In this document: piece by piece, positions 1 to 64,000 of the stretch | Layout: every line of letters starts with the position of its first letter | Position numbering within the stretch: the stretch's first letter is position 1 | Source of the DNA: Clostridium sp. CAG:567 | Lineage (GTDB): Bacteria; Bacillota; Clostridia; TANB77; CAG-508 | Length of the DNA: 64,000 nt | NCBI GenBank assembly: GCA_000437855.1 | Contig: FR902169.1 | Coordinates: 4,810 to 68,809, forward strand | Reading direction: 5' to 3' | Notes under the pieces: model-generated | Told to the model about the DNA's origin: nothing | Seen by the model: the letters and a program-made list of their open reading frames with translations, nothing else | Databases searched by the model: none | Translations under genes and position numbers: made by a program

Positions 1-391
1 CAATTGCAACTGCAATATTAATAATCATAATAGCAACATTTCTTGCTGTTGATTCTACTATTGCTGTTTTTGCTTCATTTCCAGCTTTCTCTACTGATTC
101 ATTTATATAATTTGTAATAACATCTGGCATATTTTCTTGTGTTTTTTCTTCTTCTGGTTTTTGTTCTTCTTGCTTTAAGAAACTTTGTTTAATTGCCTGT
201 TCTAAGTTTTCATCCCAGTCAGTTTTATTAATTATAAAATTTGATACAGGTTTAAATAATATAAATGCAATTATTAACGCTAATACAAATGATACTATTT
301 TTAAAAGTGATCCTGTTAAACCTTTGTGATAACCAATTAAAATACATAATGCAATTATAGCAACTATTACTAAATCAATTATTATACTCAT
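1..391 (-). CDS. CvpA-family membrane protein (N-terminal part; gene runs off the window start)
   Basis: Not in the ORF track because it is truncated. The minus frame is open from the window edge to ATG 389-391, with AGGAGG just upstream. The N-terminus MSIIIDLVIVAIIALCILIGYHKGLTGSLLKIVSF looks CvpA-like. Confidence 0.6.
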   Translation of the reverse strand, partial: MSIIIDLVIVAIIALCILIGYHKGLTGSLLKIVSFVLALIIAFILFKPVSNFIINKTDWDENLEQAIKQSFLKQEEQKPEEEKTQENMPDVITNYINESVEKAGNEAKTAIVESTARNVAIMIINIAVAI

Positions 392-402
392 TGTAACTCC
401 TC

Positions 403-1584
403 CTATAAATTAACAATTTCTATTTTGTCTCTATAAATAATTCCGGCTACGCCGTCGCCCAATATAATTTTTTCAATTACTTGAGAAGATGTATACCTTT
501 TTATAAGCCATGCATTTGTGTCTACAAAATAAACTTCATCTCCCAAATTAATTGCTATTACATTGTTACATGAATCCACAGCTTTTGCAACTTCTTCAAT
601 TGTGTATATACTTTCTTTTCCATTTGATGTGTTTTGTATTTCTATAACTGTATCTGCGCTAAAAATTCCTGTTGACTTTTCATAAGTTCTAAATATATGT
701 CCATCTAATCCTATATCTGCAAATGTAATTTTAGGGTTGTCTTCATTTAATTTTACAAGTTCAACATCAACTCCAGATTCAAATTTATGAATTCCATCAT
801 CATACATACAAATTAATTGGTTCTTGTCTTGATATTTTATTCTTAAAATTAAGCTATCTTGTGGTGCATTATATGTGTATTTTGCTTCAGTATTTTTTTC
901 TTTTACATCTTTAATTGATATTATTTTTATATTTGATTGTATTACTGTTCCAGAATTATTTACTTCTGCATAAGCAAATTCTGAATTATCTGGTGATACA
1001 TAAGCATCTACTGCAATAGTATTTGATAAATATGTTTTAAATAGCTCATTTCCTTTTGTATCAAATGTACTAATTACTGCTTTATGTGTTGTTCCTGTTA
1101 CTATTGCACATACATATCCATTTTTGTTTACTGTTACTTTATTTAAATTTCCATCTATGTTCTTTTCCCATATAACATGATCTTCTGATATTAAGTATAT
1201 TTTTTGACTATTGTTTTCTGCAATTACTAAATACTTTCCATTCACATCATATATTGGGTTATTAATTTCAATTTTTACTTCTTTCTCTTTTTTACCAGAT
1301 GCACTGTATTCATTTAAAGTATTTTCTGCAAGTACACAAATATATTTTCCATAAGTAAAAATATTTGTATTAGAATCATAATCAATTTCAATTATTGGTA
1401 CATTTTCCTCTGTTACATCTTTTCTAAATATATATCTGTCCATAAAGTTTCTAAAATTTTTATTAGTATTATATATTATTGCTGATGTAATGACTAATAT
1501 TATTAGTATAATAATTGCAATTACTATATACAATTTCTTTTTATTAAATTTTCTATCTTTTCTAAATTTTATTACTTTGTCCAT
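403..1584 (-). CDS. Hypothetical N-terminally membrane-anchored protein (repeat/beta-propeller-like ectodomain, DUF5711-like)
   Basis: 393-aa ORF with a basic N-terminus and one TM helix (LYIVIAIIILIILVITSAIIY), followed by a beta-rich repetitive body. No catalytic motif recognised. Confidence 0.5.
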   Translation of the reverse strand: MDKVIKFRKDRKFNKKKLYIVIAIIILIILVITSAIIYNTNKNFRNFMDRYIFRKDVTEENVPIIEIDYDSNTNIFTYGKYICVLAENTLNEYSASGKKEKEVKIEINNPIYDVNGKYLVIAENNSQKIYLISEDHVIWEKNIDGNLNKVTVNKNGYVCAIVTGTTHKAVISTFDTKGNELFKTYLSNTIAVDAYVSPDNSEFAYAEVNNSGTVIQSNIKIISIKDVKEKNTEAKYTYNAPQDSLILRIKYQDKNQLICMYDDGIHKFESGVDVELVKLNEDNPKITFADIGLDGHIFRTYEKSTGIFSADTVIEIQNTSNGKESIYTIEEVAKAVDSCNNVIAINLGDEVYFVDTNAWLIKRYTSSQVIEKIILGDGVAGIIYRDKIEIVNL

Positions 1585-1637
1585 TGTTTTATTCCTTTAT
1601 ATTTTTATACAATAACTATATACTACATTCAGTTAAA

Positions 1638-2639
1638 TTACAAGTATTTTACTTTCAAAATGCCCCAAATTTGTATTAACCCCAGTATACCAAATATTGG
1701 ATATAGCAAACTTACCAAATTTGAAAATCCCACTGGCGCAACTAATACTGATATTACACAAATTCCAATCATCCATATTTCTTCATTTTTATTAACATTT
1801 TTTATGAATCCATAGCCAGATGCTATTGCAGTTGTAAATATTGCAATTAATATAACTATTCCATAAATCACTGAATATATATTTCCAAATTCTTTTGTTA
1901 TCTGTATAAGTGGCAATTCCAAATTTTGCACATAATTATTTCCTCTTAATAATAAAAAATATAATGCTAAGCCAAGCACACATAAAATTGTACTGCATAA
2001 TATACTGCACATTTTTATTTGGCTTTGTTTTTTTATATATAGATTAAGTTCTATTAAGATTGGAATTAATAAAATACTGTTATAACTTGCATACAATACA
2101 CTACTAAATAACCAACCTGTGCAATAATTTATTTGGTTGTTGTTGCTTGCTATAAAATTAATATTTTTTATTCCAAGATAGCTTATAAAGAAACATAAAA
2201 ATGGTATTAATATTGTATTTATTGATACAATGCCTTTAGTATTATTCTTAAATGTTATATAGCATAATATGCTAATACATATTGCTGGAATATAAATTAA
2301 AATTTTAAATTCCTGGTTAAAGTATGCACTAAATCCAGCTATCATTACAAAAAATGATATTAATAAAAAACATTGTATTATTACTTGCATTAATTTATTT
2401 AATTTTTTATTTGTACTTAATATTAATAAAAAATCAGAATATGATTTTACAGATTTTATATTTAAAATTTTAAATACCTTATAAATAATAAATCCTGTTA
2501 TTATACATGAAAGTATCATTCCTATAATTCCCATAAATCCATATTTATTAAAAAATAAATATATTTCTTGCCCAGATGCAAAGCCTGCCCCTATTGTTGT
2601 TCCGATTATTACAAAAACAATTTTCAAAACATTTTTCAT
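1638..2639 (-). CDS. YkvI-family polytopic membrane protein (putative transporter)
   Basis: 333 aa with about 10 TM segments. The N-terminal IGTTIGAGFASGQEI motif is typical of the YkvI family. Confidence 0.6.
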   Translation of the reverse strand: MKNVLKIVFVIIGTTIGAGFASGQEIYLFFNKYGFMGIIGMILSCIITGFIIYKVFKILNIKSVKSYSDFLLILSTNKKLNKLMQVIIQCFLLISFFVMIAGFSAYFNQEFKILIYIPAICISILCYITFKNNTKGIVSINTILIPFLCFFISYLGIKNINFIASNNNQINYCTGWLFSSVLYASYNSILLIPILIELNLYIKKQSQIKMCSILCSTILCVLGLALYFLLLRGNNYVQNLELPLIQITKEFGNIYSVIYGIVILIAIFTTAIASGYGFIKNVNKNEEIWMIGICVISVLVAPVGFSNLVSLLYPIFGILGLIQIWGILKVKYL

Positions 2640-2682
2640 AAAAAAACTCCCTCATATAAAATATATGAAGGAGTTTTAAATT

Positions 2683-4131
2683 TTATTTCTTTCTTCTTCT
2701 AACTTGCCATACTACAATTCCTACAATTATTATAACTACTGGTATACCAAATATTATTGATAAAATAATTTTTGTTTGATTTTCTGTAACATCATAAGTA
2801 GTAACTGTTTCACCGGCTTTTCGAATTGTTATATTATCTTCTCTTTCAGTTAAATATGATACTGAATTTAATAATATATCTTCATTATTGCAAAATTCTA
2901 TAGCATATCTATAATACATACCCATTTGTATTTGCGCATTTGTTGCAAATGCAGTATTTGAAAATACTATTAATTTTGAAATTTTATCTTCACTTATTGT
3001 TTTTGTAAGCATTGCAGCAACTGTAGCTCCTGAAGCACTCTCGTCACTTGATATTTTAGTTTGACTACTTGATGTTAAATCAGTTCTATAAAATGCTTTA
3101 TCACTTGCTGTTGCTAAAGTTTCTAGAGTAACATTTTTCTTAGCTAATTCATCTGTTGATTCAAATGTTAGTTTTCCTGCTGTCATCATACATACATTTA
3201 GCCCCATGTTAATATCTTTTACAAGTTCAGAACTTGTATTTATAGATGCGATTATATATGAAGGTGCTCCTGATACCATTTTGCTACTGTTAGCTTCCAT
3301 AATAAATCCTTCTGAATTTTTTACTCCATATACATCTAATATTTTTTGGAAATTAGGTGTTTTTATTTTACCCAAATTTGGATCCATTAATAGTAAAATT
3401 TCTCCACCATTGTTGATATATTTTAATATTTCATCTTTTTCTTTTTTATCTATATCATTTTTTAAAGCTGTAATCACTAATACTTTACAGTCTTTTGGTA
3501 TACTTCCTGCTGTTAACAAGTTTAAGTATTCAACCTGATTAACTTCTGATTCTAATGAACTTTCTAAATATTGAAAATATCCATCATTATACAAATTATG
3601 ACCTGTTAAAATACATATTTTAGGTTTTATATTTGTTGTAACATCTAAAATTGCATTTGTTATTGCCTCTTCTGTTATATCTATTTGTTCATGAGTACTA
3701 TAATCATAAGTATATAAGTCACTATCTTGTAAAATTTTAATTTTTGACTCAGTTTCAACTGCAACAAATGATGATGTATCAGTTAAGCCATATTCTGTCT
3801 TCCATTCTTGTTTTGAAGTTAAATTTTCAAGTTTTTCAACTGTTATGTTATCATTTAGTGTTGCATACTTGTTTGCAAAATCTTCTACATATTCATACAT
3901 ATTGTATGTTGTAATTGTAATTTTTTGATCTAAATTTTCAAGCTTATCTTTTGTTGCTTGAGATATAGAATAAATCTTATCTTTTGTAAAATCTAAATCT
4001 GTTATATTAGCTTTGTCTACAAAATAACTGATTGTTAAAAATGCACATATTATAATAGCAAATAGTAAAATAGTAAGTACAACACTTTGTAGCCATCTCT
4101 TTTTTATAATTTCTATAAATTTTTCTTTCAT
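2683..4131 (-). CDS. GldG-like auxiliary component of an ABC-type transport system
   Basis: 482 aa with N- and C-terminal TM anchors (C-terminus ...VVWQVRRRKK) around a large extracytoplasmic domain. Last gene of an operon with an ABC-2 permease and an ATPase. Confidence 0.6.
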   Translation of the reverse strand: MKEKFIEIIKKRWLQSVVLTILLFAIIICAFLTISYFVDKANITDLDFTKDKIYSISQATKDKLENLDQKITITTYNMYEYVEDFANKYATLNDNITVEKLENLTSKQEWKTEYGLTDTSSFVAVETESKIKILQDSDLYTYDYSTHEQIDITEEAITNAILDVTTNIKPKICILTGHNLYNDGYFQYLESSLESEVNQVEYLNLLTAGSIPKDCKVLVITALKNDIDKKEKDEILKYINNGGEILLLMDPNLGKIKTPNFQKILDVYGVKNSEGFIMEANSSKMVSGAPSYIIASINTSSELVKDINMGLNVCMMTAGKLTFESTDELAKKNVTLETLATASDKAFYRTDLTSSSQTKISSDESASGATVAAMLTKTISEDKISKLIVFSNTAFATNAQIQMGMYYRYAIEFCNNEDILLNSVSYLTEREDNITIRKAGETVTTYDVTENQTKIILSIIFGIPVVIIIVGIVVWQVRRRKK

Positions 4132-4149
4132 GCTTTTTCATCCTTTCTA

Positions 4150-4833
4150 TTATTTTATTGATTTTTTTCTTTGCATAATAATAATTGTAAATAAAATAAA
4201 TACTACTGTTATTCCCAATAAATTAACAACTTCAGACATTGATATTAATCCTGCTGGGAATTTTTGATAATTGCTCATTAAATCAATAATAGAAAAGTTA
4301 TCATTTAGGTTTGGTAAAAACCATGAGCTTACAAAAAATACTATTGTAACAACTGCAGAAATAATTTGATTTTCTGTTAAACTAGATATAAACATTCCTA
4401 TAGAAATTGCAGCCATTCCTACTAGTAAAAATCCTAGTATCATAACAAGTGTTGGCACTAAGTTTGGTGCTTTAAAAAAGCATAAAATTGCATAATATAT
4501 AAGTGAAAATATTAATGTTATTACTATTACACTAACACCTGCGAAAAATTTTCCAAGTACTATTTCAGTAATACTTCTTGGAGATGTTAGTAATAATTGC
4601 TCTGTTCCATTTTTTCTTTCTTCTGCAAACATTCTCATTGTTAGTATTGGAACAATAATTAGTAGCCCATACCTTGCTGTATTAAAGTATAAATTTCCTA
4701 TGTCATATCCTCCTACACTAACAGTTGTTAGGTAGAAAAATAAACTAAATATTAATAAAAATAAGCCTATTGTTATATATCCTGTAGGAGATAAAAAATA
4801 ACTTTTTAATTCTTTTTTATAAATTGCAAACAT
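4150..4833 (-). CDS. ABC-2 type transporter permease (GldF-like)
   Basis: 227 aa with 6 TM segments. Its start overlaps the upstream ATPase stop by 1 nt (4833). Confidence 0.7.
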   Translation of the reverse strand: MFAIYKKELKSYFLSPTGYITIGLFLLIFSLFFYLTTVSVGGYDIGNLYFNTARYGLLIIVPILTMRMFAEERKNGTEQLLLTSPRSITEIVLGKFFAGVSVIVITLIFSLIYYAILCFFKAPNLVPTLVMILGFLLVGMAAISIGMFISSLTENQIISAVVTIVFFVSSWFLPNLNDNFSIIDLMSNYQKFPAGLISMSEVVNLLGITVVFILFTIIIMQRKKSIK

Positions 4834-5876
4834 TACTCTTTTCCTCCTTTACTTTGTTTTTTAGCTTTCTTTTCTTCTTTTTCTTTAATTTTCTTTTCCT
4901 TTATTTTCTCTTTTGATTCTTCTTTGTTTGTATTTTCTTTTTTGTCAGAATCAATTAATTTTATAAATGCATCTTCTAATGTGGATTCATCCTTTTTAAG
5001 TTCAAAAATTGTGATATCCTGTTTTGGTAAAATTTCAAATATTTTTTTTCTTAAGTCAACCTTATCTGCTGATGTAACAGCATATTGTTTTGTACCATCT
5101 TCATTATCTTTTACCAATTTAATCTCTTCAATTTCTTTAACTTCTTCTTTTAGGTTTTTCATTTTTTCATTTTTGTCTTCAACTGTAACAAGAATTGTAT
5201 TTTTCTCTTTTGTTTTATTTTCCAAGTTTTCAGGAGTATCTATCACAACAATTTTTCCGTGATTTATAATTATTACTCTTTCACAAATTTGGCTAACTTC
5301 TGATAGAATATGGCTACTTAAAATTACCGTATGTTTTTTTCCTAGTTCCTTTATTAGACTTCTAATTTCAGTAATTTGCTTTGGATCAAGTCCAACCGTA
5401 GGTTCATCTAGAATTATTACTTCTGGATTTCCTACTAAAGCTCCTGCCATACTTACTCTTTGTTTATATCCTCTTGATAAATTTTTAATTAGCTTGTTTT
5501 GTACATCTTTTAATCCTGTTTCTTCAATTGCTTTTTCTACTGCTTCTTTTCTTTCCTTAGCTTTAACATCTTTTAGCTCAGCCATATAATTTACGAATTC
5601 TCTTGCAGTTAGTTCTGTATACAAAGGAACCCCCTCTGGCATATACCCAATTTGTTTTTTTGCTTTCTTTGATTTTTTTACAATATCAAAGCCATTAATA
5701 ATAATTTGCCCTTCTGTAGGCTCAATAAATCCTGTTATCATATTCATAGTTGTAGTTTTTCCTGCTCCATTAGGACCTAAAAAACCAACTACTTCACCAT
5801 CTTTTATTGTAAAATTAATATTGTCTACTGCTTTGATATTAGGATATTTTTTCGTGACATTTTTTACTTCTATCAC
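4833..5876 (-). CDS. ABC transporter ATP-binding protein with Lys/Glu-rich C-terminal tail
   Basis: Walker A GPNGAGKTT, signature LSRGYKQR, Walker B VIILDEPT. The last ~45 aa are a low-complexity KE-rich tail. Confidence 0.9.
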   Translation of the reverse strand: MIEVKNVTKKYPNIKAVDNINFTIKDGEVVGFLGPNGAGKTTTMNMITGFIEPTEGQIIINGFDIVKKSKKAKKQIGYMPEGVPLYTELTAREFVNYMAELKDVKAKERKEAVEKAIEETGLKDVQNKLIKNLSRGYKQRVSMAGALVGNPEVIILDEPTVGLDPKQITEIRSLIKELGKKHTVILSSHILSEVSQICERVIIINHGKIVVIDTPENLENKTKEKNTILVTVEDKNEKMKNLKEEVKEIEEIKLVKDNEDGTKQYAVTSADKVDLRKKIFEILPKQDITIFELKKDESTLEDAFIKLIDSDKKENTNKEESKEKIKEKKIKEKEEKKAKKQSKGGKE

Positions 5877-6021
5877 TTTAGATTCCTCCTTTTTCTTGTT
5901 TCCGTATGTTTTATACCTCGTTATCTTATCACTATCTTATTTCCCTGGCAATGTTTTTGTAAATATTTCACATAGAATTTACATTTTTTGAATATAAATC
6001 AAATCAAAGAGGTGTAACTTT

Positions 6022-6630
6022 ATGGAATTTATTTATCCTTTTTTTATTTCATTTTTGATGGTTTTTGTGAGCGAACTTGGTGATAAAACTCAACTTTTAG
6101 TTTTATCTTTTTCTGGTAAAGATAAAACTTTTAAAATTTTATTAGGTGTTGCCATTGGCTCCTTTTTTAGTCATGGATTGGCTATTTTATTGGGAAGTAG
6201 TCTAGCACTTTTTGAAAATCAAATTTTACATCATACAATTGAATTAATTACATATTCTTCTTTTATTATAATGGGAATTCTCTCTTTACTACCTAAAAAA
6301 GAAAAATTAGTAATGGATAATTCCAAAAAAGAAAATTTACTATATAAAATTACAAATTTAAAAATTAATTATTGTTTTTTAATTGCATTATGCATAATGG
6401 TTGGGGAACTTGGAGATAAAACTTTTTTAGCATCTATTGGACTTGGAATTCAATATTCTAACTATAAACTCTCTTTAATTTTAGGTGCAATTTTCGCAAT
6501 GGTTGCATGTGATTATATTGCTATAGTTTTAGGAAGATTTTTAAATAAATATATTTCTGAACAATCAATGCAAAAACTTTCTGGAATTCTATTTTTGATT
6601 TTTGGATTTATCGGTTTTATTTCAATGTAA
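6022..6630 (+). CDS. TMEM165/GDT1 (UPF0016) family cation (Mn2+/Ca2+) transporter
   Basis: Two copies of the family signature E-x-G-D-K-T (SELGDKTQ and GELGDKTF), one in each half of a 6-TM protein. Confidence 0.8.
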   Translation: MEFIYPFFISFLMVFVSELGDKTQLLVLSFSGKDKTFKILLGVAIGSFFSHGLAILLGSSLALFENQILHHTIELITYSSFIIMGILSLLPKKEKLVMDNSKKENLLYKITNLKINYCFLIALCIMVGELGDKTFLASIGLGIQYSNYKLSLILGAIFAMVACDYIAIVLGRFLNKYISEQSMQKLSGILFLIFGFIGFISM

Positions 6631-6696
6631 ATTGCTTTTTTAGCTTAATCATGTTATAATTATATAGTCGAAAATAAATAAGAAAGAGGAATAATT

Positions 6697-6984
6697 ATGA
6701 CAAGTAAACAAAGAGCTTATTTAAGAGGTTTAGCAAACTCAATTGATCCTATTTTTCAAATTGGAAAATCTGGATTGTCTGAAAATTTGTTAAAACAATT
6801 AGATGATGCTTTAGAAGCAAGAGAATTAATTAAAATAAATGTATTAGAAAATTCTGGCGAAGATGTAAAATCTTTAGGTAATACAATTGCAGATAGTATA
6901 AACGCTGTTTGTGTTCAAACTGTAGGAAATAAAATCACTTTATATAGAGCTAGAAAGAAAAATCCAATTATTTTACCAGACTAA
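6697..6984 (+). CDS. yhbY: YhbY-family (CRM domain) RNA-binding protein
   Basis: 95 aa. KQRAYLRGLAN...PIFQIGKSGLSENL...ELIKI matches the YhbY/CRS1 fold signature. GAGG RBS present. Confidence 0.8.
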   Translation: MTSKQRAYLRGLANSIDPIFQIGKSGLSENLLKQLDDALEARELIKINVLENSGEDVKSLGNTIADSINAVCVQTVGNKITLYRARKKNPIILPD

Positions 6985-7000
6985 AAAAACAATCCTTATT

Positions 7001-7726
7001 TTAAGGATTGTTTTTTAATAAATCTCTTACATATACTTGATTGCCTTCTCTGTCTTTTGTTCTTAAATTTGGAAATGTTTTTTCCATACGCTCATTTGTA
7101 AAATAGTCATTTTCTATTTTAGAAATTATACTATTATTATTTTTTGTTTCAATTGTCTCATTATAATATGTTGCAATCGCACGATTTTCGTAAGTATTTA
7201 TGCTCCATATAGTTACAAGCATATCAATTAATAAAAATAATGCAAACGCTATTTCAATAGGCCATTTTATTTTGCCAGAAATCTTATTAACCAGCTTATC
7301 CATCCTTGGCTTTACAAATCTCATCATTCCAATTGTTAAAAATCCCCAAAACAATGAATATAACAAGCAAATTCTACCGTTTATATCTTTTCCAACATAA
7401 GAATAATCCCAAAATCTAGCACCATATATAGCTTCTATACAGTAGCTTAATAAATATTCAACAACCGAACCTATTAAATATCCCAATATAAATAATTTAA
7501 AATAGTTTTTCTTGTCCACCTTGTTTAATAATATTATTAAGCATGTACCACCTACTCCATATATTGGGCAAAATGGACCCCATATAAATCCTTTTCTACT
7601 TTCCCAAATTCCCATAGTAAATCGTGCATATAAAGTTTCTATTGCTAAGCCCAACATGCTAAATAATACAAAATACCAGAAAATTTGATGTACATTAATC
7701 TTTTTTTCTTCTTCCATATATTTCAC
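7001..7726 (-). CDS. Polytopic membrane protein, 'putative ABC-transporter type IV' (CmpB/DUF1113-like)
   Basis: 241 aa with multiple TM segments. WYFVLFSMLGLAIETLY...GPFCPIYGVG resembles that family. Confidence 0.5.
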   Translation of the reverse strand: MKYMEEEKKINVHQIFWYFVLFSMLGLAIETLYARFTMGIWESRKGFIWGPFCPIYGVGGTCLIILLNKVDKKNYFKLFILGYLIGSVVEYLLSYCIEAIYGARFWDYSYVGKDINGRICLLYSLFWGFLTIGMMRFVKPRMDKLVNKISGKIKWPIEIAFALFLLIDMLVTIWSINTYENRAIATYYNETIETKNNNSIISKIENDYFTNERMEKTFPNLRTKDREGNQVYVRDLLKNNP

Positions 7727-7783
7727 CTGTTTTGATTATAACTTACCTTTATATTTTTTTCCAGTGTTTTTTACTATTTTTTA

Positions 7784-7812
7784 TTGACAGGATTTAAAAA
7801 TCGTGTTATTAT
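7784..7812 (+). promoter_or_regulatory. Sigma-A-type promoter for tRNA-Arg(TCT)
   Basis: TTGACA (7784-7789), 17-nt spacer, TGT-TATTAT extended -10 (7804-7812), about 40 nt upstream of the tRNA. Confidence 0.5.
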
Positions 7813-7852
7813 AGTATTTGCTAATAGATAAATATTTTTTCTATTCACTAAT

Positions 7853-7929
<77 letters not shown>

Positions 7930-7930
7930 A

Positions 7931-7965
7931 AAAGATATTCATATATAATATGAATATCTTTTTTA
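7931..7965 (+). terminator. Rho-independent terminator after tRNA-Arg
   Basis: Perfect 14-bp stem aaagatattcatat/atatgaatatcttt with a 3-nt loop, followed by a T-run. Confidence 0.8.
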
Positions 7966-8116
7966 TTTTTTCATGATATCAATATATAATTTTATTATTG
8001 ATTAAGATTTTATTTAATCATAAAATTGTAATGACAAATAAATCTAATATTTAAAAATCATATAGTCTTATATAATAAATTTTTAAACATTAGTTTGAAA
8101 TGGGGAAATTACAAAT

Positions 8117-8498
8117 ATGAATATTGATAGAATGATGAACATTTATAGTGTATTTACTGGATGTAAAATGGGTAAATCAATTGATAATGAGCAAAAAAGT
8201 AAAATAGTTGAAATTTTAGCTCAGGAAATATCGGCAGTATGTAAGACTAAAACAAGAAATTATAAATCTATTAAATGAAAATGATATAGGTTATTTGATA
8301 AATCGTACTGGAAGATTTAGTAGAATATGCCAAGACGGAATTTATAGTCCTACTAGTAATAATTTGTATGTAAAAGACGAATATATTGAATATATGATTG
8401 AATCTGGTAAAAGTAGCATAGTTGTTATTCATGAAGCAATACATAAGTTACAAAAACTCTCATTGCCAGAACAAGCATCTCAAGGCATTCAAACTTAA
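8117..8498 (+). pseudogene. Possible frameshifted remnant of an HExxH-motif protein
   Basis: A 53-codon ORF (8117-8278) ends where a second frame, open from ~8216, continues to 8498 and contains VVIHEAIHKL (HExxH). The two frames overlap as expected for a 1-nt frameshift. Confidence 0.3.
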
Positions 8499-8571
8499 CA
8501 TTGTTGACCCTTCAAGTCCTCAGCTTATTTAGTGGATATCATTCCACTAAATAAGCTTTGATGGCACATAT

Positions 8572-8604
8572 AAACGTAGCTAAATAATTTAGCTACGTTT
8601 TTTT
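8572..8604. terminator. Bidirectional terminator between convergent units
   Basis: 13-bp stem aaacgtagctaaa/tttagctacgttt with a 3-nt loop, flanked by A-run and T-run. Lies just downstream of the aminopeptidase stop (8618). Confidence 0.7.
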
Positions 8605-8617
8605 ATTTTTTATTTAA

Positions 8618-10027
8618 TTATGCATTTTTCCAAAATGCCTCATATCCCCTATGTGCTTCATATAAATCTAATTTACTTGTAACCTCATAAGGTGAATGCA
8701 TTGAAAGTACCGGAACACCACAATCAATAACATCTATTCCTTTATTAGCTAAAATATATGCTATTGTGCCTCCTCCTCCAATATCTACTTTTCCAAGTTC
8801 AGCAATTTGATATCTAACATCATTTTCTTCAAATATCTTTCTAACTTCTGCCACAAACTCAGCATTTGCATCAGATGCTCCAGATTTTCCTCTAGCTCCT
8901 GTATATTTATTAAGTCCTATTCCTCTTCCTAAATATGATGCATTATTTTTTTCTGAAACACTTGCATATATTGGATCTAGTCCAGCATCCACATCTGCTG
9001 ATAACATTTTAGAATTACAAAAAACTTTTTCCAATAAATTAGGTCTATTTATTCCTAATTTGTTTAATATTTCTGAAATGAATGTATCAAATACATGTGA
9101 TTCCATACCTGTATTTCCCATACTTCCGATCTCCTCTTTATCAGATATAATGCATACTGCTGTCTTAACAGGATTTTGCACATTCATTAATGCTGTTAAA
9201 GATGCATAAACACATATTTTATCATCTTGCCCATAACCAGCAACCATGCTATTATCAAATCCCATGCTTCTGCAAGGCATTGCTGGTACTAACTCTATTT
9301 CTGAACTTAATAAATCTTTTTCTGTTATTCCATATTTTTCATTTAATATATTTAAAATATTTAATTTAACAGATTCAGCTATTTCACTACCTATTGGCAT
9401 ACTTCCAATTAGTAAATTTAAATCTTCTCCATCAATTCCGTCTGCTAATTTTTTCTTCATTTGGTCTTGTGCTAAGTGTGGTAATAAATCTGTAATTGTA
9501 AATATTGGATCATTCATATCTTCTCCTATATTTACAGTTATTTTTTCGCCATTTGTTTTAACTATAACTCCATGTATTGCTAGTGGAATTGTTGTCCATT
9601 GATATTTTTTTATTCCACCATAATAATGTGTTTTTAAGTATGCAAATTCAGAATCTTCATATAAAGGATTTGGTTTTAAGTCTAACCTTGGAGAATCTGC
9701 ATGTGCACCTATTATATTCATTCCCTCTTCAATACTTTTTTCTCCTATAACAGCTAAATACATGCTTTTTCCACGGTTGTTCCAGTAAACTTTATCTCCT
9801 GGTTTTAAAGTTTCACAATCTTTTATATCTTTAAATCCATTTTGATGTGCTATCTCTGTTGAAGTATTTATAATCTCTCTTTCTGTCTTTGATTTATTCA
9901 TATAATTTATATAGCCTTTAGCATATTCAAAAATTTTTTGTTTTTGTTCTTCTGTTTTTGCATTCCAGCCATTTTCCTTTTTATTAAATAATTTACTTTT
10001 TAATTCTTCAGCTTCTTTTTTGTCCAT
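8618..10027 (-). CDS. M18-family aminopeptidase
   Basis: 469 aa. IIGAHADSPRLDLKP, KICVYAS and SMHSPYE are motifs typical of M18 aminopeptidases. Confidence 0.85.
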   Translation of the reverse strand: MDKKEAEELKSKLFNKKENGWNAKTEEQKQKIFEYAKGYINYMNKSKTEREIINTSTEIAHQNGFKDIKDCETLKPGDKVYWNNRGKSMYLAVIGEKSIEEGMNIIGAHADSPRLDLKPNPLYEDSEFAYLKTHYYGGIKKYQWTTIPLAIHGVIVKTNGEKITVNIGEDMNDPIFTITDLLPHLAQDQMKKKLADGIDGEDLNLLIGSMPIGSEIAESVKLNILNILNEKYGITEKDLLSSEIELVPAMPCRSMGFDNSMVAGYGQDDKICVYASLTALMNVQNPVKTAVCIISDKEEIGSMGNTGMESHVFDTFISEILNKLGINRPNLLEKVFCNSKMLSADVDAGLDPIYASVSEKNNASYLGRGIGLNKYTGARGKSGASDANAEFVAEVRKIFEENDVRYQIAELGKVDIGGGGTIAYILANKGIDVIDCGVPVLSMHSPYEVTSKLDLYEAHRGYEAFWKNA

Positions 10028-10119
10028 CTTTTGTCTCCTTCCATTTTTTTGTTATTGTATCACAACATTTTACAATTAGTATACACAATTTCAAAAAAAT
10101 TATTTAGTTTTTTTACTTT

Positions 10120-11037
10120 TTATATTAACATTCCTAAAACTAAAATCCCAATATTGTCATTATATATTTCATCAAATTGAGATATCGGAAGTGGATTTTC
10201 ACCTATTCCTGCTTCTATTGTATAACCTGGCCTTTTATAATTTTGAATAAACCAATCTTTATATCCTGCAAAACTCGAATTATATGGCACATCTGTCAAA
10301 TTATAACCGCTAACTTTTTCAAATATTTTACCTATTTCATAACCATTTGGTGGATTAATATTTTGAAAATCCCAATAAATTTCTTTTCCCTGTGTATGAT
10401 ATGATATTGTTAGTTCAAAATTATTTTTTAATGTAAAATTGTATATTGCTAATGCTTCACTTTGTGTTAATGGACCTTCTCCCACAAAATTTTGAGGTGC
10501 AGGTTTTGTATATCCTTGTTCAAATTTTATTTTTCTAGCTTCTTGCCAACCTGCCGGAAATTGTAAATTCAAATCCACTCCATTAGAATTTGCTTTCCAA
10601 CCACTTGGAAATGGTATATTAGGAAATTCACTTGAAATTTTTAAATACTTTTTATATATATCACTATTTTTTTCAACTTGATTAGTAACTATATCTATTC
10701 CATCTGGATTCATCATTGGTAAGATGTATAAAGAAACATTATTAAATAATTTTCGTGCATTTTGACCAAATATTCTACTATTTAGAACATAGCTTTGACA
10801 AAAGTTTTCTACAAATTTCATAAGAAAAATACAACATATATACTCATTTGCATGCATTCCTGCATTATACATTATCTTTCTTCTTCCGGTTCCTATTTTT
10901 ATGTATGGAAGCTGTTTGCCAAGTGTACTAAAGCCTATATTTCCTACTTCTAAAAAATTGTATTTACTTTTTAATTCTTGTATGTTTTTCATCATTAGTG
11001 AATAATAGTATTTTTGATTTGTTGGAACAATACTCAT
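10120..11037 (-). CDS. M14-family zinc carboxypeptidase (gamma-D-glutamyl-diamino-acid peptidase-like)
   Basis: 305 aa. Zinc-ligand pattern HANEY ... YHTQG and catalytic Glu context YTIEAG. Confidence 0.75.
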   Translation of the reverse strand: MSIVPTNQKYYYSLMMKNIQELKSKYNFLEVGNIGFSTLGKQLPYIKIGTGRRKIMYNAGMHANEYICCIFLMKFVENFCQSYVLNSRIFGQNARKLFNNVSLYILPMMNPDGIDIVTNQVEKNSDIYKKYLKISSEFPNIPFPSGWKANSNGVDLNLQFPAGWQEARKIKFEQGYTKPAPQNFVGEGPLTQSEALAIYNFTLKNNFELTISYHTQGKEIYWDFQNINPPNGYEIGKIFEKVSGYNLTDVPYNSSFAGYKDWFIQNYKRPGYTIEAGIGENPLPISQFDEIYNDNIGILVLGMLI

Positions 11038-11085
11038 AAAAAATCACCTGCTATAATTTATTCAAATTAAGCAGGTAATGTGATT

Positions 11086-11799
11086 TTATTGTTTTAACTT
11101 ACTATAACCATTGCTATAGTCTATTTCTATATTTGGTTGTACATTATAAATATACACATTAAAGCATATTTCATTATTTTCTACAGACTGTGCTTCTATT
11201 TGTACTCCACTTGCCACTAAATTGTTTCCTTCAAATATTGGAGTTACCCTGTATAGTACATGATTATTTTCATTTTCTTTTAAATAGTTTAATACCTTTG
11301 TTTCAAATGGTAACATTCCGCTTGTGTTAAAATAATTGGTTCCTGTTATAAGGTTTTGTTTATTCGCATTTTCTGCTGATAAACTATACGCAATTAAATG
11401 ACAACGATTATATAAGCTTTTTCCATTATACTCTACACTTTGCCAACCAGATGGATATATATGACTAATTGATGTTCTTTTTTCTCCTTCTTTTGGCATT
11501 GTATCTTTTCCTAAATTTGCATACGCAACTCCACATCTACCCAGTTTGTCTAATTTGCTGTATTTTTCAAAGCATTCATTTGTTAAATCACTTTGTTCAA
11601 AATTTGGAATATTATTATTTATTGTTACATATATTTCTCCATTGTATTCTGGAATTTCGCCTAAATTATAAGATACTTCCTGAGTTGCATTATCTAATAC
11701 ATTTTCATCTAGCTCAATATTTCCGAAATAAACTCCTGTAATTATTGCAATTAAAAATATTATACTTGTAATTAATTTTTTTGTTTTTCTTTTGCTCAT
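11086..11799 (-). CDS. Secreted/membrane-anchored DNA/RNA non-specific endonuclease
   Basis: 237 aa with an N-terminal signal/anchor. NRCHLIAYSLS...NKQNLITGTNYFN resembles the Endonuclease_NS_2 / DNA-entry nuclease active-site region. Confidence 0.7.
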   Translation of the reverse strand: MSKRKTKKLITSIIFLIAIITGVYFGNIELDENVLDNATQEVSYNLGEIPEYNGEIYVTINNNIPNFEQSDLTNECFEKYSKLDKLGRCGVAYANLGKDTMPKEGEKRTSISHIYPSGWQSVEYNGKSLYNRCHLIAYSLSAENANKQNLITGTNYFNTSGMLPFETKVLNYLKENENNHVLYRVTPIFEGNNLVASGVQIEAQSVENNEICFNVYIYNVQPNIEIDYSNGYSKLKQ

Positions 11800-11807
11800 T
11801 TTTTCAC

Positions 11808-12362
11808 CTATTTTATATATTTTCCATTTACTCTTTTTACTATATCTCCAACATTAAAGTCTGGATATAATTCTTTATATGTATATATTGAACCACTTCC
11901 ATTTTCATGTGTTAAATAAATTTTATCATCAGTTATTTTTTGCACTACAAAATTAGTATTTTCGTTGTCTCTTAATACTCCATACAAATCATCTAATTTG
12001 TACCAAGCATCATCACTTTTTATATCTATTTCTCCATTATATAACTCACATTTATCTCCATTTAACTGTACTTTTTGACCTGAGTATAGATTATAAAAAT
12101 CTAATTTATTCATTTTATATATATTTTCATAAATTCCATGATTATGTAATTTCTCCAGTTCATTTTCAGTTGTATATATGTATATATCTTCTTCTTTTCC
12201 ATTTTCAGGATTCAGCAATGTTATTTTTTCATTGTCTAAACCATATACTACCCCTATATTCATATTATTCCCCTTATCTAAAGCTTTTGCTAATTCATTA
12301 ACGAAACTTGATACAAAATTTTTAGTTTCATTACCTAAAAGATTAAAAATTTCTAAATTCAT
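11808..12362 (-). CDS. Hypothetical cytoplasmic protein, co-transcribed upstream of the nuclease
   Basis: 184-aa ORF, 8-nt gap to the nuclease gene, no signal peptide. Two small beta-rich repeats ending ...GDIVKRVNGKYIK (DUF3006-like flavour). Confidence 0.5.
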   Translation of the reverse strand: MNLEIFNLLGNETKNFVSSFVNELAKALDKGNNMNIGVVYGLDNEKITLLNPENGKEEDIYIYTTENELEKLHNHGIYENIYKMNKLDFYNLYSGQKVQLNGDKCELYNGEIDIKSDDAWYKLDDLYGVLRDNENTNFVVQKITDDKIYLTHENGSGSIYTYKELYPDFNVGDIVKRVNGKYIK

Positions 12363-12498
12363 AAATTTCCTTTCAAGAATTAAATATTTTTTTAATAAAA
12401 TTTTCTTTAATATATCACATATTGTGTATTATTTACAATGCTTTTTTATTGCTTATTGATTTTTTTAATGATACAATTTATTAAAAGTTGGTGAAAAA

Positions 12499-12804
12499 AT
12501 GTATTATACATATATGTTAAGGTGTGCAGATAATTCAATTTATACTGGAATGACAAATGATTTAAATAAAAGAATAAATGAGCATTTAACTAAAGATAAA
12601 AATGGTGCAAAATATACAAAATCACATAATGCTGTAAAACTTGAATCTGCTTGGAAAAGTAAAGATAAATCTTTGGCTTGTAAATTAGAATATCAAATAA
12701 AAACTCTTTCAAAAATGCAAAAAGAGTCTTTAATAAATGGCGAAAAATTGTCTAATTATTTAAGTGGGAAAGTTGATTGTAGAAGATATAAAAGAATTGT
12801 TTAA
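12499..12804 (+). CDS. GIY-YIG nuclease family protein (UPF0213-like)
   Basis: YYTYMLRCADNSIYTGMTNDLNKRINEH is the GIY-YIG signature. Confidence 0.85.
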   Translation: MYYTYMLRCADNSIYTGMTNDLNKRINEHLTKDKNGAKYTKSHNAVKLESAWKSKDKSLACKLEYQIKTLSKMQKESLINGEKLSNYLSGKVDCRRYKRIV

Positions 12805-12818
12805 TTTAGTGAGATAAA

Positions 12819-12846
12819 AAAGTGGTAAGATTTTTCTTACCACTTT
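12819..12846 (+). terminator. Terminator of the GIY-YIG gene
   Basis: 12-bp stem aaagtggtaaga/tcttaccacttt with loop tttt. Abuts the left att repeat. Confidence 0.6.
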
Positions 12847-12850
12847 ATAC

Positions 12851-12866
12851 TTATGGTCGAGGCGAC
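12851..12866. repeat. att repeat (left), duplicate of the tRNA-Pro 3' end
   Basis: TTATGGTCGAGGCGAC, identical to 23148-23163. Confidence 0.85.
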
Positions 12867-12921
12867 TTGTTTTTCACTTCGTCAACCTCTTATATATCAA
12901 ACGTTTCATACGTTATTTCAA

Positions 12922-12942
12922 TTCTAGAACATAATTCTAGAA
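12922..12942. repeat. Two TTCTAGAA palindromes (candidate arm-type/accessory protein sites)
   Basis: ttctagaa at 12922-12929 and 12935-12942. The same 8-mer occurs four times at the other end of the element. Confidence 0.6.
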
Positions 12943-12994
12943 AAAACTAGCTTTTCGGTCTTATTATTCCTTCTACGTCATTCCTTAGTATTTT

Positions 12995-14380
12995 CTAAGG
13001 ATTTAACGATTTTTCTTCTTTTGTATATTCGTTGATAGAATCACCCAAAAGCATTTTAACACTATCAACATATTTTTGCAACTCTTTTCGTTGCGTTTCT
13101 ATTGGAAGATCTGTGTAAGTGTCCATTGTTTGCCTTATATCCGAATGTCCTAAAGTTTCTTCCATAACTTTATAGTCAATTCCAACAGAGTAACTATTTG
13201 TAGAATATGAATGTCTTAATTTGTGATTATGTGCATTATCTTCAATTCCAATAAACTTACAAATTCTTTTTAAACAGTCATTTAAAGTACTATCAGTAAA
13301 AACATTACCCTTTTTATTACAAAATAACAAATCGTTTTCATTTGGTTTCATATTTTTAATGGCATGTTCTAAAACTGGCTGTGTTAATTCAGTAAGTACA
13401 ATATCACGCTCTCCACTTGGTGTTTTTGTTCTATCTCCTAAAATAGTATGTCCTTGTTTATCCAAAGTTGTAGTTCTTTTTATGTGTAATAACCCATTTT
13501 CTAAATCTACATCTTGTTTTTTTAAACCTAAAACTTCTCCAATACGTAACCCACAATGAATTGCTATTAAATATTCATCTCTATGTGAATATTTAAAATC
13601 TGGACTATAAAGATATATTAGTAATTTTTTAAAATCCTCAATATTAAAAGATTTTACTTTCTCTGTTTTTATAATACTTTGAGGCATTTTTATTCCATAA
13701 TATCCAGCAAAATAATCTTCTTCAATAAATTTTCTTTCTTTTGCTATTCCAAAGGCTTGTTTTAATAATTGATAATCTTTTCTCAATGTGTTTTGAGCAT
13801 ATCCTTTTTCTCTCTCATAATTTAGGAAATCTTCAACATCTTTTCTTGATATTTTATCAATTTTTTTATCAAACCAAGAACCAGAGTTTCTTTTAACGCG
13901 TTTTAAAATCTCTGAATAAGTTCTGTATGTGTTATCATTGTTGGTTCCATTGTTATTTTTTTGTTTCATAAACTCAAGTGTTATTCCTTCAATTGTCATT
14001 GGAGATATTTTTTCTTTATTCGGTTTAGATTTTAATCCTCCTGGATTATCCTTTTTAAATTGTTCAGATTTATAAATTGCTTCATTTTGAGTTGCTCCTG
14101 TAAATTTTTTTCTAATTGTTTCTCCTGTTTCTTCATCAACTCCTACTACAATTGTTACACTATATTGCTCAGATATATAGAACTTATCGCAATGCTCGTT
14201 ATCGGAACAATTATGGCAATCTGGACATTTATTCATTAGTTTAAGATTTCTTCTGTGATTGCAAAAATCTTTGTTTAAGCATTTGCTACATTTAGGACAC
14301 ATAGGTCTATCATTTTTTACTCGTGCTTTTTTTACCAAATATGGTGCTTTTTCATTATAATTTTTCTTCCTTTTGGTCAT
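12995..14380 (-). CDS. int: Tyrosine-type site-specific integrase with Cys-rich N-terminal extension
   Basis: 461 aa. C-terminal catalytic residues in GLRIGEV...HKLRHSYSTN...LGHSDIRQTMDTYTD. N-terminus has two CX2CX2CX5C motifs. AAGGAG RBS. Confidence 0.9.
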   Translation of the reverse strand: MTKRKKNYNEKAPYLVKKARVKNDRPMCPKCSKCLNKDFCNHRRNLKLMNKCPDCHNCSDNEHCDKFYISEQYSVTIVVGVDEETGETIRKKFTGATQNEAIYKSEQFKKDNPGGLKSKPNKEKISPMTIEGITLEFMKQKNNNGTNNDNTYRTYSEILKRVKRNSGSWFDKKIDKISRKDVEDFLNYEREKGYAQNTLRKDYQLLKQAFGIAKERKFIEEDYFAGYYGIKMPQSIIKTEKVKSFNIEDFKKLLIYLYSPDFKYSHRDEYLIAIHCGLRIGEVLGLKKQDVDLENGLLHIKRTTTLDKQGHTILGDRTKTPSGERDIVLTELTQPVLEHAIKNMKPNENDLLFCNKKGNVFTDSTLNDCLKRICKFIGIEDNAHNHKLRHSYSTNSYSVGIDYKVMEETLGHSDIRQTMDTYTDLPIETQRKELQKYVDSVKMLLGDSINEYTKEEKSLNP

Positions 14381-14558
14381 TTTGTATTCTCCTTTTTCTT
14401 GTAAATTTCGAAGAATACCTTGTCAAATCAAGTTTTTTAGATTATAATAGATTTAGCAAGGTATTCTTGCTAAAGATAATTTTAAGTCTTAAGCTTATTG
14501 CTTAAGCAAAGTTTTGTATTGAAGATTTAAAGGGCAAATTTAAATCTTCTTTTTCTTT

Positions 14559-14741
14559 CTAGTTTTTTTCATTATTTAAATATTTTTTTAAGTTATCTTC
14601 ACTTATTAATAGTTTTCTTCCAACATATCTTGCACCAGACTCTTTCATTTTCATTATAGCATAAGCTGTTTCTTTTGTAACGTGTAATCCTTTGCAAATA
14701 TCTTGTGCTGAAAACATTTTAATTCCACACATATTTTCCAT
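14559..14741 (-). CDS. xis: Excisionase-type helix-turn-helix DNA-binding protein
   Basis: 60 aa, immediately upstream of int. FSAQDICKGLHVTKETAYAIMK...LLISEDNLKKYL matches the excisionase/MerR-like HTH pattern. AAAGGAGA RBS. Confidence 0.7.
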   Translation of the reverse strand: MENMCGIKMFSAQDICKGLHVTKETAYAIMKMKESGARYVGRKLLISEDNLKKYLNNEKN

Positions 14742-15102
14742 AGTATTTGTCTCCTTTCGTTTGTATTTTGTAATCTACATTTATCTCATACCCTAAATTA
14801 CACTGGGCTTTTACTGGTCGTTGATTTTTCAAATCTTTGGAATTTCACCACTACCCCATCAGGGCTAGCTACACTCTTTGCGTGCGATGGTACTTTTAAA
14901 CCACTCAAGCTGAGACTGTGTAGAAGAGCATTTCTGCTTCTATCCAGTAACGGATTATTCAATTTTCAATGTGCTATCCGTGATTAGTTTTTGCTAACCA
15001 TTTAATAACTACTAACAAATATTTTAGCATTAGCTATTGCATATGTCAATAGTTTGTGATAAAATATTTTCAATAAATAACAGAGAGTGACGGTGAGGTA
15101 AC

Positions 15103-16104
15103 ATGGAAAGATTTGAATTACGTTTAAAAAATCAATTTTTTATAAATAAGTTTAATAAATACAAATTTATGGCATACCAAGATTTAAGATTTAATCAAAA
15201 ACATAAAAGTTATGAAATTTATAATAGATATGAGAAAATCAAGTTAGGAGTTCAATTATGTGACTTTTTAAATACTGATTTTTCAGATTTAAATAGTATT
15301 AGAGAATTCATTGATAAATATGGTATTACAACAATAGCTCATCTATCTGATATAAAAATTTATCAGTATTATTCTGAAAAAGAATATAATGAAATGGTTG
15401 ATGATGTTATAAATAATTTAAAAAACAAATTAGAAATGTATAAAAATGCTTTCATTGCTGATATTACATATATCTATAATTTAAATGACTTAGAAGAATT
15501 GAATGATTTAACTACTATACAGAGATTACATATATTAAGAGATAGTAAAAAAGAATCTGAAGTAAGAAAATTATATGATTCAAATAATTTGAAATTAACT
15601 TTAAATAATTTTGGAGATTTTACAGAGTTTTCTATAACAAGAGAAGATGACGCACAAGAGATTGCAAAAAATGTTAATACAGATTATTTAAATACATATT
15701 GTTTTGAGAGCAATGATATAATTCAAACATTTATAATTGAATTATTTGAAATGACTGAAATAGAAAGTACGGCTATTAAAAAATGTAAGAATTGTGGCAA
15801 ATTCTTTGTTCCAGATAATAGAGTTGATGAGTTGTATTGTAATAGTATTTATGAAAATAATAAAACTTGTAAAGAGGTTGGACCTTTTAGAACTAAACAA
15901 AAGCTTATGCAAGAAAACGATGATTTAAGAATTTATAGAAATGTTTATCAAAAGTTATTATTAAGAACAAGAAGAAATCCTAATAATGACCAGTATGAAA
16001 GAGATTTCCATGAATTCAAACAAAAAAATATCGAATTAAAGGAAAAGGTTGAAGAAGGAAAATTAACTCAAGCTGAATATATGGAATGGCTTGAGAAACA
16101 ATAA
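15103..16104 (+). CDS. Hypothetical protein with C-terminal Cys cluster (DUF6076-like)
   Basis: 333 aa. C-terminal CKNCGKFFVP...YCNS...CKEV cluster. A TTGCAT-17-TAAAAT promoter lies at ~15037-15066. Confidence 0.5.
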   Translation: MERFELRLKNQFFINKFNKYKFMAYQDLRFNQKHKSYEIYNRYEKIKLGVQLCDFLNTDFSDLNSIREFIDKYGITTIAHLSDIKIYQYYSEKEYNEMVDDVINNLKNKLEMYKNAFIADITYIYNLNDLEELNDLTTIQRLHILRDSKKESEVRKLYDSNNLKLTLNNFGDFTEFSITREDDAQEIAKNVNTDYLNTYCFESNDIIQTFIIELFEMTEIESTAIKKCKNCGKFFVPDNRVDELYCNSIYENNKTCKEVGPFRTKQKLMQENDDLRIYRNVYQKLLLRTRRNPNNDQYERDFHEFKQKNIELKEKVEEGKLTQAEYMEWLEKQ

Positions 16105-16190
16105 AATTATAAATTTATTTTTACCAATCACCACCAAATCAATTAACCTATGGTGGCAATTAGGTAAAAATATCTATGGAGGTTTTGAAT

Positions 16191-17159
16191 ATGGAAAATT
16201 ATCCACCTTATACGATAACTGACAAAATGTTAAATTATGTATCAGATATAATGAAAAAAATTGGAGAAGCTAATTATTTTGAAAGTTTAAATAGATATCC
16301 TGAATTAAGAAGAAAATCAAGGATTAGGTCAATTCATTCTTCTTTGGCAATAGAAAATAATCAACTATCATTATTTCAAGTTGAAGATGTAATAAATGGA
16401 AAAATGGTAATCGGAGACCAAAAAGATATTCAAGAAGTAAAAAATGCTTATGAAGCCTATGAACAAATTGATAAAGTAAATCCTTATTCTGTAGAAGATT
16501 TAAAGAAAATACATGGAATATTAACTTTTCTAGTTGAAAAAGATGCAGGAAAATTTAGAAATCATGGGGAAGCTGTTTATGATGGGAATGTTGAGATTTT
16601 TATGGCACCACCACATAGATTAGTTCCAACTTTAATGGATAATTTATTTAATTGGATGAATGAAGTTAAAGACACCATAAATCCACTTATACTATCTTCA
16701 GTATTTCACTATGAATTTGTATTTATACATCCATTTTCTGATGGTAATGGTAGAACTGCAAGAATTTGGCAAACTGCAATTTTATCACATTGGGAAAAAG
16801 CTTTTACTTATTTACCTATTGAAAGTATGATAAAGAAGAGTCAAAATGAGTATTACAAAGTAATTGATAATTGTAATAAAGCTGGAAATGCTACTGAATT
16901 TATTGAGTTTATGCTTAAAATGATAGATGATACAATTGATGAAATAACAAAAACTACTACACAAGAAACTGCACAGGAAACTACACAAGAAAAAATTTTA
17001 AAGCTTATAAAAAGTAACCCTAGTATAACTCAAACTCAAATGGCAAAAGTTCTTGGTATTACTAGGGATGGTGTTTCTTATAATATAAAACAATTAAAAG
17101 ATAATGGTATTATTGAAAGAGTCGGAGCAACAAAAAATGGATATTGGATTGTAAAATAA
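16191..17159 (+). CDS. Fic-family protein (AMPylase-type Fido domain) with C-terminal winged-HTH
   Basis: Canonical HPFSDGNGRTAR motif (16728-16763) and N-terminal inhibitory-helix motif S-LAI-E-N (16341-16358). The start is moved from the track's 16176 to ATG 16191, 8 nt after GGAGG. Confidence 0.9.
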   Translation: MENYPPYTITDKMLNYVSDIMKKIGEANYFESLNRYPELRRKSRIRSIHSSLAIENNQLSLFQVEDVINGKMVIGDQKDIQEVKNAYEAYEQIDKVNPYSVEDLKKIHGILTFLVEKDAGKFRNHGEAVYDGNVEIFMAPPHRLVPTLMDNLFNWMNEVKDTINPLILSSVFHYEFVFIHPFSDGNGRTARIWQTAILSHWEKAFTYLPIESMIKKSQNEYYKVIDNCNKAGNATEFIEFMLKMIDDTIDEITKTTTQETAQETTQEKILKLIKSNPSITQTQMAKVLGITRDGVSYNIKQLKDNGIIERVGATKNGYWIVK

Positions 17160-17192
17160 AATTGAAATAATAAAGTATAAAGGAGTTAAGTA

Positions 17193-18941
17193 ATGAAAGA
17201 ATCAATAAAAAACATAATAATATCAATATCAATAATTATAATTGCTATTCTAATATCTTTATTTTTTATAAATAATTCTAATACTTCACTTAACAATAAA
17301 AAGAGTAAGGGAATAGGCATAGGCAGTAGGACAATAAATATTAATATTTTAGATAATAAAATACTTTGTGAAGATGTAATATTGTTTAATATGCATTCAA
17401 GAGAAGAACTTAAGTACAAGTTTTTTCAAGAATATGATTATTTGAACAATACCAAGCTTTATATAAACAATTCAGATAATTTTTATTCGACAAGTTTAAA
17501 AATGGATTTATTAAAAGGCTATATAAATATAGATAAAAGGTTATTAAATGGTTTAAAAATCACAGATAAAAATGTAAGTATAAAATTAACATATGAACTA
17601 GATCTAGATTATATTACAAGATACACAAATACAGATGTTTTACCTCTTTATATGGATTTAGAAAATATAGATTACTTAAATAATTTAACAATAAACTTGA
17701 ATTCAAATTATACAATTACAAATTTAACTGTAGATAATGCAGAAATAAGCAAAACTAAAGATGGATATGCTGTTAATATGAATAATATAAACAACAGTGA
17801 TGATATGAATATATTATTTAATATGAATACATATCTTAGTAACACAATAAATTCTGATTATGTTAATCCTAATATCTTAAAGGAAACTGAAGACTATGAC
17901 TATATTAATGAAAGAATATATATTTTAGTGATAATAATAACTATTTCTGTAATATTATTAATATTATCATTAATTATTAATAACCAAAAAAAGACTACTA
18001 ATTATCGAAGAGATACATCAAATTTAATTTCTCCAATCTTAGCTGAAGCTATCATAGATGGGAAAATTGGATTAAAGGAATTAATAATGACTACTATTGT
18101 AGAATTAAATATTAGAGGAAACATCAATATTATAAATAATGATACATTAGAACTAGTATCTTATGATAATCTTGAAATATATGAGCAAAGCATTGTAAAT
18201 CTTCTATTTAAAAATAAAACTATAAAATTTAGTGATATAAATAATACTTTTGCTAATTCAAATAAATCAACAATACAGTTTACTCAAAAAATGAGTTTAA
18301 TTAAAGAATGTTTATTAGAGAAAATTTATTCTATGAATATTTTTTCTAAGGGACTTACATTTTTAAATAAAGCTATTGGACTTTGTACTATTTTAATTAG
18401 CATAAATATGCCACAAATACTTTTGAATAATTCAAGTTCAATGAAAAAATTCTTTTTTATATTAAGTCTTCTTATTACTTTTTATTATATAAAAAGTAAT
18501 ATTGGCAAAAAGACTATAAGAGAAGAAATTATAACTAATAATAAAAGGCGAACGGTAATAGATATAAGAATAGTATTTCTACTTATATTAACGGTATTTA
18601 TAATAATAAGTACTTCTATAAGTGTTGCTAAATATCATATTGTATTTTTTATGTTTACATTACTTGCAATTTGTCTAAATATTTATATAGCATATCATAG
18701 TCAAGGTATCATCTTAACTAAAGAAGGAAAGGAAGAACAATTAAAGCTGGTAGAATTGAAAAATTATATAAATGATTATAGTTTAATCAGGAATAGAGAT
18801 TTAGAATCAGTTATTATTTGGGATAAATATTTAGCTTATGCAACAGCTTTCGGAATACCAAATAAGATTACAAATAGTATATATGAAGAATGGTATAATT
18901 TAAACATAAACTTACAAGTAGTAGAAAAAATACTGAGTTAA
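17193..18941 (+). CDS. DUF2207-like large membrane protein
   Basis: 582 aa: N-terminal anchor, extracellular domain, several TM segments, C-terminal WDKYLAYATAFGI typical of DUF2207. Confidence 0.6.
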   Translation: MKESIKNIIISISIIIIAILISLFFINNSNTSLNNKKSKGIGIGSRTININILDNKILCEDVILFNMHSREELKYKFFQEYDYLNNTKLYINNSDNFYSTSLKMDLLKGYINIDKRLLNGLKITDKNVSIKLTYELDLDYITRYTNTDVLPLYMDLENIDYLNNLTINLNSNYTITNLTVDNAEISKTKDGYAVNMNNINNSDDMNILFNMNTYLSNTINSDYVNPNILKETEDYDYINERIYILVIIITISVILLILSLIINNQKKTTNYRRDTSNLISPILAEAIIDGKIGLKELIMTTIVELNIRGNINIINNDTLELVSYDNLEIYEQSIVNLLFKNKTIKFSDINNTFANSNKSTIQFTQKMSLIKECLLEKIYSMNIFSKGLTFLNKAIGLCTILISINMPQILLNNSSSMKKFFFILSLLITFYYIKSNIGKKTIREEIITNNKRRTVIDIRIVFLLILTVFIIISTSISVAKYHIVFFMFTLLAICLNIYIAYHSQGIILTKEGKEEQLKLVELKNYINDYSLIRNRDLESVIIWDKYLAYATAFGIPNKITNSIYEEWYNLNINLQVVEKILS

Positions 18942-18989
18942 TTTTTAAAGTTTTATAGATACAATATTAATAAAAGTTATTATTATTTC

Positions 18990-19032
18990 ATAATAGCTAA
19001 AACTAGTAATTATTATTAGTTTTAGCTATTAT
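18990..19032. terminator. Bidirectional terminator inside the IME
   Basis: Perfect 16-bp arms ataatagctaaaacta/tagttttagctattat with an 11-nt loop, between convergent genes. Confidence 0.7.
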
Positions 19033-19155
19033 CTTCTTAACTATAATTATATTAATTTAAAATACTTTTAATATAATCTTTTTAAAAAATAATGACTTAA
19101 TGCATAATCAGCAATTAAAATAATTAAACCGATTAAGTTATGAAAAATCATTGAA

Positions 19156-19452
19156 TTACATCATTGAATTTTGTTGGATTTGTAATGATTTGTTTATTAA
19201 TGCATCATCTCCTACGTTATTAAATATACCACCAGATATTAGCAAGATTATCATTATGACAGTTAAAATAGTAGAAGCAACGATACCTATAGTGGAAAAA
19301 ATATTTTTTTCTTTCTTGCTAGAAATAATAGCTAATATTAATGCAATTATTTCAAATATTAATGCTATAATAATTCCTAAATTTGAATATAGTATCCATC
19401 CAATAATAAATAATAAAATTGAAATTATTCCTAATATTTTATACTTACTCAC
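19156..19452 (-). CDS. Small hydrophobic membrane protein (hypothetical)
   Basis: ~3 TM segments. The track's ATG (19461) is only 1 nt from GGAGG, so the in-frame GTG at 19452 (10-nt spacing) is the more plausible start. Confidence 0.45.
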   Translation of the reverse strand: MSKYKILGIISILLFIIGWILYSNLGIIIALIFEIIALILAIISSKKEKNIFSTIGIVASTILTVIMIILLISGGIFNNVGDDALINKSLQIQQNSMM

Positions 19453-19557
19453 CCTATTCATTCCTCCTTTTTGTTAAGTATAATATATTGGGTTATAGTT
19501 GTCAAATGTAACACGAATAATTCAATAATTTCATAACAAAATATGAATATTCTAAAT

Positions 19558-20865
19558 TTATCTGTTTCTAATTTTCTTATTCCTATCAGTTTTTATCAAT
19601 GTATCTTCTCTTTCCTTATTTTGTATATTTCTATTATAATCATCTCTAATTATAAAATATTTCCCAACAATCCTATCACAAGCATTTCTTTGTGCATGAA
19701 TAATATCAATATTTTCAGTAAGTTCATTAATTTCTTTTTTAATTATATTTTTATCATTATCATTTGTAGCTTTATGATATTTTCTCCATAAATCTTCCCT
19801 TTTCCCTTTCAAGTTAGGTAATTTACATTCTAAATCTAATTTATAATTTTCTACTTCTTTAATAGACTCAAATTTGTGCCTAACTAGAAAATTTATTTCT
19901 TCAAATATCATATTATTTTTTCTCTTTTGCTTATAATACTCTGGTGTCATTTCTCTATATTCATTTTTAGCAGGTAATATTTTAAAAGCATATAAATAAT
20001 GCACATATAATCTATATAGTGAGCTTGTTTGCAATAAAAATTTATTTATTTTTGGTCCAGTATATAGTTTTCTATAATATTTCTTTTTAAAATTTGCAAC
20101 TGGTGGTAATTCTTCTTTCGAATATCTATAAATTCTTTCTTTAATTCCTTGAACTGAATATTTATCTCCAAAAGCCCTATCAATTCTTACATTTCTTGAA
20201 AAATAAGGTGTTTTCATTGTAAGATATTTGCCACCATCTTTAATATTTTCATAGCCTTTTGCTTTTAGAACTAATTTAAAGTCAGAATACTTTTTAACAG
20301 AATTTATTGCTTCATCCATATCAGTTATTATCTTTTGAATTTTTTCATCTCTACGGTTAAAATAATCAATATTATTTTGTCTAAATTCTTTTTCTTTATC
20401 AGCTTTAGGAGTATTTACAATAGATAGCCCATAATTTAAACATAATCTGTCAGAAGCTTCTTTCATAAATGCAATTTCTGCATTAGAATTATGATATTTA
20501 TTTCCATCTACAAAAGAAACAGAATTTATAATTATGTGATTATGGACATTTTGCTTATTTATATGAGTACAAATAACAACTTGATATTTATCTCCCCATA
20601 GTTCTTCAGCAAGTTCTTTTCCAATTTGATTCGCTTTTTCTGGAGGTACTTCATATCCTTTAAATGATTGTATTATATGATAACCTAATGTTTTGCCTTC
20701 TTTATGAAAGAATTTTTTTGTAAGTGCCATTTCTTCATAAGTAGTATCCACATTACAATTAATACCTGATACTAAAATTCCATGTTCTGTTTTTTCTCCA
20801 TTTTTACCATAATTGATAACTGCTTGTAAATTACTTTTAATTGTTTTTATTTTTATTACCGCCAT
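19558..20865 (-). CDS. Relaxase/mobilization nuclease (MobA/VirD2-type)
   Basis: N-terminal relaxase fold with histidine triad context HINKQNVHNHIIIN. The start is set at ATG 20865 (GGAGGTGA + 5 nt), not the track's GTG. Confidence 0.85.
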   Translation of the reverse strand: MAVIKIKTIKSNLQAVINYGKNGEKTEHGILVSGINCNVDTTYEEMALTKKFFHKEGKTLGYHIIQSFKGYEVPPEKANQIGKELAEELWGDKYQVVICTHINKQNVHNHIIINSVSFVDGNKYHNSNAEIAFMKEASDRLCLNYGLSIVNTPKADKEKEFRQNNIDYFNRRDEKIQKIITDMDEAINSVKKYSDFKLVLKAKGYENIKDGGKYLTMKTPYFSRNVRIDRAFGDKYSVQGIKERIYRYSKEELPPVANFKKKYYRKLYTGPKINKFLLQTSSLYRLYVHYLYAFKILPAKNEYREMTPEYYKQKRKNNMIFEEINFLVRHKFESIKEVENYKLDLECKLPNLKGKREDLWRKYHKATNDNDKNIIKKEINELTENIDIIHAQRNACDRIVGKYFIIRDDYNRNIQNKEREDTLIKTDRNKKIRNR

Positions 20866-20877
20866 TAAAATCACCTC

Positions 20878-21198
20878 CTATTCTCTTGAATATATTTTCT
20901 TTTGGAATTCTAAAATAAATTTATTAATAGTATTTCTTAAATAATCAAGTTCATCTGCCCCAGCATATCCTCTTATATTAACTCTAATTGCTATTTGATT
21001 TATATTATTTGCTATGCCAGAAATTTGTTTTGTAAATTCTCTTATTTCTTCTGTAGGTTGTTCTTTTATTTTATAACCTTTAATACAGCTTCTTAAAAAT
21101 TCAGATTCATTCAATCCTGCTTTTTTAGATTTTGTTTTTAATAAATTTTCTTCTTCTTGGTTTATCCAAAATTGTTTTTTGATTGTTTTTTCTCTCAT
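20878..21198 (-). CDS. mobC: MobC-family relaxosome accessory protein
   Basis: ISGIANNINQIAIRVN matches the MobC signature. Start ATG 21198 follows AAAGGAG. Confidence 0.8.
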   Translation of the reverse strand: MREKTIKKQFWINQEEENLLKTKSKKAGLNESEFLRSCIKGYKIKEQPTEEIREFTKQISGIANNINQIAIRVNIRGYAGADELDYLRNTINKFILEFQKKIYSRE

Positions 21199-21227
21199 AA
21201 TTTTATTTGCTCCTTTCAAAATTCTTT

Positions 21228-21361
21228 ATGGGGTTTGGGGAAAGAATTTCCCCATCAATTCATTTTTTCAAAAAATGACAAGCTGTATTTATACGGGAGT
21301 ATAAATGCGTCGCTTGCTTTAAATATTTCATTTGCCGATATGTGCCAATTTCTAACCCCAT
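21228..21361. other. Candidate oriT of the IME
   Basis: Immediately upstream of mobC. Hairpins GGGGAAA-gaa-TTTCCCC (21237-21253) and atttatac-ggga-gtataaat (21287-21306), bracketed by ATGGGGTT (21228) / AACCCCAT (21354). Confidence 0.4.
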
Positions 21362-21444
21362 TTTTAAAAAAATTGGTACAAAAAAAGAAGAAATCTCATT
21401 TGAAATCTCTTCTAAAAAGTATTTTTATTGCTACTAAATGTGAT

Positions 21445-21759
21445 TTATTTTTCTTTGATAACGCCTGTATCTTTTAAGTAAAAATACATCTCTTTACCAC
21501 CTAAAAGGAATATTTCCTTTTCCTCAAAATCACAAATTTCCATATAAATTTTAGCTAGTTTTTGGAACATTTTACATTCAGTTTCATTTAATATCATTTC
21601 TCTATCTTCTAGTATTAATTGTAAATTTGGATATTTATTCATAATATCATTGAATTTTTCCCTTAATTCTTTATATTCTTCATTTCTATTTATTAAATCA
21701 GTTTTTCTTTCTTCAATAGCCTCATTTAAATACATTTCATATAATCTTACTTCATCCAT
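21445..21759 (-). CDS. Hypothetical protein
   Basis: 104-aa acidic, helical ORF in the IME backbone operon. No motif recognised. Confidence 0.45.
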   Translation of the reverse strand: MDEVRLYEMYLNEAIEERKTDLINRNEEYKELREKFNDIMNKYPNLQLILEDREMILNETECKMFQKLAKIYMEICDFEEKEIFLLGGKEMYFYLKDTGVIKEK

Positions 21760-21770
21760 TTTGGTACCTC

Positions 21771-22166
21771 CTATACATAAATTAATTCACTTAATACAAT
21801 TTCTTCAACGCGATTTTTAATTGAATTCATCCTGCAAACCCATTCCATTTGATTAGTTTCTTTTAGTTTTTCAGTTACATTTTCTTGTTTTACTAACTGA
21901 GATATAATTGTTTTAATTCTATCTTCACAAGCAATATCTATCTCGTGTAAATATCTATTTAATTTGCCATCCATAAATAAAACGATATATTCGGCTTTTT
22001 TATGATTTTTTAAATAATTCAATTTCATTCTGCCATATTTTCCAATTGTATAATTTGTTTCTTCTGGATCTAATACTAAATTAGGCAAGTAATAATCTCC
22101 TTGTTTTATATATTCAATTCCTGTTTTTTCATCTACAAATCTATTTTTTACATTTTTATTTTCCAT
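21771..22166 (-). CDS. tnpV: TnpV-family transposon-encoded protein
   Basis: GDYYLPNL...IGKYGRMKLNYLKNH...VTEKLKETNQMEWVCRMNSIKNRVEEIVLSELIY follows the TnpV family pattern. ATG 22166 follows AAGGAGG. Confidence 0.7.
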   Translation of the reverse strand: MENKNVKNRFVDEKTGIEYIKQGDYYLPNLVLDPEETNYTIGKYGRMKLNYLKNHKKAEYIVLFMDGKLNRYLHEIDIACEDRIKTIISQLVKQENVTEKLKETNQMEWVCRMNSIKNRVEEIVLSELIYV

Positions 22167-22179
22167 TTTCAAATCCTCC

Positions 22180-22854
22180 TTAATCATTATTTTCTATCAA
22201 ATCGTTTAAATTGGTAATTCCGTTTGATTTTTTATAATTTTCAACGCTATCATTGGGTAAATTATAATTAACATATAGCTTGTCTAAATATCCAGGTGGA
22301 TAAACTCTGCCTTGATAACCACTTTTTTTACTCTGATAGCTTTTATAATTATTATTTATATATTTATTATTATTGCTATTATGGACTGTCGATTTTCTAC
22401 ACTCAGGAGTGTTGATTTCATGCTCTCCTGACTGCTGATTTTCGACACTCCTTAATTTATCTATTTTTTCACTTTCTATCATTCCTATGGTTTTGCCTAA
22501 ATAAATAATATTTGGCATATTTTTGCCTTGCTTTTTCTCTTTTATAAGATTACATTCTTTTAATTGTGCTATTGCACTATCAAGTGCAGCACGTTTTATA
22601 TGCATTTTTTCTTGTATTTCTTCTCTCTTAAAAATTACATACATATCGCCTTTTGCATCATAGAATTGTATTTTTTTGTTACTTTCTATTTGTTTGAATG
22701 ATAATTCCAACCTATCGGTTAAAATAGAATATAGTAACATAGCATTAGGTGATAGAACTTTATATTCTTCTCTATTTAATAATTCTCTTGGAAATTGTAT
22801 AAAACTTTCAAATGAAAGTTTATCTGTTTTCTTGAATGGGGCGAATTCATACAT
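22180..22854 (-). CDS. Replication initiator A (RepA_N) family protein
   Basis: N-terminal FIQFPRELLNREEYKVLSPNAMLLYSILTDRLELS is the RepA_N signature. Confidence 0.75.
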   Translation of the reverse strand: MYEFAPFKKTDKLSFESFIQFPRELLNREEYKVLSPNAMLLYSILTDRLELSFKQIESNKKIQFYDAKGDMYVIFKREEIQEKMHIKRAALDSAIAQLKECNLIKEKKQGKNMPNIIYLGKTIGMIESEKIDKLRSVENQQSGEHEINTPECRKSTVHNSNNNKYINNNYKSYQSKKSGYQGRVYPPGYLDKLYVNYNLPNDSVENYKKSNGITNLNDLIENND

Positions 22855-22890
22855 TATAGACCTCCTTTCATCTAACTTAAATCTAAATTG

Positions 22891-23010
22891 TTCTAGAAAA
22901 GTTCTAGAAAATAATCTTAAAACACTTGATATGACTGAATTTTATTCTTCGATAAATTTTATTTTTGAAATTTTTTATTTAGATTTCTGTTCTAGAAAAT
23001 TTTTCTAGAA
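22891..23010. repeat. Four TTCTAGAA palindromes upstream of repA, next to the right att
   Basis: ttctagaa at 22891, 22902, 22990 and 23003, arranged as two pairs with 11- and 13-bp spacing. Confidence 0.6.
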
Positions 23011-23147
23011 CAAAATTTGATGATGTAGAAGGTTTTTAAAAGACTTTAGACAGAAAAAATACGTTATTCCAATTTCTTGAAATAACGTATTTTATGCACT
23101 TTTGATATAATTTTCGTCCTTCTGTAGTTTTCTACAGAATTTACATT

Positions 23148-23163
23148 TTATGGTCGAGGCGAC
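23148..23163. repeat. att repeat (right), within the tRNA-Pro 3' end
   Basis: TTATGGTCGAGGCGAC, identical to 12851-12866. Confidence 0.85.
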
Positions 23164-23226
23164 AGGGATCGAACCTGCGACCTCATGGTCCCAAACCACG
23201 CGCGCTACCAACTGCGCTACGCCTCG
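23151..23226 (-). tRNA. tRNA-Pro (anticodon TGG)
   Basis: Minus strand reads CGAGGCG-TA-GCGC...anticodon loop TTTGGGA...TTCGATC...CGCCTCG-A-CCA. Full cloverleaf folded by hand. Confidence 0.9.
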
Positions 23227-23335
23227 ATTTTTTTCAGTACCTATATAATATAGCACACTTTTTTTATAATTGCAACATTTTTTTCAAAATTCTATTGAAT
23301 ATTTTTACTTTTCAATGTATAATAAGTATTATCAC

Positions 23336-23412
<77 letters not shown>

Positions 23413-23448
23413 ACAAAAGGATTGTACAACCGTACTATCCTTTTTATT

Positions 23449-23859
23449 TTATAATTTAATCTCAATAATCTCTTCAATTTGAACTTCTTCCCCATTTTCT
23501 AGTATAATTTTTCTATCATATTCATCTATTTTTACTACATTTTCTGTTACTTCAATATATTTTCCGCCATCTTTTTTAACATCTGGTATAAAATATGTAA
23601 CTGTAATTTTTGGCCTATTATGTATTTTTTCTTTTATTAAAAGCAATTTTTTATTTAAAATTGTCTTTTGTTCTTCATTTATTTCTATTCTACTATTAGT
23701 TTCCCTGGCTGTTTCTTTTATTACATCATCATATCCAGTTAATGCTGAAAAAGGTGCAAATTGTGCAGATCTTTCTTCTATTGTCATTCTTACATGTTTT
23801 TCAGATACATGATGTGGTAAATTTATTATATCGTTATATTTATCACTTTTTTCTAACAC
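23449..23859 (-). CDS. YolD-like protein (accessory to Y-family polymerase)
   Basis: DIINLPHHVSEKHVRMTIEERSAQFAPFSALTGY is the YolD-like signature. GTG start 4 nt after the polymerase stop. Confidence 0.75.
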   Translation of the reverse strand: MLEKSDKYNDIINLPHHVSEKHVRMTIEERSAQFAPFSALTGYDDVIKETARETNSRIEINEEQKTILNKKLLLIKEKIHNRPKITVTYFIPDVKKDGGKYIEVTENVVKIDEYDRKIILENGEEVQIEEIIEIKL

Positions 23860-23862
23860 CTT

Positions 23863-25362
23863 TTATTCTTTATGACCTCCTATTTGCTTATTTCTTTCAA
23901 TAGTTGTGCCCTCTTTTTGCAAATTCATTCCTTTTATTATAGCATTTTTTCCATATTTGTTTTTTATATTAATCATTGCTTTTTGTATTTCTTTTTCTGC
24001 TTCTTCTTTTTCTCTTTTTTTATTGACTTCTTTATAGTCTACAAATAAATTAATTTGCTCATAATTGCTATTTTGCACCATATTTTCATTTACCACATTA
24101 TTAACTGTAATATTGATTCTTCTTACTAAAAGTTGTTTATTAATAATTTGTTCATATAATTTTATTATATGTTCTGTAAGAACTTTGCTAGAAGATGTTT
24201 GATGGTCTATATTTATTGTTCCATGTGCATGTTTTGGTACTTTTCTTCCATATTTATCAGTTGTTATTTCTCCGTTATATTTGCTACTAATTGCTTGATT
24301 TTTCAAGTTATCTACATCATACCCAATTTCTAATACAATTTGATTTGCAACTAGCCCTTTTTCTACTAGATCTAGTGCAAGTAGTTCAGTCATTTCCTTT
24401 ACAATTAGTTTTGTATTTTCGTAATTGTATGGACAATGTAAAACTTGTCCAGAGCATATACTATTTGTAGCTGGTCTATATGCCTTAATACTCTCAATTG
24501 TTACATTTTCCCATCCCCAAGCATGGTCAATTAGTAGCTCTGCATTTACGCCAAATAATTTATATAGTAGTTCTTCATTTTTAACTGACATTTTAGCTAC
24601 ATCACCCATTGTGTACATTCCATGCTCTTCTAGTCTTTTTGAATAGCCTTTACCAACTCTCCAAAAATCTGTTAAAGGTCTGTGGCTCCAAAGTAATTTT
24701 CTATATGCCATTTCATCAAGACCAGCTATTCTTACACCATTGTTATCTGGTTTTGCATGCTTTGCTACAATGTCCATTGCTATTTTGCAAAGATATAAAT
24801 TAGTTCCAATTCCTGCGGTTGCTGTTATTCCTGTTGTTTTATAAACATCTTGCATTACTTTTGTTACTAACTCTTTTGCTCCCATATTATATGTTTTTAG
24901 GTAATGTGTAACATCTATAAATACCTCATCTATTGAATATACATATATATCATCAGATGAAAAATATTTTAAATATATATTATAAATTTTTGAACTGTAT
25001 TTCATATAATAAGCCATTCTTGGTGGTGCTATTATATAACTTAATTCTAAATTTTTATTTTTCTTTAATTCAATATCACTATATGATGATCCTGTAAATG
25101 TTCTATTTGTTGCCTTTCTTTTTCTGTATACATTTATCTCTTTTACTTTTTGAACAACTTCAAAAAGCCTTGCTCTACCTGGTATTCCATAGGATTTTAG
25201 TGCTGGGCTTACAGCAAGGCAAATTGTTTTTTCTGTTCTACTACTATCAGCAACTACTAAGTTTGTAGTAATTGGGTCTAGTCCTCTTTCTTTACATTCA
25301 ACAGAGGCATAAAAGCTTTTTAAATCTATTGCTACATATATTTTACTTTCTTCATTATGCAT
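23863..25362 (-). CDS. Y-family (UmuC/DinB-like) translesion DNA polymerase
   Basis: N-terminal AIDLKSFYASVE plus SIDEVFIDVT catalytic acidic motifs. 499 aa. Confidence 0.9.
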   Translation of the reverse strand: MHNEESKIYVAIDLKSFYASVECKERGLDPITTNLVVADSSRTEKTICLAVSPALKSYGIPGRARLFEVVQKVKEINVYRKRKATNRTFTGSSYSDIELKKNKNLELSYIIAPPRMAYYMKYSSKIYNIYLKYFSSDDIYVYSIDEVFIDVTHYLKTYNMGAKELVTKVMQDVYKTTGITATAGIGTNLYLCKIAMDIVAKHAKPDNNGVRIAGLDEMAYRKLLWSHRPLTDFWRVGKGYSKRLEEHGMYTMGDVAKMSVKNEELLYKLFGVNAELLIDHAWGWENVTIESIKAYRPATNSICSGQVLHCPYNYENTKLIVKEMTELLALDLVEKGLVANQIVLEIGYDVDNLKNQAISSKYNGEITTDKYGRKVPKHAHGTINIDHQTSSSKVLTEHIIKLYEQIINKQLLVRRINITVNNVVNENMVQNSNYEQINLFVDYKEVNKKREKEEAEKEIQKAMINIKNKYGKNAIIKGMNLQKEGTTIERNKQIGGHKE

Positions 25363-25436
25363 AGCAATCTTCCTTTCATCACTCTGTTTTATTATATCAA
25401 CTTATTTGCGTTTTGTAAACGCTTGTTTGTAAGTAA

Positions 25437-25664
25437 TTATTGTAAATTTTTAATACTTGGTGCATATATTGATTTTCCATCAATTGCATAAGACATTGAT
25501 TGATATATTTTTAAAAAGTAATAACCTGGTGCATTTATAATTGGGTAATGTTTTGCAATTACTACATTTTTTGCTGTAATAACATTTCCTTTTTCTGTTG
25601 TTACTTCATAATAGCCACCTTTTTCTTTTAAATCTATAACTTTTGTGTGTTCATATGCCATTGG
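25437..25664 (-). pseudogene. Internal fragment of an FAD-dependent oxidoreductase (remnant)
   Basis: ~70 codons (..YEVTTEKGNVITAKNVVIAKHYP..YFLKIYQSMSYAI..) resemble the middle of DAO-type flavoproteins. No N- or C-terminal parts are present. The track ORF's 'start' lies inside the adjacent inverted repeat. Confidence 0.35.
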
Positions 25665-25758
25665 GTGCCATTGGGGACGGAGAATTTTGGCACACATAAT
25701 AATATTTTACATCTTTTTAATTTAAAAATGTGCCAAAATTCTCCGTCCCCAATGGCAC
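25665..25758. repeat. Perfect 30-bp inverted repeat with 34-nt spacer (MITE-like or giant hairpin)
   Basis: gtgccattggggacggagaattttggcaca (25665-25694) is the exact reverse complement of 25729-25758. It starts 2 nt after the htrA-like stop. Confidence 0.9.
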
Positions 25759-25759
25759 A

Positions 25760-26896
25760 TTATTTTTTCGATAGTTTAACTGTAATGTTACTTTCTCTTT
25801 TATTACGTAAAACCTTAAATATAACCTCATCTCCAGGCTTTTTAGTATAAATGTAACTTCTCAAATCACACATTTTCTCAAGTGCGATTCCATCAACTTC
25901 CAATAATATATCTTTTTCTTTTATTCCATACATTTCTGCAGATGATTTGTTATTAACTTGTACCACATAAATTCCGTCATCAATTTCCAAATTATTATCT
26001 AAATAAGGTATTATATTTTTATCATAAGCAAATACACCCAAGTATGCTTCTTCAAACTCTCCTGATGTTACAAAACTTTGAATAATTGTTTTTACTATAT
26101 TTATTGGAATTGCAAACCCTATACCTTCTGCAGATGTAATTTTTACACTATTTATTCCTATAACTTCTCCACTTTCGTTTACAAGTGGTCCTCCACTATT
26201 TCCGGGGTTTATTGTAGCATCTGTTTGTATTAAATTTTCCATATATGAAGATTTTTCGTCTTCATTTAAAATTATTGTTCTATTTGTTGCACTTACAATT
26301 CCAGATGTTACAGTTCTTTGAAATTCAAACCCAATTGGATTTCCAATTGCATATACAATTTGTCCTAATTTCACATCAGATGAATTTCCTAAAGTTATAT
26401 ATTGCAAGTTTTTTGCATTTATTTTTACAATTGCCAAATCTAAATCTGTGCTTGACCATACAACATTTCCCTGATAACTTTTTCCTGTTGCAAGTGTTAC
26501 ATAACAATTACTATATTTTTCCCCTGAAACATGCTCATTTGTTAATATATAGCCATTTTCAGAAACTATAATTCCTGTTCCTAATCCCAATTTTGATGTT
26601 CCATCTTTTAAAAATATTGAATTTCCTGTGCTTTTTAATTTGGAAATTCCAACTACACTTTCAGTAACTCTCTCAAGCATTTGTGTAATAGTTTCATTTT
26701 CTTTTTTAGTTTTTTCAACAGTTTGCGATATTTTACTTGCCTCATAAGGTTTAATTATTTGTGTTGGTGTTTCAATATTAAAATACAAAATGTATGTAAG
26801 TGCCATAAGTATAGTTATTAAAATAATTATAAAAGTTGTTATAAAGTATTTTTTTACCCTATCTTTTCTTTGCTTTCTTCTTATATATTCTTCCAT
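25760..26896 (-). CDS. htrA: HtrA/DegP-family serine protease with PDZ domain
   Basis: N-terminal TM anchor, TNEHV (His), DLAIV (Asp), GNSGGPL (Ser), C-terminal PDZ. Confidence 0.9.
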   Translation of the reverse strand: MEEYIRRKQRKDRVKKYFITTFIIILITILMALTYILYFNIETPTQIIKPYEASKISQTVEKTKKENETITQMLERVTESVVGISKLKSTGNSIFLKDGTSKLGLGTGIIVSENGYILTNEHVSGEKYSNCYVTLATGKSYQGNVVWSSTDLDLAIVKINAKNLQYITLGNSSDVKLGQIVYAIGNPIGFEFQRTVTSGIVSATNRTIILNEDEKSSYMENLIQTDATINPGNSGGPLVNESGEVIGINSVKITSAEGIGFAIPINIVKTIIQSFVTSGEFEEAYLGVFAYDKNIIPYLDNNLEIDDGIYVVQVNNKSSAEMYGIKEKDILLEVDGIALEKMCDLRSYIYTKKPGDEVIFKVLRNKRESNITVKLSKK

Positions 26897-26993
26897 TGTG
26901 CCCTCCTTTTGCTAAAATTATGAACACAAAAAATAATTTTAATCATAATTAAAATAAATTCCCATATTTCCCCATTTTTTTACTATATTTTCA

Positions 26994-27022
26994 TTGATTT
27001 TTAGCATTATTTCATATATAAT
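26994..27022 (+). promoter_or_regulatory. Putative sigma-A promoter of the NRPS gene
   Basis: TTGATT, 17 nt, TATAAT, about 45 nt upstream of the ATG. Confidence 0.45.
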
Positions 27023-27068
27023 TTACCTAGAATTTTTGTGAAAACACTAATAAAGGGGATTTTTCATT

Positions 27069-30000
27069 ATGGAGAAAAATTTATATAATTTAACCAACCC
27101 ACAAAAGTCAATTTGGCTTATGGATCAAGTAAATCCTGGCACAAATTTAAATAACATTGGTGGACCTGTTTTAATTAATGATTCTGTCAATGTTCCATTA
27201 TTGGAAAAAGCTTTAAATTTATATATAGAAAAAAATGAAGCTACTCGTTTACGTATAAAACTAGTAGACTCTTCACCTATGCAATATGTAGCAGATTATT
27301 CTTATTTTACAATTCCTGTTACAAAGCTAAAAAATGAAAAAGAATTAGAAGATTGGAATCAAAAAATAATTGATACTCCATTTAATGTTTTTGACTCTAA
27401 TTTATATTCACTTAGCATTTTTGTATTACCAGATGGACGTGGTGGTTTTAATGCAACATTACATCACCTTATTACAGACGCTTGGAGTATGAGCCTTTTA
27501 ATTACTGAAGTAATGAGTAATTATTCAAATCTTATTCATAATAATTCTGTAGATTATGTTTTCCCTAATTATACAGATTTTATTGACGCTGAAAATAATT
27601 ATATAAATAGTGAGAAATTCCCAAAAGATAGATTATTCTGGGACGAATATTTTGAAAATTGCCCAGAATTATGCTCAATTTCATCAAACAATATTAATTC
27701 AAATATGATTGCTAAGAGAAAAAGCTATATTTTAAATTCAGATTTATTTGCAAAAATAAATGATTTTTGCAAGTTATTAAATTGCTCTGTTTACACATTT
27801 TTTATGTCTATTTATTCTATCTATTTGTCTAAACTAACCAATATATCAGAGCCTATTATAGGTACACCAGTATTAAATAGAACAAATTTCAAAGAAAAAC
27901 ATACAAGTGGTATGTTTATTAGCACTGTGCCTTTTAAAGCAAAAGTTGATAGTAATATTACTTTTTCTGAATTTGTAAAATCTGTAGCAATTACTCAATT
28001 AGCTATATTTAGGCATCAAAAATACCCTTATTCACATCTATTAGAAGATTTGAAAAAGAAATATAATTTTTCAGAAAATTTATATGATATTGCCCTTTCT
28101 TATCAAAATGCTAGAGACAATAAAGAAAATTGTGATATAGATTATTCTTCTGGATGGCTATTTTCAGGAAAATGTACAGACACATTACAAGTACATTTTT
28201 ATGATATGGATAATACAGGTGATTTAAATATTTTTTATGATTATCAACTAGATAAATTAAGTGATGAAGAAATTAATACTTTGCACGAAAGAATAATGAA
28301 TATAGTTAATCAAGTTCTTTTAAATAATGAAATTGAAATAAAAAATATTGAAATAGTAACTGAAAATGAAAAAGAATTCTTCATTAGTCAGTTTAATAAC
28401 AATATTTTAGATTATTCTAAAGAAAAAAGCATTATAGAATTATTTGATGAGCAAGTTAAACTACATCCTAACGCAATTGCAGTTTCTGATGATAAAAATT
28501 CTATTTCATATATTGAGTTACAAAAGCGTATAAATAGCCTATCTTATGAATTACAAAAACAAGGAGTAAAAAAAGGTGATGTTGTTTCTACATTTTTAAA
28601 ACGTTCTCCTGAGTTAATAATTTCTCTACTTGCAATTATGAAAATAGGTGGAATTTACTTACCAATTTCTACTTCTCTACCAGAAGAAAGAGTTGAATAT
28701 ATTTTAAATGACAGTAATTCGCGTTGTTGCATTACAGCATCTAATTGCTCTTACTTAAAAAACGTAATTTTTATAGATAAAATAAATAATCAAAATTCAC
28801 AACTAACTCCTGTAACTTATTTGCCAGATGATGTTATTTACACTATTTACACTTCTGGTTCTACAGGAAATCCAAAAGGTGTTCAAGTTACAAACAAAAA
28901 TTTAAATAACTTTGTTTGTTCTTTTAACAAGTATTTTGATCATAAAGTATCAACACAAGATATTTGTTTGGCTAGTACAAATATATCTTTTGATGTTAGT
29001 ATTTGGGAAATTTTCTTCACATTACTAAATGGAGCTCAATTATATTTATATGATGAAGATAATATTTCAGATATTTTCCATTACTGTGATGTTATTTTAA
29101 AACATAATGTTACTATGTTATATATACCACCTAATATTTTGGAAAATGTATATTCAATTTTACATGAATCTAATAATGTTAAAATTGATAAGATTTTAGT
29201 TGGAGTTGAGCCAATAAAAAATTCTACTATTCAAAAGTTCTTCAGTTTAAATGAAAATATGCAAATAGTTAATGGGTATGGCCCTACTGAAACAACTATA
29301 TGTTGTACTGCTTTTAAAGTAGCTAAAAAAGAAGCAAATGACAATTCTATTATTCCTATTGGAAAGCCTTTATATAACTTAACTGCATATGTATTAAATA
29401 AGGACCTAAACATTGTGCCTGAGGGTATTGCTGGAGAGCTATTTATTGGTGGTGATAATGTTACAAAAGGTTATTTAAATAATGAGACTTTAACTAATGA
29501 AAAATATATTCAATCTCCTTTTAAAGCTGATGAAAGATTATACAGAACTGGTGATTTAGTAAAATTCTTACCTGATGGTAACTTGTTATTTGTTGGTAGA
29601 GATGACAAACAAGTTAAAGTAAGAGGTCATCGTATTGAAATAAATGAAATTGAAAATACTATTTCAATGTACCCTAATATTCAAAAATGTATTATTAATT
29701 TAAGAAATAATAACCAAGTTATTGTTGCATTTATTGTGGCTAGCACTAATATTTCAACTAAAGATTTAAAGCAATTTTTATTAACAAAATTGCCTGCTTA
29801 TAGTGTGCCAAATTTTATTATTCAATTAGATAGTTTTCCAACAACTGCAAATGGAAAAATTGATAAAAAGCAATTAAATAATATTGAAATTAATTTTTCT
29901 ATGAATTATGTTGCTCCACAAAATGAGTTGCAACAACAATTAGTTGATATTTGGAGTGAAATATTACAAGTTAATAATATTGGTATTGAAGACAGCTTTT

Positions 30001-33000
30001 TTGAAATTGGTGGTGACTCTTTATCATCAATAAGATTGGTATCTGAAATTTATAATAAATTTGGTATAAAGTTAACTGTAAATAATATTTTTGAAAATGA
30101 CACAATTGAAGACCTTGCAGTTTATATGCAAGCTCAAAATGCCTCATTAGTTGAAAATATTGAAAAAGCAAAAATATCAGATTCATACCCTTTGACTTCA
30201 GCTCAAAAAGGTATTTACTATGCTGTTAGCTTAGAAGAAAATCCTTCTATTACCTATAATACTCCTGGTGGAATTTTCTTAACAGGAAATTTAAATATTA
30301 AAAAACTTGAAGATTGTATTAATACATTAATTAAAAAACATGTAGCACTTAGAACATATTTTACTATGCAAAATAATGAACTTGTCCAAAAAATAGATGA
30401 CAATATTAATTTTAGTTTAAAAATAGAAAATGGAAATATTAATGATGTTGACACTATTTTTGCTAAATTTGTTCAGCCTTTTGATTTAAGCAAGGCTCCA
30501 CTTTTTAGAATAAAATTAATTGAATTTGATAAAACACATTATTTGTTGTTGGTAGATTTCCACCATATTATTTGTGATGGTACTTCTATTGGAATTTTTA
30601 CAGCAGAATTAGTAAATTTATATAATGGAAATTCAATTAAAGAAAATAACTTTGATTATATTGATTATGCTATTTTTGAAAATAAACTAAAATCTTCTGA
30701 AAAATATAATCAAATGAAACAATTTTGGAAGTCAAAATTTGATGGGGAACTTCCTGTATTAAATATGCCTACAAATTTTGCAAGGCCAGCTAATCGCTCT
30801 TTTGAAGGTGATGAAGTATTATTAAATATTACAAATGCAGATGAAATATACACATTGTGTAAAAGTCTACACACCACACCATACTTTTTCTTATTATCTG
30901 TTTACTATATTCTTCTTAGTAAATATACTAGTCAAGAAGATATTATTGTAGGAACTGCTGTTGCTGGAAGAGATGATGCAAATTTTGCAAATATTTTAGG
31001 TATGTTTGTAAATACGTTGGCATTACGTGAAAAAATTGATTCTAACTTATCTTTTAATGAGTTTTTAAATATAGTAACTCAAACTGGACTTGCATGTTTA
31101 GAAAATCAAACTTATCCATTTGATGAGTTAGTAAAAGAATTAAATTTAAATAGAAATACAAACCGAGCTCCTTTATTTGATACAATGTTTGTATATCAAA
31201 ATGAAGAAAGTGCTTTAATAGACTTTTCAGGTGTTGAAACAAAACTTTATACCCCATGTTCTAAAGTTTCAAAATTTGATTTTTCATTAGATCTAACGCC
31301 AAAATCTAATGTTATATCAGCTCGTTTAGAATATGCTACAAGTCTATTTACAAAAGATTTTATGACTCAATTTTTAAATCATTATATAAGTTTAATAAAA
31401 TTAATTTTAAATGATATTCATGTTACTATTAAAGAAATTAGTTTATTAAATAAAGATGAAAAATTAGAAATTGAAAAAACATATAACAGCTCTATTTTAC
31501 CTTATGATGAAAATGTTAAATTAGTTGAATTATTTGAAAATGAAGCAGAAAAAAATCCAAATAATATTGCTATTCGTTTCAATGGTTCTTCTATTACATA
31601 TGAAGAATTAAATAAAAAGGCAAATCAAATAGCAAACTTTTTAATTAGTAAAAATGTAAAAAGAAATCAAATTGTAGGAATTCTTCTTCCTCGTACACCA
31701 GACTTGCTATTTGCTATGTTAGGTATATTAAAATCTGGTGCTGGTTATATGTTAATTGATACAAGTTTGCCATATGATCGTATTAGTTTTATGCTAGAAA
31801 ATGCTCATTCAAACTATTTAATAACTAATAAAGACTCAAAAAATATTGATGGTGTTGAAAAACTTTATTTAGATGAATTGCCTCTAGAAAATTATAGTGC
31901 ACAAAATGTAAATGCCTATAGTGATAATGAAGACAGTTTTGCAGTTATTTATACATCTGGCTCTACTGGCACTCCAAAAGGTGTAGAGTTAAAACGAAAA
32001 GGTGTTATAAATATGCTAAGTAATTATAAAGCTTTTCTTTATACTGATACTTGTACAAACTTTTTAAGTATGAGTAGTGTAGCATTTGATATGTTTATTG
32101 TAGAAAACTTTGTGCCATTACTTTCTGGTAAAACTGTAATATTAACAAATGAAGAAGAACAAAAAATACCATTATATACAAACACATTAATAGAGCAAGA
32201 ACATGTAAACTTTATTTTAACTACTCCTTCTAGAATGGACTTATTACTTTCTGTAGGTTCAAATTGGAATACTATAAAAGTTATACAATTAGGTGGAGAA
32301 GTTTTTCCTTCAAATTTATATGATAAAATAAAAGCTCAAACTTCTAATGCTCATATATTTAATGGTTATGGTCCTTCTGAAATTACTGCTTGTTGTACAA
32401 GTAAAGAAGTTTACAATTCTAATGATATAACTATTGGTAAGCCATTTGCTAATACACAATTGTGGATTTGTAATAAAGATTTAAACATATGCCCTATTGG
32501 TGTTGAAGGTGAAATTTGTGTTGCAGGTCTTGGAGTTGGTAAAGGTTATATTAATAACCCTGATTTAACTAATAAAAGTTTTGTACCAAATCCTTTTGGA
32601 GATGGAATTATGTACAAAACTGGTGACATTGGAAAATACAAATCTAATGGTGATATTGAGTTTATTGGCAGAAGAGATTCACAAATTAAAATACGTGGCC
32701 TTAGGGTTGAATTATCTGAAATTGAAAATCAGTTTTTGAAAATACCTGAAATAACTAATATTTGTATAATTTATAAAAAAGAAACTGTACCTTATTTAGC
32801 TGCATTTTTCACATCATCTGGTGAGATTGAAACATCAGTAATAAGAAAGCAGTTGTCTGAAACCTTACCATTATATATGGTGCCAAAATATATTATAAAA
32901 TTAGACAAGCTTCCAATTACTTTAAATGGTAAAATAGATAAAAAACAATTAGAAAATTATTCTATAAGCCAAGTTGAAACTAGAACCTATGTTGCACCTA

Positions 33001-34463
33001 GAAATGAGACTGAAAAACTATGTTGTAACATATGGGAAAGCCTTTTAAACTGTCAAATTGGTATTGATGATGATATATTTGAAATGGGTGCTGACTCTTT
33101 ACTTGCAATTAAATTCAAAACAGAATTATTAGCTTATAATATTAATATTACATATTCTGATATTTTTAAATATCATACAGTTAGAGAGCTTGTAAGCACA
33201 CATGGCGAATATGATATTGAATTATTAGATAACAAAGATTTTGTTGAATGCCATAATGCATTAGAAAAAAATGTTGCATCTAATTTTGCTACATCTCTTT
33301 CTAACTTACAGTCTTCAAGTTATAACAATATTTTACTATTAGGAGCTAATGGATTTGTTGGTAGCCATATTTTATATAGTTTTATTAAAAATGATACTGG
33401 TAATGCTTATTGCATTGTTCGTGACAAAGACAGAAAAGAAGGAAAAACTAGATTTTTAGAAACATTACATTTCTACTTTGGAAATGAATTAGACCATTAT
33501 TTAAATAATAGAATTTTTGTTATTAATTCTAGTATTTTAGATGAAAACTTTGGTATGAGTGAAAAAGATTATTTAGAATTGCTTAATAGCATTGATGTTA
33601 TTATTAATTCAGCTGCAATTGTAAAACACTATGGTAATGAGGAAAAATTTAAAAAAATAAATGTTGGTTTAACAGAAAAACTTATTGATATATGTACAAA
33701 GTTCAATAAAAGATTACTTCATGTCTCTTCTTTAAGTGTATCTGGAAATTTATCTTTAGATGGTAGTTATGCAGATAGAATACATGAAGTTACTGAGAAT
33801 ATGAATTTTTCTGAGCATAATTTATATATTGGTCAAATTCTAGATAATGAATATATTAAAAGTAAATTTTTATCTGAAAAATTGATATTAGAAAATATAA
33901 GTAAAAATGGTTTGCAAGCACAAATTTTACGTTTAGGCAACATTACTAATAGATATTCAGATGGTGCTTTTCAAATAAATTACCAAGAAAATGCATTTTT
34001 GGAACGTATGCTTACATTTATAGAGCTTGGTTATGTTCCAAATAATCTATTGGATATGTATATTGAATTCACACCAGTTGATGTTTGTGGTAATGCAATA
34101 ATAAAAATTTTACAAAACTATGTACCTGATTTTTCAGTATATCATTTATATAATGATAATCATGTGTATATGAATGAATTTTTGAAAATTCTTCAAGAAG
34201 AAAATATTAATATTGTTTCTGTTTCTCCTGAGGAGTTTGGTAAAAAAATTACAGACTTGTCAAAAAATGCAAAAAGTGCTAATATACTTTCTGGAATTAT
34301 AAATGATTTAGGACCAGATAAACAATTAGAGTATAAATCTAATATTAATATTCTTTCAGATTTTACTAAAGCATTTTTATACCATATTAATTTTAAATGG
34401 CCTAAAATCGATGAATCATATTTGAAAAAATATATTAACTATTTAAGAAAATATTTAGCCTAA
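27069..34463 (+). CDS. Bimodular non-ribosomal peptide synthetase, C-A-T-C-A-T-R (terminal thioester reductase)
   Basis: C1 HHLITDA (aa 132-138). A1 YTSGSTGNPKG (aa 594-604) ... NGKIDKKQL. T1 GGDS (Ser984, nt 30018-30020). C2 HHIICDG (aa 1165-1171). A2 YTSGSTGTPKG ... NGKIDKKQL. T2 GADS (Ser2010, nt 33096-33098). R domain GANGFVG (aa 2092-2098) and Y2262-x3-K2266. Confidence 0.95.
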   Translation: MEKNLYNLTNPQKSIWLMDQVNPGTNLNNIGGPVLINDSVNVPLLEKALNLYIEKNEATRLRIKLVDSSPMQYVADYSYFTIPVTKLKNEKELEDWNQKIIDTPFNVFDSNLYSLSIFVLPDGRGGFNATLHHLITDAWSMSLLITEVMSNYSNLIHNNSVDYVFPNYTDFIDAENNYINSEKFPKDRLFWDEYFENCPELCSISSNNINSNMIAKRKSYILNSDLFAKINDFCKLLNCSVYTFFMSIYSIYLSKLTNISEPIIGTPVLNRTNFKEKHTSGMFISTVPFKAKVDSNITFSEFVKSVAITQLAIFRHQKYPYSHLLEDLKKKYNFSENLYDIALSYQNARDNKENCDIDYSSGWLFSGKCTDTLQVHFYDMDNTGDLNIFYDYQLDKLSDEEINTLHERIMNIVNQVLLNNEIEIKNIEIVTENEKEFFISQFNNNILDYSKEKSIIELFDEQVKLHPNAIAVSDDKNSISYIELQKRINSLSYELQKQGVKKGDVVSTFLKRSPELIISLLAIMKIGGIYLPISTSLPEERVEYILNDSNSRCCITASNCSYLKNVIFIDKINNQNSQLTPVTYLPDDVIYTIYTSGSTGNPKGVQVTNKNLNNFVCSFNKYFDHKVSTQDICLASTNISFDVSIWEIFFTLLNGAQLYLYDEDNISDIFHYCDVILKHNVTMLYIPPNILENVYSILHESNNVKIDKILVGVEPIKNSTIQKFFSLNENMQIVNGYGPTETTICCTAFKVAKKEANDNSIIPIGKPLYNLTAYVLNKDLNIVPEGIAGELFIGGDNVTKGYLNNETLTNEKYIQSPFKADERLYRTGDLVKFLPDGNLLFVGRDDKQVKVRGHRIEINEIENTISMYPNIQKCIINLRNNNQVIVAFIVASTNISTKDLKQFLLTKLPAYSVPNFIIQLDSFPTTANGKIDKKQLNNIEINFSMNYVAPQNELQQQLVDIWSEILQVNNIGIEDSFFEIGGDSLSSIRLVSEIYNKFGIKLTVNNIFENDTIEDLAVYMQAQNASLVENIEKAKISDSYPLTSAQKGIYYAVSLEENPSITYNTPGGIFLTGNLNIKKLEDCINTLIKKHVALRTYFTMQNNELVQKIDDNINFSLKIENGNINDVDTIFAKFVQPFDLSKAPLFRIKLIEFDKTHYLLLVDFHHIICDGTSIGIFTAELVNLYNGNSIKENNFDYIDYAIFENKLKSSEKYNQMKQFWKSKFDGELPVLNMPTNFARPANRSFEGDEVLLNITNADEIYTLCKSLHTTPYFFLLSVYYILLSKYTSQEDIIVGTAVAGRDDANFANILGMFVNTLALREKIDSNLSFNEFLNIVTQTGLACLENQTYPFDELVKELNLNRNTNRAPLFDTMFVYQNEESALIDFSGVETKLYTPCSKVSKFDFSLDLTPKSNVISARLEYATSLFTKDFMTQFLNHYISLIKLILNDIHVTIKEISLLNKDEKLEIEKTYNSSILPYDENVKLVELFENEAEKNPNNIAIRFNGSSITYEELNKKANQIANFLISKNVKRNQIVGILLPRTPDLLFAMLGILKSGAGYMLIDTSLPYDRISFMLENAHSNYLITNKDSKNIDGVEKLYLDELPLENYSAQNVNAYSDNEDSFAVIYTSGSTGTPKGVELKRKGVINMLSNYKAFLYTDTCTNFLSMSSVAFDMFIVENFVPLLSGKTVILTNEEEQKIPLYTNTLIEQEHVNFILTTPSRMDLLLSVGSNWNTIKVIQLGGEVFPSNLYDKIKAQTSNAHIFNGYGPSEITACCTSKEVYNSNDITIGKPFANTQLWICNKDLNICPIGVEGEICVAGLGVGKGYINNPDLTNKSFVPNPFGDGIMYKTGDIGKYKSNGDIEFIGRRDSQIKIRGLRVELSEIENQFLKIPEITNICIIYKKETVPYLAAFFTSSGEIETSVIRKQLSETLPLYMVPKYIIKLDKLPITLNGKIDKKQLENYSISQVETRTYVAPRNETEKLCCNIWESLLNCQIGIDDDIFEMGADSLLAIKFKTELLAYNINITYSDIFKYHTVRELVSTHGEYDIELLDNKDFVECHNALEKNVASNFATSLSNLQSSSYNNILLLGANGFVGSHILYSFIKNDTGNAYCIVRDKDRKEGKTRFLETLHFYFGNELDHYLNNRIFVINSSILDENFGMSEKDYLELLNSIDVIINSAAIVKHYGNEEKFKKINVGLTEKLIDICTKFNKRLLHVSSLSVSGNLSLDGSYADRIHEVTENMNFSEHNLYIGQILDNEYIKSKFLSEKLILENISKNGLQAQILRLGNITNRYSDGAFQINYQENAFLERMLTFIELGYVPNNLLDMYIEFTPVDVCGNAIIKILQNYVPDFSVYHLYNDNHVYMNEFLKILQEENINIVSVSPEEFGKKITDLSKNAKSANILSGIINDLGPDKQLEYKSNINILSDFTKAFLYHINFKWPKIDESYLKKYINYLRKYLA

Positions 34464-34466
34464 AAG

Positions 34467-34498
34467 TTGATAGATGTATAATTATATACATCTATCAA
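34467..34498 (+). terminator. Hairpin after the NRPS gene
   Basis: Perfect 14-bp stem ttgatagatgtata/tatacatctatcaa with a 4-nt loop. The T-tract is weak. Confidence 0.5.
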
Positions 34499-34527
34499 AT
34501 GTATTTATTTAAAGGAGTATTAAACTT

Positions 34528-36333
34528 ATGAAAAATTTAAACTATTTGGTTATTCTTATTATATCTGCAATAATTATGACTGTATTATTGTTAGTTATTA
34601 AAAAAACTCAAAAAACTAAAAAACAAATTTATTATTCTTTCATAACTTTAGTTGGTTTAATGTTAGTTTGGACAATTAGTTTAATTATGCAAATTCTGTG
34701 TCAAAATACATCTATTCCGCCTGTATATTTTGAATATACTGCTGCTTTTGGTGGATGTTTTTTATCTGTTGCATTTTTCTTTTTTGCATTAATTATGTCT
34801 AAAACAAAAATTAAATTTAAGCTTTGGTATTTGCTTTTATTTGTTATACCTATACTTTCATGTATTTGCTTATGGACAAATGATTTCCACCATTTATTTT
34901 ATGCAAAATACTCTATTAATTTAAATGATACTGTAAAGGGCCCATTTATAATGGTCCATTCAGTTTATACATTTGCTTTATTAATACTTGCTATATTTAT
35001 ATTATTTAAATACTCATTTAAAACATCAGGTTTCTTTTCTAAGCAATCATTATTAATTGTTTTAGGAGCTCTTATTCCTTTAGTTATTAATTTGCTTGGA
35101 ATGCTTGGTATACCTATGACAGTATATTTAACGCCTATATGTTTTGCACTTACAATTTTATTTTTTGCATTGGCTGTATTTAGGTTTGGATTAATGAAAG
35201 TAACCCCAATAGCATTGCAAACAATTGCGGATAAAATTTCAGATGGTTACTTAGTTTTGGATGAAAATGGTATTATTACAGATTTTAATGCTACAGTATT
35301 AAAAATGTTTAAGCTTGATGGGAATTACATTAGAGGAAAAAACTTATTTGATATAGTAAATACAGGAAATTATTTTTCTGTTAACACTGAAAAATTAAAA
35401 AACTGTATTGATATTGCAAAAGATACTCCTGATACATTTCATTTTGAAAAAAAATTAGTTAATGAAGACAAATATTTTAATATAGAAATTAATAGTATTC
35501 AAAATGATAAAACTTTTCTAGGAATTTTAGTATTATTTAAAGATACAACTCAACATATGCTTGATATGCAAACAATTAAAAATAATCAAAATATGCTTAT
35601 GGAAAGAGAACGTTTAGCTTCACTTGGTCAGTTAATTGGTGGTATAGCTCACAACTTAAAAACTCCTATAATGTCTATATCTGGTGCAGCTGAAGGTCTT
35701 ACAGATTTAGTTAAAGAATATGAAGCATCTGTAGGAGACCCTGAGGTTACTGTACAAGATCACCATGATATTGCAAAAGACATGAAGGATTGGATAGACA
35801 AAATACGTTCTTATACAGAATATATGTCAGATGTTATTACTGCTGTTAAAGGCCAGGCTGTTACAATGTCTGAAGAACAAGCTGTATCATTTACTTTAGA
35901 CGAATTAGTTAAACGTGTAAATATTTTAATGAAACATGAATTAAAAAATGCCTTAGTAGAGCTAAATGTTTGCATGAAAACAGATGAAAGAACTGTATTA
36001 AAAGGAAATATAAACAGTTTGGTACAAGTTATAAATAACATGGTTTCAAATGCTATACAATCATATGATGGTAAACCTGATAATAAAATTGATTTAATTT
36101 TATCAAAACAAAATAATAATGTTGTTATTTCTGTAAAAGATTATGGAAATGGCTTACCAGATGAAGTTCAAAAGAAATTATTTAAAGAAATGATAACAAC
36201 AAAAGGTAAAAATGGTACTGGACTTGGATTATTTATGTCATACTCTACTATTCGTGCTCATTTTAATGGCAATATTACTTTTGAAACAGAAAAAGGAAAA
36301 GGAACTACATTTAATGTAATCCTACCACTTTAA
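34528..36333 (+). CDS. Sensor histidine kinase with N-terminal 7TM domain and PAS domain
   Basis: ~7 TM helices, a PAS-like segment, H-box GGIAHNLKTPI, N box NMVSNAIQS, G boxes DYGNGLP / GTGLGL. Confidence 0.85.
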   Translation: MKNLNYLVILIISAIIMTVLLLVIKKTQKTKKQIYYSFITLVGLMLVWTISLIMQILCQNTSIPPVYFEYTAAFGGCFLSVAFFFFALIMSKTKIKFKLWYLLLFVIPILSCICLWTNDFHHLFYAKYSINLNDTVKGPFIMVHSVYTFALLILAIFILFKYSFKTSGFFSKQSLLIVLGALIPLVINLLGMLGIPMTVYLTPICFALTILFFALAVFRFGLMKVTPIALQTIADKISDGYLVLDENGIITDFNATVLKMFKLDGNYIRGKNLFDIVNTGNYFSVNTEKLKNCIDIAKDTPDTFHFEKKLVNEDKYFNIEINSIQNDKTFLGILVLFKDTTQHMLDMQTIKNNQNMLMERERLASLGQLIGGIAHNLKTPIMSISGAAEGLTDLVKEYEASVGDPEVTVQDHHDIAKDMKDWIDKIRSYTEYMSDVITAVKGQAVTMSEEQAVSFTLDELVKRVNILMKHELKNALVELNVCMKTDERTVLKGNINSLVQVINNMVSNAIQSYDGKPDNKIDLILSKQNNNVVISVKDYGNGLPDEVQKKLFKEMITTKGKNGTGLGLFMSYSTIRAHFNGNITFETEKGKGTTFNVILPL

Positions 36334-36350
36334 TATTTACTCATATGTAT

Positions 36351-36388
36351 AAAATCTAGTGTTTTCAACTAAATGCTAGATTTTTTTT
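36351..36388 (+). terminator. Rho-independent terminator after the kinase gene
   Basis: aaaatctag...ctagatttt stem followed by TTTTTTTT. Confidence 0.7.
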
Positions 36389-36472
36389 ATGCAAAAGCTG
36401 TACAATTCGACAAGTTATGATATAATGATGTTGTCATCTTGAATAGATTACAATAAACGTTGAGGTGAGATT

Positions 36473-37525
36473 ATGAGAAAAAACATGCAAAGCGCAAATG
36501 ATAAAGGTTATAGAATTATAGCAGTTGATGATGAGGAAGGAATTGTTGATTCTTTATCAATTTTCTTAAAGAGATCTGGCTATGATTTTACAGGTGTTAC
36601 TGACCCAATGGAAGCAATTGAAAAGGTTAAAAATGAACATTTTGATTTAATGATTTTGGACTTTATTATGACACCTATTCATGGAGATCAGGTAGTTGAA
36701 GAAATACGTAAATTCAATAAGGAATTATATATTTTGTTACTAACTGGTCATAAAGATTTGGCTCCACCTTTGGAAACAATTAGAAAATTAGATATTCAAG
36801 GTTATTGTGAAAAAAGTGATAAATTTGATCAATTACTTCTTTTAATTGAGTCTGGAATTAAGTCAATTGAGCAAATGAATGAAATAAAAAGAATAAATGA
36901 AGAGCTTTCTTCTACTTATGAAAAACTAGAAAGAGCCTACTTAGACAGTATTCAAACTTTAAGATATACTGTTGAAGCTAAAGACCCATATACCAGAGGA
37001 CATTCAGATAGGGTTTCTAAGTATTCTGTTTTAATTGGAAAATATTTAGGATTATCTGATACTGATTTAAAAACTCTAGAAGTTGGTGGTTTATTCCATG
37101 ATATTGGAAAAATTGGTATTCCTGATAGTATTTTATTAAAGGAATCTAAATTGACAGATGATGAATATTCACAAATAAAAAACCATCCTTCAATAGGTGC
37201 TCATATTTTGTGTAATGCTGAAGTTTTTCAAGATATTATACCAATTGTAAAGCATCATCATGAAAGATTTGACGGGACTGGTTACCCTGGAAAACTAAAA
37301 GGCAACGATATTCCTTATCTTGCGAGAATAGCTGCTGTTGCAGATACTTTTGATGCTATGACATCAAGGAGAACTTATCGTGATCCTTTAAGTTTAGATG
37401 TTGTAAAAGCTGAATTTGAAAGATGCTCTGGAACACAATTTGACCCAGAAATTGCAAAAGTATTTTTAGATATTTTAAATAATCATTATGATGAAGTAAA
37501 TGAAATTCAAGAACAATTTAAATAA
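36473..37525 (+). CDS. Response regulator with HD-GYP output domain (RpfG-type, predicted c-di-GMP phosphodiesterase)
   Basis: REC domain (DLMILDFIMTP), then GLFHDIGK and HHERFDGTGYP. Confidence 0.9.
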   Translation: MRKNMQSANDKGYRIIAVDDEEGIVDSLSIFLKRSGYDFTGVTDPMEAIEKVKNEHFDLMILDFIMTPIHGDQVVEEIRKFNKELYILLLTGHKDLAPPLETIRKLDIQGYCEKSDKFDQLLLLIESGIKSIEQMNEIKRINEELSSTYEKLERAYLDSIQTLRYTVEAKDPYTRGHSDRVSKYSVLIGKYLGLSDTDLKTLEVGGLFHDIGKIGIPDSILLKESKLTDDEYSQIKNHPSIGAHILCNAEVFQDIIPIVKHHHERFDGTGYPGKLKGNDIPYLARIAAVADTFDAMTSRRTYRDPLSLDVVKAEFERCSGTQFDPEIAKVFLDILNNHYDEVNEIQEQFK

Positions 37526-37536
37526 GGGGATATTCT

Positions 37537-38649
37537 ATGTTTAAAGTTTTAGTTCTATCATGTAGTACAGGTGGTGGCCATAATTCTGCTGCAAGTGCTA
37601 TAACAGAGGAATTAAGAAATAAAGGAGTTCAAGTTGATTTTAAAGAATATTTGGACTTAATAAATTATAAGATAGCTAATGTTGTAAATAAATTATATAT
37701 TAGTTCAACAAAAGGAAATGGTGCTGTTTTTAAAAGAGTTTATAAACTAGGTGAATTATATGAAAAGACAAAAATTACATCTCCGGTTTATGGTGTAAAT
37801 AAATTACATAGAAGAAAATTATATAATTATATTGTTGAAAATAAATATGATTATGTTGTAGTTACTCACCTATTCCCTGCTGAAGTTTTAACTGCTATTA
37901 AAAAACAACATGACATACATTTTATTGCAGTTGCAACAGATTATAAATCAATTCCATTTTGGCCAGAAACTAATCCAGACTATTTTATAATTCCACATAA
38001 AGATTTAATTGAAGATTTTACTAAAAAAGGTATCAGCCACGAAAAGCTAATACCTTTTGGTATTCCTGTGTCAACTAATTTTAGTAAAGATTTAGATAAA
38101 TCTAAAATATTTGCTGAATTAAATCTAGATAAAAATAAAAAATATATATTAGTTATGACAGGAAGTATGGGTTTTGGAAATGTTACAGGTATAATAGATG
38201 TTTTACAGAATGAAATTTCTGAAACAATTTTAGTTGCCTGTGGTAATAATAAAAAAGTTTATGAAGATATTTCAAATAATTATAACTCAAATAAAGTAAT
38301 TCCTATAGGTTTTACTCCACAAATTTATAAATATATGACTATAAGTGAGCTTTTATTAACTAAGCCTGGTGGTCTTACAACAACAGAAGCTGCCACAATA
38401 AATATTCCTATTATTCATACTATGCCAATACCTGGCTGTGAAACATATAATGCAGAATTTTTTGGGAGTCATGGAATGTCTATCAGCTGTAAGAATACTA
38501 ATGATATAAAAAATGCAGTAATATCTCTTTTAACTGATAAAAATAAAATGGAAAATATAATAAAAGCACAAAAACAAAATATAGATAAAAATGCTTGTAG
38601 CAAAATTTGTGAATTTATAATAGATGAAATAAGGAAATATAGTAAATGA
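37537..38649 (+). CDS. MGDG-synthase/UgtP-like (GT28) diacylglycerol glycosyltransferase
   Basis: N-terminal VLVLSCSTGGGHNSAASA and C-terminal LLTKPGGLTTTEA motifs. Confidence 0.8.
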   Translation: MFKVLVLSCSTGGGHNSAASAITEELRNKGVQVDFKEYLDLINYKIANVVNKLYISSTKGNGAVFKRVYKLGELYEKTKITSPVYGVNKLHRRKLYNYIVENKYDYVVVTHLFPAEVLTAIKKQHDIHFIAVATDYKSIPFWPETNPDYFIIPHKDLIEDFTKKGISHEKLIPFGIPVSTNFSKDLDKSKIFAELNLDKNKKYILVMTGSMGFGNVTGIIDVLQNEISETILVACGNNKKVYEDISNNYNSNKVIPIGFTPQIYKYMTISELLLTKPGGLTTTEAATINIPIIHTMPIPGCETYNAEFFGSHGMSISCKNTNDIKNAVISLLTDKNKMENIIKAQKQNIDKNACSKICEFIIDEIRKYSK

Positions 38650-39386
38650 AAGAAAATTTACAATCAAATGTAAATAATGAAAATGAAGATATAATAAAAA
38701 TGTGGGAACCACTTAAATTTGATATTGGCTTAAATTATAAATATGTAAAAAATAATATATTTTTTAAGTTAATATCAAATTTATTTTACTACATCATAGT
38801 TGCACCAATTATTTTTTTAATTTCTAACATTATTTTTGGACTAAAAATTGAAGGAAAAGAAAATTTAAAAAATATTAAGACTGGTGCTATTTCAGTATCA
38901 AACCATGTGCAATATATAGATTGTGCAATGCTTGGTCTTGCATGGTTTCCTAGAAGAATATATTACACTGCTAAAACTGATGGTTTTAAAATGCCTGTGG
39001 TTAGGCATTTAGTACGTTTGTTATATGCTATTCCTATACCAGAAAAAATTTCTTGTAAAGAAAATTTTTATAAAGCAATTGATGATTTATTAGCTAAAAA
39101 TAAAGTAGTACATTTTTACCCTGAAGCTTCTTTGTGGCCATATTACAATAAATTACGTAATTTTAAAAATGGTGCATTTAAAATTGCTTCAAAAAATAAT
39201 GTACCAATTATTCCATTTGTGTTTAGTTTTAGAAAGCCAACTGGTATTTTAAAGCTTTTTAAATCTAAACCTTGCTTAATTTTAAGTGTTCTACCACCTG
39301 TTTATCCAAAACAAAATTTAGCATTTAATGAAAGGTATTTAGATTTAAAAGAAAATGTATACAAAAAAATGAGTGAAAAAATATAA
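38646..39386 (+). CDS. Lysophospholipid/1-acylglycerol-3-phosphate acyltransferase family protein
   Basis: HX4D block SNHVQYID and FYPEAS block. The start overlaps the upstream stop (ATGA). Confidence 0.8.
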   Translation: MKENLQSNVNNENEDIIKMWEPLKFDIGLNYKYVKNNIFFKLISNLFYYIIVAPIIFLISNIIFGLKIEGKENLKNIKTGAISVSNHVQYIDCAMLGLAWFPRRIYYTAKTDGFKMPVVRHLVRLLYAIPIPEKISCKENFYKAIDDLLAKNKVVHFYPEASLWPYYNKLRNFKNGAFKIASKNNVPIIPFVFSFRKPTGILKLFKSKPCLILSVLPPVYPKQNLAFNERYLDLKENVYKKMSEKI

Positions 39387-39408
39387 AATATATTCTTTCA
39401 CTCATTTT

Positions 39409-41604
39409 TTATGCATCTTTCATTGATAGTTGAACTTTTTGTCTCTCTTGGTCAATTCCAATAACTTTAACTTTTACAATATCTCCAACTGAAACTACAT
39501 CAGATGGATTTTTTACAAAGCTATTACTTAATTGTGAAATATGTACTAACCCATCATGTTTTACACCTATATCAACAAAAGCGCCAAAGTCTGTAACATT
39601 TCTAACAGTTCCTGTTAAAACCATTCCATCTCTTAAATCTTCAAATTTAAGTACATCTGCTCTTAATATTTGCTTAGGCATTTCATCTCTTGGGTCTCTA
39701 CCTGGTTTTGACATTTCTTCAATAATATCTGCTAAAGTCATTTCTCCAACATCAAGCTCTTTTGCTGTTTCTTTTACATCTACTTCTAATAATTTAGCTT
39801 TTATTTCTGATTGTTTTTCTTTATTTAATAAATCTTCTTTTTTGTATCCTAATTTATTAAGTAAATTTTCTGCAACAGAATAACTTTCTGGGTGAACTCC
39901 TGTGATTTCTAAGGCATTTTTTCCACCAGGAATTCTAATAAATCCTGCACATTGCTCAAATGCTGCTTTTCCTAATTTAGGAACTTTTAGCAATTCTTTT
40001 CTTTCAGCTAATTTACCATTTTCATCACGATATTTTACTATGTTATTTGCAATAGTTTTATTTATTCCTGCTACATAAGAAAGTAATGATGGTGTAGCCG
40101 TATTAACATCAACTCCAACTTCATTTACTGCGTCTTCAACAACACCAGTTAAGCTTTCTGTTAATTTCTTTTGGTCAACATCATGTTGGTATTGCCCTAC
40201 TCCTATAGCCTTAGGATCTATTTTTACAAGTTCTGCAAGTGGGTCTTGCAATCTTCTTGCAATTGATATTGCACCTCTTAAAGATACGTTTATATCTGGA
40301 TATTCTTCTGTTGCAAGTTTTGATGCAGAGTATACAGATGCTCCAGCTTCACTTACAATTGCATAATGAAGTGGTCTTTCAATTTCTTTAATCATATCTG
40401 CAACAAAGCTTTCAGACTCTCTTGAAGCTGTTCCATTTCCTATTGCAATAATATCAACTTTATATTTTTCTATTAAAGCTTTTAGCTCTTTTTTTGCACC
40501 TTCTACATCATTTTGCGGTTCTGTTGGGTATACAGTAGTAGTTGCAAGTAATTTTCCTGTTTCATCAATTACTGCAATTTTACAACCTGTACGATATGCT
40601 GGGTCAAACCCCATTACTGTTAAACCTTTTAAAGGTGCTGCTAAAAGTAAAGGTTTTGCATTTTTTCCAAATACTTTAATAGCTTGAGTTTCTGCCTTTT
40701 CTGTTAAGTCAGAACGAATTTCTCTTTCAATAGATGGTTCAATTAATCTGCTCCAACTATCTGCAATTGTTTCTTCTAATATTGTAGTAAATTGAGTTTT
40801 TTGTTTAATAATGTCTCTATTTATTAAATCTAAAATTTTATCCTCTGGCTTTTCAATTTTTACTTTTAAAAATTCTTCAGCTTCTCCACGATTAATAGCT
40901 AAAATTCTGTGGCTAGGTAAATGATTTACCTTTTCGCTAAATTCATAATACATATTATATGGTGTTTTTTCTTCTGGCTTTGTAGCTTTAGTTATTATAA
41001 CACCTTCTCTATAGCAAATACGTTTAATTTGCTTACGGTATTCAGGGTTATCTGATATAATTTCTGCAATAATATCTTTTGCACCTTGAATAGCATCTTC
41101 TACAGTTGCTACAACTTTTTCTTTGTTATTTTTATCTTCTTCTGATAATTTATCAATATTTACATATTGTTTTGCAATTTCTTCAATTGGTGTTTTTTTT
41201 GTTTGAGCTAATATAATTTCAGCCAATGGCTCTAATCCTTTTGCTTTAGCTACTGTAGCTCTTGTCTTTTTCTTTTGTTTATATGGTCTATATATGTCTT
41301 CAACTTCTGCTAATGTTTTAGCATTTTCTAAATTTGCAACTATTTCGTCTGTAAGTTTTCCTTGATTTTCAATTGATGTTTTTACTTCTTCTTTTCTTGC
41401 TTCTAAGTTACGAAGGTATGTAAGTCTTTCTCCTAAATCTCTTAAGGTTTCATCTGAAAGACCACCTGTTACTTCTTTTCTATAACGTGCAATAAAAGGT
41501 ATTGTATTTCCTTCATTAATTAATTCAATTGTTCTTACAACTTGCACTAATTTTATATTTAATTCTTCTGCAATTATATTTGCAATTCTTTCTTGTGTAT
41601 CCAT
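39409..41604 (-). CDS. tex: Tex-like transcription accessory protein (YqgF/HhH/S1 domains)
   Basis: 731 aa. N-terminal TIPFIARYRKE and C-terminal S1 domain GTVRNVTDFGAFVDIGVKHDGLVHISQL. Confidence 0.9.
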   Translation of the reverse strand: MDTQERIANIIAEELNIKLVQVVRTIELINEGNTIPFIARYRKEVTGGLSDETLRDLGERLTYLRNLEARKEEVKTSIENQGKLTDEIVANLENAKTLAEVEDIYRPYKQKKKTRATVAKAKGLEPLAEIILAQTKKTPIEEIAKQYVNIDKLSEEDKNNKEKVVATVEDAIQGAKDIIAEIISDNPEYRKQIKRICYREGVIITKATKPEEKTPYNMYYEFSEKVNHLPSHRILAINRGEAEEFLKVKIEKPEDKILDLINRDIIKQKTQFTTILEETIADSWSRLIEPSIEREIRSDLTEKAETQAIKVFGKNAKPLLLAAPLKGLTVMGFDPAYRTGCKIAVIDETGKLLATTTVYPTEPQNDVEGAKKELKALIEKYKVDIIAIGNGTASRESESFVADMIKEIERPLHYAIVSEAGASVYSASKLATEEYPDINVSLRGAISIARRLQDPLAELVKIDPKAIGVGQYQHDVDQKKLTESLTGVVEDAVNEVGVDVNTATPSLLSYVAGINKTIANNIVKYRDENGKLAERKELLKVPKLGKAAFEQCAGFIRIPGGKNALEITGVHPESYSVAENLLNKLGYKKEDLLNKEKQSEIKAKLLEVDVKETAKELDVGEMTLADIIEEMSKPGRDPRDEMPKQILRADVLKFEDLRDGMVLTGTVRNVTDFGAFVDIGVKHDGLVHISQLSNSFVKNPSDVVSVGDIVKVKVIGIDQERQKVQLSMKDA

Positions 41605-43185
41605 TTATTCTACTCCTAAATATTCATTATATGTAACTTCTCTATCTATTACTGTATCTGCTTTTATATCAATAATTCTATTTGCAACAGTTTGAGTTAA
41701 TTGATGGTCATGTGAAGTAAATAACATGTTTCCTTTAAACTTTTTCATTCCCTCGTTTAACGCTGTAATAGATTCCATATCTAAATGGTTTGTTGGTTCG
41801 TCAAAAATTAAAAAGTTTGCTCCTGATAACATCATTTTTGAAAGAACGCATCTTACTTTTTCTCCACCTGAAAGTACATTTACTTTTTTAAGTGCTTCTT
41901 CGCCTGAAAATAGCATTCTTCCTAAAAAGCTTCTTACATATGTTTCATCAGGATCTTTTGAATATTGTCTTAACCAATCTGTAATTGATAAGTCTGACTC
42001 AAATAAATAGTTATTATCTTTTGGAAAATAGCTTGATGTAATTGTTGTACCCCATACTACTTCTCCTTCATCTGGTTCAAGTTCGCCTGCTATAATTTGA
42101 AATAATACAGTTTTTGCATTTTCATTATCTGCCAAAAATGCTATTTTATCATTTTGTTTTACTGTAAATGAAACATTATTTAATATTTTTTCTCCATTTA
42201 TTGTTTTAGATACATTTTTTACATGTAAAATTTCTTTTCCTGGTTCTCTATCTGGTTTAAAATCCACATAAGGATATCTTCTGTTAGATGGTTTAATTTC
42301 ATCTAATTCAATTTTTTCTAATGATTTTTTACGAGATGTTGCTTGTTTTGATTTTGAAGCATTTGCGCTAAATCTTGCAATAAAGTCTTGTAATTCTTTA
42401 ATTTTTTCCTCTTTCTTTTTGTTAGCCTCTTTCATTTGTTTTAATGCAAGTTGGCTAGATTCATACCAGAAATCATAGTTTCCTGGATATACTTTAATTT
42501 TACCAAAGTCAACATCTGCAATATGTGTACAAACTTTATTTAAAAAGTATCTATCATGTGATACAACAATAACTGTATTCTCAAAGTTTATTAAAAATTC
42601 TTCAAGCCAGCTAATACTTTTTAAATCTAAATCGTTTGTGGGCTCGTCAAGTAAAAGTATATCTGGGTTTCCAAACAATGCTTGTGCTAGCAATACTTTT
42701 ACTTTATCTTTTGCTTCTAGATTGCTCATAAGTTCATAATGTTTTTCTGGTGTTATTCCTAAATCGTTTAATAACACTGCTGCATCTGACTCAGCATTCC
42801 ATCCATCTAATTCAGCAAAACGTTCTTCTAGTTTAGCAGCTTTCATTCCATCTTCTTCTGAAAAATCAGGCTTTGCATATATTGCATCTTTTTCTTTCAT
42901 TATTTTATATAGTTCATCATTTCCCATAATTACTGTGTCCATAACAGTATATTCCTCAAAAGCAAAGTGGTCTTGTTTTAAAACAGATAATCTTTCTGTT
43001 TTTTCCTTTGTTACTTCACCTTTACTTGGTTCAAGTTCTCCTGATAGAACCTTTAAGAATGTTGATTTTCCTGCACCATTTGCTCCAATAATTCCATAGC
43101 AACATCCTTTGTTAAATTTTATATTTACATCTTCAAATAAAGTTCTTTTTCCAAATCTAATTGTTACTCCGGTAGCTGTAAGCAT
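41605..43185 (-). CDS. ABC-F family ATPase (two ABC cassettes, no TM domain)
   Basis: GANGAGKST / LLLDEPTNDLD in the first cassette; LSGGEKVR / FDEPTNHLD in the second; charged linker between them. Confidence 0.9.
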   Translation of the reverse strand: MLTATGVTIRFGKRTLFEDVNIKFNKGCCYGIIGANGAGKSTFLKVLSGELEPSKGEVTKEKTERLSVLKQDHFAFEEYTVMDTVIMGNDELYKIMKEKDAIYAKPDFSEEDGMKAAKLEERFAELDGWNAESDAAVLLNDLGITPEKHYELMSNLEAKDKVKVLLAQALFGNPDILLLDEPTNDLDLKSISWLEEFLINFENTVIVVSHDRYFLNKVCTHIADVDFGKIKVYPGNYDFWYESSQLALKQMKEANKKKEEKIKELQDFIARFSANASKSKQATSRKKSLEKIELDEIKPSNRRYPYVDFKPDREPGKEILHVKNVSKTINGEKILNNVSFTVKQNDKIAFLADNENAKTVLFQIIAGELEPDEGEVVWGTTITSSYFPKDNNYLFESDLSITDWLRQYSKDPDETYVRSFLGRMLFSGEEALKKVNVLSGGEKVRCVLSKMMLSGANFLIFDEPTNHLDMESITALNEGMKKFKGNMLFTSHDHQLTQTVANRIIDIKADTVIDREVTYNEYLGVE

Positions 43186-43250
43186 TGCTTCTCCTCCTTA
43201 TTTTTTACATACTTCGTATATTATATCATATTTTTTAATATTGTAAAGGA

Positions 43251-43288
43251 AAAAAAGCCTGAATTGCTTTAGCAATCCAGGCTTTTTT
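43251..43288. terminator. Bidirectional terminator
   Basis: aaaaaagcctg...caggctttttt stem flanked by A-run and T-run, between the DUF378 and ABC-F genes. Confidence 0.75.
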
Positions 43289-43293
43289 AGCTT

Positions 43294-43482
43294 TTATCTA
43301 TCAAATAATAATTTTATTGCCCATAATCCAGAAATTCCCACTAGAATATAAATTATTCTGCTTATTATTGACATTGCACCAAATATTGCATCGACTAAAT
43401 TAAAATTAAATATTCCGACTAGTCCCCAATTAATTGCTCCAATTATTATTAAAACTAAAGCAATTGTATCTATTACTTTCAT
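43294..43482 (-). CDS. DUF378-family small membrane protein
   Basis: MKVIDTIALVLIIIGAINWGLVGIFNFNLV signature. The start is moved to ATG 43482 (AAGGAGG upstream) rather than the track's 43524. Confidence 0.75.
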   Translation of the reverse strand: MKVIDTIALVLIIIGAINWGLVGIFNFNLVDAIFGAMSIISRIIYILVGISGLWAIKLLFDR

Positions 43483-43602
43483 TAAATTACATCCTCCTTT
43501 AAAAATTATTTTAAAAGTTTTCACTATAAAGTATATTCACTTTTCGTCATTTTATACTTTTAAAGTTTTATTATTTTTTCCATTAAAGGAGAATTTTAAC
43601 AA

Positions 43603-44550
43603 TTATTTTAACATTTCTCTTTTATTTAGCCATAAAGTTGCAATTATTGAAACTATTATTGAAATTCCAATTAAAATTGGAAATCCATAAGGATTATCTT
43701 GAAATGGTACTGGTACATTCATTCCCCAAAAACTTGCAATCATTGTTGGAATTGATAATATAATTGTTATTGATGTTAAAAATTTCATAACACCATTTAA
43801 ATTATTTGATATTATTGATGCATACGCATCCATAGTTCCATTTAAAATATCACTATATATTTTAGCCATTTCTATCGCTTGCTTATTTTCAATAATTGAA
43901 TCTTCTAATATATCTTCATCTTCTTCATAAAGTTTAATAATTTTTCCACGCATTGTTTTTTCCATTACTAGTTCATTTGATTTTAATGATGTTGTGAAAT
44001 AAACCAAGCTTTTCTCTAAATTAAGTAATTTTAATAGTGCTTTGTTCTTCATAGAATTTTTTAATGTTGATTCAGCAACTTCTGTTTCTTTATTTATCTT
44101 TTTTAACAAATTTAAATACATTGATGAATTTTTGTATAAAATTTGCAATAAAAATCTACTTTTTTTATATGTTATTATATTTTTTGTATTATTACACATA
44201 CTCTGCATAATTTCATTTTTTTTCAAAGATACTGTAATGATATAATCATCTCTTACAAATATAATTCCAATTGGCATTGTTGAATAAATTAGCGAGTCTC
44301 CTTCTCTTTCTCTAATTGGAATATCTATTATAAATAATATTGTATCATCATCTTCTTCAATATCAATTCTAGCTTTTTCCTCATAGTCTAATGCATATCT
44401 AATAAAATCTTCTTTTATTTTTAAATTATTACATACATCATTTATTTCTTCTTCTGTCGGAGAAATCATATTAATCCAATTTCCCTTTTCATATTTAGCT
44501 GTTTTTTCTGTTACATTTGTTTCAAGTTCTGTTCTATACATTTCTAACAT
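43603..44550 (-). CDS. corA: CorA-family magnesium transporter
   Basis: 315 aa with the GMN motif (FWGMNVPVPF) between two C-terminal TM helices. Confidence 0.9.
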   Translation of the reverse strand: MLEMYRTELETNVTEKTAKYEKGNWINMISPTEEEINDVCNNLKIKEDFIRYALDYEEKARIDIEEDDDTILFIIDIPIREREGDSLIYSTMPIGIIFVRDDYIITVSLKKNEIMQSMCNNTKNIITYKKSRFLLQILYKNSSMYLNLLKKINKETEVAESTLKNSMKNKALLKLLNLEKSLVYFTTSLKSNELVMEKTMRGKIIKLYEEDEDILEDSIIENKQAIEMAKIYSDILNGTMDAYASIISNNLNGVMKFLTSITIILSIPTMIASFWGMNVPVPFQDNPYGFPILIGISIIVSIIATLWLNKREMLK

Positions 44551-44574
44551 AATATTTTCCCCCTTCCGTTTTAT

Positions 44575-44602
44575 ATTATACCATATATATCTTTAAATTC
44601 AA
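44575..44602 (-). promoter_or_regulatory. Putative corA promoter
   Basis: Minus strand: TTGAAT, 16 nt, TGG-TATAAT (extended -10). Located downstream of the 44633-44661 terminator. Confidence 0.45.
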
Positions 44603-44632
44603 AATATTGAAATTTTATTACATATTTTTTAT

Positions 44633-44661
44633 AAAAAAAAATCCAAGATCACCTCTTGGAT
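44633..44661 (-). terminator. Rho-independent terminator (minus strand) upstream of the corA promoter
   Basis: atccaaga-ggtga-tcttggat followed by TTTTTTTTT on the minus strand. Confidence 0.75.
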
Positions 44662-44845
44662 TGCCGAATGTCTCTACTATTCTTGTGCCTCATCTTTTTC
44701 ATATTCTCTCTTTTTACTTTTTCTGCCAAGCATAATTGCCCAGCCTGTAGTTGCGAGAATCGAAATGACAGCTTTCGTGACAGTTGTATAAAAAATGAAA
44801 AAACGCTCGCAACAGTATTGTTTTATGTTAACTTTGTGAATAGAA

Positions 44846-44877
44846 AAATAAATCTTCTTTCTATTGAAGATTTATTT
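44846..44877 (-). terminator. Displaced terminator of tRNA-Lys(CTT) (pre-insertion arrangement)
   Basis: Minus strand: ACGCACC-AAATAAATCTTC-aatagaaa-GAAGATTTATTT-TTCT. A 12-bp stem starts directly at a copy of the tRNA 3' end. Confidence 0.6.
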
Positions 44878-44884
44878 GGTGCGT
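44875..44884. repeat. Distal copy of the tRNA-Lys(CTT) 3' end (putative att remnant)
   Basis: TTTGGTGCGT, identical to 49486-49495. Confidence 0.5.
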
Positions 44885-45023
44885 TAGCGGTACTTATTTG
44901 CGAAAAAATAGCACATTTTTTTTGCATATCCTCCCACATTTAGCACAAAAAAATTTCCATTTAATCAACTGTATATACATTTTAGCATATATAGTTAAAA
45001 ATGTATATACGGTTAATCAATTT

Positions 45024-45416
45024 TTATTCTTTTATTATTCTCTTATCTATAAAAGACCAGATTAAACATACTATCCATCCAATTAATGTCCATCCCAAAA
45101 TTATATTAATTCCTATAATATATAATTTATAACTATGATGCCTAACTAAAGCTATAATTGTAGGAATAAAATATATTAATGCTGTTATAATTAGTATAAA
45201 AACGAATGATATAACTTTTGATTTCATTGATATAATTGGTCCTTTGTTTTCTATAACATTTCCATTACTGTTTGTCAATGAACTACTTGGCATATTAGGT
45301 TTATAATCTTCTAAATTTACAGAAGTATAACCATATGCTATTTTAGGAACAAATATTAATGTTAATATAGTAAATATCATTACAATAATAAGACTTTTTG
45401 TAATTTGTTTTTTCAT
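45024..45416 (-). CDS. Membrane protein with C-terminal superinfection-immunity (Imm_superinfect) domain
   Basis: YFIPTIIALVRHHSYKLYIIGINIILGWTLIGWIVCLIWSF matches the family consensus (..GWT.iGW..aLiW..). Confidence 0.7.
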   Translation of the reverse strand: MKKQITKSLIIVMIFTILTLIFVPKIAYGYTSVNLEDYKPNMPSSSLTNSNGNVIENKGPIISMKSKVISFVFILIITALIYFIPTIIALVRHHSYKLYIIGINIILGWTLIGWIVCLIWSFIDKRIIKE

Positions 45417-45481
45417 TTTTAACCTCCTAGTTAGCTTATTAGCTAATTAAAATTTTCTAGTATTATTTATTTTTAATCTTG

Positions 45482-46468
45482 TTATTCAGCTTTATATATT
45501 TTTCCATCTTTTACTTCATATACAATACTATTACTGATTTTTTCTAAATTCATGATATGAGTGCATATGTAAGCAGAATATTTCCCATTGTCCAAATCTA
45601 CTGGTAAGTTATCTACACCTTCTTTTATCTCCCTCATAGATACAACTTTATCGTTTTTGTCGAATATGTATAAAAGTACATCATTATTACTTATAAATTC
45701 ATCCAATGTACACCCTACTGTTTGATAAGAAATTGTTTGATTGGGTTGCAATACTATATTTATTTTATACTGTTTATTATTGGCAAATTCGTATATGTCA
45801 TGACTTTCTGCTGATAAATCTACACCATTAATTTCTTTTATAATCTTACTATTTTTATATACTGTAATTACATTGATACTATTTTCACCATATGAACTTT
45901 GATATAACAAAGCTCTTACTTTAGCTACATTTCCAATAGGTATTATGTATTCGCCTTCATTAATTTCAAGATAATAATCATATATATTATGTTTTCTTCT
46001 AGATCTTATGTCATGTATTATTTTCCAATTATTAGTTTTTATTTCTATCGTTTTATTACTAATAATATCTCCTAATGCTCTAAAAGTCATTTCTATGCCA
46101 TATATTTTTTTACTATCTATCGTATATTTTTTATATGGTCGTATGGCACTATAGTTTAAATTAAAAGCAAATATAATTAAAATAATTAACACTATTATAG
46201 GCATATGCTTTGAGGTAAAGCTAACTTCATCGGTTTTTCTCAAAATTATAATAGGTAAAATAGATATTACTATAAATCCCATTAATAAAGTCATAAAGAT
46301 ACTATCAGACAATAATGATAATAAAAGTAGTATATTGTTAGTCTTATCAAATAATGTTCTTCCATGAAATATAAAGTACATGATAATAAAAATAATGAAA
46401 CTAATCATTACTAATATTAGCTTTTTCGGATTTAATTTATTTTCTGATTGAAAATTATTAAAATCCAT
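45482..46468 (-). CDS. Hypothetical membrane protein (4 N-terminal TM helices plus a soluble C-terminal domain)
   Basis: 328-aa ORF. No recognisable motif. Confidence 0.5.
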   Translation of the reverse strand: MDFNNFQSENKLNPKKLILVMISFIIFIIMYFIFHGRTLFDKTNNILLLLSLLSDSIFMTLLMGFIVISILPIIILRKTDEVSFTSKHMPIIVLIILIIFAFNLNYSAIRPYKKYTIDSKKIYGIEMTFRALGDIISNKTIEIKTNNWKIIHDIRSRRKHNIYDYYLEINEGEYIIPIGNVAKVRALLYQSSYGENSINVITVYKNSKIIKEINGVDLSAESHDIYEFANNKQYKINIVLQPNQTISYQTVGCTLDEFISNNDVLLYIFDKNDKVVSMREIKEGVDNLPVDLDNGKYSAYICTHIMNLEKISNSIVYEVKDGKIYKAE

Positions 46469-46515
46469 TATATTTTTTCCTTTCTCAATATTTTTTTATT
46501 CAATTTCTAAAAAAA

Positions 46516-46544
46516 TTGACAAACTGAAATTATTTGTGTATAAT
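46516..46544 (+). promoter_or_regulatory. Consensus sigma-A promoter driving a short non-coding transcript
   Basis: TTGACA (46516-46521), exactly 17 nt, TATAAT (46539-46544). Confidence 0.7.
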
Positions 46545-46550
46545 ATTAAT

Positions 46551-46631
46551 AGGAAATAAGTAACCACAAATGTGGTTGCCGTGTAATATGTAAAAAACAC
46601 ATCAGACTGGCAAGTTACAGATGTGTTTTTT
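46551..46631 (+). ncRNA. Candidate ~80-nt antisense sRNA (type I antitoxin-like)
   Basis: Runs from the consensus promoter to the terminator aaaaaacacatc-16 nt-gatgtgtttttt. Internal hairpin AACCACA-aa-TGTGGTT. No ORF. The 3' 40 nt are antisense to the 3' end of the convergent peptide gene. Confidence 0.45.
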
Positions 46632-46636
46632 ATTGT

Positions 46637-46747
46637 CTATTTGCTTAAAAATACTATAAATATAATTAAGGCAAATACTATAATAGTTTCGACAACTAAT
46701 GCAAATAAAAGTAAGTATATTATTTCTAATAAAACAGCTTCTATCAT
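46637..46747 (-). CDS. 36-aa hydrophobic peptide (candidate type I toxin)
   Basis: GGAGG, 7 nt, then ATG. MIEAVLLEIIYLLLFALVVETIIVFALIIFIVFLSK. The stop is followed by the same hairpin acting as a terminator on the minus strand. Missed by the ORF track (too short). Confidence 0.45.
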   Translation of the reverse strand: MIEAVLLEIIYLLLFALVVETIIVFALIIFIVFLSK

Positions 46748-46898
46748 AGCACCACCTCCATTCTCACAACATAAAGTTGCGGATCAAAAGTGGCAACCAC
46801 ATCTGCAATTATTCTTATTTCCTATGTTAATACTATACTATAAATTCGACTAAATAACAGGTGAAAAGTCAAATTTTTCCTATTATTTTTGTATGATG

Positions 46899-47126
46899 TT
46901 ATAAATAAATATATGCTAGTCCAAATACAAAACTTTCTTTTTCTGTTTTATTCATTTCCATAACCTTTGATAATATAAAAACATCTATATTATATTCTAA
47001 AGTTACCATTCTATTTTTATTATAATTCTTATCAAAAACACATAAGAAATTCTTCAAAAGTTCAATCAAATTTTCTTTATCAATTTTCAATTTTATCATG
47101 TCACTTTCTAAAACAATTATAAACAA
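46899..47126 (-). CDS. Hypothetical 75-aa ORF (possibly a gene remnant)
   Basis: ORF only; no clear RBS or motif. Confidence 0.2.
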   Translation of the reverse strand: MFIIVLESDMIKLKIDKENLIELLKNFLCVFDKNYNKNRMVTLEYNIDVFILSKVMEMNKTEKESFVFGLAYIYL

Positions 47127-47353
47127 TTTTAATTTATTTTCTACGCTTAAAGTTTCAAAATATCTTACTAAAATTTTTACTTTTTCACTACTATTTTTTA
47201 ATAACAGTTTATCATTCCTATCATTATTTTATATAGGGCTTGGGACTTAGTTCCATGGTTTGAATTTTGACTAGGGAGGAAAAATTCAGTGCTTGTTAGA
47301 GTTCAAGTAGGAGTACAAAAATCATTTCAAACATAAATTTTTTCTGTCATTTT

Positions 47354-49048
<1,695 letters not shown>

Positions 49049-49108
49049 CTATTGGCACTTTTTAGAGTTTTATATTCTATATTAAAAACAATTCTAAAAA
49101 CTCTAAAA

Positions 49109-49414
49109 TTAATGCCTTGCTATGTATTCTTGTAGTTTAGATAAAGGATATTTAGTCCTTAAATCTCTCACATAAAAGTAATCATGTTCATTAAAGAATA
49201 AATATAAATTATTCTTAATAATTACTCTATGTGGCTCTACATACGCTAGATTTGTATGTTCTATAACTCTTAAACAACCTTCTAATATCATTTGGTGTTC
49301 AAGTTTTATAGCATTCAAACGGCAAGCCCATTCAATTTTAGAGAGTAAATCTCTGCTTATCTTGTTTTTCTTCTTTACAATACTTATCATATCACACCAT
49401 CCTTTCTTTTTCAA
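49109..49414 (-). CDS. Hypothetical protein upstream of the recombinase pseudogene
   Basis: 101-aa ORF, no motif recognised. Confidence 0.4.
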   Translation of the reverse strand: MKKKGWCDMISIVKKKNKISRDLLSKIEWACRLNAIKLEHQMILEGCLRVIEHTNLAYVEPHRVIIKNNLYLFFNEHDYFYVRDLRTKYPLSKLQEYIARH

Positions 49415-49425
49415 TAAAAGGCAAC

Positions 49426-49453
49426 AAAAAAATCAACCTTTTACAGTTGATTT
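49426..49453 (-). terminator. Present-day terminator of tRNA-Lys(CTT), supplied by the island
   Basis: Minus strand: aaatcaac-tgtaaaag-gttgattt followed by a T-run. Confidence 0.5.
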
Positions 49454-49485
49454 ATTGTTTTTCGTCTGGTGCGACGATTTAATCT

Positions 49486-49495
49486 TTTGGTGCGT
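49486..49495. repeat. tRNA-proximal copy of the 10-bp repeat
   Basis: TTTGGTGCGT, covering the CCA end and the last acceptor-stem bases of tRNA-Lys(CTT). Confidence 0.5.
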
Positions 49496-49563
49496 CATAG
49501 AGGAGTCGAACCTCCGACCATCAGATTAAGAGTCTGCTGCTCTACCAACTGAGCTAATGACGC
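49488..49563 (-). tRNA. tRNA-Lys (anticodon CTT)
   Basis: Minus strand: GCGTCAT-TA-GCTC...anticodon loop CTCTTAA...TTCGACT...ATGACGC-A-CCA. Confidence 0.9.
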
Positions 49564-49628
49564 GTATAATTAACTTTAAATATTATACGGCGTATTAGCC
49601 TATTTTGTCAATAGTTAGTTTATTTATT

Positions 49629-50474
49629 TTAGAATAATTTATTTGCAATTTCTGCAAATTGCTCTATAGTTAATTCCTCTCCTCGTATATTTTCATTTAT
49701 TTTTAAACTTTGTAATACCTCTTTTATTTTTTCTTTCGTTGTTATTCCTGAATTCGACAATCCATTTACTAATGTTTTTCTTCTTTGTGTAAAACTTGCT
49801 TTTATAATTTTGAAAAATAATTTTTCATCATTTAATTTAACAGGTGCTTCTTTTCTAATATTCAATCTTATAACTTCTGAATTAACCTTTGGTTCCGGAA
49901 CAAAAGATGTATTTGGAACTGTCAGCATTTCCTGTGCTTCTGAATAATAATATACACAGTATGTGATTGCCCCACTATTTTTTCCTCCTGGAATTTCTGT
50001 CAATCTGTCTGCTACTTCTTTTTGTATCATAACTGTTATACTATTTATATTTAATTTTTCTTCTAATAACTTCATTATTATTGGAGTAGTAATATAATAT
50101 GGTAAATTTGCTACAATTTTTACTGAATAATTGTTGTCATTTTCTTCTTTTATCAGGTTGTTTAAATCTACTTTTAGTACATCTTCATTTATCACTTTAA
50201 AATTTTTATATAACGCAAATCTATCATTTAAAATTTCCAACATTTTTTTATCAAGTTCTATTGCAATTACTTTACCCGCTTTTTCTACAAGTTTACTGGT
50301 TAATGTTCCTAATCCTGGCCCTATTTCTATTACAAAATCATTTTTTTCTATTTCTGCTGTTTTTATTATATTTTCTATTACATTATCATCAATTAAAAAG
50401 TTTTGTCCTAAGTTTTTATTTGCATTAATATTATATTTTTTCATTAAAAACTTAGTTTCTTCATAAATGTTCAT
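49629..50474 (-). CDS. rsmA: 16S rRNA (adenine1518/1519-N6)-dimethyltransferase
   Basis: NLGQNFLID and the SAM-binding EIGPGLGTLT motifs. 281 aa. Confidence 0.9.
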   Translation of the reverse strand: MNIYEETKFLMKKYNINANKNLGQNFLIDDNVIENIIKTAEIEKNDFVIEIGPGLGTLTSKLVEKAGKVIAIELDKKMLEILNDRFALYKNFKVINEDVLKVDLNNLIKEENDNNYSVKIVANLPYYITTPIIMKLLEEKLNINSITVMIQKEVADRLTEIPGGKNSGAITYCVYYYSEAQEMLTVPNTSFVPEPKVNSEVIRLNIRKEAPVKLNDEKLFFKIIKASFTQRRKTLVNGLSNSGITTKEKIKEVLQSLKINENIRGEELTIEQFAEIANKLF

Positions 50475-50568
50475 ATTTTTCCCCTATTTTTATAATTTAT
50501 ATATTATAGTATATAAGCCCAACCATTAAAAGTCAATAAAAGCACTAGTATTTCTAGTGCTTTTATTT

Positions 50569-52401
50569 CTATTCAGTAGTATTGTTTTCAGTTTTCTCAT
50601 TATTAACTGTTGTATTTGTTTCTGTATTTGTTGAAGGCTCTGGTGTTGGTGTAGGTGTTACTGGTGCAGTTGCTTTTTTTGTTCCTTTTCTCACAATTTT
50701 ATTTCTAGAATTATAAGTATCTTTTGAAAGCAATGTCCTTGAAATTACTTTTCCATTTTGTTTTACTATTTTATATCCTTCACTTCTACATCCAGTAATT
50801 GCTGTTTGTTCTACAACTTCTTTTCCTTCTTCTAATGTTTGATCCTCTTTATATATTGTCGTTGGATTAATATATGATGTTACTTTTGATTGTATAATTA
50901 CTTCATATTCATTTTCTTCTTTTATACCATATACTGAAACTTTACATACTCCACCACTTGCTGATGCAACTAACTTTATAGGATATTTTCTTGTATTTTT
51001 AAATATAAAGTCTAGACTTCCATAATAAACTGTTGCATCTCTACTTGGTGCTACATATCCAGTTGTAAACATGTGGTTACTTCTTTCTACAATTTTTAAG
51101 TTTGCAAGTAATGCTGTATTATATATTGTTGATGATACTTGGCAAACTCCTCCACCAACATCTGGCACAACTTTTCCACCAATATATGCAGTTCCTTCTT
51201 TAAAGCCTGCTTCAATTGTTCTTGAACCTACTACAGTATTGAATGAGAAGTTTTCACCAGGCATAATTACTGTTCCATTTACTTTTTGGGCTGCTAATTT
51301 TATATTTACATTTCTGTTATAATTGCTTGCATCAAATCTAGTAGAAAAAGTCGAAATTAAATCTGGAAAAGCTTTTTCTCCTAGGTCTTTAATTGTCTTT
51401 TTAGCTTTTGTTATTTTTAATGGTATTTCATATTCTTTTTTATCTTGTTGTAGTAATTTTTCAGCTTCCTCTATAGAAATTTTGAAATCAACACCATCAA
51501 CTTCTGCATGTACTACCGTAGGGTTTAACTCTATATATGCATCTTTTGGTTCTTTATATATTTCATCACGTATTTTTTGTAAATCAACTGGATCTGGTTC
51601 TTTATATTCTACAGGTATTTCTATTTCTTGATAATTTGTATGAATATTACTTAATTGATCTCGTATTTTTTGTTTTAATTCTTCTGTTTTAATAGTGTAA
51701 CCTGCTTTTCCCTTTACTAATATTAATTTTTGTTTTTCAATATAATAGCTGTTTTCTACAACTGCATCTTTTAATTTTGAATTTATATCCTTAATAGTAT
51801 TTGATAATAAATCTTCATCTAAATATAATGTTGGTTTTATTTCTTTTTTTAATAACTCTGTAATTAATATTTCATAATTATTAGATATAATATTTCCTTT
51901 TCTTCCGATGTTGTATGCTTCATTAATAGCGCTATCAGTATCAAATTTTGCATTAAATGTATTAGCTGTTACATTAGTCTCATTATCTTCTCTTTTTAAA
52001 ATTAGACTACTGTTTTCTTCTTTAAATCTTTCATCTATTGCATTATTTACTTTTGTTGTAGCTTCTTCTATTGTTAAATTAGATACATCAATACCAAGAA
52101 TTGTTATTCCTTTTAATATTTTATCATTACTCATATTTAACAATGCAAAAATAATAGAAAATATCATAACAGCTAAAACAATAATTAATGAAATAATTAT
52201 AGCTTTTACTTTTTTGGGATTATTTTTTTCTACATGTTTTACCTTTTTATATTCTGTTTTTTCTTCTTGTTTAATTTCTTCTTTCACAGGCTCTTTTTTC
52301 ACTTCTTCAGAACTATTTTCTTCTTTGGTTTCTTCAATATTTTCATGAATTTTTTCTTCATTTACTTCGTCTTGATTATTTAGATTTTCGTGTTCTTCCA
52401 T
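50569..52401 (-). CDS. VanW-family protein (YoaR-like; TM anchor, VanW domain, Thr/Pro-rich tail)
   Basis: VanW core ...GGGVCQVSSTIYNTALLANL... The start is set at ATG 52401 (MEEHENL, GGGGAA RBS). C-terminal TPTPTPEPS linker. Confidence 0.8.
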   Translation of the reverse strand: MEEHENLNNQDEVNEEKIHENIEETKEENSSEEVKKEPVKEEIKQEEKTEYKKVKHVEKNNPKKVKAIIISLIIVLAVMIFSIIFALLNMSNDKILKGITILGIDVSNLTIEEATTKVNNAIDERFKEENSSLILKREDNETNVTANTFNAKFDTDSAINEAYNIGRKGNIISNNYEILITELLKKEIKPTLYLDEDLLSNTIKDINSKLKDAVVENSYYIEKQKLILVKGKAGYTIKTEELKQKIRDQLSNIHTNYQEIEIPVEYKEPDPVDLQKIRDEIYKEPKDAYIELNPTVVHAEVDGVDFKISIEEAEKLLQQDKKEYEIPLKITKAKKTIKDLGEKAFPDLISTFSTRFDASNYNRNVNIKLAAQKVNGTVIMPGENFSFNTVVGSRTIEAGFKEGTAYIGGKVVPDVGGGVCQVSSTIYNTALLANLKIVERSNHMFTTGYVAPSRDATVYYGSLDFIFKNTRKYPIKLVASASGGVCKVSVYGIKEENEYEVIIQSKVTSYINPTTIYKEDQTLEEGKEVVEQTAITGCRSEGYKIVKQNGKVISRTLLSKDTYNSRNKIVRKGTKKATAPVTPTPTPEPSTNTETNTTVNNEKTENNTTE

Positions 52402-52589
52402 GACTTTTCCCCTTTTATATAAAGTATATAATTTTGTATAAAATAATATTACCACAACCATATATTTTTTACAATAAAAATCTGTTTATATTTTGTCAAA
52501 ATTTACAATTTTTTCTGTTTTTATACTAGACAAGTTTTTCTTTTTCTTATATAATACTCGTAGAAAATATTGTAAAAAGAGGTATTATT

Positions 52590-53168
52590 ATGCTAGGTCA
52601 GATGATTGCATATATTCGAAAAGAAAAAAAGCTTACAAAGGCAGGCATTGCTAGAGGAACAAACATTAATACAGGTCATTTAACACATATTGAAAAAGGT
52701 GAAAGAAATCCTAGTCATAAAGTATTAAAAAATATGTGTAAAACAATGGGAATTCCTTATCGTCCTTTGATGTATACTTATGATAAAGAACTTACTGAAG
52801 AACAACTAGCTTATAAAGTTGTTACTCATATACCTTATGATAAAATACCTACTTTTGATTTATTAGGCGGTTTAATAGATTGCCCAACTACAGTTTCAGG
52901 AGCTTCTATTGCTGTAAAAATAAATGATACATCAATGGAACCAAAATTAAAAAAAGACACTTATGCATATATAGAATTTAATACCCCACTTGATAATAGA
53001 GATATTGGATTATTTAGTTATAATAATAAACTTTTAATTCGTAAATTTATTATTCGTAAAGATGGAGTAGTTTTAAGAGCTGAAGATAAAGAAATTCCTG
53101 ATATATGTTTAGATCCAAAAGAAGAATTTTATATTGTTGGCAAAGTAGTAGGTTCTACTTCAAATTAA
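52590..53168 (+). CDS. XRE-family HTH / S24 (LexA-like) peptidase-domain repressor
   Basis: N-terminal HTH (LTKAGIARGTNINTGHLTHIEKGERNPS). C-terminal S24 fold with NDTSMEP (Ser) and LLIRKF (Lys). Confidence 0.8.
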   Translation: MLGQMIAYIRKEKKLTKAGIARGTNINTGHLTHIEKGERNPSHKVLKNMCKTMGIPYRPLMYTYDKELTEEQLAYKVVTHIPYDKIPTFDLLGGLIDCPTTVSGASIAVKINDTSMEPKLKKDTYAYIEFNTPLDNRDIGLFSYNNKLLIRKFIIRKDGVVLRAEDKEIPDICLDPKEEFYIVGKVVGSTSN

Positions 53169-53253
53169 AAATTTTGTCAAAAATACTTGAATTATATTTT
53201 TTTATATTATAATATTAAATTAGTTAACAAGAGATAAATAAGGAGAATTTTAA

Positions 53254-53712
53254 ATGGAATTAGTTAAAAATATTTTCTTTAATACAGATAAATTAGTTGA
53301 AAACTCAAAAGTGAAGATTTCTTATGCTGGAAAACTTTTTCAGAATGGTTCAGAAGAAGTTTATATTCACTATGGTTTTGGTCTTAATTGGGATAATTTA
53401 GGAGAAATTAAAATGGAAAAAACTGAACTTGGTTTTCAAGCAGAAGTTGAATTAATTTCAAGTGACAGTTTTAATTTCTGTTTTAGAAATTCTAATAATG
53501 AGTGGGATAATAACAATGGAGAAAATTATATTTTCCCTATTGAAAAAGTAGAACTTGCTCTAGTAGTAAAAGAAAAAACATCTTTGACAGCTCCTAGAAA
53601 ATTAAGAAAATCATACATCTGGAGTAAAAAAGTACGTTTAGCAGTTTATAAAATAATCACTTATTTGCCAAAATTAATTTCTGGAAATTATAAAAGAAAA
53701 GTTTCAGAATAA
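53254..53712 (+). CDS. Small carbohydrate-binding-module-like protein (CBM25/53-like)
   Basis: VYIHYGFGLNWDN...NNEWDNNNGENYIF resembles starch-binding CBM motifs. Confidence 0.45.
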   Translation: MELVKNIFFNTDKLVENSKVKISYAGKLFQNGSEEVYIHYGFGLNWDNLGEIKMEKTELGFQAEVELISSDSFNFCFRNSNNEWDNNNGENYIFPIEKVELALVVKEKTSLTAPRKLRKSYIWSKKVRLAVYKIITYLPKLISGNYKRKVSE

Positions 53713-53794
53713 ATATTGAAAATATTTACCAAAAGTTTTTTCATATATATTTTTTCTTTAAAAAAGAGAACTATTTAAATAGTTCTCTTTTTTG

Positions 53795-54550
53795 TTATAT
53801 ATACCATCCTCCATTTATTGATATTATTTGTCCTGTGGTATATTCGTCTTCTACAAGCCATTTCACACATCTAGCAATATCTTTTGTATTTCCTATTCTG
53901 TTTAAAGGAATCTGCTCTTTTATTTGTTCTAATTCTTCATAACTAAGTCTGCTATTCATATCAGTATTAATAATACCAGGCGCAATTGCATTTACTCGTA
54001 TATTAGATAATCCAACCTCTTTTGCCAAAGCCTTAGTCATTCCATTTATTGCAGCTTTTGTTGTTGAATATGCAACTTCACATGAAGCTCCAGTTTCACC
54101 CCAAATAGATGAAATATTAATAATACGTCCACTTTTTTCTTTTATCATATACTTTAATACTTCTTGTGTACAATTAAAAACAGAATTTAAGTTAACATTT
54201 ATTATCTTCTGCCACATTTCTTCTGAAACATCTGTAAATAATCCCTCAAGAGATATTCCCGCATTGTTTACTAATATATCAATTTTTTTGAATTTTTTTA
54301 TTGCAAATTCAATTAAACTATTTACTTCATTTCTATTTGATACATCTGCTTTTACTACTTCAATATTAAAACCTTTTTGTAACATTTCATTTTTTAGTTC
54401 TTCAGCTTGCACTTTAGAATTATTGTAATTTAAAATAACTATGTAACCATTTTCTGCTAATGTTCTTACAATTTCTGCACCAATTCCTTTTGCTCCTCCT
54501 GTTACTATAGCTACTTTTGAATTTGTATCTATTTTTTCATTTTCTTTCAT
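53795..54550 (-). CDS. SDR-family oxidoreductase (3-oxoacyl-ACP reductase FabG-like)
   Basis: TGGAKGIG, NNAG and YSTTK (YxxxK) motifs. Confidence 0.85.
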   Translation of the reverse strand: MKENEKIDTNSKVAIVTGGAKGIGAEIVRTLAENGYIVILNYNNSKVQAEELKNEMLQKGFNIEVVKADVSNRNEVNSLIEFAIKKFKKIDILVNNAGISLEGLFTDVSEEMWQKIINVNLNSVFNCTQEVLKYMIKEKSGRIINISSIWGETGASCEVAYSTTKAAINGMTKALAKEVGLSNIRVNAIAPGIINTDMNSRLSYEELEQIKEQIPLNRIGNTKDIARCVKWLVEDEYTTGQIISINGGWYI

Positions 54551-54682
54551 ATTTTATAATTCTCCTTTATAACTTATATAAAAAATGTCCTGACAAATAT
54601 GCACAGTTCAATGTAACTTACTCTTATTGTATATAAAGCAAAGAACTAGGCAAGTTGTACAACAAACCTAGTTCTAAGTAAT

Positions 54683-54758
<76 letters not shown>

Positions 54759-54762
54759 ATAT

Positions 54763-54837
54763 TGGTGACCCCGACGGGAATCGAACCCATGTCTCCGCCG
54801 TGAAAGGGCGATGTCTTAACCGCTTGACCACGGGGCC
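54763..54837 (-). tRNA. tRNA-Glu (anticodon TTC)
   Basis: GGCCCCG acceptor, D-arm GTCAAGCGGTTAAGAC, anticodon loop CTTTCAC, TTCGATT, CCA. Confidence 0.9.
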
Positions 54838-54883
54838 ATAAAAAGAAACTTGCTAGGATTTAATTTTAATTAAATCCTAGTTT

Positions 54884-54959
54884 TGGTGAGCCATCGCGGA
54901 CTCGAACCGCGGACAACTTGATTAAAAGTCAAGTGCTCTACCACCTGAGCTAATGACCC
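54884..54959 (-). tRNA. tRNA-Lys (anticodon TTT)
   Basis: GGGTCAT acceptor, anticodon loop CTTTTAA, TTCGAGT, CCA. Confidence 0.9.
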
Positions 54960-54965
54960 AAGTTC

Positions 54966-55038
54966 CAAGCTCGTTACCAACGTTTGTTTTACGTTAGCAC
55001 AAGCTCGTTACCAACGTTTGTTTTACGTTAGCACAAGC
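54966..55038. repeat. Tandem 34-bp repeat (2.1 copies) in the leader of the tRNA operon
   Basis: caagctcgttaccaacgtttgttttacgttagca at 54966-54999 and 55000-55033, then caagc. Each unit contains AACGT-7 nt-ACGTT. Confidence 0.9.
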
Positions 55039-55041
55039 CTT

Positions 55042-55070
55042 ATTTTAAACTATTTTTTTTAATTTGTCAA
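55042..55070 (-). promoter_or_regulatory. Promoter of the tRNA-Lys/Glu/Thr operon
   Basis: Minus strand: TTGACA (55070-55065), 17 nt, TAAAAT (55047-55042). Confidence 0.6.
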
Positions 55071-55117
55071 TAGATTTTTCATTTTTTGTGAAAAAAATGT
55101 AATTTTTTTTTGAAAAT

Positions 55118-55303
55118 TTATGAATTTAGCTTTTTTATTATCTCTTCTACATCTATTCCATGTACTTCACAAGCCTCTTCTATGGTCTCTGCTTGTGATG
55201 CTGGACATCCTAAACAATGCATTCCTGCTTCTAATAAAATTTCTGCTTTTTCAGGAGCTTTTTCCAAAAGTTCTCCTATTGTCATTTTTTTATCTATTTG
55301 CAT
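55118..55303 (-). CDS. DUF1858-domain protein (hybrid-cluster-protein-associated redox disulfide protein type)
   Basis: MTIGELLEKAPEKAEILLEAGMHCLGCPASQAETIEEA is the family signature (CxGC). Confidence 0.75.
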   Translation of the reverse strand: MQIDKKMTIGELLEKAPEKAEILLEAGMHCLGCPASQAETIEEACEVHGIDVEEIIKKLNS

Positions 55304-55595
55304 AGGTATTCTCCCTTCTAAAATTAATATTATTAAATATATTAAATTTTATCATATATTTTAAAAAAAGTATAGACAAATTAAAAAATATATTATATGA
55401 TTGTAAAAAATTGGAAGGTGGTGTGTTTTTTATAAATTTAGTAGATTTTTTCTTTATTATTCTTATTATCAATTCTTTTGTATTTTTTTATTCAATTTAT
55501 AACTTTTTTAATATCAAAATTTTTTATAATCTACAAGGTTCTAAATTAAAATTAAAATCAATTAATTTAAAATAGTTTTTAGGAGGTGTTTATGA

Positions 55596-57302
55596 ATTAA
55601 ACGTATTTTATTCATTCTATTTTTTACATTTATTTTATATTTTATTGGTTTTCAAATCTTTTCTCCACTCTATTTTCAAAACCATGTAATTATCACTTAT
55701 GGGTTACACCCTTTTGACATCTGTATTGAACAACCAATTTTGTGGAAATATCTTAAAATATTATTTTTAATCACCTATTTATATTCTTCGATTTTCTTTT
55801 CCAATTTATTATACAACTTATTTAATTTTAAAAAATTTAAACGAACTAAGAAAAACAATTTCAAACCATCTTTAACAAATTTAAATAAAAAAGAGGATTT
55901 GTCATTATTAATTGGCGAAAATGCAAATACAAGAGAATTGATTTATTTGCCTGAAAAAAGTTTATATCAAAACATTTTAATTACAGGAACAATTGGTACT
56001 GGAAAAACCAGCAGTGCCATGTACCCATTTACTAAACAATTAATAAAATATAAAAATTGCAATAAAGAAAAAAAATTAGGAATGTTGATTTTGGATGTTA
56101 AGGGTAATTATTATAAAAAAGTATTAGAATTTGCTTCTGATTTTAATAGATTAGATGATATTATTGTTATTGAATTAAATGGTAATTATAAATATAATCC
56201 TCTACATAAACCTAATTTAAAACCATCAGTCATAGCTAATAGATTAAAGACTATCTTATTACTTTTTTCAAAAAATAATTCAGAAAGTTATTGGATTGAT
56301 AAAGCAAGTCAAATTTTAGAAGAAGCAATTAAATTGTGCAGATTATACAATAATAATTATGTTACATTTATTGAATTGCATAAATTAATTACGGAAAAAA
56401 ATTATTACTTGGAAAAAGTTGGCTTATTACGCAAAAAATTTATAAAAAATAAATTTTCTAAAAAACAAGTTTATGATTTATTTTCTAGTTTAAATTTTTT
56501 TGAAAATGAGTATTTTAATTTAGATCATAGAACTAGTTTGATTTTACAGTCTGAAATAACCCGTATTACTAATTGTTTTATTTCTGATTATGATGTTTTA
56601 AAAACATTTTGTCCAACAAAAGAAGAGCTTAATTTTTTGGGTTTTGATGAAGTTATTAATAATGGAAAAATTGTTGTCTTGAATATGAATATAAATGAAT
56701 ATTCTTACCTATCTAAAATAATTGCAGCATATTTAAAATTAGATTTTCAAACAGATGTAATGACCCGACTTGCTAATACAAGTAATAACAATTTTAGGAG
56801 TGTATGTTTTATTTCTGATGAATATTCTGAATATTGTACTGAAACTGATTGTAACTTTTTTTCTCAAAGTAGAGAAGCAAAATGCATTAATATTGTTGCT
56901 ACTCAAAGTTATACTTCATTATTAAATACTTTACATGATCAGTCGTCTGTAAATGTTATTATTCAAAATTTAATAAATAAACTCTGGTTTCGAAATGATG
57001 ATATTTTTACAATTGAAAATGCTCAAAAACAAATTGGTAAAGAAGATAAAGAAAAAGTCTCCAGAGGAATTTCTGAAAATGCTAAAGAAACTGTTTTTAG
57101 TTATTTTACTAATTCCCTGAATTCAAAAAATTCAAGTATTTCAGAATCTATTACAACTAACATTCAAAATGAATATATTTATGATACAAATTTTTTTACT
57201 CGCAATTTAACTAATTTTCATTGTTTAGGATTTTTATCAACAGGTTCTGAAATAATTCCACCTACTGAAATAAAATTGTATCCATATTTTTATATAAAAT
57301 AA
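55596..57302 (+). CDS. TraD/TrwB/VirD4-like type IV coupling protein (T4CP-like ATPase); start uncertain
   Basis: Walker A GTIGTGKTSS, LILDVKGNYY, Walker-B-like VCFISDEY, then REAKCINIVATQSYTSL. The frame is open from 55596. An AGGAGGTG RBS at 55581-55588 serves an ATG (55592) that is out of frame (ATG AAT TAA). The track's TTG start (55740) has no RBS. The extension adds the first of two N-terminal TM helices; the second lies in the track ORF. Confidence 0.65.
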   Translation: MKRILFILFFTFILYFIGFQIFSPLYFQNHVIITYGLHPFDICIEQPILWKYLKILFLITYLYSSIFFSNLLYNLFNFKKFKRTKKNNFKPSLTNLNKKEDLSLLIGENANTRELIYLPEKSLYQNILITGTIGTGKTSSAMYPFTKQLIKYKNCNKEKKLGMLILDVKGNYYKKVLEFASDFNRLDDIIVIELNGNYKYNPLHKPNLKPSVIANRLKTILLLFSKNNSESYWIDKASQILEEAIKLCRLYNNNYVTFIELHKLITEKNYYLEKVGLLRKKFIKNKFSKKQVYDLFSSLNFFENEYFNLDHRTSLILQSEITRITNCFISDYDVLKTFCPTKEELNFLGFDEVINNGKIVVLNMNINEYSYLSKIIAAYLKLDFQTDVMTRLANTSNNNFRSVCFISDEYSEYCTETDCNFFSQSREAKCINIVATQSYTSLLNTLHDQSSVNVIIQNLINKLWFRNDDIFTIENAQKQIGKEDKEKVSRGISENAKETVFSYFTNSLNSKNSSISESITTNIQNEYIYDTNFFTRNLTNFHCLGFLSTGSEIIPPTEIKLYPYFYIK

Positions 57303-57319
57303 TTTATTAGGAGGATTTT

Positions 57320-57664
57320 ATGTTTAAAATTTTAAATCGAAAAAAACTTATATCTATTTTATTTTTATTTATATTTATTTTCACTTTTTCCAATAATGTA
57401 TATGCAACTATATTTAATGGTAACCCTGAAATTGTTGATAAATTAAATTCTGCTTTTGAAAAAATCAAAAATTGGATGTTAAAACTTGCTACACCTTCTG
57501 CAGCTGTCGCTATTGCCGTCGGTATTTTTATGAAAAAATTTAGTTTCGGAGATGAAGAAAGAATTAGAACTTCCAAAAAGTTAATACGTGGTAGCTTATT
57601 TTCTTACGCATTTATTCTTGCTTTAGATTTAATTTTATCGGCAATTAATTCGTTATTAACTTAG
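57320..57664 (+). CDS. TrbC/VirB2-like pilin-type small membrane protein
   Basis: 114 aa. Signal peptide ending NNVYA|T, then two hydrophobic helices (ATPSAAVAIAVGIFM / LFSYAFILALDLILSAI) separated by a basic loop. Confidence 0.5.
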   Translation: MFKILNRKKLISILFLFIFIFTFSNNVYATIFNGNPEIVDKLNSAFEKIKNWMLKLATPSAAVAIAVGIFMKKFSFGDEERIRTSKKLIRGSLFSYAFILALDLILSAINSLLT

Positions 57665-57676
57665 GAGGTACATGTT

Positions 57677-64000: not shown

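Follow-up and report, generated by a model that had tools for sequence, protein, structure and literature searches.

An integrative mobilizable element of 10.3 kb at the tRNA-Pro(TGG) gene of an uncultured gut Clostridia bacterium, with a SoFic-like Fic gene in its cargo slot

NBU1 and NBU2 of Bacteroides are ∼10-kb elements that encode a tyrosine integrase, occupy the 3′ end of a tRNA gene, bring their own mobilization protein and oriT, and are moved by helper elements. To our knowledge, the NBU elements lack the RepA_N/TnpV/DUF6076 set. Tn4451 and Tn4453, from Clostridium perfringens and Clostridioides difficile, are mobilizable transposons that encode TnpV together with the large serine recombinase TnpX and a Mob protein different from the one described below. 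The integrative mobilizable elements (IMEs) of Firmicutes are ∼10 kb in size, have their own integrase and relaxase without a mating pore, insert at the 3′ ends of conserved genes or tRNAs between short direct repeats, and exchange modules and accrete in tandem with other and decayed elements (PMC5357655). In a survey of streptococcal IMEs, the PF03432/MobP relaxase defined the rarest class, 1 of 154, and occurred with serine integrases (Coluzzi et al. 2017, PMC5357655).

The 10.3-kb insert that we describe here has all of these general Firmicutes IME properties, and we put at about 90% the probability that it is an IME belonging to a modular family commonly found in gut Clostridia with small genomes. 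The type of element is already known, and this insert is a clean case of it, not a new type. In contrast to the Firmicutes IMEs above, it pairs a MobP relaxase with a tyrosine integrase and carries a full-size RepA_N protein (224 aa), TnpV, DUF6664, and DUF6076; its host, unlike those of the streptococcal IMEs, is an uncultured gut bacterium of the Clostridia with a small genome. The likeness to NBU1 and NBU2, which belong to a different phylum and were compared by description, lies in the way of working; a Bacteroides thetaiotaomicron control genome has a PF03432 match somewhere in the genome. TnpV is shared with Tn4451/Tn4453, but membership in that group can be eliminated because the sole recombinase of our element is a tyrosine integrase, and its insertion is tRNA-specific. 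Its exact borders, the conspecific empty site, and probable recent interspecies spread make it a textbook-quality IME from such a host, useful for annotating these Clostridia genomes and for tracing the movement of defense genes in the gut.

The window, that is, the whole 64-kb stretch of DNA analyzed, contains TTATGGTCGAGGCGAC exactly twice, as the 16-bp direct repeat pair that an earlier note on this DNA had claimed, and nowhere else. Shuffled sequences gave zero matches to this repeat, even when 2 mismatches were allowed. ARAGORN and Rfam agree that the right copy covers the 3′ end of an intact tRNA-Pro(TGG), and from the position of this gene on the minus strand the right repeat therefore comprises the last 13 nucleotides of the tRNA, including the CCA, plus 3 nucleotides downstream. 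Between the repeats, 10,297 bp have been inserted at the tRNA 3′ end, and G+C content does not distinguish the element from its flanks. The earlier note had predicted that the tRNA would directly follow a GIY-YIG gene without the insert and had proposed a comparison with strains that lack it. Precisely this junction is present in eight public metagenome contigs of the same species, which are 98–99.6% identical to the window in the flanks and contain a single copy of the repeat; in each of the eight, the alignments stop at position 12866, restart at 23148, and overlap by exactly 16 bp. The site is also empty in three sister species (G011, G006, and G012), and near-identical occupied copies (99.75–99.9% identity) are found in six contigs from six metagenome samples. 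The insertion is discrete, falls at the last 13 nucleotides of tRNA-Pro(TGG), which the element restores, and is polymorphic within the species: some strains carry the element, and from others it is precisely missing.

Table 1. Features of the element and its target site, in window coordinates
Feature	Position	Strand	Evidence
Distal att repeat copy (far from tRNA)	12851..12866		exact 16-bp repeat
Two TTCTAGAA palindromes	12922..12942		clustering at element end
Tyrosine integrase, 461 aa, Cys-rich N-terminus	12995..14380	-	PF00589 (Phage_integrase) 1.2e-25
Excisionase-like HTH protein (Xis), 60 aa	14559..14741	-	HTH_17 4.4e-05, TIGR01764 1.2e-05
Predicted pemK-type RNA motif, xis-int leader	14834..14934	-	RF02913 29.4 bits
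DUF6076 protein, 333 aa, four-Cys cluster	15103..16104	+	PF19553 1.1e-11
Class II Fic AMP-transferase, C-terminal winged HTH, SoFic-like cargo	16176..17159	+	PADLOC SoFic 3.9e-51; Pfam Fic PF02661 4e-20
DUF2207_C membrane protein, 582 aa, cargo	17193..18941	+	PF20990 1e-25
Small membrane protein, 101 aa, companion of DUF2207_C gene	19156..19461	-	hydrophobic segments
MobP-type relaxase (MobA/VirD2 nuclease domain), 438 aa	19558..20874	-	PF03432 8.9e-39
Relaxosome accessory protein NikA/MobC	20878..21219	-	PF21983 6.6e-16; PF05713 1.6e-08
Candidate oriT core, AAAGCAAGCGACGC then 8-bp hairpin ATTTATAC-TCCC-GTATAAAT	21285..21320	-	conservation
DUF6664 protein, 104 aa, backbone	21445..21759	-	PF20369 1.6e-08
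TnpV	21771..22187	-	PF14198 2e-41
RepA_N replication-initiator-like protein, 224 aa	22180..22854	-	PF06970 1.2e-13
Four TTCTAGAA palindromes in two pairs, tRNA-side end	22891..23010		clustering at element end
Att repeat copy over tRNA 3′ end	23148..23163		exact repeat + tRNA call
Intact tRNA-Pro(TGG), integration target	23151..23226	-	ARAGORN; Rfam tRNA model 66.4 bits

All 11 open reading frames between the repeats could be assigned, and the backbone genes are all open in the window copy. The genes named in the earlier note are all in place with Pfam support, and its reading of the locus as an intact IME at tRNA-Pro(TGG) that encodes an integrase, Xis, and relaxase of its own and defense-flavored cargo held on every test that we ran. 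Across family members, the integrase catalytic residues R279, H386, R389, H412, and Y422 do not vary. The HTH_17 and TIGR01764 scores of the adjacent small protein are both under the curated cutoffs, and its position next to int is kept in relatives; on these matches and this position we call it Xis-like. Six of the eight TTCTAGAA palindromes in the window are clustered at the two element ends, where they may serve as arm-type binding sites for Int or Xis. Upstream of mobC, the hairpin block of the candidate oriT is the best-conserved stretch in four related elements. DUF6664 is found in several related elements and is missing from L056.

The set of RepA_N, TnpV, and MobC-relaxase is plasmid-like, and the relatives of the relaxase are mostly on mobilizable plasmids: 1069 of the 1453 matching plasmid records are predicted to be mobilizable. 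All of these relatives are below 60% identity, with 25–39% among the best matches listed. The RepA_N protein, moreover, matches phage DnaD-like loader families (PHROG DnaD-like helicase loader, 4.5e-15). The region could thus be read as an integrated plasmid or a phage satellite instead of an IME, but we consider this very improbable, since it encodes an integrase and Xis of its own, is bounded by site-specific att repeats in a tRNA gene, and has a precise empty-site counterpart. Genes for capsid, terminase, or other phage functions were not found, none of 50,697 phage records matched at the DNA level, and an integrated, mobilizable replicon that encodes its own integrase counts by definition as an IME.

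As an IME, the element would depend on a partner for transfer. In agreement with the earlier note, which had reported T4SS genes to be absent, none of the 11 open reading frames encodes a mating-pore component, VirB4, or a coupling protein. We propose that the element is excised as a circle by Int and Xis, for which the TTCTAGAA sites at the two ends are probable guides, and that RepA_N may keep this circle replicating. The relaxase would nick oriT upstream of mobC, the DNA would exit via the pore of a coresident conjugative element, and Int would then insert it either at tRNA-Pro in the recipient or at an att site belonging to an element already resident there, the latter outcome giving rise to tandem arrays. 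A coupling protein and a VirB4-like ATPase encoded elsewhere in the same assembly are candidate helper parts, but their linkage to this cell is uncertain because both genes are located at the ends of contigs in a binned assembly.

The element could also be a real insertion that is now fixed, unable to excise or transfer, and inherited by vertical descent only. A search of the metagenome contig collection (assembled contigs) for the attP junction, either as a circle or as an A-A tandem, returned zero matches, and contigs near the element length are ordinary integrated copies. Relatives at the same locus are decaying, with a frameshifted integrase in L029, a lost relaxase, and remnants in L024, L020, and L040–L045, and the distal repeat has one mismatch in one conspecific copy (contig L023). 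However, the window copy has open backbone genes, intact integrase catalytic residues, and perfect repeats, and a precise empty site occurs in other strains of the species. In addition, the Int-Xis-DUF6076 block is 97–98% identical in the genomes of two other species, G042 and G041, whereas the chromosomal flank of G042 is only ∼78% identical; in G041, a search for a match to the window flank found none. This difference between block and flank is evidence of a probable recent transfer, and we regard a fixed island as unlikely. We favor a potentially active IME, a reading supported only indirectly, through strain polymorphism and near-identity across species.

Comparison with diverse relatives shows that the same backbone carries different cargo in other bacteria. 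The gene order is Int-Xis-(pemK RNA where detected)-DUF6076-[cargo]-relaxase-NikA/MobC-(DUF6664 in several)-TnpV-RepA_N in each, and this fixed order makes the cargo slots easy to read. The slot, between DUF6076 and the relaxase, has been seen to hold a SoFic-like Fic, a restriction-modification system with an OLD-family nuclease, AbiEii, MazF, and a set resembling immunity to aminoacyl-adenylate antibiotics. The tRNA-Pro site of related strains likewise contains other IMEs, tandem arrays, and remnants; in G001, a different IME, with a 16-bp repeat of its own, occupies this tRNA.

The "Cys-cluster unknown" that the earlier note had counted as cargo proved to be DUF6076, a conserved backbone gene. 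In the related elements with 97–98% identity over att-Int-Xis-DUF6076, divergence sets in right past the DUF6076 stop codon, and cargo swaps begin just 3′ of it; among diverse family members, DUF6076 is always the first gene, divergent from the recombinase genes. The four Cys residues (C228, C231, C246, and C256) are invariant, and a fold search with the AlphaFold model (pLDDT 82.9) gave no match. On the other side of the divergent intergenic region, the spacer upstream of xis, which is richer in G+C, is a predicted pemK-type RNA motif. Its score is below the Rfam gathering score of 34.8 bits. All conserved nucleotides and three stems of the RF02913 model align, and its positional homologue in a related IME (L059) scores 53.9 bits; an insert of ∼50 nt is almost the same in the two spacers. 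The window copy has a ∼40-nt insert in the first stem and differs from the pemK RNA motif in lying upstream of xis-int and not of a pemK gene. Our tentative proposal, to which we give well under even odds when taken jointly with the roles that follow, is that the divergent pemK-type RNA/DUF6076 pair is a conserved control module of a large clostridial family of mobilizable and conjugative elements. The xis-int (or serine recombinase) operon would have the orphan RNA as its 5′ leader, DUF6076 would be a partner that couples excision to expression of the cargo in the slot behind it, and tRNA-Pro(TGG) would be a shared docking and exchange platform where elements swap defense cassettes. An orphan pemK RNA in a xis-int leader and a widespread backbone protein without a fold match are leads past routine annotation.

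SoFic is reported to be a class 2 Fic that acts as a single-protein defense, and the wild-type protein alone is toxic in Escherichia coli and has been described as toxin-antitoxin-like (PMC12249575). The earlier note could not name a known system for the cargo and had suggested PADLOC; this search places the Fic gene, with a full-length SoFic match (residues 9–324), and the two membrane proteins have no PADLOC match. The catalytic motif HxFx(D/E)GNGRxxR is present as HPFSDGNGRTAR in the translation, and the class 2 inhibitory motif (S/T)xxxE(G/N) occurs as SLAIEN upstream of the Fic core, where it aligns with that of PDB entry 4rgl. The protein thus shares with SoFic the Fic motif, the inhibitory helix motif, a C-terminal winged helix, and a similar length, and we infer that the main cargo gene may be a SoFic-type Fic acting as a single-gene abortive-infection defense. 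The relationship to SoFic proper is nevertheless distant: the NCBIfam ProtAdlyltaseSoFic score is 72.3 bits against an equivalog cutoff of 550, there is no 47-aa AS1-like gene downstream, and the closest structure is 4rgl (2e-65), a Fic without assigned function, with SoFic itself (3eqx) more distant (3.4e-11, C-terminal half). The NCBIfam score and the lack of an assigned function for 4rgl, with the toxicity of SoFic and the winged HTH at the C-terminal end, would also suit an addiction or stabilization toxin of the element, or a Fic-domain transcription regulator, in place of phage defense. We consider this alternative possible but doubtful given the full-length PADLOC match, the presence of both inhibitory and catalytic motifs, and the defense or toxin cargo in the same slot of sister elements; the two roles are not mutually exclusive.

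The Fic gene, the DUF2207_C gene, and the gene for the small membrane protein are adjacent, with a gap of 33 bp between the first two, and the trio is kept together in all near-identical copies, which would be expected of a single three-gene membrane-coupled system. Other copies and relatives argue against this: in L029, the Fic gene is kept and an ABC transporter replaces DUF2207_C; L040–L045 hold the DUF2207_C and small membrane protein genes, coinherited as a 2.65-kb segment of 98.3% identity in another island, without this Fic; and the DUF2207_C gene is split by mutation in the conspecific contig L023, where Fic is intact. Because Fic and the membrane-protein pair separate in relatives, the cargo is not one obligate module, and, with neither membrane protein matched in PADLOC, we hold a three-gene system to be quite improbable. 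PF20990 covers residues 434–558 of the DUF2207_C protein, which has ∼4–5 hydrophobic segments and no Pfam match to PF09972, the N-terminal DUF2207 domain; the full-length chromosomal DUF2207 in L025 has both PF09972 and PF20990.

The 10.3-kb region at the 3' end of tRNA-Pro(TGG) is a discrete insertion of 10,297 bp, and this is the strongest result of our analysis. The 16-bp direct repeat named in the earlier note, TTATGGTCGAGGCGAC, occurs exactly twice in the window, where its chance expectation is none even at two mismatches, and the similarity between the two copies is confined to the 16 bp. An intact tRNA-Pro(tgg) was found as the note had proposed, and its coordinates show that the right repeat covers the 13 nt that end the tRNA, CCA among them, and the three bases that follow. 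That the tRNA would sit directly after the terminator of the GIY-YIG gene without the insert is borne out by three congeners; a search with the two window flanks joined in silico found the GIY-YIG gene, terminator, tRNA-Pro and tRNA-Arg contiguous in the related genomes G011 (90% identity), G006 and G012. We also looked in public metagenome contigs for the empty junction exactly as predicted, using a 35-nt pattern that runs from the strain-specific left flank across the core into the tRNA, and it is present in eight of them. The flanks of these contigs are 98-99.6% identical to the window, which places them in the same species. Their alignments end at 12866, restart at 23148 and overlap by exactly 16 bp, and these breaks give the length of the element and establish it as a present/absent polymorphism among conspecific strains. 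Occupied copies, 99.75-99.9% identical and at the same site, were found in six contigs from six other samples. The predicted attP junction had no match in the assembled metagenome contig collection, and two metagenome contigs of 10,299 and 10,449 bp that were considered as circles both proved to be ordinary integrated copies. With respect to a phage origin, no DNA match was found in the phage collection. We note that the G+C content of the insert is not set apart from that of its flanks.

All ORFs between the repeats were identified, and the gene list of the earlier note is correct (see table). The integrase residues R279, H386-x-x-R389, H412 and Y422 are invariant among five family members with a mutual identity of only 27-34%. 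Its N-terminus holds two CX2CX2CX5C clusters, in which C31, C34 and C64 are invariant; both clusters are kept in three of the five distant relatives, and such N-terminal clusters are a trait of the integrase family. Six of the eight window copies of the palindrome TTCTAGAA are paired just inside the two element ends, an arrangement that fits candidate arm-type binding sites. The best-conserved non-coding stretch among four related elements is a block with an 8-bp hairpin upstream of mobC, and we regard it as a candidate oriT. As the earlier note had observed, the ORFs inside the element include no T4SS genes, with pore, VirB4 and coupling protein all absent, and the element needs a foreign pore for transfer. 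Candidate helper parts are found in the same 1.24-Mb assembly, namely a VirD4/TraG-type coupling protein (C34:65-2113, PF02534, 3.8e-81) and a VirB4-like ATPase adjoining a protein with a weak T4SS-pilin match (C20:1-4922). Both lie at contig ends in a binned assembly, and they are probably pieces of a conjugative element split by assembly.

Features of the element and its borders, with ORFs in map order (window coordinates)
Feature	Position (strand)	Size	Match or remark
Left repeat	12851-12866	16 bp	
Tyrosine integrase		461 aa	PF00589, 1.2e-25
Integrase Cys clusters	14183-14302		residues 28-64
Excisionase-like HTH protein		60 aa	sub-threshold matches; position kept in relatives
Probable pemK-type RNA motif	14834-14934 (-)		RF02913; xis strand
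DUF6076 protein		333 aa	third ORF
True cargo	~16105-19557		
Fic with winged HTH		327 aa	
DUF2207_C membrane protein		582 aa	
Small membrane protein		101 aa	
Relaxase			PF03432, 8.9e-39
NikA/MobC			
Candidate oriT block	21320-21285 (-)	36 nt	upstream of mobC
DUF6664			
TnpV			2e-41
RepA_N			last ORF
Right repeat	23148-23163	16 bp	
tRNA-Pro(tgg)	23151-23226 (-)		

By every IME criterion testable here, the element is an IME. A Tn4451-like element is ruled out because the recombinase is a tyrosine and not a serine recombinase. NBU1 and NBU2 of Bacteroides are tRNA-targeting IMEs that work in the same way, as do the tRNA-targeting IMEs of Firmicutes. The combination of a tyrosine integrase, MobP relaxase, RepA_N, TnpV and DUF6076 differs from the streptococcal IME classes (PMC5357655) and recurs in gut Clostridia. 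The IME finding is solid but ordinary, and the modest leads that come from it are DUF6076 and the pemK leader.

The earlier note had assigned a cargo block to 15103-19452; the Fic, DUF2207_C and small membrane proteins stand as cargo, whereas the Cys-cluster gene is DUF6076, which stays when the cargo changes and belongs to the backbone. In L028, a locus in the representative genome of another species, identity to the window stops just past the DUF6076 stop codon (~16105) and restarts inside the relaxase gene (19615), and the true cargo of our element is the shorter segment listed in the table. The sister element at L028 (2090-8142) has a backbone 97% identical to that of the window element. 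Its replacement cargo encodes a GNAT, an S66 LD-carboxypeptidase (MccF family), a NUDIX fusion and an unknown protein, together with an additional tRNA synthetase of the class-I Trp/Tyr type; this set resembles an immunity cassette against antibiotics that are aminoacyl-adenylates (microcin C-type) or that target synthetases. Distant relatives, with DUF6076 proteins 58-68% identical, keep the order Int-Xis-DUF6076-[cargo]-relaxase-NikA/MobC-(DUF6664)-TnpV-RepA_N with varying cargo, which is AbiEii plus ABC transporters in one and unknowns in another; in one relative DUF6076 is paired with a large serine recombinase instead. Of 201 genomes sampled in the order, 86 carry the DUF6076 gene, with a maximum of six copies in a genome, and this distribution, together with its retention on cargo change, rules out DUF6076 as a partner of Fic. 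It is equally ruled out as a marker of PF03432-relaxase IMEs, since only 17 of 142 matches have such a relaxase within 12 kb, which makes it a broader mobile-element gene. DUF6076 has four invariant Cys residues and an invariant basic helix, and its AlphaFold model is confident (pLDDT 82.9, pTM 0.70). Foldseek searches with this model found nothing significant: the best E in the PDB was 0.29, and BFVD gave only a weak match (E 0.01), to a protein that carries a zinc-finger annotation. No mention of DUF6076 was found in the literature searched.

In the Fic protein, HPFSDGNGRTAR is the catalytic motif and SLAIEN the class 2 inhibitory motif, and there is a winged HTH at the C-terminus. PADLOC, proposed in the earlier note as a check on the cargo, matches the protein to the SoFic model (3.9e-51, residues 9-324). 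[quoted passage not shown] The nearest structure is an uncharacterised Fic (4rgl, 2e-65), SoFic itself matching at only 3.4e-11, and the protein falls below the NCBIfam equivalog cut-off. Defence by AMPylation is the most likely role, held tentatively at slightly under even odds. The DUF2207_C protein is predicted to have an N-terminal anchor, an outside domain of ~200 aa, a second helix, a loop of ~185 aa and a C-terminal helix cluster. It lacks the N-terminal domain of the family and drew nothing from PADLOC, NCBIfam or PHROGs, and among its best 120 matches all homologues are at least 98% identical. Another lineage, which lacks the element's Fic, has a decayed island next to tRNA-Pro in which the DUF2207_C gene and the small membrane gene recur as a joint segment of 2.65 kb at 98.3% identity. 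Conversely, L029, a locus in a further species, keeps Fic without the two membrane genes, and the DUF2207_C gene is split in the conspecific contig L023. These separate occurrences indicate that Fic and the two membrane genes are not one obligate system.

Two other species share the block from att through Int and Xis to DUF6076 (12852-16105), at 97-98% identity in their representative genomes (L028 in G041, L029 in G042). The syntenic chromosomal flank in G042 shows only ~78% identity, a pattern that points to recent horizontal transfer; in G041 no match to the chromosomal flank was found. The tRNA-Pro site is a hot spot for IMEs, tandem arrays and remnants. At the same tRNA the related genome G001 carries an IME of 10.4 kb that differs from the window's and has a 16-bp repeat of its own, and G004 holds a 2.4-kb remnant there. 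In two tandem arrays (L022, L024) the GIY-YIG gene is followed by a relaxase-bearing remnant, an R-M/OLD element, the window's element and tRNA-Pro. In the R-M/OLD element (L022 1-6678; L024 7643-15600), a Bsp6I-type restriction enzyme is encoded along with a cytosine methylase and an OLD-family ATPase-TOPRIM nuclease of 696 aa; Int, Xis, TnpV and RepA_N are present but a relaxase is not, and the element also adjoins tRNA-Pro in other hosts. IMEs are known for both tandem accretion and the exchange of modules (PMC5357655). At the tRNA-Pro island of another lineage (L040-L045, ~12400-15350), a 226-aa Fic gene sits beside that of a 480-aa protein which has an ADP-ribosylating exotoxin domain (PF03496), with fragments of lysozyme genes and remnants of IMEs around them.

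Contig C31 of the window's own assembly (L021 989-12650) carries a second full IME, which has the same architecture. Its cargo comprises a MazF-like toxin, three GNATs, an ADP-ribosylglycohydrolase and a short-chain dehydrogenase, and the DUF6076 position is taken by a 310-aa protein with only marginal similarity to DUF6076. A third integrase-bearing, DUF6076-type region on contig C44 (L038 535-6427; L039 5705-6214) contains a DnaC/IstB-like ATPase, a phage replisome organiser and a PNP_UDP phosphorylase, as well as an HTH_3 protein to which the start of a DUF6076 domain is fused; the truncated remnant of a PF03432 relaxase lies 45 kb into this contig.

The spacer upstream of xis is a probable pemK-type RNA motif. 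Rfam places the motif in the xis-int leader, divergent from DUF6076, at a sub-threshold 29.4 bits against a gathering score of 34.8; all conserved nucleotides align, with an insert of ~40 nt in stem 1. The homologous spacer of a related IME (L059 8728-8828, minus strand) scores 53.9 bits, and the insert is almost identical in the two, though identity between the adjoining DUF6076 proteins is only 68%. A search of 151 genomes of the order gave 47 pemK matches, nine of them ~1 kb from a DUF6076 match on the opposite strand. Folding of the spacer is only mildly better than that of shuffles (z = -2.2), and a regulatory function of the RNA would be a guess. The motif is reportedly described in the 2017 paper of Weinberg, the main text of which has no discussion of it.

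Elsewhere in the window, a conspecific contig (L050 3118-10281) holds ~7.2 kb extra at 10568-10581, with a 14-bp overlap at the junction, and the alignments of several other conspecific contigs also break at ~10568, which suggests that the peptidase M14 gene region is the site of a second polymorphic insertion. Over ~330 bp downstream of the htrA-like gene (25430-25760), alignment is lost in all conspecific contigs, and both sides of this stretch are 94-99% identical.

Follow-up and report, generated by a model that had tools for sequence, protein, structure and literature searches.

A very large nonribosomal peptide synthetase (NRPS) gene lies in the window (the whole 64-kb stretch of Clostridium sp. 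CAG:567 DNA that was analyzed), and it raises the question of what the enzyme makes and whether it works alone. An earlier note, made from the letters of the sequence, described a single 2464-aa open reading frame (ORF) in which two condensation (C), adenylation (A), and carrier (T) modules are followed by a terminal reductase (R), giving the architecture C-A-T-C-A-T-R. Both points were borne out. There is one ORF, 27069..34463 on the plus strand, and its Pfam domains (Condensation x2, AMP-binding x2 with AMP-binding_C, PP-binding x2, and NAD_binding_4 at aa 2092–2344) occur in the order that had been proposed. The gene and its domains are as follows.

27069..34463, plus strand: NRPS gene, 2464 aa, ATG start, C-A-T-C-A-T-R
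27078..28379, plus strand: C1, N-terminal condensation domain (Pfam Condensation), ~aa 4–437 with approximate boundaries; HHLITDA at aa 132–138
28443..29858, plus strand: A1 adenylation domain, aa 459–930; code DVWYLGGICK; assigned to Met
29934..30119, plus strand: T1 carrier domain, aa 956–1017; GGDSL at aa 981; phosphopantetheine-accepting Ser984
30177..31469, plus strand: C2 condensation domain, aa 1037–1467; HHIICDG at aa 1165; LCL-like
31527..32960, plus strand: A2 adenylation domain, ~aa 1487–1964; code DMVLQGGACK; assigned to Phe
33012..33197, plus strand: T2 carrier domain, ~aa 1982–2043 with approximate boundaries; GADSL at aa 2007; Ser2010
33330..34460, plus strand: terminal thioester reductase domain, aa 2088–2464; GANGFVG, Ser in HVSSLSV, and Y2262-x3-K2266; Pfam NAD_binding_4

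A Shine-Dalgarno-like sequence, AAAGGGGA, is located 9 nt 5' of the ATG. The DNA that bears the gene has a G+C content of ~26%, and a 7.4-kb ORF cannot arise by chance at this composition. The gene is real and intact. String searches recovered all of the core motifs quoted previously, including YTSGSTGNPKG of A1 at aa 594 and YTSGSTGTPKG of A2 at aa 1628. The carrier serines and the adenylation core motifs, mutation of which had been named as a sign of an inactive enzyme, are intact.

The protein is CDE97356.1 (BN712_00198, Clostridium sp. CAG:567), with 2464/2464 residues identical, and this exact protein is recorded on 137 contigs. Contigs that carry CDE97356.1 show the gene neighborhood seen in the window, and BN712_00198 and the window agree in protein sequence and in the identity and order of the pocket codes, with no difference at the protein level. 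Nucleotide identity between the window and four gut-metagenome contigs is 99.7%–99.98% over 27.4 kb, and the window is a further assembly of one and the same species-level population. Comparison of five independent assemblies from gut metagenomes showed differences of 0–12 nt in the NRPS gene. A scan of genome contigs identified one true relative, an uncultured Clostridia metagenome-assembled genome (MAG) from a Hadza gut metagenome, in which the NRPS gene has nine synonymous versus three non-synonymous codon changes. More distantly, 91 bimodular NRPS homologues were found (38%–59% identity), and several of the related loci are on contigs labelled as human gut metagenome.

A product has been reported for this protein. 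BN712_00198 (CDE97356) is tabulated with the product N-octanoyl-Met-Phe-H, the substrates Met-Phe, and the activity "enzyme inhibitor" (PMC12283262 Table S1 no. 179). A second source describes the Clostridium NRPS cluster BGC0001686 (MIBiG), which on expression in E. coli yields N-octanoyl-Met-Phe-H, a result that it credits to Guo et al. 2017, together with a co-produced C12:1 analogue (PMC8518294). In vitro activity against proteasomes and against cathepsins B, L, C, and S is reported there as well (PMC8518294). From the common product name and genus, we infer that CDE97356 is the BGC0001686 enzyme. On the word of these two secondary sources, both the enzyme and the compound it makes have been described before, and the locus holds no new enzyme or chemistry.

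The earlier note had placed the enzyme in the C-A-T-C-A-T-R family of gut Clostridia (Guo et al. 2017) and had predicted release of an N-acylated dipeptide aldehyde. Family membership is supported by homology, by the bimodular organization with a terminal reductase, by the gut Clostridia source, and by identity of the protein to a member that the secondary sources list as characterized; the predicted type of product agrees with the tabulated one (PMC12283262). The gene is very probably the Clostridium sp. CAG:567 allele of a gut-Clostridia dipeptide-aldehyde synthetase, with N-acyl-Met-Phe-aldehyde as its predicted product. A similar case is the ruminopeptin synthetase of Ruminococcus bromii (rup cluster; Schneider & Balskus 2018), another NRPS of gut Clostridia, whose product is a protease-inhibiting N-acylated dipeptide aldehyde. 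Compared by published description rather than by sequence, it differs in organism and in its Leu/Glu dipeptide.

Pocket codes had previously been derived by hand and described as unusual and unassignable. Alignment to GrsA-PheA with MAFFT reproduced both codes exactly (A1, DVWYLGGICK; A2, DMVLQGGACK), using a GrsA-PheA reference from which the published positions give the published code DAWTIAAICK. The codes themselves therefore stood. Their description as unassignable did not, since both are tabulated, one as Met and one as Phe, and the family alignment identifies them as the two commonest codes. BN712_00198 is listed under Met(3) with DVWYLGGICK (PMC12283262 Table S6) and under Phe(27) with DMVLQGGACK (PMC12283262 Table S19), and close Met codes are listed for two unrelated domains, ZmaQ (DVFYLGGVCK) and BhcD (DVFYLGGVFK) (PMC12283262 Table S6). 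A1 is assigned to Met and A2 to Phe, an assignment that in this compendium follows colinearity and not single-domain assays.

The terminal domain has the features of a thioester reductase of the short-chain dehydrogenase/reductase (SDR) type with Pfam NAD_binding_4. Family members share its motifs GANGFVG (aa 2092), HVSSLSV (aa 2218–2224), and YIKSK (aa 2262), which align with the NRPS PCP-R didomain 6vtj and with the AusA reductase. Among solved structures, 6vtj is the closest to the T2-R segment (E 1e-64), followed by the AusA reductase 4f6l (E 1e-44). The match to 6vtj/6vtz extends over aa 1–489 of the 491-aa T2-R query and concerns the T-R portion only. Both structures carry the depositors' name "non-ribosomal peptide synthetase," and we take them to be an NRPS of the archaeon Methanobrevibacter ruminantium. 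The claim of a terminal reductase thus withstood the check for a wrong fold that had been attached to it, as the domain is NAD_binding_4 and its nearest solved relatives are an NRPS PCP-R didomain (6vtj) and the aldehyde-releasing reductase of AusA (4f6l). Release is predicted to be a two-electron reduction to the aldehyde, not the alcohol, on the basis of the reported product.

C1 is N-terminal, lies ahead of the first adenylation domain, and has an intact HHxxxD motif (HHLITDA), which agrees with the position of a starter condensation domain. HHxxxD is retained in 91/91 bimodular homologues, and the final G of the motif is replaced by A or S throughout the family. In comparisons with solved structures, C1 scored 91 bits with TycC6, an LCL domain, versus 59 with the RzmA starter domain (Cs), 49 with CDA-C1, and 47 with the SrfAA Cs; C2 scored 309 bits with the TycC6 C domain (2jgp). 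We infer that C1 carries out lipoinitiation (N-acylation) from the reported product, and not from its sequence class. A fatty-acid-CoA-ligase-like gene is found beside the NRPS in 5/10 related loci, which fits lipoinitiation by C1.

Should C1 be inactive in the native host, or go unused there, a free Met-Phe-aldehyde would form, cyclize, and oxidize to a (dihydro)pyrazinone, the outcome known from AusA and reported for other members of the gut family. The weak similarity of C1 to solved starter domains is in keeping with such a product, as is the lack of an acyl-CoA ligase or ACP gene adjoining the NRPS in the CAG:567 lineage, and reviews describe many products of the gut family as having been isolated as pyrazinones. 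The best NCBIfam match of the NRPS is also a pyrazinone synthetase, AusA (NF047350), but this match is partial (aa 706–2461 only) and, at 1479 bits, falls short of the 2500-bit cutoff. AusA/PznA, the aureusimine synthetase of Staphylococcus aureus, is likewise a bimodular NRPS that frees a dipeptide aldehyde by means of a terminal reductase. AusA, however, is A-T-C-A-T-R and lacks the N-terminal C domain; the aldehyde that it releases has a free amine and cyclizes to pyrazinones. With a score below the cutoff and an extra N-terminal C domain, the CAG:567 enzyme falls outside the AusA equivalog. The invariance of the C1 catalytic motif among the homologues also counts against a pyrazinone, and the product tabulated for the exact protein is N-octanoylated (PMC12283262, PMC8518294). 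Because the N-terminus of the Met-Phe aldehyde is acylated, cyclization is blocked, and the pyrazinone that had been offered as an alternative product is very unlikely for the CAG:567 enzyme.

For the acylated aldehyde, we propose the following route. Both carrier domains would be phosphopantetheinylated by a phosphopantetheinyl transferase (PPTase) that is presumably encoded elsewhere. A1 would load L-Met onto T1, and C1 would N-acylate the Met from a fatty-acyl thioester, with the acyl donor and chain length presumed for the native host. A2 would load L-Phe onto T2, the LCL-type C2 would form acyl-Met-Phe-S-T2, and the terminal SDR reductase would release N-acyl-Met-Phe-H by two-electron NAD(P)H reduction. 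The aldehyde would then persist and inhibit cysteine and serine proteases through a reversible covalent bond.

This route depends on a PPTase and a source of acyl groups. Pfam detected no ACPS/PPTase, MbtH, or thioesterase domain in 50 selected non-overlapping neighboring ORFs of at least 86 aa, which bears out the earlier claim that these genes are missing nearby. An acyl-activating gene is absent from the 64-kb window by scanned ORFs and by tblastn. A fatty-acid-CoA ligase pseudogene, or a more distant copy, was considered for the window and rejected, as the only tblastn matches are the NRPS adenylation domains. If neither an Sfp-type PPTase nor an acyl-activating partner were available, the gene would be cryptic or non-productive in its host, and the scanned ORFs of the window do lack both a PPTase and the ligase that relatives have beside the NRPS. 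PPTase genes, however, are frequently unlinked to NRPS genes. The ORF is also uninterrupted over its full length with all catalytic motifs present, and the gene hardly varies between independent metagenomes, most changes being synonymous. We regard a non-productive gene as extremely unlikely, and N-acyl-Met-Phe-aldehyde remains the preferred product.

The second part of the question is whether the synthetase stands alone, as had been proposed. Four features flank it closely.

25760..26896, minus strand: HtrA-like membrane-anchored serine protease (HtrA), Trypsin_2 + PDZ; divergent from the NRPS
34467..34498, plus strand: AT-rich hairpin with a 14-bp stem, in the gap between the NRPS stop and the kinase start; weak terminator-like, by consensus match only
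34528..36333, plus strand: sensor histidine kinase (HK), HisKA_7TM + PAS + HATPase_c; 64 nt 3' of the NRPS
36473..37525, plus strand: response regulator (RR), putative c-di-GMP phosphodiesterase, REC + HD-GYP; REC Asp, HD, and GYP motifs present

The stand-alone description held for PPTase, MbtH, and thioesterase genes in the scanned ORFs. It did not hold for the kinase, the REC-HD-GYP regulator, and the HtrA-like protease, which co-occur with the NRPS family. In every orthologue group sampled (10/10; 36%–59% NRPS identity), the HK gene is directly 3' of the NRPS, after a gap of 3–12 nt in the relatives, and the adjacency persists where the outer flanks differ and where genes have been rearranged. 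Reciprocally, an NRPS reductase domain is directly upstream of HK relatives in 68/68 related metagenome loci and 42/42 clusters, counting loci whose upstream sequence extends for at least 1.6 kb and clustering at 95% nucleotide identity. Of the 36 clusters with enough downstream sequence, 34 have a REC-HD-GYP regulator no more than 5 kb from the HK. The HtrA-like protease is beside the NRPS in nine of ten sampled groups, rearranged loci included, and is present in 18/31 clusters, a count limited by flank length. Identities of the relatives to the window are 76%–90% for the RR, 57%–71% for the HK, 55%–70% for HtrA, and 42%–57% for the NRPS. In the comparison with the Hadza strain, which is otherwise 3%–5% diverged, a tract of near identity at ~27–36 kb covers roughly the NRPS and HK genes. 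The lineages sampled for the NRPS-HK pair are all related gut Clostridia, and this synteny may be partly inherited rather than selected.

Other neighbors do not share this association. A glycosyltransferase resembling monogalactosyldiacylglycerol (MGDG) synthase and an acyltransferase (37537–39386) were rejected as tailoring genes, as relatives do not keep them next to the NRPS. The relaxase and replication genes nearby are part of another element, 10.3 kb long (12851–23163), that has inserted into tRNA-Pro. A 16-bp direct repeat bounds this element, and the right-hand copy of the repeat overlaps tRNA-Pro at its 3' end. The NRPS is outside these bounds and was rejected as cargo of the mobilizable element; in the Hadza MAG the NRPS is present and the tRNA-Pro-integrated element is absent. 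The relaxase and replication neighbors are no evidence for a plasmid- or element-borne NRPS.

The conserved gene content has a known analogue. In Xanthomonas, the Rpf/DSF system consists of the acyl-CoA ligase RpfB, the synthase RpfF, the kinase RpfC, and the REC-HD-GYP regulator RpfG. The NRPS locus has counterparts of the signal synthase, the membrane kinase, and the REC-HD-GYP regulator, and in relatives also of the fatty-acyl-CoA ligase. Its regulator is likewise paired with a membrane sensor kinase, and the analogy is one of gene content only. The synthases differ, RpfF being of the enoyl-CoA-hydratase type and the enzyme here an NRPS, and the kinase here is of a different 7TM family. The ORFs scanned in the window include no RpfF-type (crotonase-fold) synthase.

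These associations suggest, tentatively and from genomic context, that the NRPS may be the biosynthetic arm of a co-inherited module with the 7TM HK, the REC-HD-GYP regulator, the HtrA-like protease, and sometimes a fatty-acid-CoA ligase. The aldehyde might then be a self-made signal or a regulated c-di-GMP-linked output, with HtrA as a target or partner, besides or instead of an inhibitor of host cathepsins. In a stricter form, which we consider unlikely, the chemistry would be unchanged but the primary role would not be inhibition of host proteases; the aldehyde would instead be a signal or controlled output of the HK and REC-HD-GYP circuit, and the HtrA-like protease its target or partner. 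The adjacency of kinase and synthetase in both directions of search, the regulator near the HK with its HD and GYP motifs intact, the stronger conservation of the HK, RR, and HtrA partners relative to the NRPS, and the Hadza tract over roughly the NRPS and HK genes all argue for such a role. Against it, the association is purely genomic and the sampled lineages are related to one another. Furthermore, Rfam at the gathering threshold identified only tRNAs, with no c-di-GMP riboswitch in the window and no other riboswitch near the NRPS, and the RR has no DNA-binding output; the circuit could therefore feed back on transcription of the NRPS only indirectly. A search of open-access literature, which did not cover the primary papers, found no paper on the NRPS-HK-REC-HD-GYP-HtrA linkage.

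The family is prevalent in the human gut, and its products inhibit host proteases. Reading the two apparently orphan codes as Met and Phe helps to annotate many uncharacterized family members, and the tight linkage of the NRPS to the HK, the HD-GYP regulator, and HtrA is a testable lead on the native role of these aldehydes and on their regulation.

One + strand ORF, 27069..34463, encodes the NRPS (2464 aa); it opens with an ATG start preceded by a ribosome-binding sequence (AAAGGGGA, 9 nt 5' of the start). The window has a G+C content of ~26%, and at that composition chance cannot account for an ORF of 7.4 kb. Pfam domains (Condensation ×2, AMP-binding ×2 with AMP-binding_C, PP-binding ×2, NAD_binding_4 ×1) occur in the order C-A-T-C-A-T-R, as the earlier note had read from the sequence, and each motif it quoted was found at the expected place. 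Further A-domain core motifs are visible in the translation (NGYGPTE/NGYGPSE, YRTGD/YKTGD, GRxDxQ[VI]K[VI]RGxR[IV]E, NGKIDKK). Mutated carrier or A-domain residues had been named as a sign of an inactive enzyme; catalytic and carrier residues are intact and kept across the 91 aligned bimodular homologues. The C1 motif is HHxxxD[A/S] across this family, which makes the G-to-A change in HHLITDA characteristic of the family rather than a defect. The observation of the NRPS is confirmed and its interpretation is supported.

The NRPS has been described before: its exact sequence is on record, and a product has been named for it. It equals CDE97356.1 ("plipastatin synthase subunit C [Clostridium sp. 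CAG:567]", on 137 contigs) at 2464/2464 positions by BLASTP and direct string comparison, and CDE97356.1 is among the 189 members of its 90%-identity cluster. The window matches four gut-metagenome contigs at 99.7%–99.98% of nucleotides over 27.4 kb, and a Hadza gut MAG ("uncultured Clostridia bacterium") carries the same NRPS gene with 12 nucleotide differences. The protein search recovered >100 C-A-T-C-A-T-R proteins of ~2450–2520 aa with 38%–59% identity. Entry 179 of the PMC12283262 supplement lists N-octanoyl-Met-Phe-H, an enzyme inhibitor, for BN712_00198 of Clostridium sp. CAG:567 (FR902169, CDE97356; substrates Met-Phe). A passage in PMC8518294 (citing Guo et al., Cell 2017) states that the Clostridium NRPS cluster BGC0001686 expressed in E. 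coli yielded N-octanoyl-Met-Phe-H, with a C12:1 analogue made alongside, and that N-acylated dipeptide aldehydes of this kind act in vitro as inhibitors of proteasomes and of cathepsins B, L, C, and S. The link from CDE97356 through N-octanoyl-Met-Phe-H to BGC0001686 rests on these two secondary sources.

Pocket codes were obtained by aligning all family A domains to GrsA-PheA; as a control, the GrsA sequence used gives the published code DAWTIAAICK at positions 235–517. The resulting codes, DVWYLGGICK for A1 and DMVLQGGACK for A2, exactly reproduce the letters derived by hand in the earlier note, which had called them unusual and unassignable. They are instead the two commonest in the family: DVWYLGGICK occurs in 32/91 A2 and 8/91 A1 domains, and DMVLQGGACK in 24/91 A1 and 21/91 A2 domains. 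The PMC12283262 supplement tabulates them for CDE97356 as Met(3) D-V-W-Y-L-G-G-I-C-K and Phe(27) D-M-V-L-Q-G-G-A-C-K, and gives near codes for other Met-activating domains, such as DVFYLGGVCK for ZmaQ. Family frequency, the tabulated codes, and the close Met-domain codes thus make the window codes both assignable and typical. Read from A1 to A2 they give Met and then Phe, in line with the reported product.

C2 scores 309 bits against the TycC6 C domain and is clearly LCL-type. C1 is divergent (91 bits to TycC6, against 47–59 bits for starter-C domains of known structure: RzmA, CDA-C1, and SrfAA), and its assignment as a starter domain rests on position, on a catalytic motif conserved in the family, and on the report of an N-acylated product for this protein. 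Among solved structures, T2-R is closest to 6vtj, an NRPS PCP-R didomain (E 1e-64), followed by 4f6l, the AusA reductase (E 1e-44). GxxGxxG, Ser/Thr, and YxxxK line up in the alignments; with the NAD_binding_4 match, this bears out a C-terminal thioester reductase. The best NCBIfam model is AusA (1479 bits, under the 2500-bit cutoff), and the N-terminal C-A region falls outside the match.

In the proposed mechanism, A1 would load Met onto T1, where C1 would acylate it using a fatty-acyl thioester; A2 would load Phe onto T2, C2 would join the two units, and the reductase would set free N-acyl-Met-Phe-aldehyde. The pyrazinone route applies to AusA but is not expected here, since N-acylation takes away the free amine required for the imine. 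Of the "dipeptide aldehyde / pyrazinone" proposed earlier, the N-acyl dipeptide aldehyde agrees with the tabulated product and the pyrazinone is unlikely. No acyl-activating or ACP gene adjoins the NRPS in the window lineage, and PPTase, MbtH, and thioesterase domains were absent from the 50 neighbouring ORFs scanned, as had been noted.

The description of the NRPS as "stand-alone" holds only in part, as a protease, a kinase, and a regulator lie close to it and this linkage is conserved in related loci. Features around it in the window are:
12995-14380, tyrosine integrase, at the left end of a 10.3-kb element
23863-25362, Y-family DNA polymerase, within 23449-25697, between a tRNA-Pro/tRNA-Arg pair and the HtrA gene
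25760-26896, - strand, HtrA-like serine protease (TM anchor, Trypsin_2, PDZ), preceding the NRPS and divergent from it
34528-36333, histidine kinase (HisKA_7TM-PAS), following the NRPS
36473-37525, REC-HD-GYP response regulator, after the kinase, HD and GYP motifs intact
37537-39386, MGDG-synthase-like glycosyltransferase and PlsC-type acyltransferase, 3' of the response regulator (11-nt gap, then 4-nt overlap)

The Trypsin_2 catalytic His/Asp/Ser motifs are visible (NEHV, DLAIV, GNSGGP). The glycosyltransferase and acyltransferase pair occurs in all CAG:567-type contigs, and more distant relatives lack it next to the NRPS. The polymerase, flanked by two small ORFs (136 and 86 aa) with no family match, lies in a region (23449-25697) found in CAG:567-type contigs and the Hadza MAG and not in more distant relatives.

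In related gut Clostridia, linkage of the HtrA-like protease, NRPS, 7TM histidine kinase, and REC-HD-GYP regulator is conserved (window 25760-37525; loci L003-L102). Among ten sampled orthologue groups with 36%–59% NRPS identity, the kinase is directly 3' of the NRPS in all ten, and the regulator and protease lie ≤~5 kb away in nine. Gene order is reshuffled in L020 and L021, and outer flanks differ in L013, L015, L017, and L021. In a reciprocal test, metagenome contigs were scanned with a kinase alignment, yielding 80 loci (53%–99% kinase identity; 51 clusters at 95% nucleotide identity). An NRPS reductase domain is directly upstream on the same strand at 68/68 loci (42/42 clusters) with at least 1.6 kb upstream. 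Where the downstream sequence is long enough, the regulator is within 5 kb in 34/36 clusters; the protease is present in 18/31 of the clusters that extend at least 9.5 kb upstream, a count bounded by the 10-kb flank. The partners are more conserved relative to the window (regulator 76%–90%, kinase 57%–71%, protease 55%–70%) than the NRPS (42%–57%). In some strains an additional ORF of 129 aa with only a PDZ domain adjoins the HtrA gene (8251-8640 in both L003 and L007) and appears to be a partial duplication; in the L018/L019 lineage the HtrA gene is broken into two ORFs (190 and 199 aa).

Five of the ten groups also have, between the HtrA and NRPS genes, a fatty-acid-CoA-ligase-like gene of 564–577 aa (L011 6167-7861; L013 5773-7506; L015 4872-6599; L020 5134-6849; L021 4278-5975). 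Its best match is the long-chain-fatty-acid-CoA ligase subfamily (two copies scanned), and this stand-alone gene would likely supply the acyl starter in these relatives. It is not in the window, where tblastn matches were to the NRPS A domains only. Trimodular relatives of ~3510 aa (C-A-T ×3 then R; 35%–43% identity; proteins P0004-P0021 and others from the protein search) are presumably N-acyl tripeptide aldehyde synthetases. The one inspected (L022 7001-17533) has the same 7TM kinase type directly downstream and entirely different flanks.

The relaxase, MobC/NikA, TnpV, and RepA_N genes upstream belong to an integrative mobilisable element of ~10.3 kb (12851-23163), and the NRPS is outside it. 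The ends are an exact 16-bp direct repeat, TTATGGTCGAGGCGAC (12851-12866 and 23148-23163); on the right, the repeat overlaps tRNA-Pro(tgg) (23151-23226, minus strand) at its 3' end. Other cargo comprises DUF6076, Fic-HTH, DUF2207, and DUF6664. The Hadza MAG is without the element, and in L003 this site holds a variant. There are traces of other mobile DNA at 47839-48841, a serine recombinase split next to tRNA-Lys (Recombinase 47839-48405, Resolvase 48473-48841), and at 55740-58561, with a TrwB-like coupling protein and a TrbC/VirB2-like pilin ORF (55740-57664). DnaB_2- and DnaA/IstB-like replication genes lie just downstream (58946-60924).

Divergence between the window and the Hadza MAG is 0%–0.5% per kb across ~27000–36000 and 1.8%–6% in flanking genes on both sides. 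This ~27–36 kb tract roughly coincides with the NRPS gene plus the kinase gene, and the pattern suggests a recently exchanged unit, via recent recombination or a gene-specific sweep.

No description of the NRPS-kinase-regulator-protease linkage was found in the searchable open-access literature. The module's gene content resembles the Rpf/DSF layout by analogy only. The linkage may carry a functional meaning, and it is this conserved NRPS-kinase-HD-GYP-HtrA module alone that provides a lead beyond the accessible literature.

Follow-up and report, generated by a model that had tools for sequence, protein, structure and literature searches.

The window (the whole stretch of 64,000 nucleotides that was analysed) contains on its minus strand a 36-codon ORF for a putative membrane toxin and on its plus strand a putative small antisense RNA (sRNA), and their promoters converge on one bidirectional terminator (Table 1). 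An earlier note on this DNA had singled out the region as a candidate type I toxin-antitoxin (TA) locus, with a hydrophobic peptide convergent with an sRNA made from a strong promoter. When we checked the sequence, all the features listed in that note were found at the positions given, among them the Shine-Dalgarno (SD) motif, spacer and ATG that open the peptide ORF.

Table 1. Positions of the elements of the cassette within the window.
Feature	Position	Strand	Detail or basis
Putative antitoxin sRNA promoter, TTGACA-17-TATAAT	46516..46544	+	12/12 score
Putative ~82-nt antisense sRNA: 5' tail AUAGGAAAUAAG, 5' hairpin, terminator hairpin	46551..46632	+	promoter and U-run
sRNA 5' hairpin AACCAC-AAAU-GUGGUU	46562..46577	+	
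Bidirectional intrinsic terminator, region of ~42-nt mutual complementarity of both RNAs	46591..46632	.	
Putative membrane toxin, 36 codons and stop, MIEAVLLEIIYLLLFALVVETIIVFALIIFIVFLSK	46637..46747	-	ORF scan and family alignment
ORF segment CUAUUAUAGU (codons 21-24), predicted partner of the start-codon region GCUAUGAUAG (46750-46741)	46677..46686	-	
SD region UGGAGGUGGU, paired with the anti-SD	46751..46760	-	GGAGG at 46759-46755, 7-nt spacer, ATG
Variable leader hairpin inside the anti-SD:SD stem	46762..46783	-	
Anti-SD GCCACUUUUG	46785..46794	-	
Near-invariant leader motif GCAGAUGUGGUUGCCAC, holding a copy of the sRNA motif	46790..46806	-	
Predicted toxin mRNA 5' end, AUAGGAAAUAAG, identical to the sRNA 5' end (46549-46560, +)	46814..46825	-	
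Toxin mRNA promoter region	46832..46865	-	-35 (C/T)TGTTA 46860-46855, -10 TATAGT 46837-46832

A perfect TTGACA-17-TATAAT match occurs once in the window, at the sRNA promoter, whereas shuffled sequences would give 0.07. Of 66 related modules, 63 have TATAAT as their -10 and all have TTGAC[AT] as their -35, while the diversity of the spacer (0.54) is as high as that of the flanking DNA; hexamers that are kept while the spacer drifts argue for selection on the hexamers. The ends of the sRNA were placed from the position of the promoter and from the U-run. The RNA so defined folds with -28.9 kcal/mol (z = -5.1), is kept across 57 distinct sequences and contains no conserved ORF, its ATG being ACG in most relatives, which agrees with the ORF-less transcript of ~80 nt described earlier. 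The core of its 5' hairpin, CCAC/GUGG, is nearly invariant (45-47/47), and covariation cannot confirm the sRNA stems because they vary so little. No antitoxin family was matched by the Rfam antitoxin models searched against positions 44000-50000 (E up to 10) or by Rfam over the whole window at the gathering score. The sole Rfam match touching the cassette, to an lncRNA at 46820-46868 (E = 7.4), was judged spurious.

For the toxin mRNA, the promoter is most plausibly the (C/T)TGTTA and TATAGT pair with 17-nt spacing, and the transcription start site was placed from this -10. A scan tool gave an alternative pair of hexamers, 46865-46860 with 46842-46837, and the promoter aligned across the family sits 5 nt downstream of it. 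In relatives the -35 reads TTGnnn or TAGACA and the -10 reads TATAGT, TATACT or TATATT, at times after TG. The two promoters of the cassette are thus asymmetric, that of the mRNA being weaker and far more variable than that of the sRNA. We infer from the sequence that both the sRNA and the toxin mRNA are made as discrete transcripts.

The 5' regions of the two RNAs share sequence. ATAGGAAATAAG has exactly two copies in the window, at 46549-46560 (+) and 46825-46814 (-), where 0.03 would be expected by chance, and ATGTGGTTGCC is an inverted repeat, 46567-46580 versus 46792-46805. These are the inverted repeats that the earlier note had placed at 46549-46580 and 46792-46825. Since they are inverted in the DNA and transcription is convergent, both RNAs carry the same sequence at these sites instead of complementary ones. 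The shared 5'-end sequence AUAGGAAAUAAG is kept in both transcripts across the family. The 3' arm of the sRNA 5' hairpin, together with GCC, duplicates the leader motif of the mRNA, and the 5' arm is complementary to UGUGGUU in the leader.

At their 3' ends, on the other hand, the two RNAs are complementary. The arms of the terminator are perfectly inverted over 13 nt (46591-46603 and 46620-46632), with an A-run and a T-run at the sides that are both kept across the family; a consensus terminator scan missed the hairpin, whose loop exceeds the 8 nt that the scan allows. As the sRNA shares this bidirectional terminator, its complementarity to the toxin mRNA is perfect over the final ~42 nt of the latter, bearing out the mutual complementarity of ~40 nt noticed before. 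The overlap ends 5 nt short of the peptide stop codon (46637-46639) and does not cover the ORF. For 10 family members the predicted ddG of the intermolecular 3' duplex was -32 to -48 kcal/mol. By thermodynamic prediction alone, binding of the sRNA leaves the accessibility of the SD unchanged.

The leader of the mRNA sequesters the SD in a conserved structure. In 43 distinct leaders the anti-SD:SD helix (helix 2) reaches 99.4% pairing and has three one-sided changes and one two-sided change, and the hairpin inside it shows compensatory double changes at all 5 (A4) or 6 (A8) pairs across relatives; a C-G to U-A change is already evident in comparison with L001. Over the leader structure 97.9% of cells are paired, and the covariation score is 0.258 versus at most 0.071 with the partners slid; none of 500 shuffles scored as high. 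The predicted unpaired probability of the SD-AUG stretch is 0.04-0.37 in the nascent, full-length and sRNA-bound states. RNAalifold further predicts pairing of CUAUUAUAGU with GCUAUGAUAG (helix 4), with 10 pairs, 99.3% paired, of which three show one-sided consistent changes. The whole-mRNA consensus fold is 98% paired, and the first ~19 nt of the mRNA are unpaired in it and inconsistently paired in single-sequence folds. For the leader motif GCAGAUGUGGUUGCCAC, pairing with the 3' end of the mRNA, CACAUCUGU (46624-46616), is predicted as well, in a helix with four invariant pairs and two that show one-sided changes. Three of its pairs are broken in L075 and L085, whose variant terminators provide a natural test of such a 5'-3' clamp. 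The leader had not co-varied with this change, and the clamp therefore stays a prediction.

The peptide has a GRAVY of 2.46, with about 30 contiguous apolar residues, three acidic residues and one basic residue; it is net acidic, and the terminal residue, Lys36, is its sole C-terminal charge. We read it as a putative single-helix membrane peptide with Glu20 in mid-membrane. The peptide frame is the only one of six that is open in 47/47 distinct sequences, and no other frame has a pN/pS as low as its 0.35. The ATG and the position of the stop codon are fixed, and E3, Y11 and E20 invariant, throughout the 62 copies that align without gaps; variants with in-frame 9-nt deletions occur as well. Diversity at third codon positions (0.110) is no higher than at first positions (0.106), so that the synonymous bias is only modest. 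RNA-level constraint or recent horizontal spread may lie behind much of the conservation of the ORF.

The peptide had no match in Pfam or NCBIfam (E up to 10), in PHROGs or in PADLOC, and exact look-up of three of its variants in a collection of 15 billion proteins returned none. Fragments of the peptide were not found in any paper by full-text literature search. Metagenome contigs do carry gene calls for the window peptide.

Conservation in related genomes, which the earlier note had regarded as decisive for the ORF, is found on a broad scale. The peptide family comprises 22 representative clusters and 109 genomic relatives in gut Clostridia MAGs; at least 6 genomes have two copies of the cassette, and tandem arrays also occur. 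Homology extends only from the mRNA promoter to the sRNA -35 (~350 bp) and the flanks are unrelated, with a diversity of 0.09-0.19 inside the module versus 0.55-0.62 in the flanks. Judged by these alignments, the ~350-bp cassette is a real and sharply bounded entity, conserved in more than 100 uncultured gut Clostridia species, and it is mobile as a module. No neighbour gene is conserved: among 130 Pfam families in 115 adjacent proteins, none occurs in more than three.

The earlier note had considered a prophage remnant to be the typical setting of such loci. This fits the window copy, which adjoins a decayed serine integrase and tRNA-Lys and has a superinfection-immunity gene next to it, in an integrated-element remnant; no att-like repeat of the tRNA-Lys 3' end of 13 nt or longer was present. 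It does not fit the family, whose neighbours are mostly housekeeping genes and which was found on 1 of 2.9 million viral contigs. A blastn search of the locus against a phage collection gave no match, and a tblastn search of plasmids found nothing. The one plasmid match by blastn, of 50 nt in Spiroplasma, was judged spurious.

The state of the two genes was compared among copies. No locus with an intact toxin has lost the sRNA gene, whose promoter is present in 73/73 such loci and missing only in L079 and L140, in both of which the toxin is damaged (p ~0.02, a Fisher estimate from these counts). Nine further loci with a damaged toxin retain the sRNA gene, the damage consisting of E20K/G/Q, Y11S/H, loss of the start codon in three and one frameshift. 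What is more, a sister (type B) cassette has the same RNA scaffold with a different peptide. Besides a TM segment, the type B peptide has the sequence ..YKNWVDKQLHK, with the combination of Trp and charged tail that marks Fst/Ldr toxins. Models of the Pfam/NCBIfam type gave no match for it, and profile-profile comparison of the type A and type B peptides detected no homology (probability 3%).

Type I TA systems consist of a short mRNA encoding a hydrophobic TM peptide of 20-60 aa, toxic when overproduced, and a cis-encoded antisense RNA that keeps this peptide from being made (PMC8594479 / PMC6563280), and the toxins typically carry a charged C-terminal tail (PMC6563280). The cassette has an apolar peptide of 36 aa under coding constraint and an ORF-less convergent RNA with 42 complementary nt; the charged C-terminus, which is usual but not obligatory in type I toxins, is absent. 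An antisense RNA at the 3' side that overlaps the mRNA but not the ORF is the layout of Fst/RNAII and SprA1/SprA1as in T1TAdb (PMC8594479). The cassette resembles par (Fst/RNA II of Enterococcus faecalis pAD1) in its convergent promoters, in the shared bidirectional intrinsic terminator, in the overlap at the mRNA 3' end that spares the ORF and in a leader stem-loop that hides the SD. A further resemblance is a YUNR-compatible CUUG at the 5' side of the terminator loop in the toxin mRNA. The peptides are likewise membrane-directed and of ~33-36 residues, and that of the sister cassette is Fst-like in its TM segment, Trp and charged tail (PMC7472228). However, DRa/DRb of par are direct repeats that give complementary RNA (PMC7472228), while the 5' repeats here are inverted; pairing of the DRa/DRb type across the SD and start codon is absent, and no direct repeat joins 46551-46590 with the translation initiation region. 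The sRNA is ~82 nt long versus ~40 nt for RNA II (PMC7472228), and the window peptide, which differs from Fst in having no Pfam, NCBIfam or Rfam match, is without Trp, a charged C-tail and the PXXXG (P/D/S/TxxxG(C)) motif. The par/Fst architecture proposed earlier consequently holds for the convergent layout with a shared terminator and not for the extra 5' interaction sites, and the peptide does not have the Fst signature.

SprA1/SprA1AS (PepA1) of S. aureus is similar in having a short membrane peptide and a 3'-side antisense RNA in excess from a stronger promoter (PMC8594479, PMC7472228). There the functional pairing is between the 5' domain of the antisense RNA and the toxin RBS, outside the overlap, whereas no significant complementarity of this kind was found here, and the two systems have no sequence similarity. 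Convergent pairs that overlap at the 3' end are also known from other Firmicutes, namely txpA/RatA, bsrG/SR4, bsrE/SR5, yonT/SR6 and the C. difficile CD-RCd pairs (PMC6563280, PMC8594479). In these B. subtilis and C. difficile pairs the duplex is thought to drive mRNA degradation, and many of them, like the window copy, are on prophages or integrated elements, although the cassette family is mostly outside prophages. Their toxins are Lys-rich or charged at the C-terminus and show no sequence similarity to the window peptide; those of CD-RCd have 34-59 aa, a hydrophobic N-terminus and a Lys-rich C-terminus, which the window peptide does not have, and are encoded on a prophage or beside CRISPR. 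In TxpA/RatA, BsrE-G-H, YonT and SprG the overlap takes in the ORF (PMC8594479); the overlap of the B. subtilis and C. difficile pairs likewise reaches into the ORF and is longer than here, where it is confined to the ~42 nt of the terminator. The predicted inert full-length mRNA, with a 5'-3' clamp and sequestered SD and start codon, recalls hok/sok and AapA1/IsoA1. This likeness is functional only, as the antisense RNA of those systems is at the 5' side and their hosts are Gram-negative; the 5'-3' helix here has no compensatory changes, and 3' processing would be hypothetical.

Taken together, the locus looks like a type I TA family with a 3'-overlapping antisense RNA, which is the best reading of its sequence, and the comparative data strongly support the candidate put forward in the earlier note. 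We consider it probable that this is an autonomous type I TA-like cassette of a family not previously described. In our reconstruction, a moderately strong, variable promoter would yield an mRNA of ~235 nt for the 36-residue, extremely hydrophobic, net-acidic membrane peptide, the putative toxin. The mRNA would be silent on its own, with the anti-SD GCCACUUUUG paired with the GGAGG region around the small hairpin, the start codon predicted to be paired with codons 21-24 and the 5' leader possibly clamped onto the mRNA 3' end. From the convergent promoter of consensus strength an abundant non-coding RNA of ~82 nt would be made and would form the 3' duplex just downstream of the stop codon, probably beginning by loop-loop contact of the terminators. 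The sRNA would then neutralise the mRNA by leading to its degradation, through cleavage of the RNase III type and removal of the 3' hairpin that protects it, and/or by locking it in the silent fold, both in analogy with other Gram-positive 3'-overlapping systems. If the sRNA were lost, peptide translated from leftover mRNA would damage the membrane.

A broader version of this reading is possible, though we hold it only tentatively. The RNA scaffold (promoter, self-silencing leader, bidirectional terminator and antisense RNA) would be a horizontally mobile module with interchangeable, unrelated toxin ORFs (type A acidic and tail-less with the invariant mid-membrane Glu, type B Fst-like), combined with an antitoxin that acts by partial mimicry: it would copy the 5' end and leader motif of the mRNA (AUAGGAAAUGAGAA, GUGGUUUGCC) and compete with the leader for the same intramolecular partner or for the same protein or RNase. 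That toxin mRNA and antitoxin RNA begin with the same sequence is a puzzling feature, and the logic of mimicry, if true, has not been described for type I systems.

The cassette could also encode a small membrane protein that is not a toxin, for example a membrane-complex modulator or a phage-exclusion or immunity peptide, with the sRNA as its ordinary cis-antisense regulator. A net-acidic peptide without a charged tail is indeed atypical of type I toxins (PMC6563280), and the superinfection-immunity gene beside the window copy would suit such a role. We nevertheless regard this as unlikely. There is no conserved partner or neighbour gene; the cassette is multi-copy, sometimes tandem, and occurs in unrelated contexts; the mRNA is elaborately self-silenced; and the toxin ORF decays repeatedly with the sRNA gene kept, while the sRNA promoter was never lost with an intact ORF. 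This is the pattern of a selfish TA system and not of an accessory subunit, and the Fst-like peptide of the sister cassette points in the same direction.

If the cassette is a type I TA system, its sRNA might act chiefly through its 5' hairpin rather than the 3' overlap. AACCACA, which the earlier note had paired with TGTGGTT of the leader, would then cover the invariant leader AUG and block an upstream ORF whose translation would melt the anti-SD stem, in a hok/mok/sok-like coupling. The complementarity exists, extends over 7-9 nt and is kept in type A and type B cassettes alike. In 66/66 loci an upstream ORF with a length of 6 codons or more would run across the anti-SD, and the two known families of this layout regulate outside the overlap (PMC8594479). 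However, the predicted duplex of the sRNA 5' domain with the mRNA leader and ORF is no better than that of shuffled sRNAs (z ~ -1), and at this energy we do not count a second interaction site of the par or SprA1 type as demonstrated. Where the sRNA arm has changed from A to U, the leader shows no matching change, and L054, a natural variant, combines an intact toxin with an sRNA that is without the 5' hairpin. The upstream ORF has no proper SD, and its length and frame vary (an early stop in 43 loci, an out-of-frame overlap in 20 and an in-frame fusion in 3), which weakens the mok-like idea. We therefore judge action through the 5' hairpin to be distinctly improbable.

It is very improbable that the ORF is fortuitous and the region a transcription insulator or a structured or mobile element without coding function (MITE-like, with imperfect inverted ends of ~50 nt). 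The ends of the module are indeed imperfect inverted repeats, its nucleotides are very highly conserved, third codon positions included, and it is found in many unrelated contexts. Such an element would not explain the peptide frame, which alone stays open and has the lowest pN/pS, the strong SD at ideal spacing, the fixed ATG and stop, the in-frame deletions, the promoter hexamers kept while spacers drift, or the second, equally well-formed small ORF on the same scaffold. That a plus-strand ORF of 76 codons (46623-46853), listed by the ORF scan and open antisense to the peptide in 46/47 family sequences, is the true gene is hardly credible, since its GTG start lies inside the terminator hairpin, downstream of the terminator and without an SD, it is shortened to 54 codons in L001, and its pN/pS of 0.57 is above that of the peptide frame. 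Opposite AT-rich coding sequence, such shadow frames often stay open on the antisense strand.

To our knowledge, few type I TA systems are known in Clostridia outside C. difficile, and these systems are hard to find by homology. If our reading as a type I TA cassette is correct, a new family and a sister family on the same scaffold occur in the guts of humans, rabbits and ruminants, in more than 100 uncultured species. Published search heuristics for type I toxins rely on the charged C-tail, and peptides that, like this one, do not have it would be systematically missed. In copies that appear to be decaying, K, G or Q takes the place of Glu20, which provides a hypothesis for how the peptide acts and a ready inactive control. 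With two promoters and one terminator, the compact self-silencing module could also serve as a tool for counter-selection or plasmid stabilisation in low-GC anaerobes, a use to which type I modules of C. difficile have already been put.

The sequence features described in the earlier note (a short ORF with its Shine-Dalgarno (SD) region, a promoter, a hairpin and repeats) are all present as described, and the arrangement is real and non-random. The window has a G+C content of 26% and holds one copy of the cassette; apart from the sRNA promoter of this copy, no sequence in the 64 kb is a perfect consensus promoter (0.07 in shuffles). ATAGGAAATAAG occurs twice, against 0.03 expected, and ATGTGGTTGCC is likewise an inverted repeat. 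The predicted sRNA starts about 7 nt past the -10 hexamer and runs without an ORF to the terminator hairpin; at 82-84 nt it is predicted to fold into a 5' hairpin (AACCAC-AAAU-GUGGUU) plus the terminator (-28.9 kcal/mol, z = -5.1). A further frame, antisense to the peptide gene, is open in 46 of 47 relatives. We judged it a shadow ORF and not a true gene: it has no SD, starts inside the terminator, and is truncated in L001, a metagenome contig carrying the exact peptide.

Coordinates of the window cassette, its neighbours, and related loci (L numbers) in other genomes or metagenome contigs.
Feature	Position	Strand	Remarks
Peptide ORF	46747-46637	minus	36 codons, encodes MIEAVLLEIIYLLLFALVVETIIVFALIIFIVFLSK
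SD GGAGG	46759-46755	minus	7-nt spacer, then ORF
sRNA promoter	46516-46544	plus	TTGACA-17-TATAAT
Terminator hairpin	46591-46603 + 46620-46632		perfect 13-nt arms; A- and T-runs on its sides
ATAGGAAATAAG	46549-46560, 46825-46814		one copy per strand
Leader helix	46794-46785 with 46760-46751	minus	GCCACUUUUG with UGGAGGUGGU
Leader upstream ORF	46802-46764	minus	reads MWLPLLIRNFML
Shadow ORF	46623-46853	plus	76 codons, GTG start
tRNA-Lys(CTT)	49488-49563	minus	first in minus-strand order
Serine integrase	49045-47354	minus	four ORFs (59, 122, 188, 132 aa), after tRNA-Lys
Truncated gene		minus	113 aa, between integrase remnant and cassette
Multi-pass membrane protein	within 45024-46468	minus	328 aa, after cassette
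Superinfection-immunity protein	within 45024-46468	minus	130 aa, after 328-aa protein; Imm_superinfect, phrog_1039
CorA		minus	last in listed order
M23-peptidase protein	L001:6054-9935		1293 aa
sRNA variant	L054:4100-4180		
tRNA next to sRNA promoter	~4270-4420	minus	L047, L055, L061, L064, L066, L081, L082
Type B	L040:1955-2330		
Type B	L046:3380-3760, 4464-4850		
Type B	L047, near 2952	minus	
Type B, metagenome	e.g. L128:2880-3290		among L112-L219
E20K/G/Q copies			L050, L087, L088, L140
Y11C/S/H copies			L079, L092, L096, L097
Start lost			L080, L093, L100
Frameshift			L171

A search covering one genome per species found 109 relatives, all in MAGs of uncultured gut Clostridia from humans, rabbits, goats, sheep and chickens; at least six genomes carry two copies. 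An exhaustive profile search yielded 22 representative clusters, all short proteins sharing the 36-aa core, and many contigs from human-gut metagenomes have the exact peptide annotated in the chromosomal context of the window. In an alignment of 66 modules, homology extends from the mRNA promoter to the sRNA -35 hexamer, and the sequences beyond are unrelated. Nucleotide diversity is 0.55-0.62 in the flanks, 0.19 in the leader, 0.15 in the terminator, 0.13 in the sRNA-specific part and 0.09 in the ORF.

Both genes of the module appear to be functional. The sRNA promoter keeps its -10 TATAAT in 63 of 66 loci and its -35 TTGAC[AT] in all 66 while the 17-nt spacer drifts at flank level (diversity 0.54), which directly points to selection for a working promoter. 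The mRNA promoter is of lower strength and differs between relatives (TTGnnn or TAGACA, 17 nt, TATAGT/TATACT/TATATT), so that the cassette has the usual asymmetry of type I systems, a strong antitoxin and a weak toxin promoter. The peptide frame is the only one of six open in 47/47 distinct sequences and has the lowest pN/pS of all frames (0.35). Replacements are conservative, and a 9-nt deletion present in some relatives stays in frame. The 62 gapless copies all have the same ATG and stop position, and in them E3, Y11, E20 and the C-terminal LSK are invariant. Diversity at third codon positions (0.110) equals that at first positions (0.106), so that much of the ORF conservation lies in the nucleotide sequence, in keeping with constraint on RNA structure, recent spread, or both. 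We regard a conserved coding-plus-antisense cassette as very probable.

The mRNA leader is predicted to fold so that an anti-SD segment pairs with the SD region and encloses a small hairpin. In the 43 distinct leaders, pairing holds in 97.9% of cells, and the covariation score of 0.258 falls to at most 0.071 with partners slid and was reached by 0/500 shuffles. The inner hairpin shows compensatory double changes at 5/5 pairs, and all changes in the anti-SD:SD helix preserve pairing. When 27 full-length mRNAs are folded to a consensus (98% paired), two more helices appear, one hiding the start codon (GCUAUGAUAG paired to codons 21-24 of the ORF) and a 5'-3' clamp (GCAGAUGUG with CACAUCUGU), which stay predictions because they are nearly invariant; no leader change matches the variant terminator (CCAUUC/GAAUGG) of loci L075 and L085. 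The predicted unpaired probability of the SD-AUG stretch is 0.04-0.37 in the nascent, full-length and sRNA-bound states, and the sRNA is predicted to pair over 42 bp with the 3' end of the mRNA (ddG -32 to -48 kcal/mol). The leader also contains an upstream ORF that spans the anti-SD and for which no good SD was found; its AUG, inside the motif GCAGAUGUGG, is invariant. Relatives differ in the length and frame of this ORF: 43 copies end ahead of the toxin ATG, 20 overlap out of frame and 3 are in-frame fusions. Database 'proteins' of 53-62 aa are accounted for by gene calling that sometimes joins it to the toxin.

The earlier note had proposed the architecture of par/Fst from pAD1. Convergent promoters, a bidirectional terminator and an SD-hiding stem-loop are indeed common to both, but the cassette has no direct repeats, no toxin signature and no match to curated models. 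In par the direct orientation of the repeats makes the RNAs complementary over the SD and start codon (PMC7472228), whereas those of the cassette are inverted in DNA between convergent genes, so that both RNAs carry the same sequence (AUAGGAAAU[G/A]AGAA and [A/C]GUGGUU[U]GCC). These motifs are thus not the par-type 5' interaction sites they were taken for. The only extra complementarity outside the overlap, between the 5' arm of the sRNA hairpin and UGUGGUU in the leader, does exist (7-9 nt), but the duplex is no better than shuffled controls. In one variant (L054) the sRNA has lost the 3' arm of this hairpin and the linker by a deletion between two GTGG-containing repeats; promoter, 5' tail, terminator and toxin are intact.

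In T1TAdb only Fst/RNAII and SprA1/SprA1as have a 3'-side antisense RNA that overlaps the mRNA and not the ORF (PMC8594479), the layout found here. The cassette is set apart from TxpA/RatA, BsrG/SR4 and the C. difficile modules by an overlap that leaves out the ORF and by a toxin lacking a charged tail (PMC6563280). It is best classed as a new family within the type I systems with 3'-overlapping antisense RNA, and is probably a genuine toxin-antitoxin pair that works chiefly by way of the 3' duplex.

A sister cassette, type B, occurs in L040, L046 (where cassettes lie in tandem in the order B-A-B and the flanks are duplicated), L047 and at least 17 of the 29 genuine leader-motif matches in metagenomes. 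It shares promoters, leader, SD stem, bidirectional terminator and sRNA with type A, the window's type, and the ORF differs (M(FM)VKVILFFIISFMLSLTLNVALAAVLYKNWVDKQLHK), making the scaffold modular as to the toxin ORF. The type B peptide matches no Pfam or NCBIfam model, and no homology between it and the window peptide could be detected; it resembles Fst/Ldr toxins in its TM segment, Trp and charged tail (PMC7472228). By association, type B links the window cassette to par-like systems. The finding comprises a new family in uncultured gut bacteria, its atypical acidic putative toxin, the modular scaffold and the identical 5' ends of the two RNAs.

A prophage-remnant setting, also suggested earlier, holds for the window copy, which sits beside tRNA-Lys and a broken serine integrase in a degraded integrated element, but not across the family, where neighbours are mostly housekeeping genes (e.g. 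MutL, ClpX, YabG, sigma factors) and 1 of 2.9 million viral contigs has the cassette. The C-terminal integrase fragment shares 95% identity with the matching end of an intact 622-aa protein adjoining the cassette in L001; this intact protein matches phage integrase phrog_95. The same fragmentation in many gut metagenome strains indicates an old, fixed remnant. In L001, where the context differs and the element is intact, the M23 protein that follows hints at either a conjugative element or a phage-tail-like lysin. The 328-aa membrane protein has no family match in any library. No neighbour is conserved (130 Pfam families among the 115 nearest proteins on both sides, each at most 3 times), and no cassette was found in plasmid or phage records. 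In ~25/60 loci there is a tRNA gene no more than 2.5 kb away on the sRNA-promoter side, and in at least seven species a tRNA 3' end (Gly, Thr, Gln, Tyr) lies ~30-100 nt from the promoter with no integrase between. A serine recombinase is nearby in ~5 loci, as is a MobV-like relaxase in ~5.

Toxin and sRNA states, scored in 85 type-A loci with substitutions labelled damaging by us from conservation alone, show a pattern typical of a toxin-antitoxin pair. All 73 intact-toxin loci keep the sRNA promoter. It is lost in two, both with a damaged toxin: L079 (SD destroyed and Y11C) and L140 (E20K), where the whole sRNA region is gone. Nine more damaged loci keep the sRNA gene (E20K, E20G, E20Q, Y11S, Y11H, three lost starts, one frameshift); Fisher p is ~0.02, our own estimate from these counts. 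The decaying-looking copies are repeatedly altered at the otherwise invariant Glu20 or Tyr11 or at the start codon, and most keep the sRNA gene.
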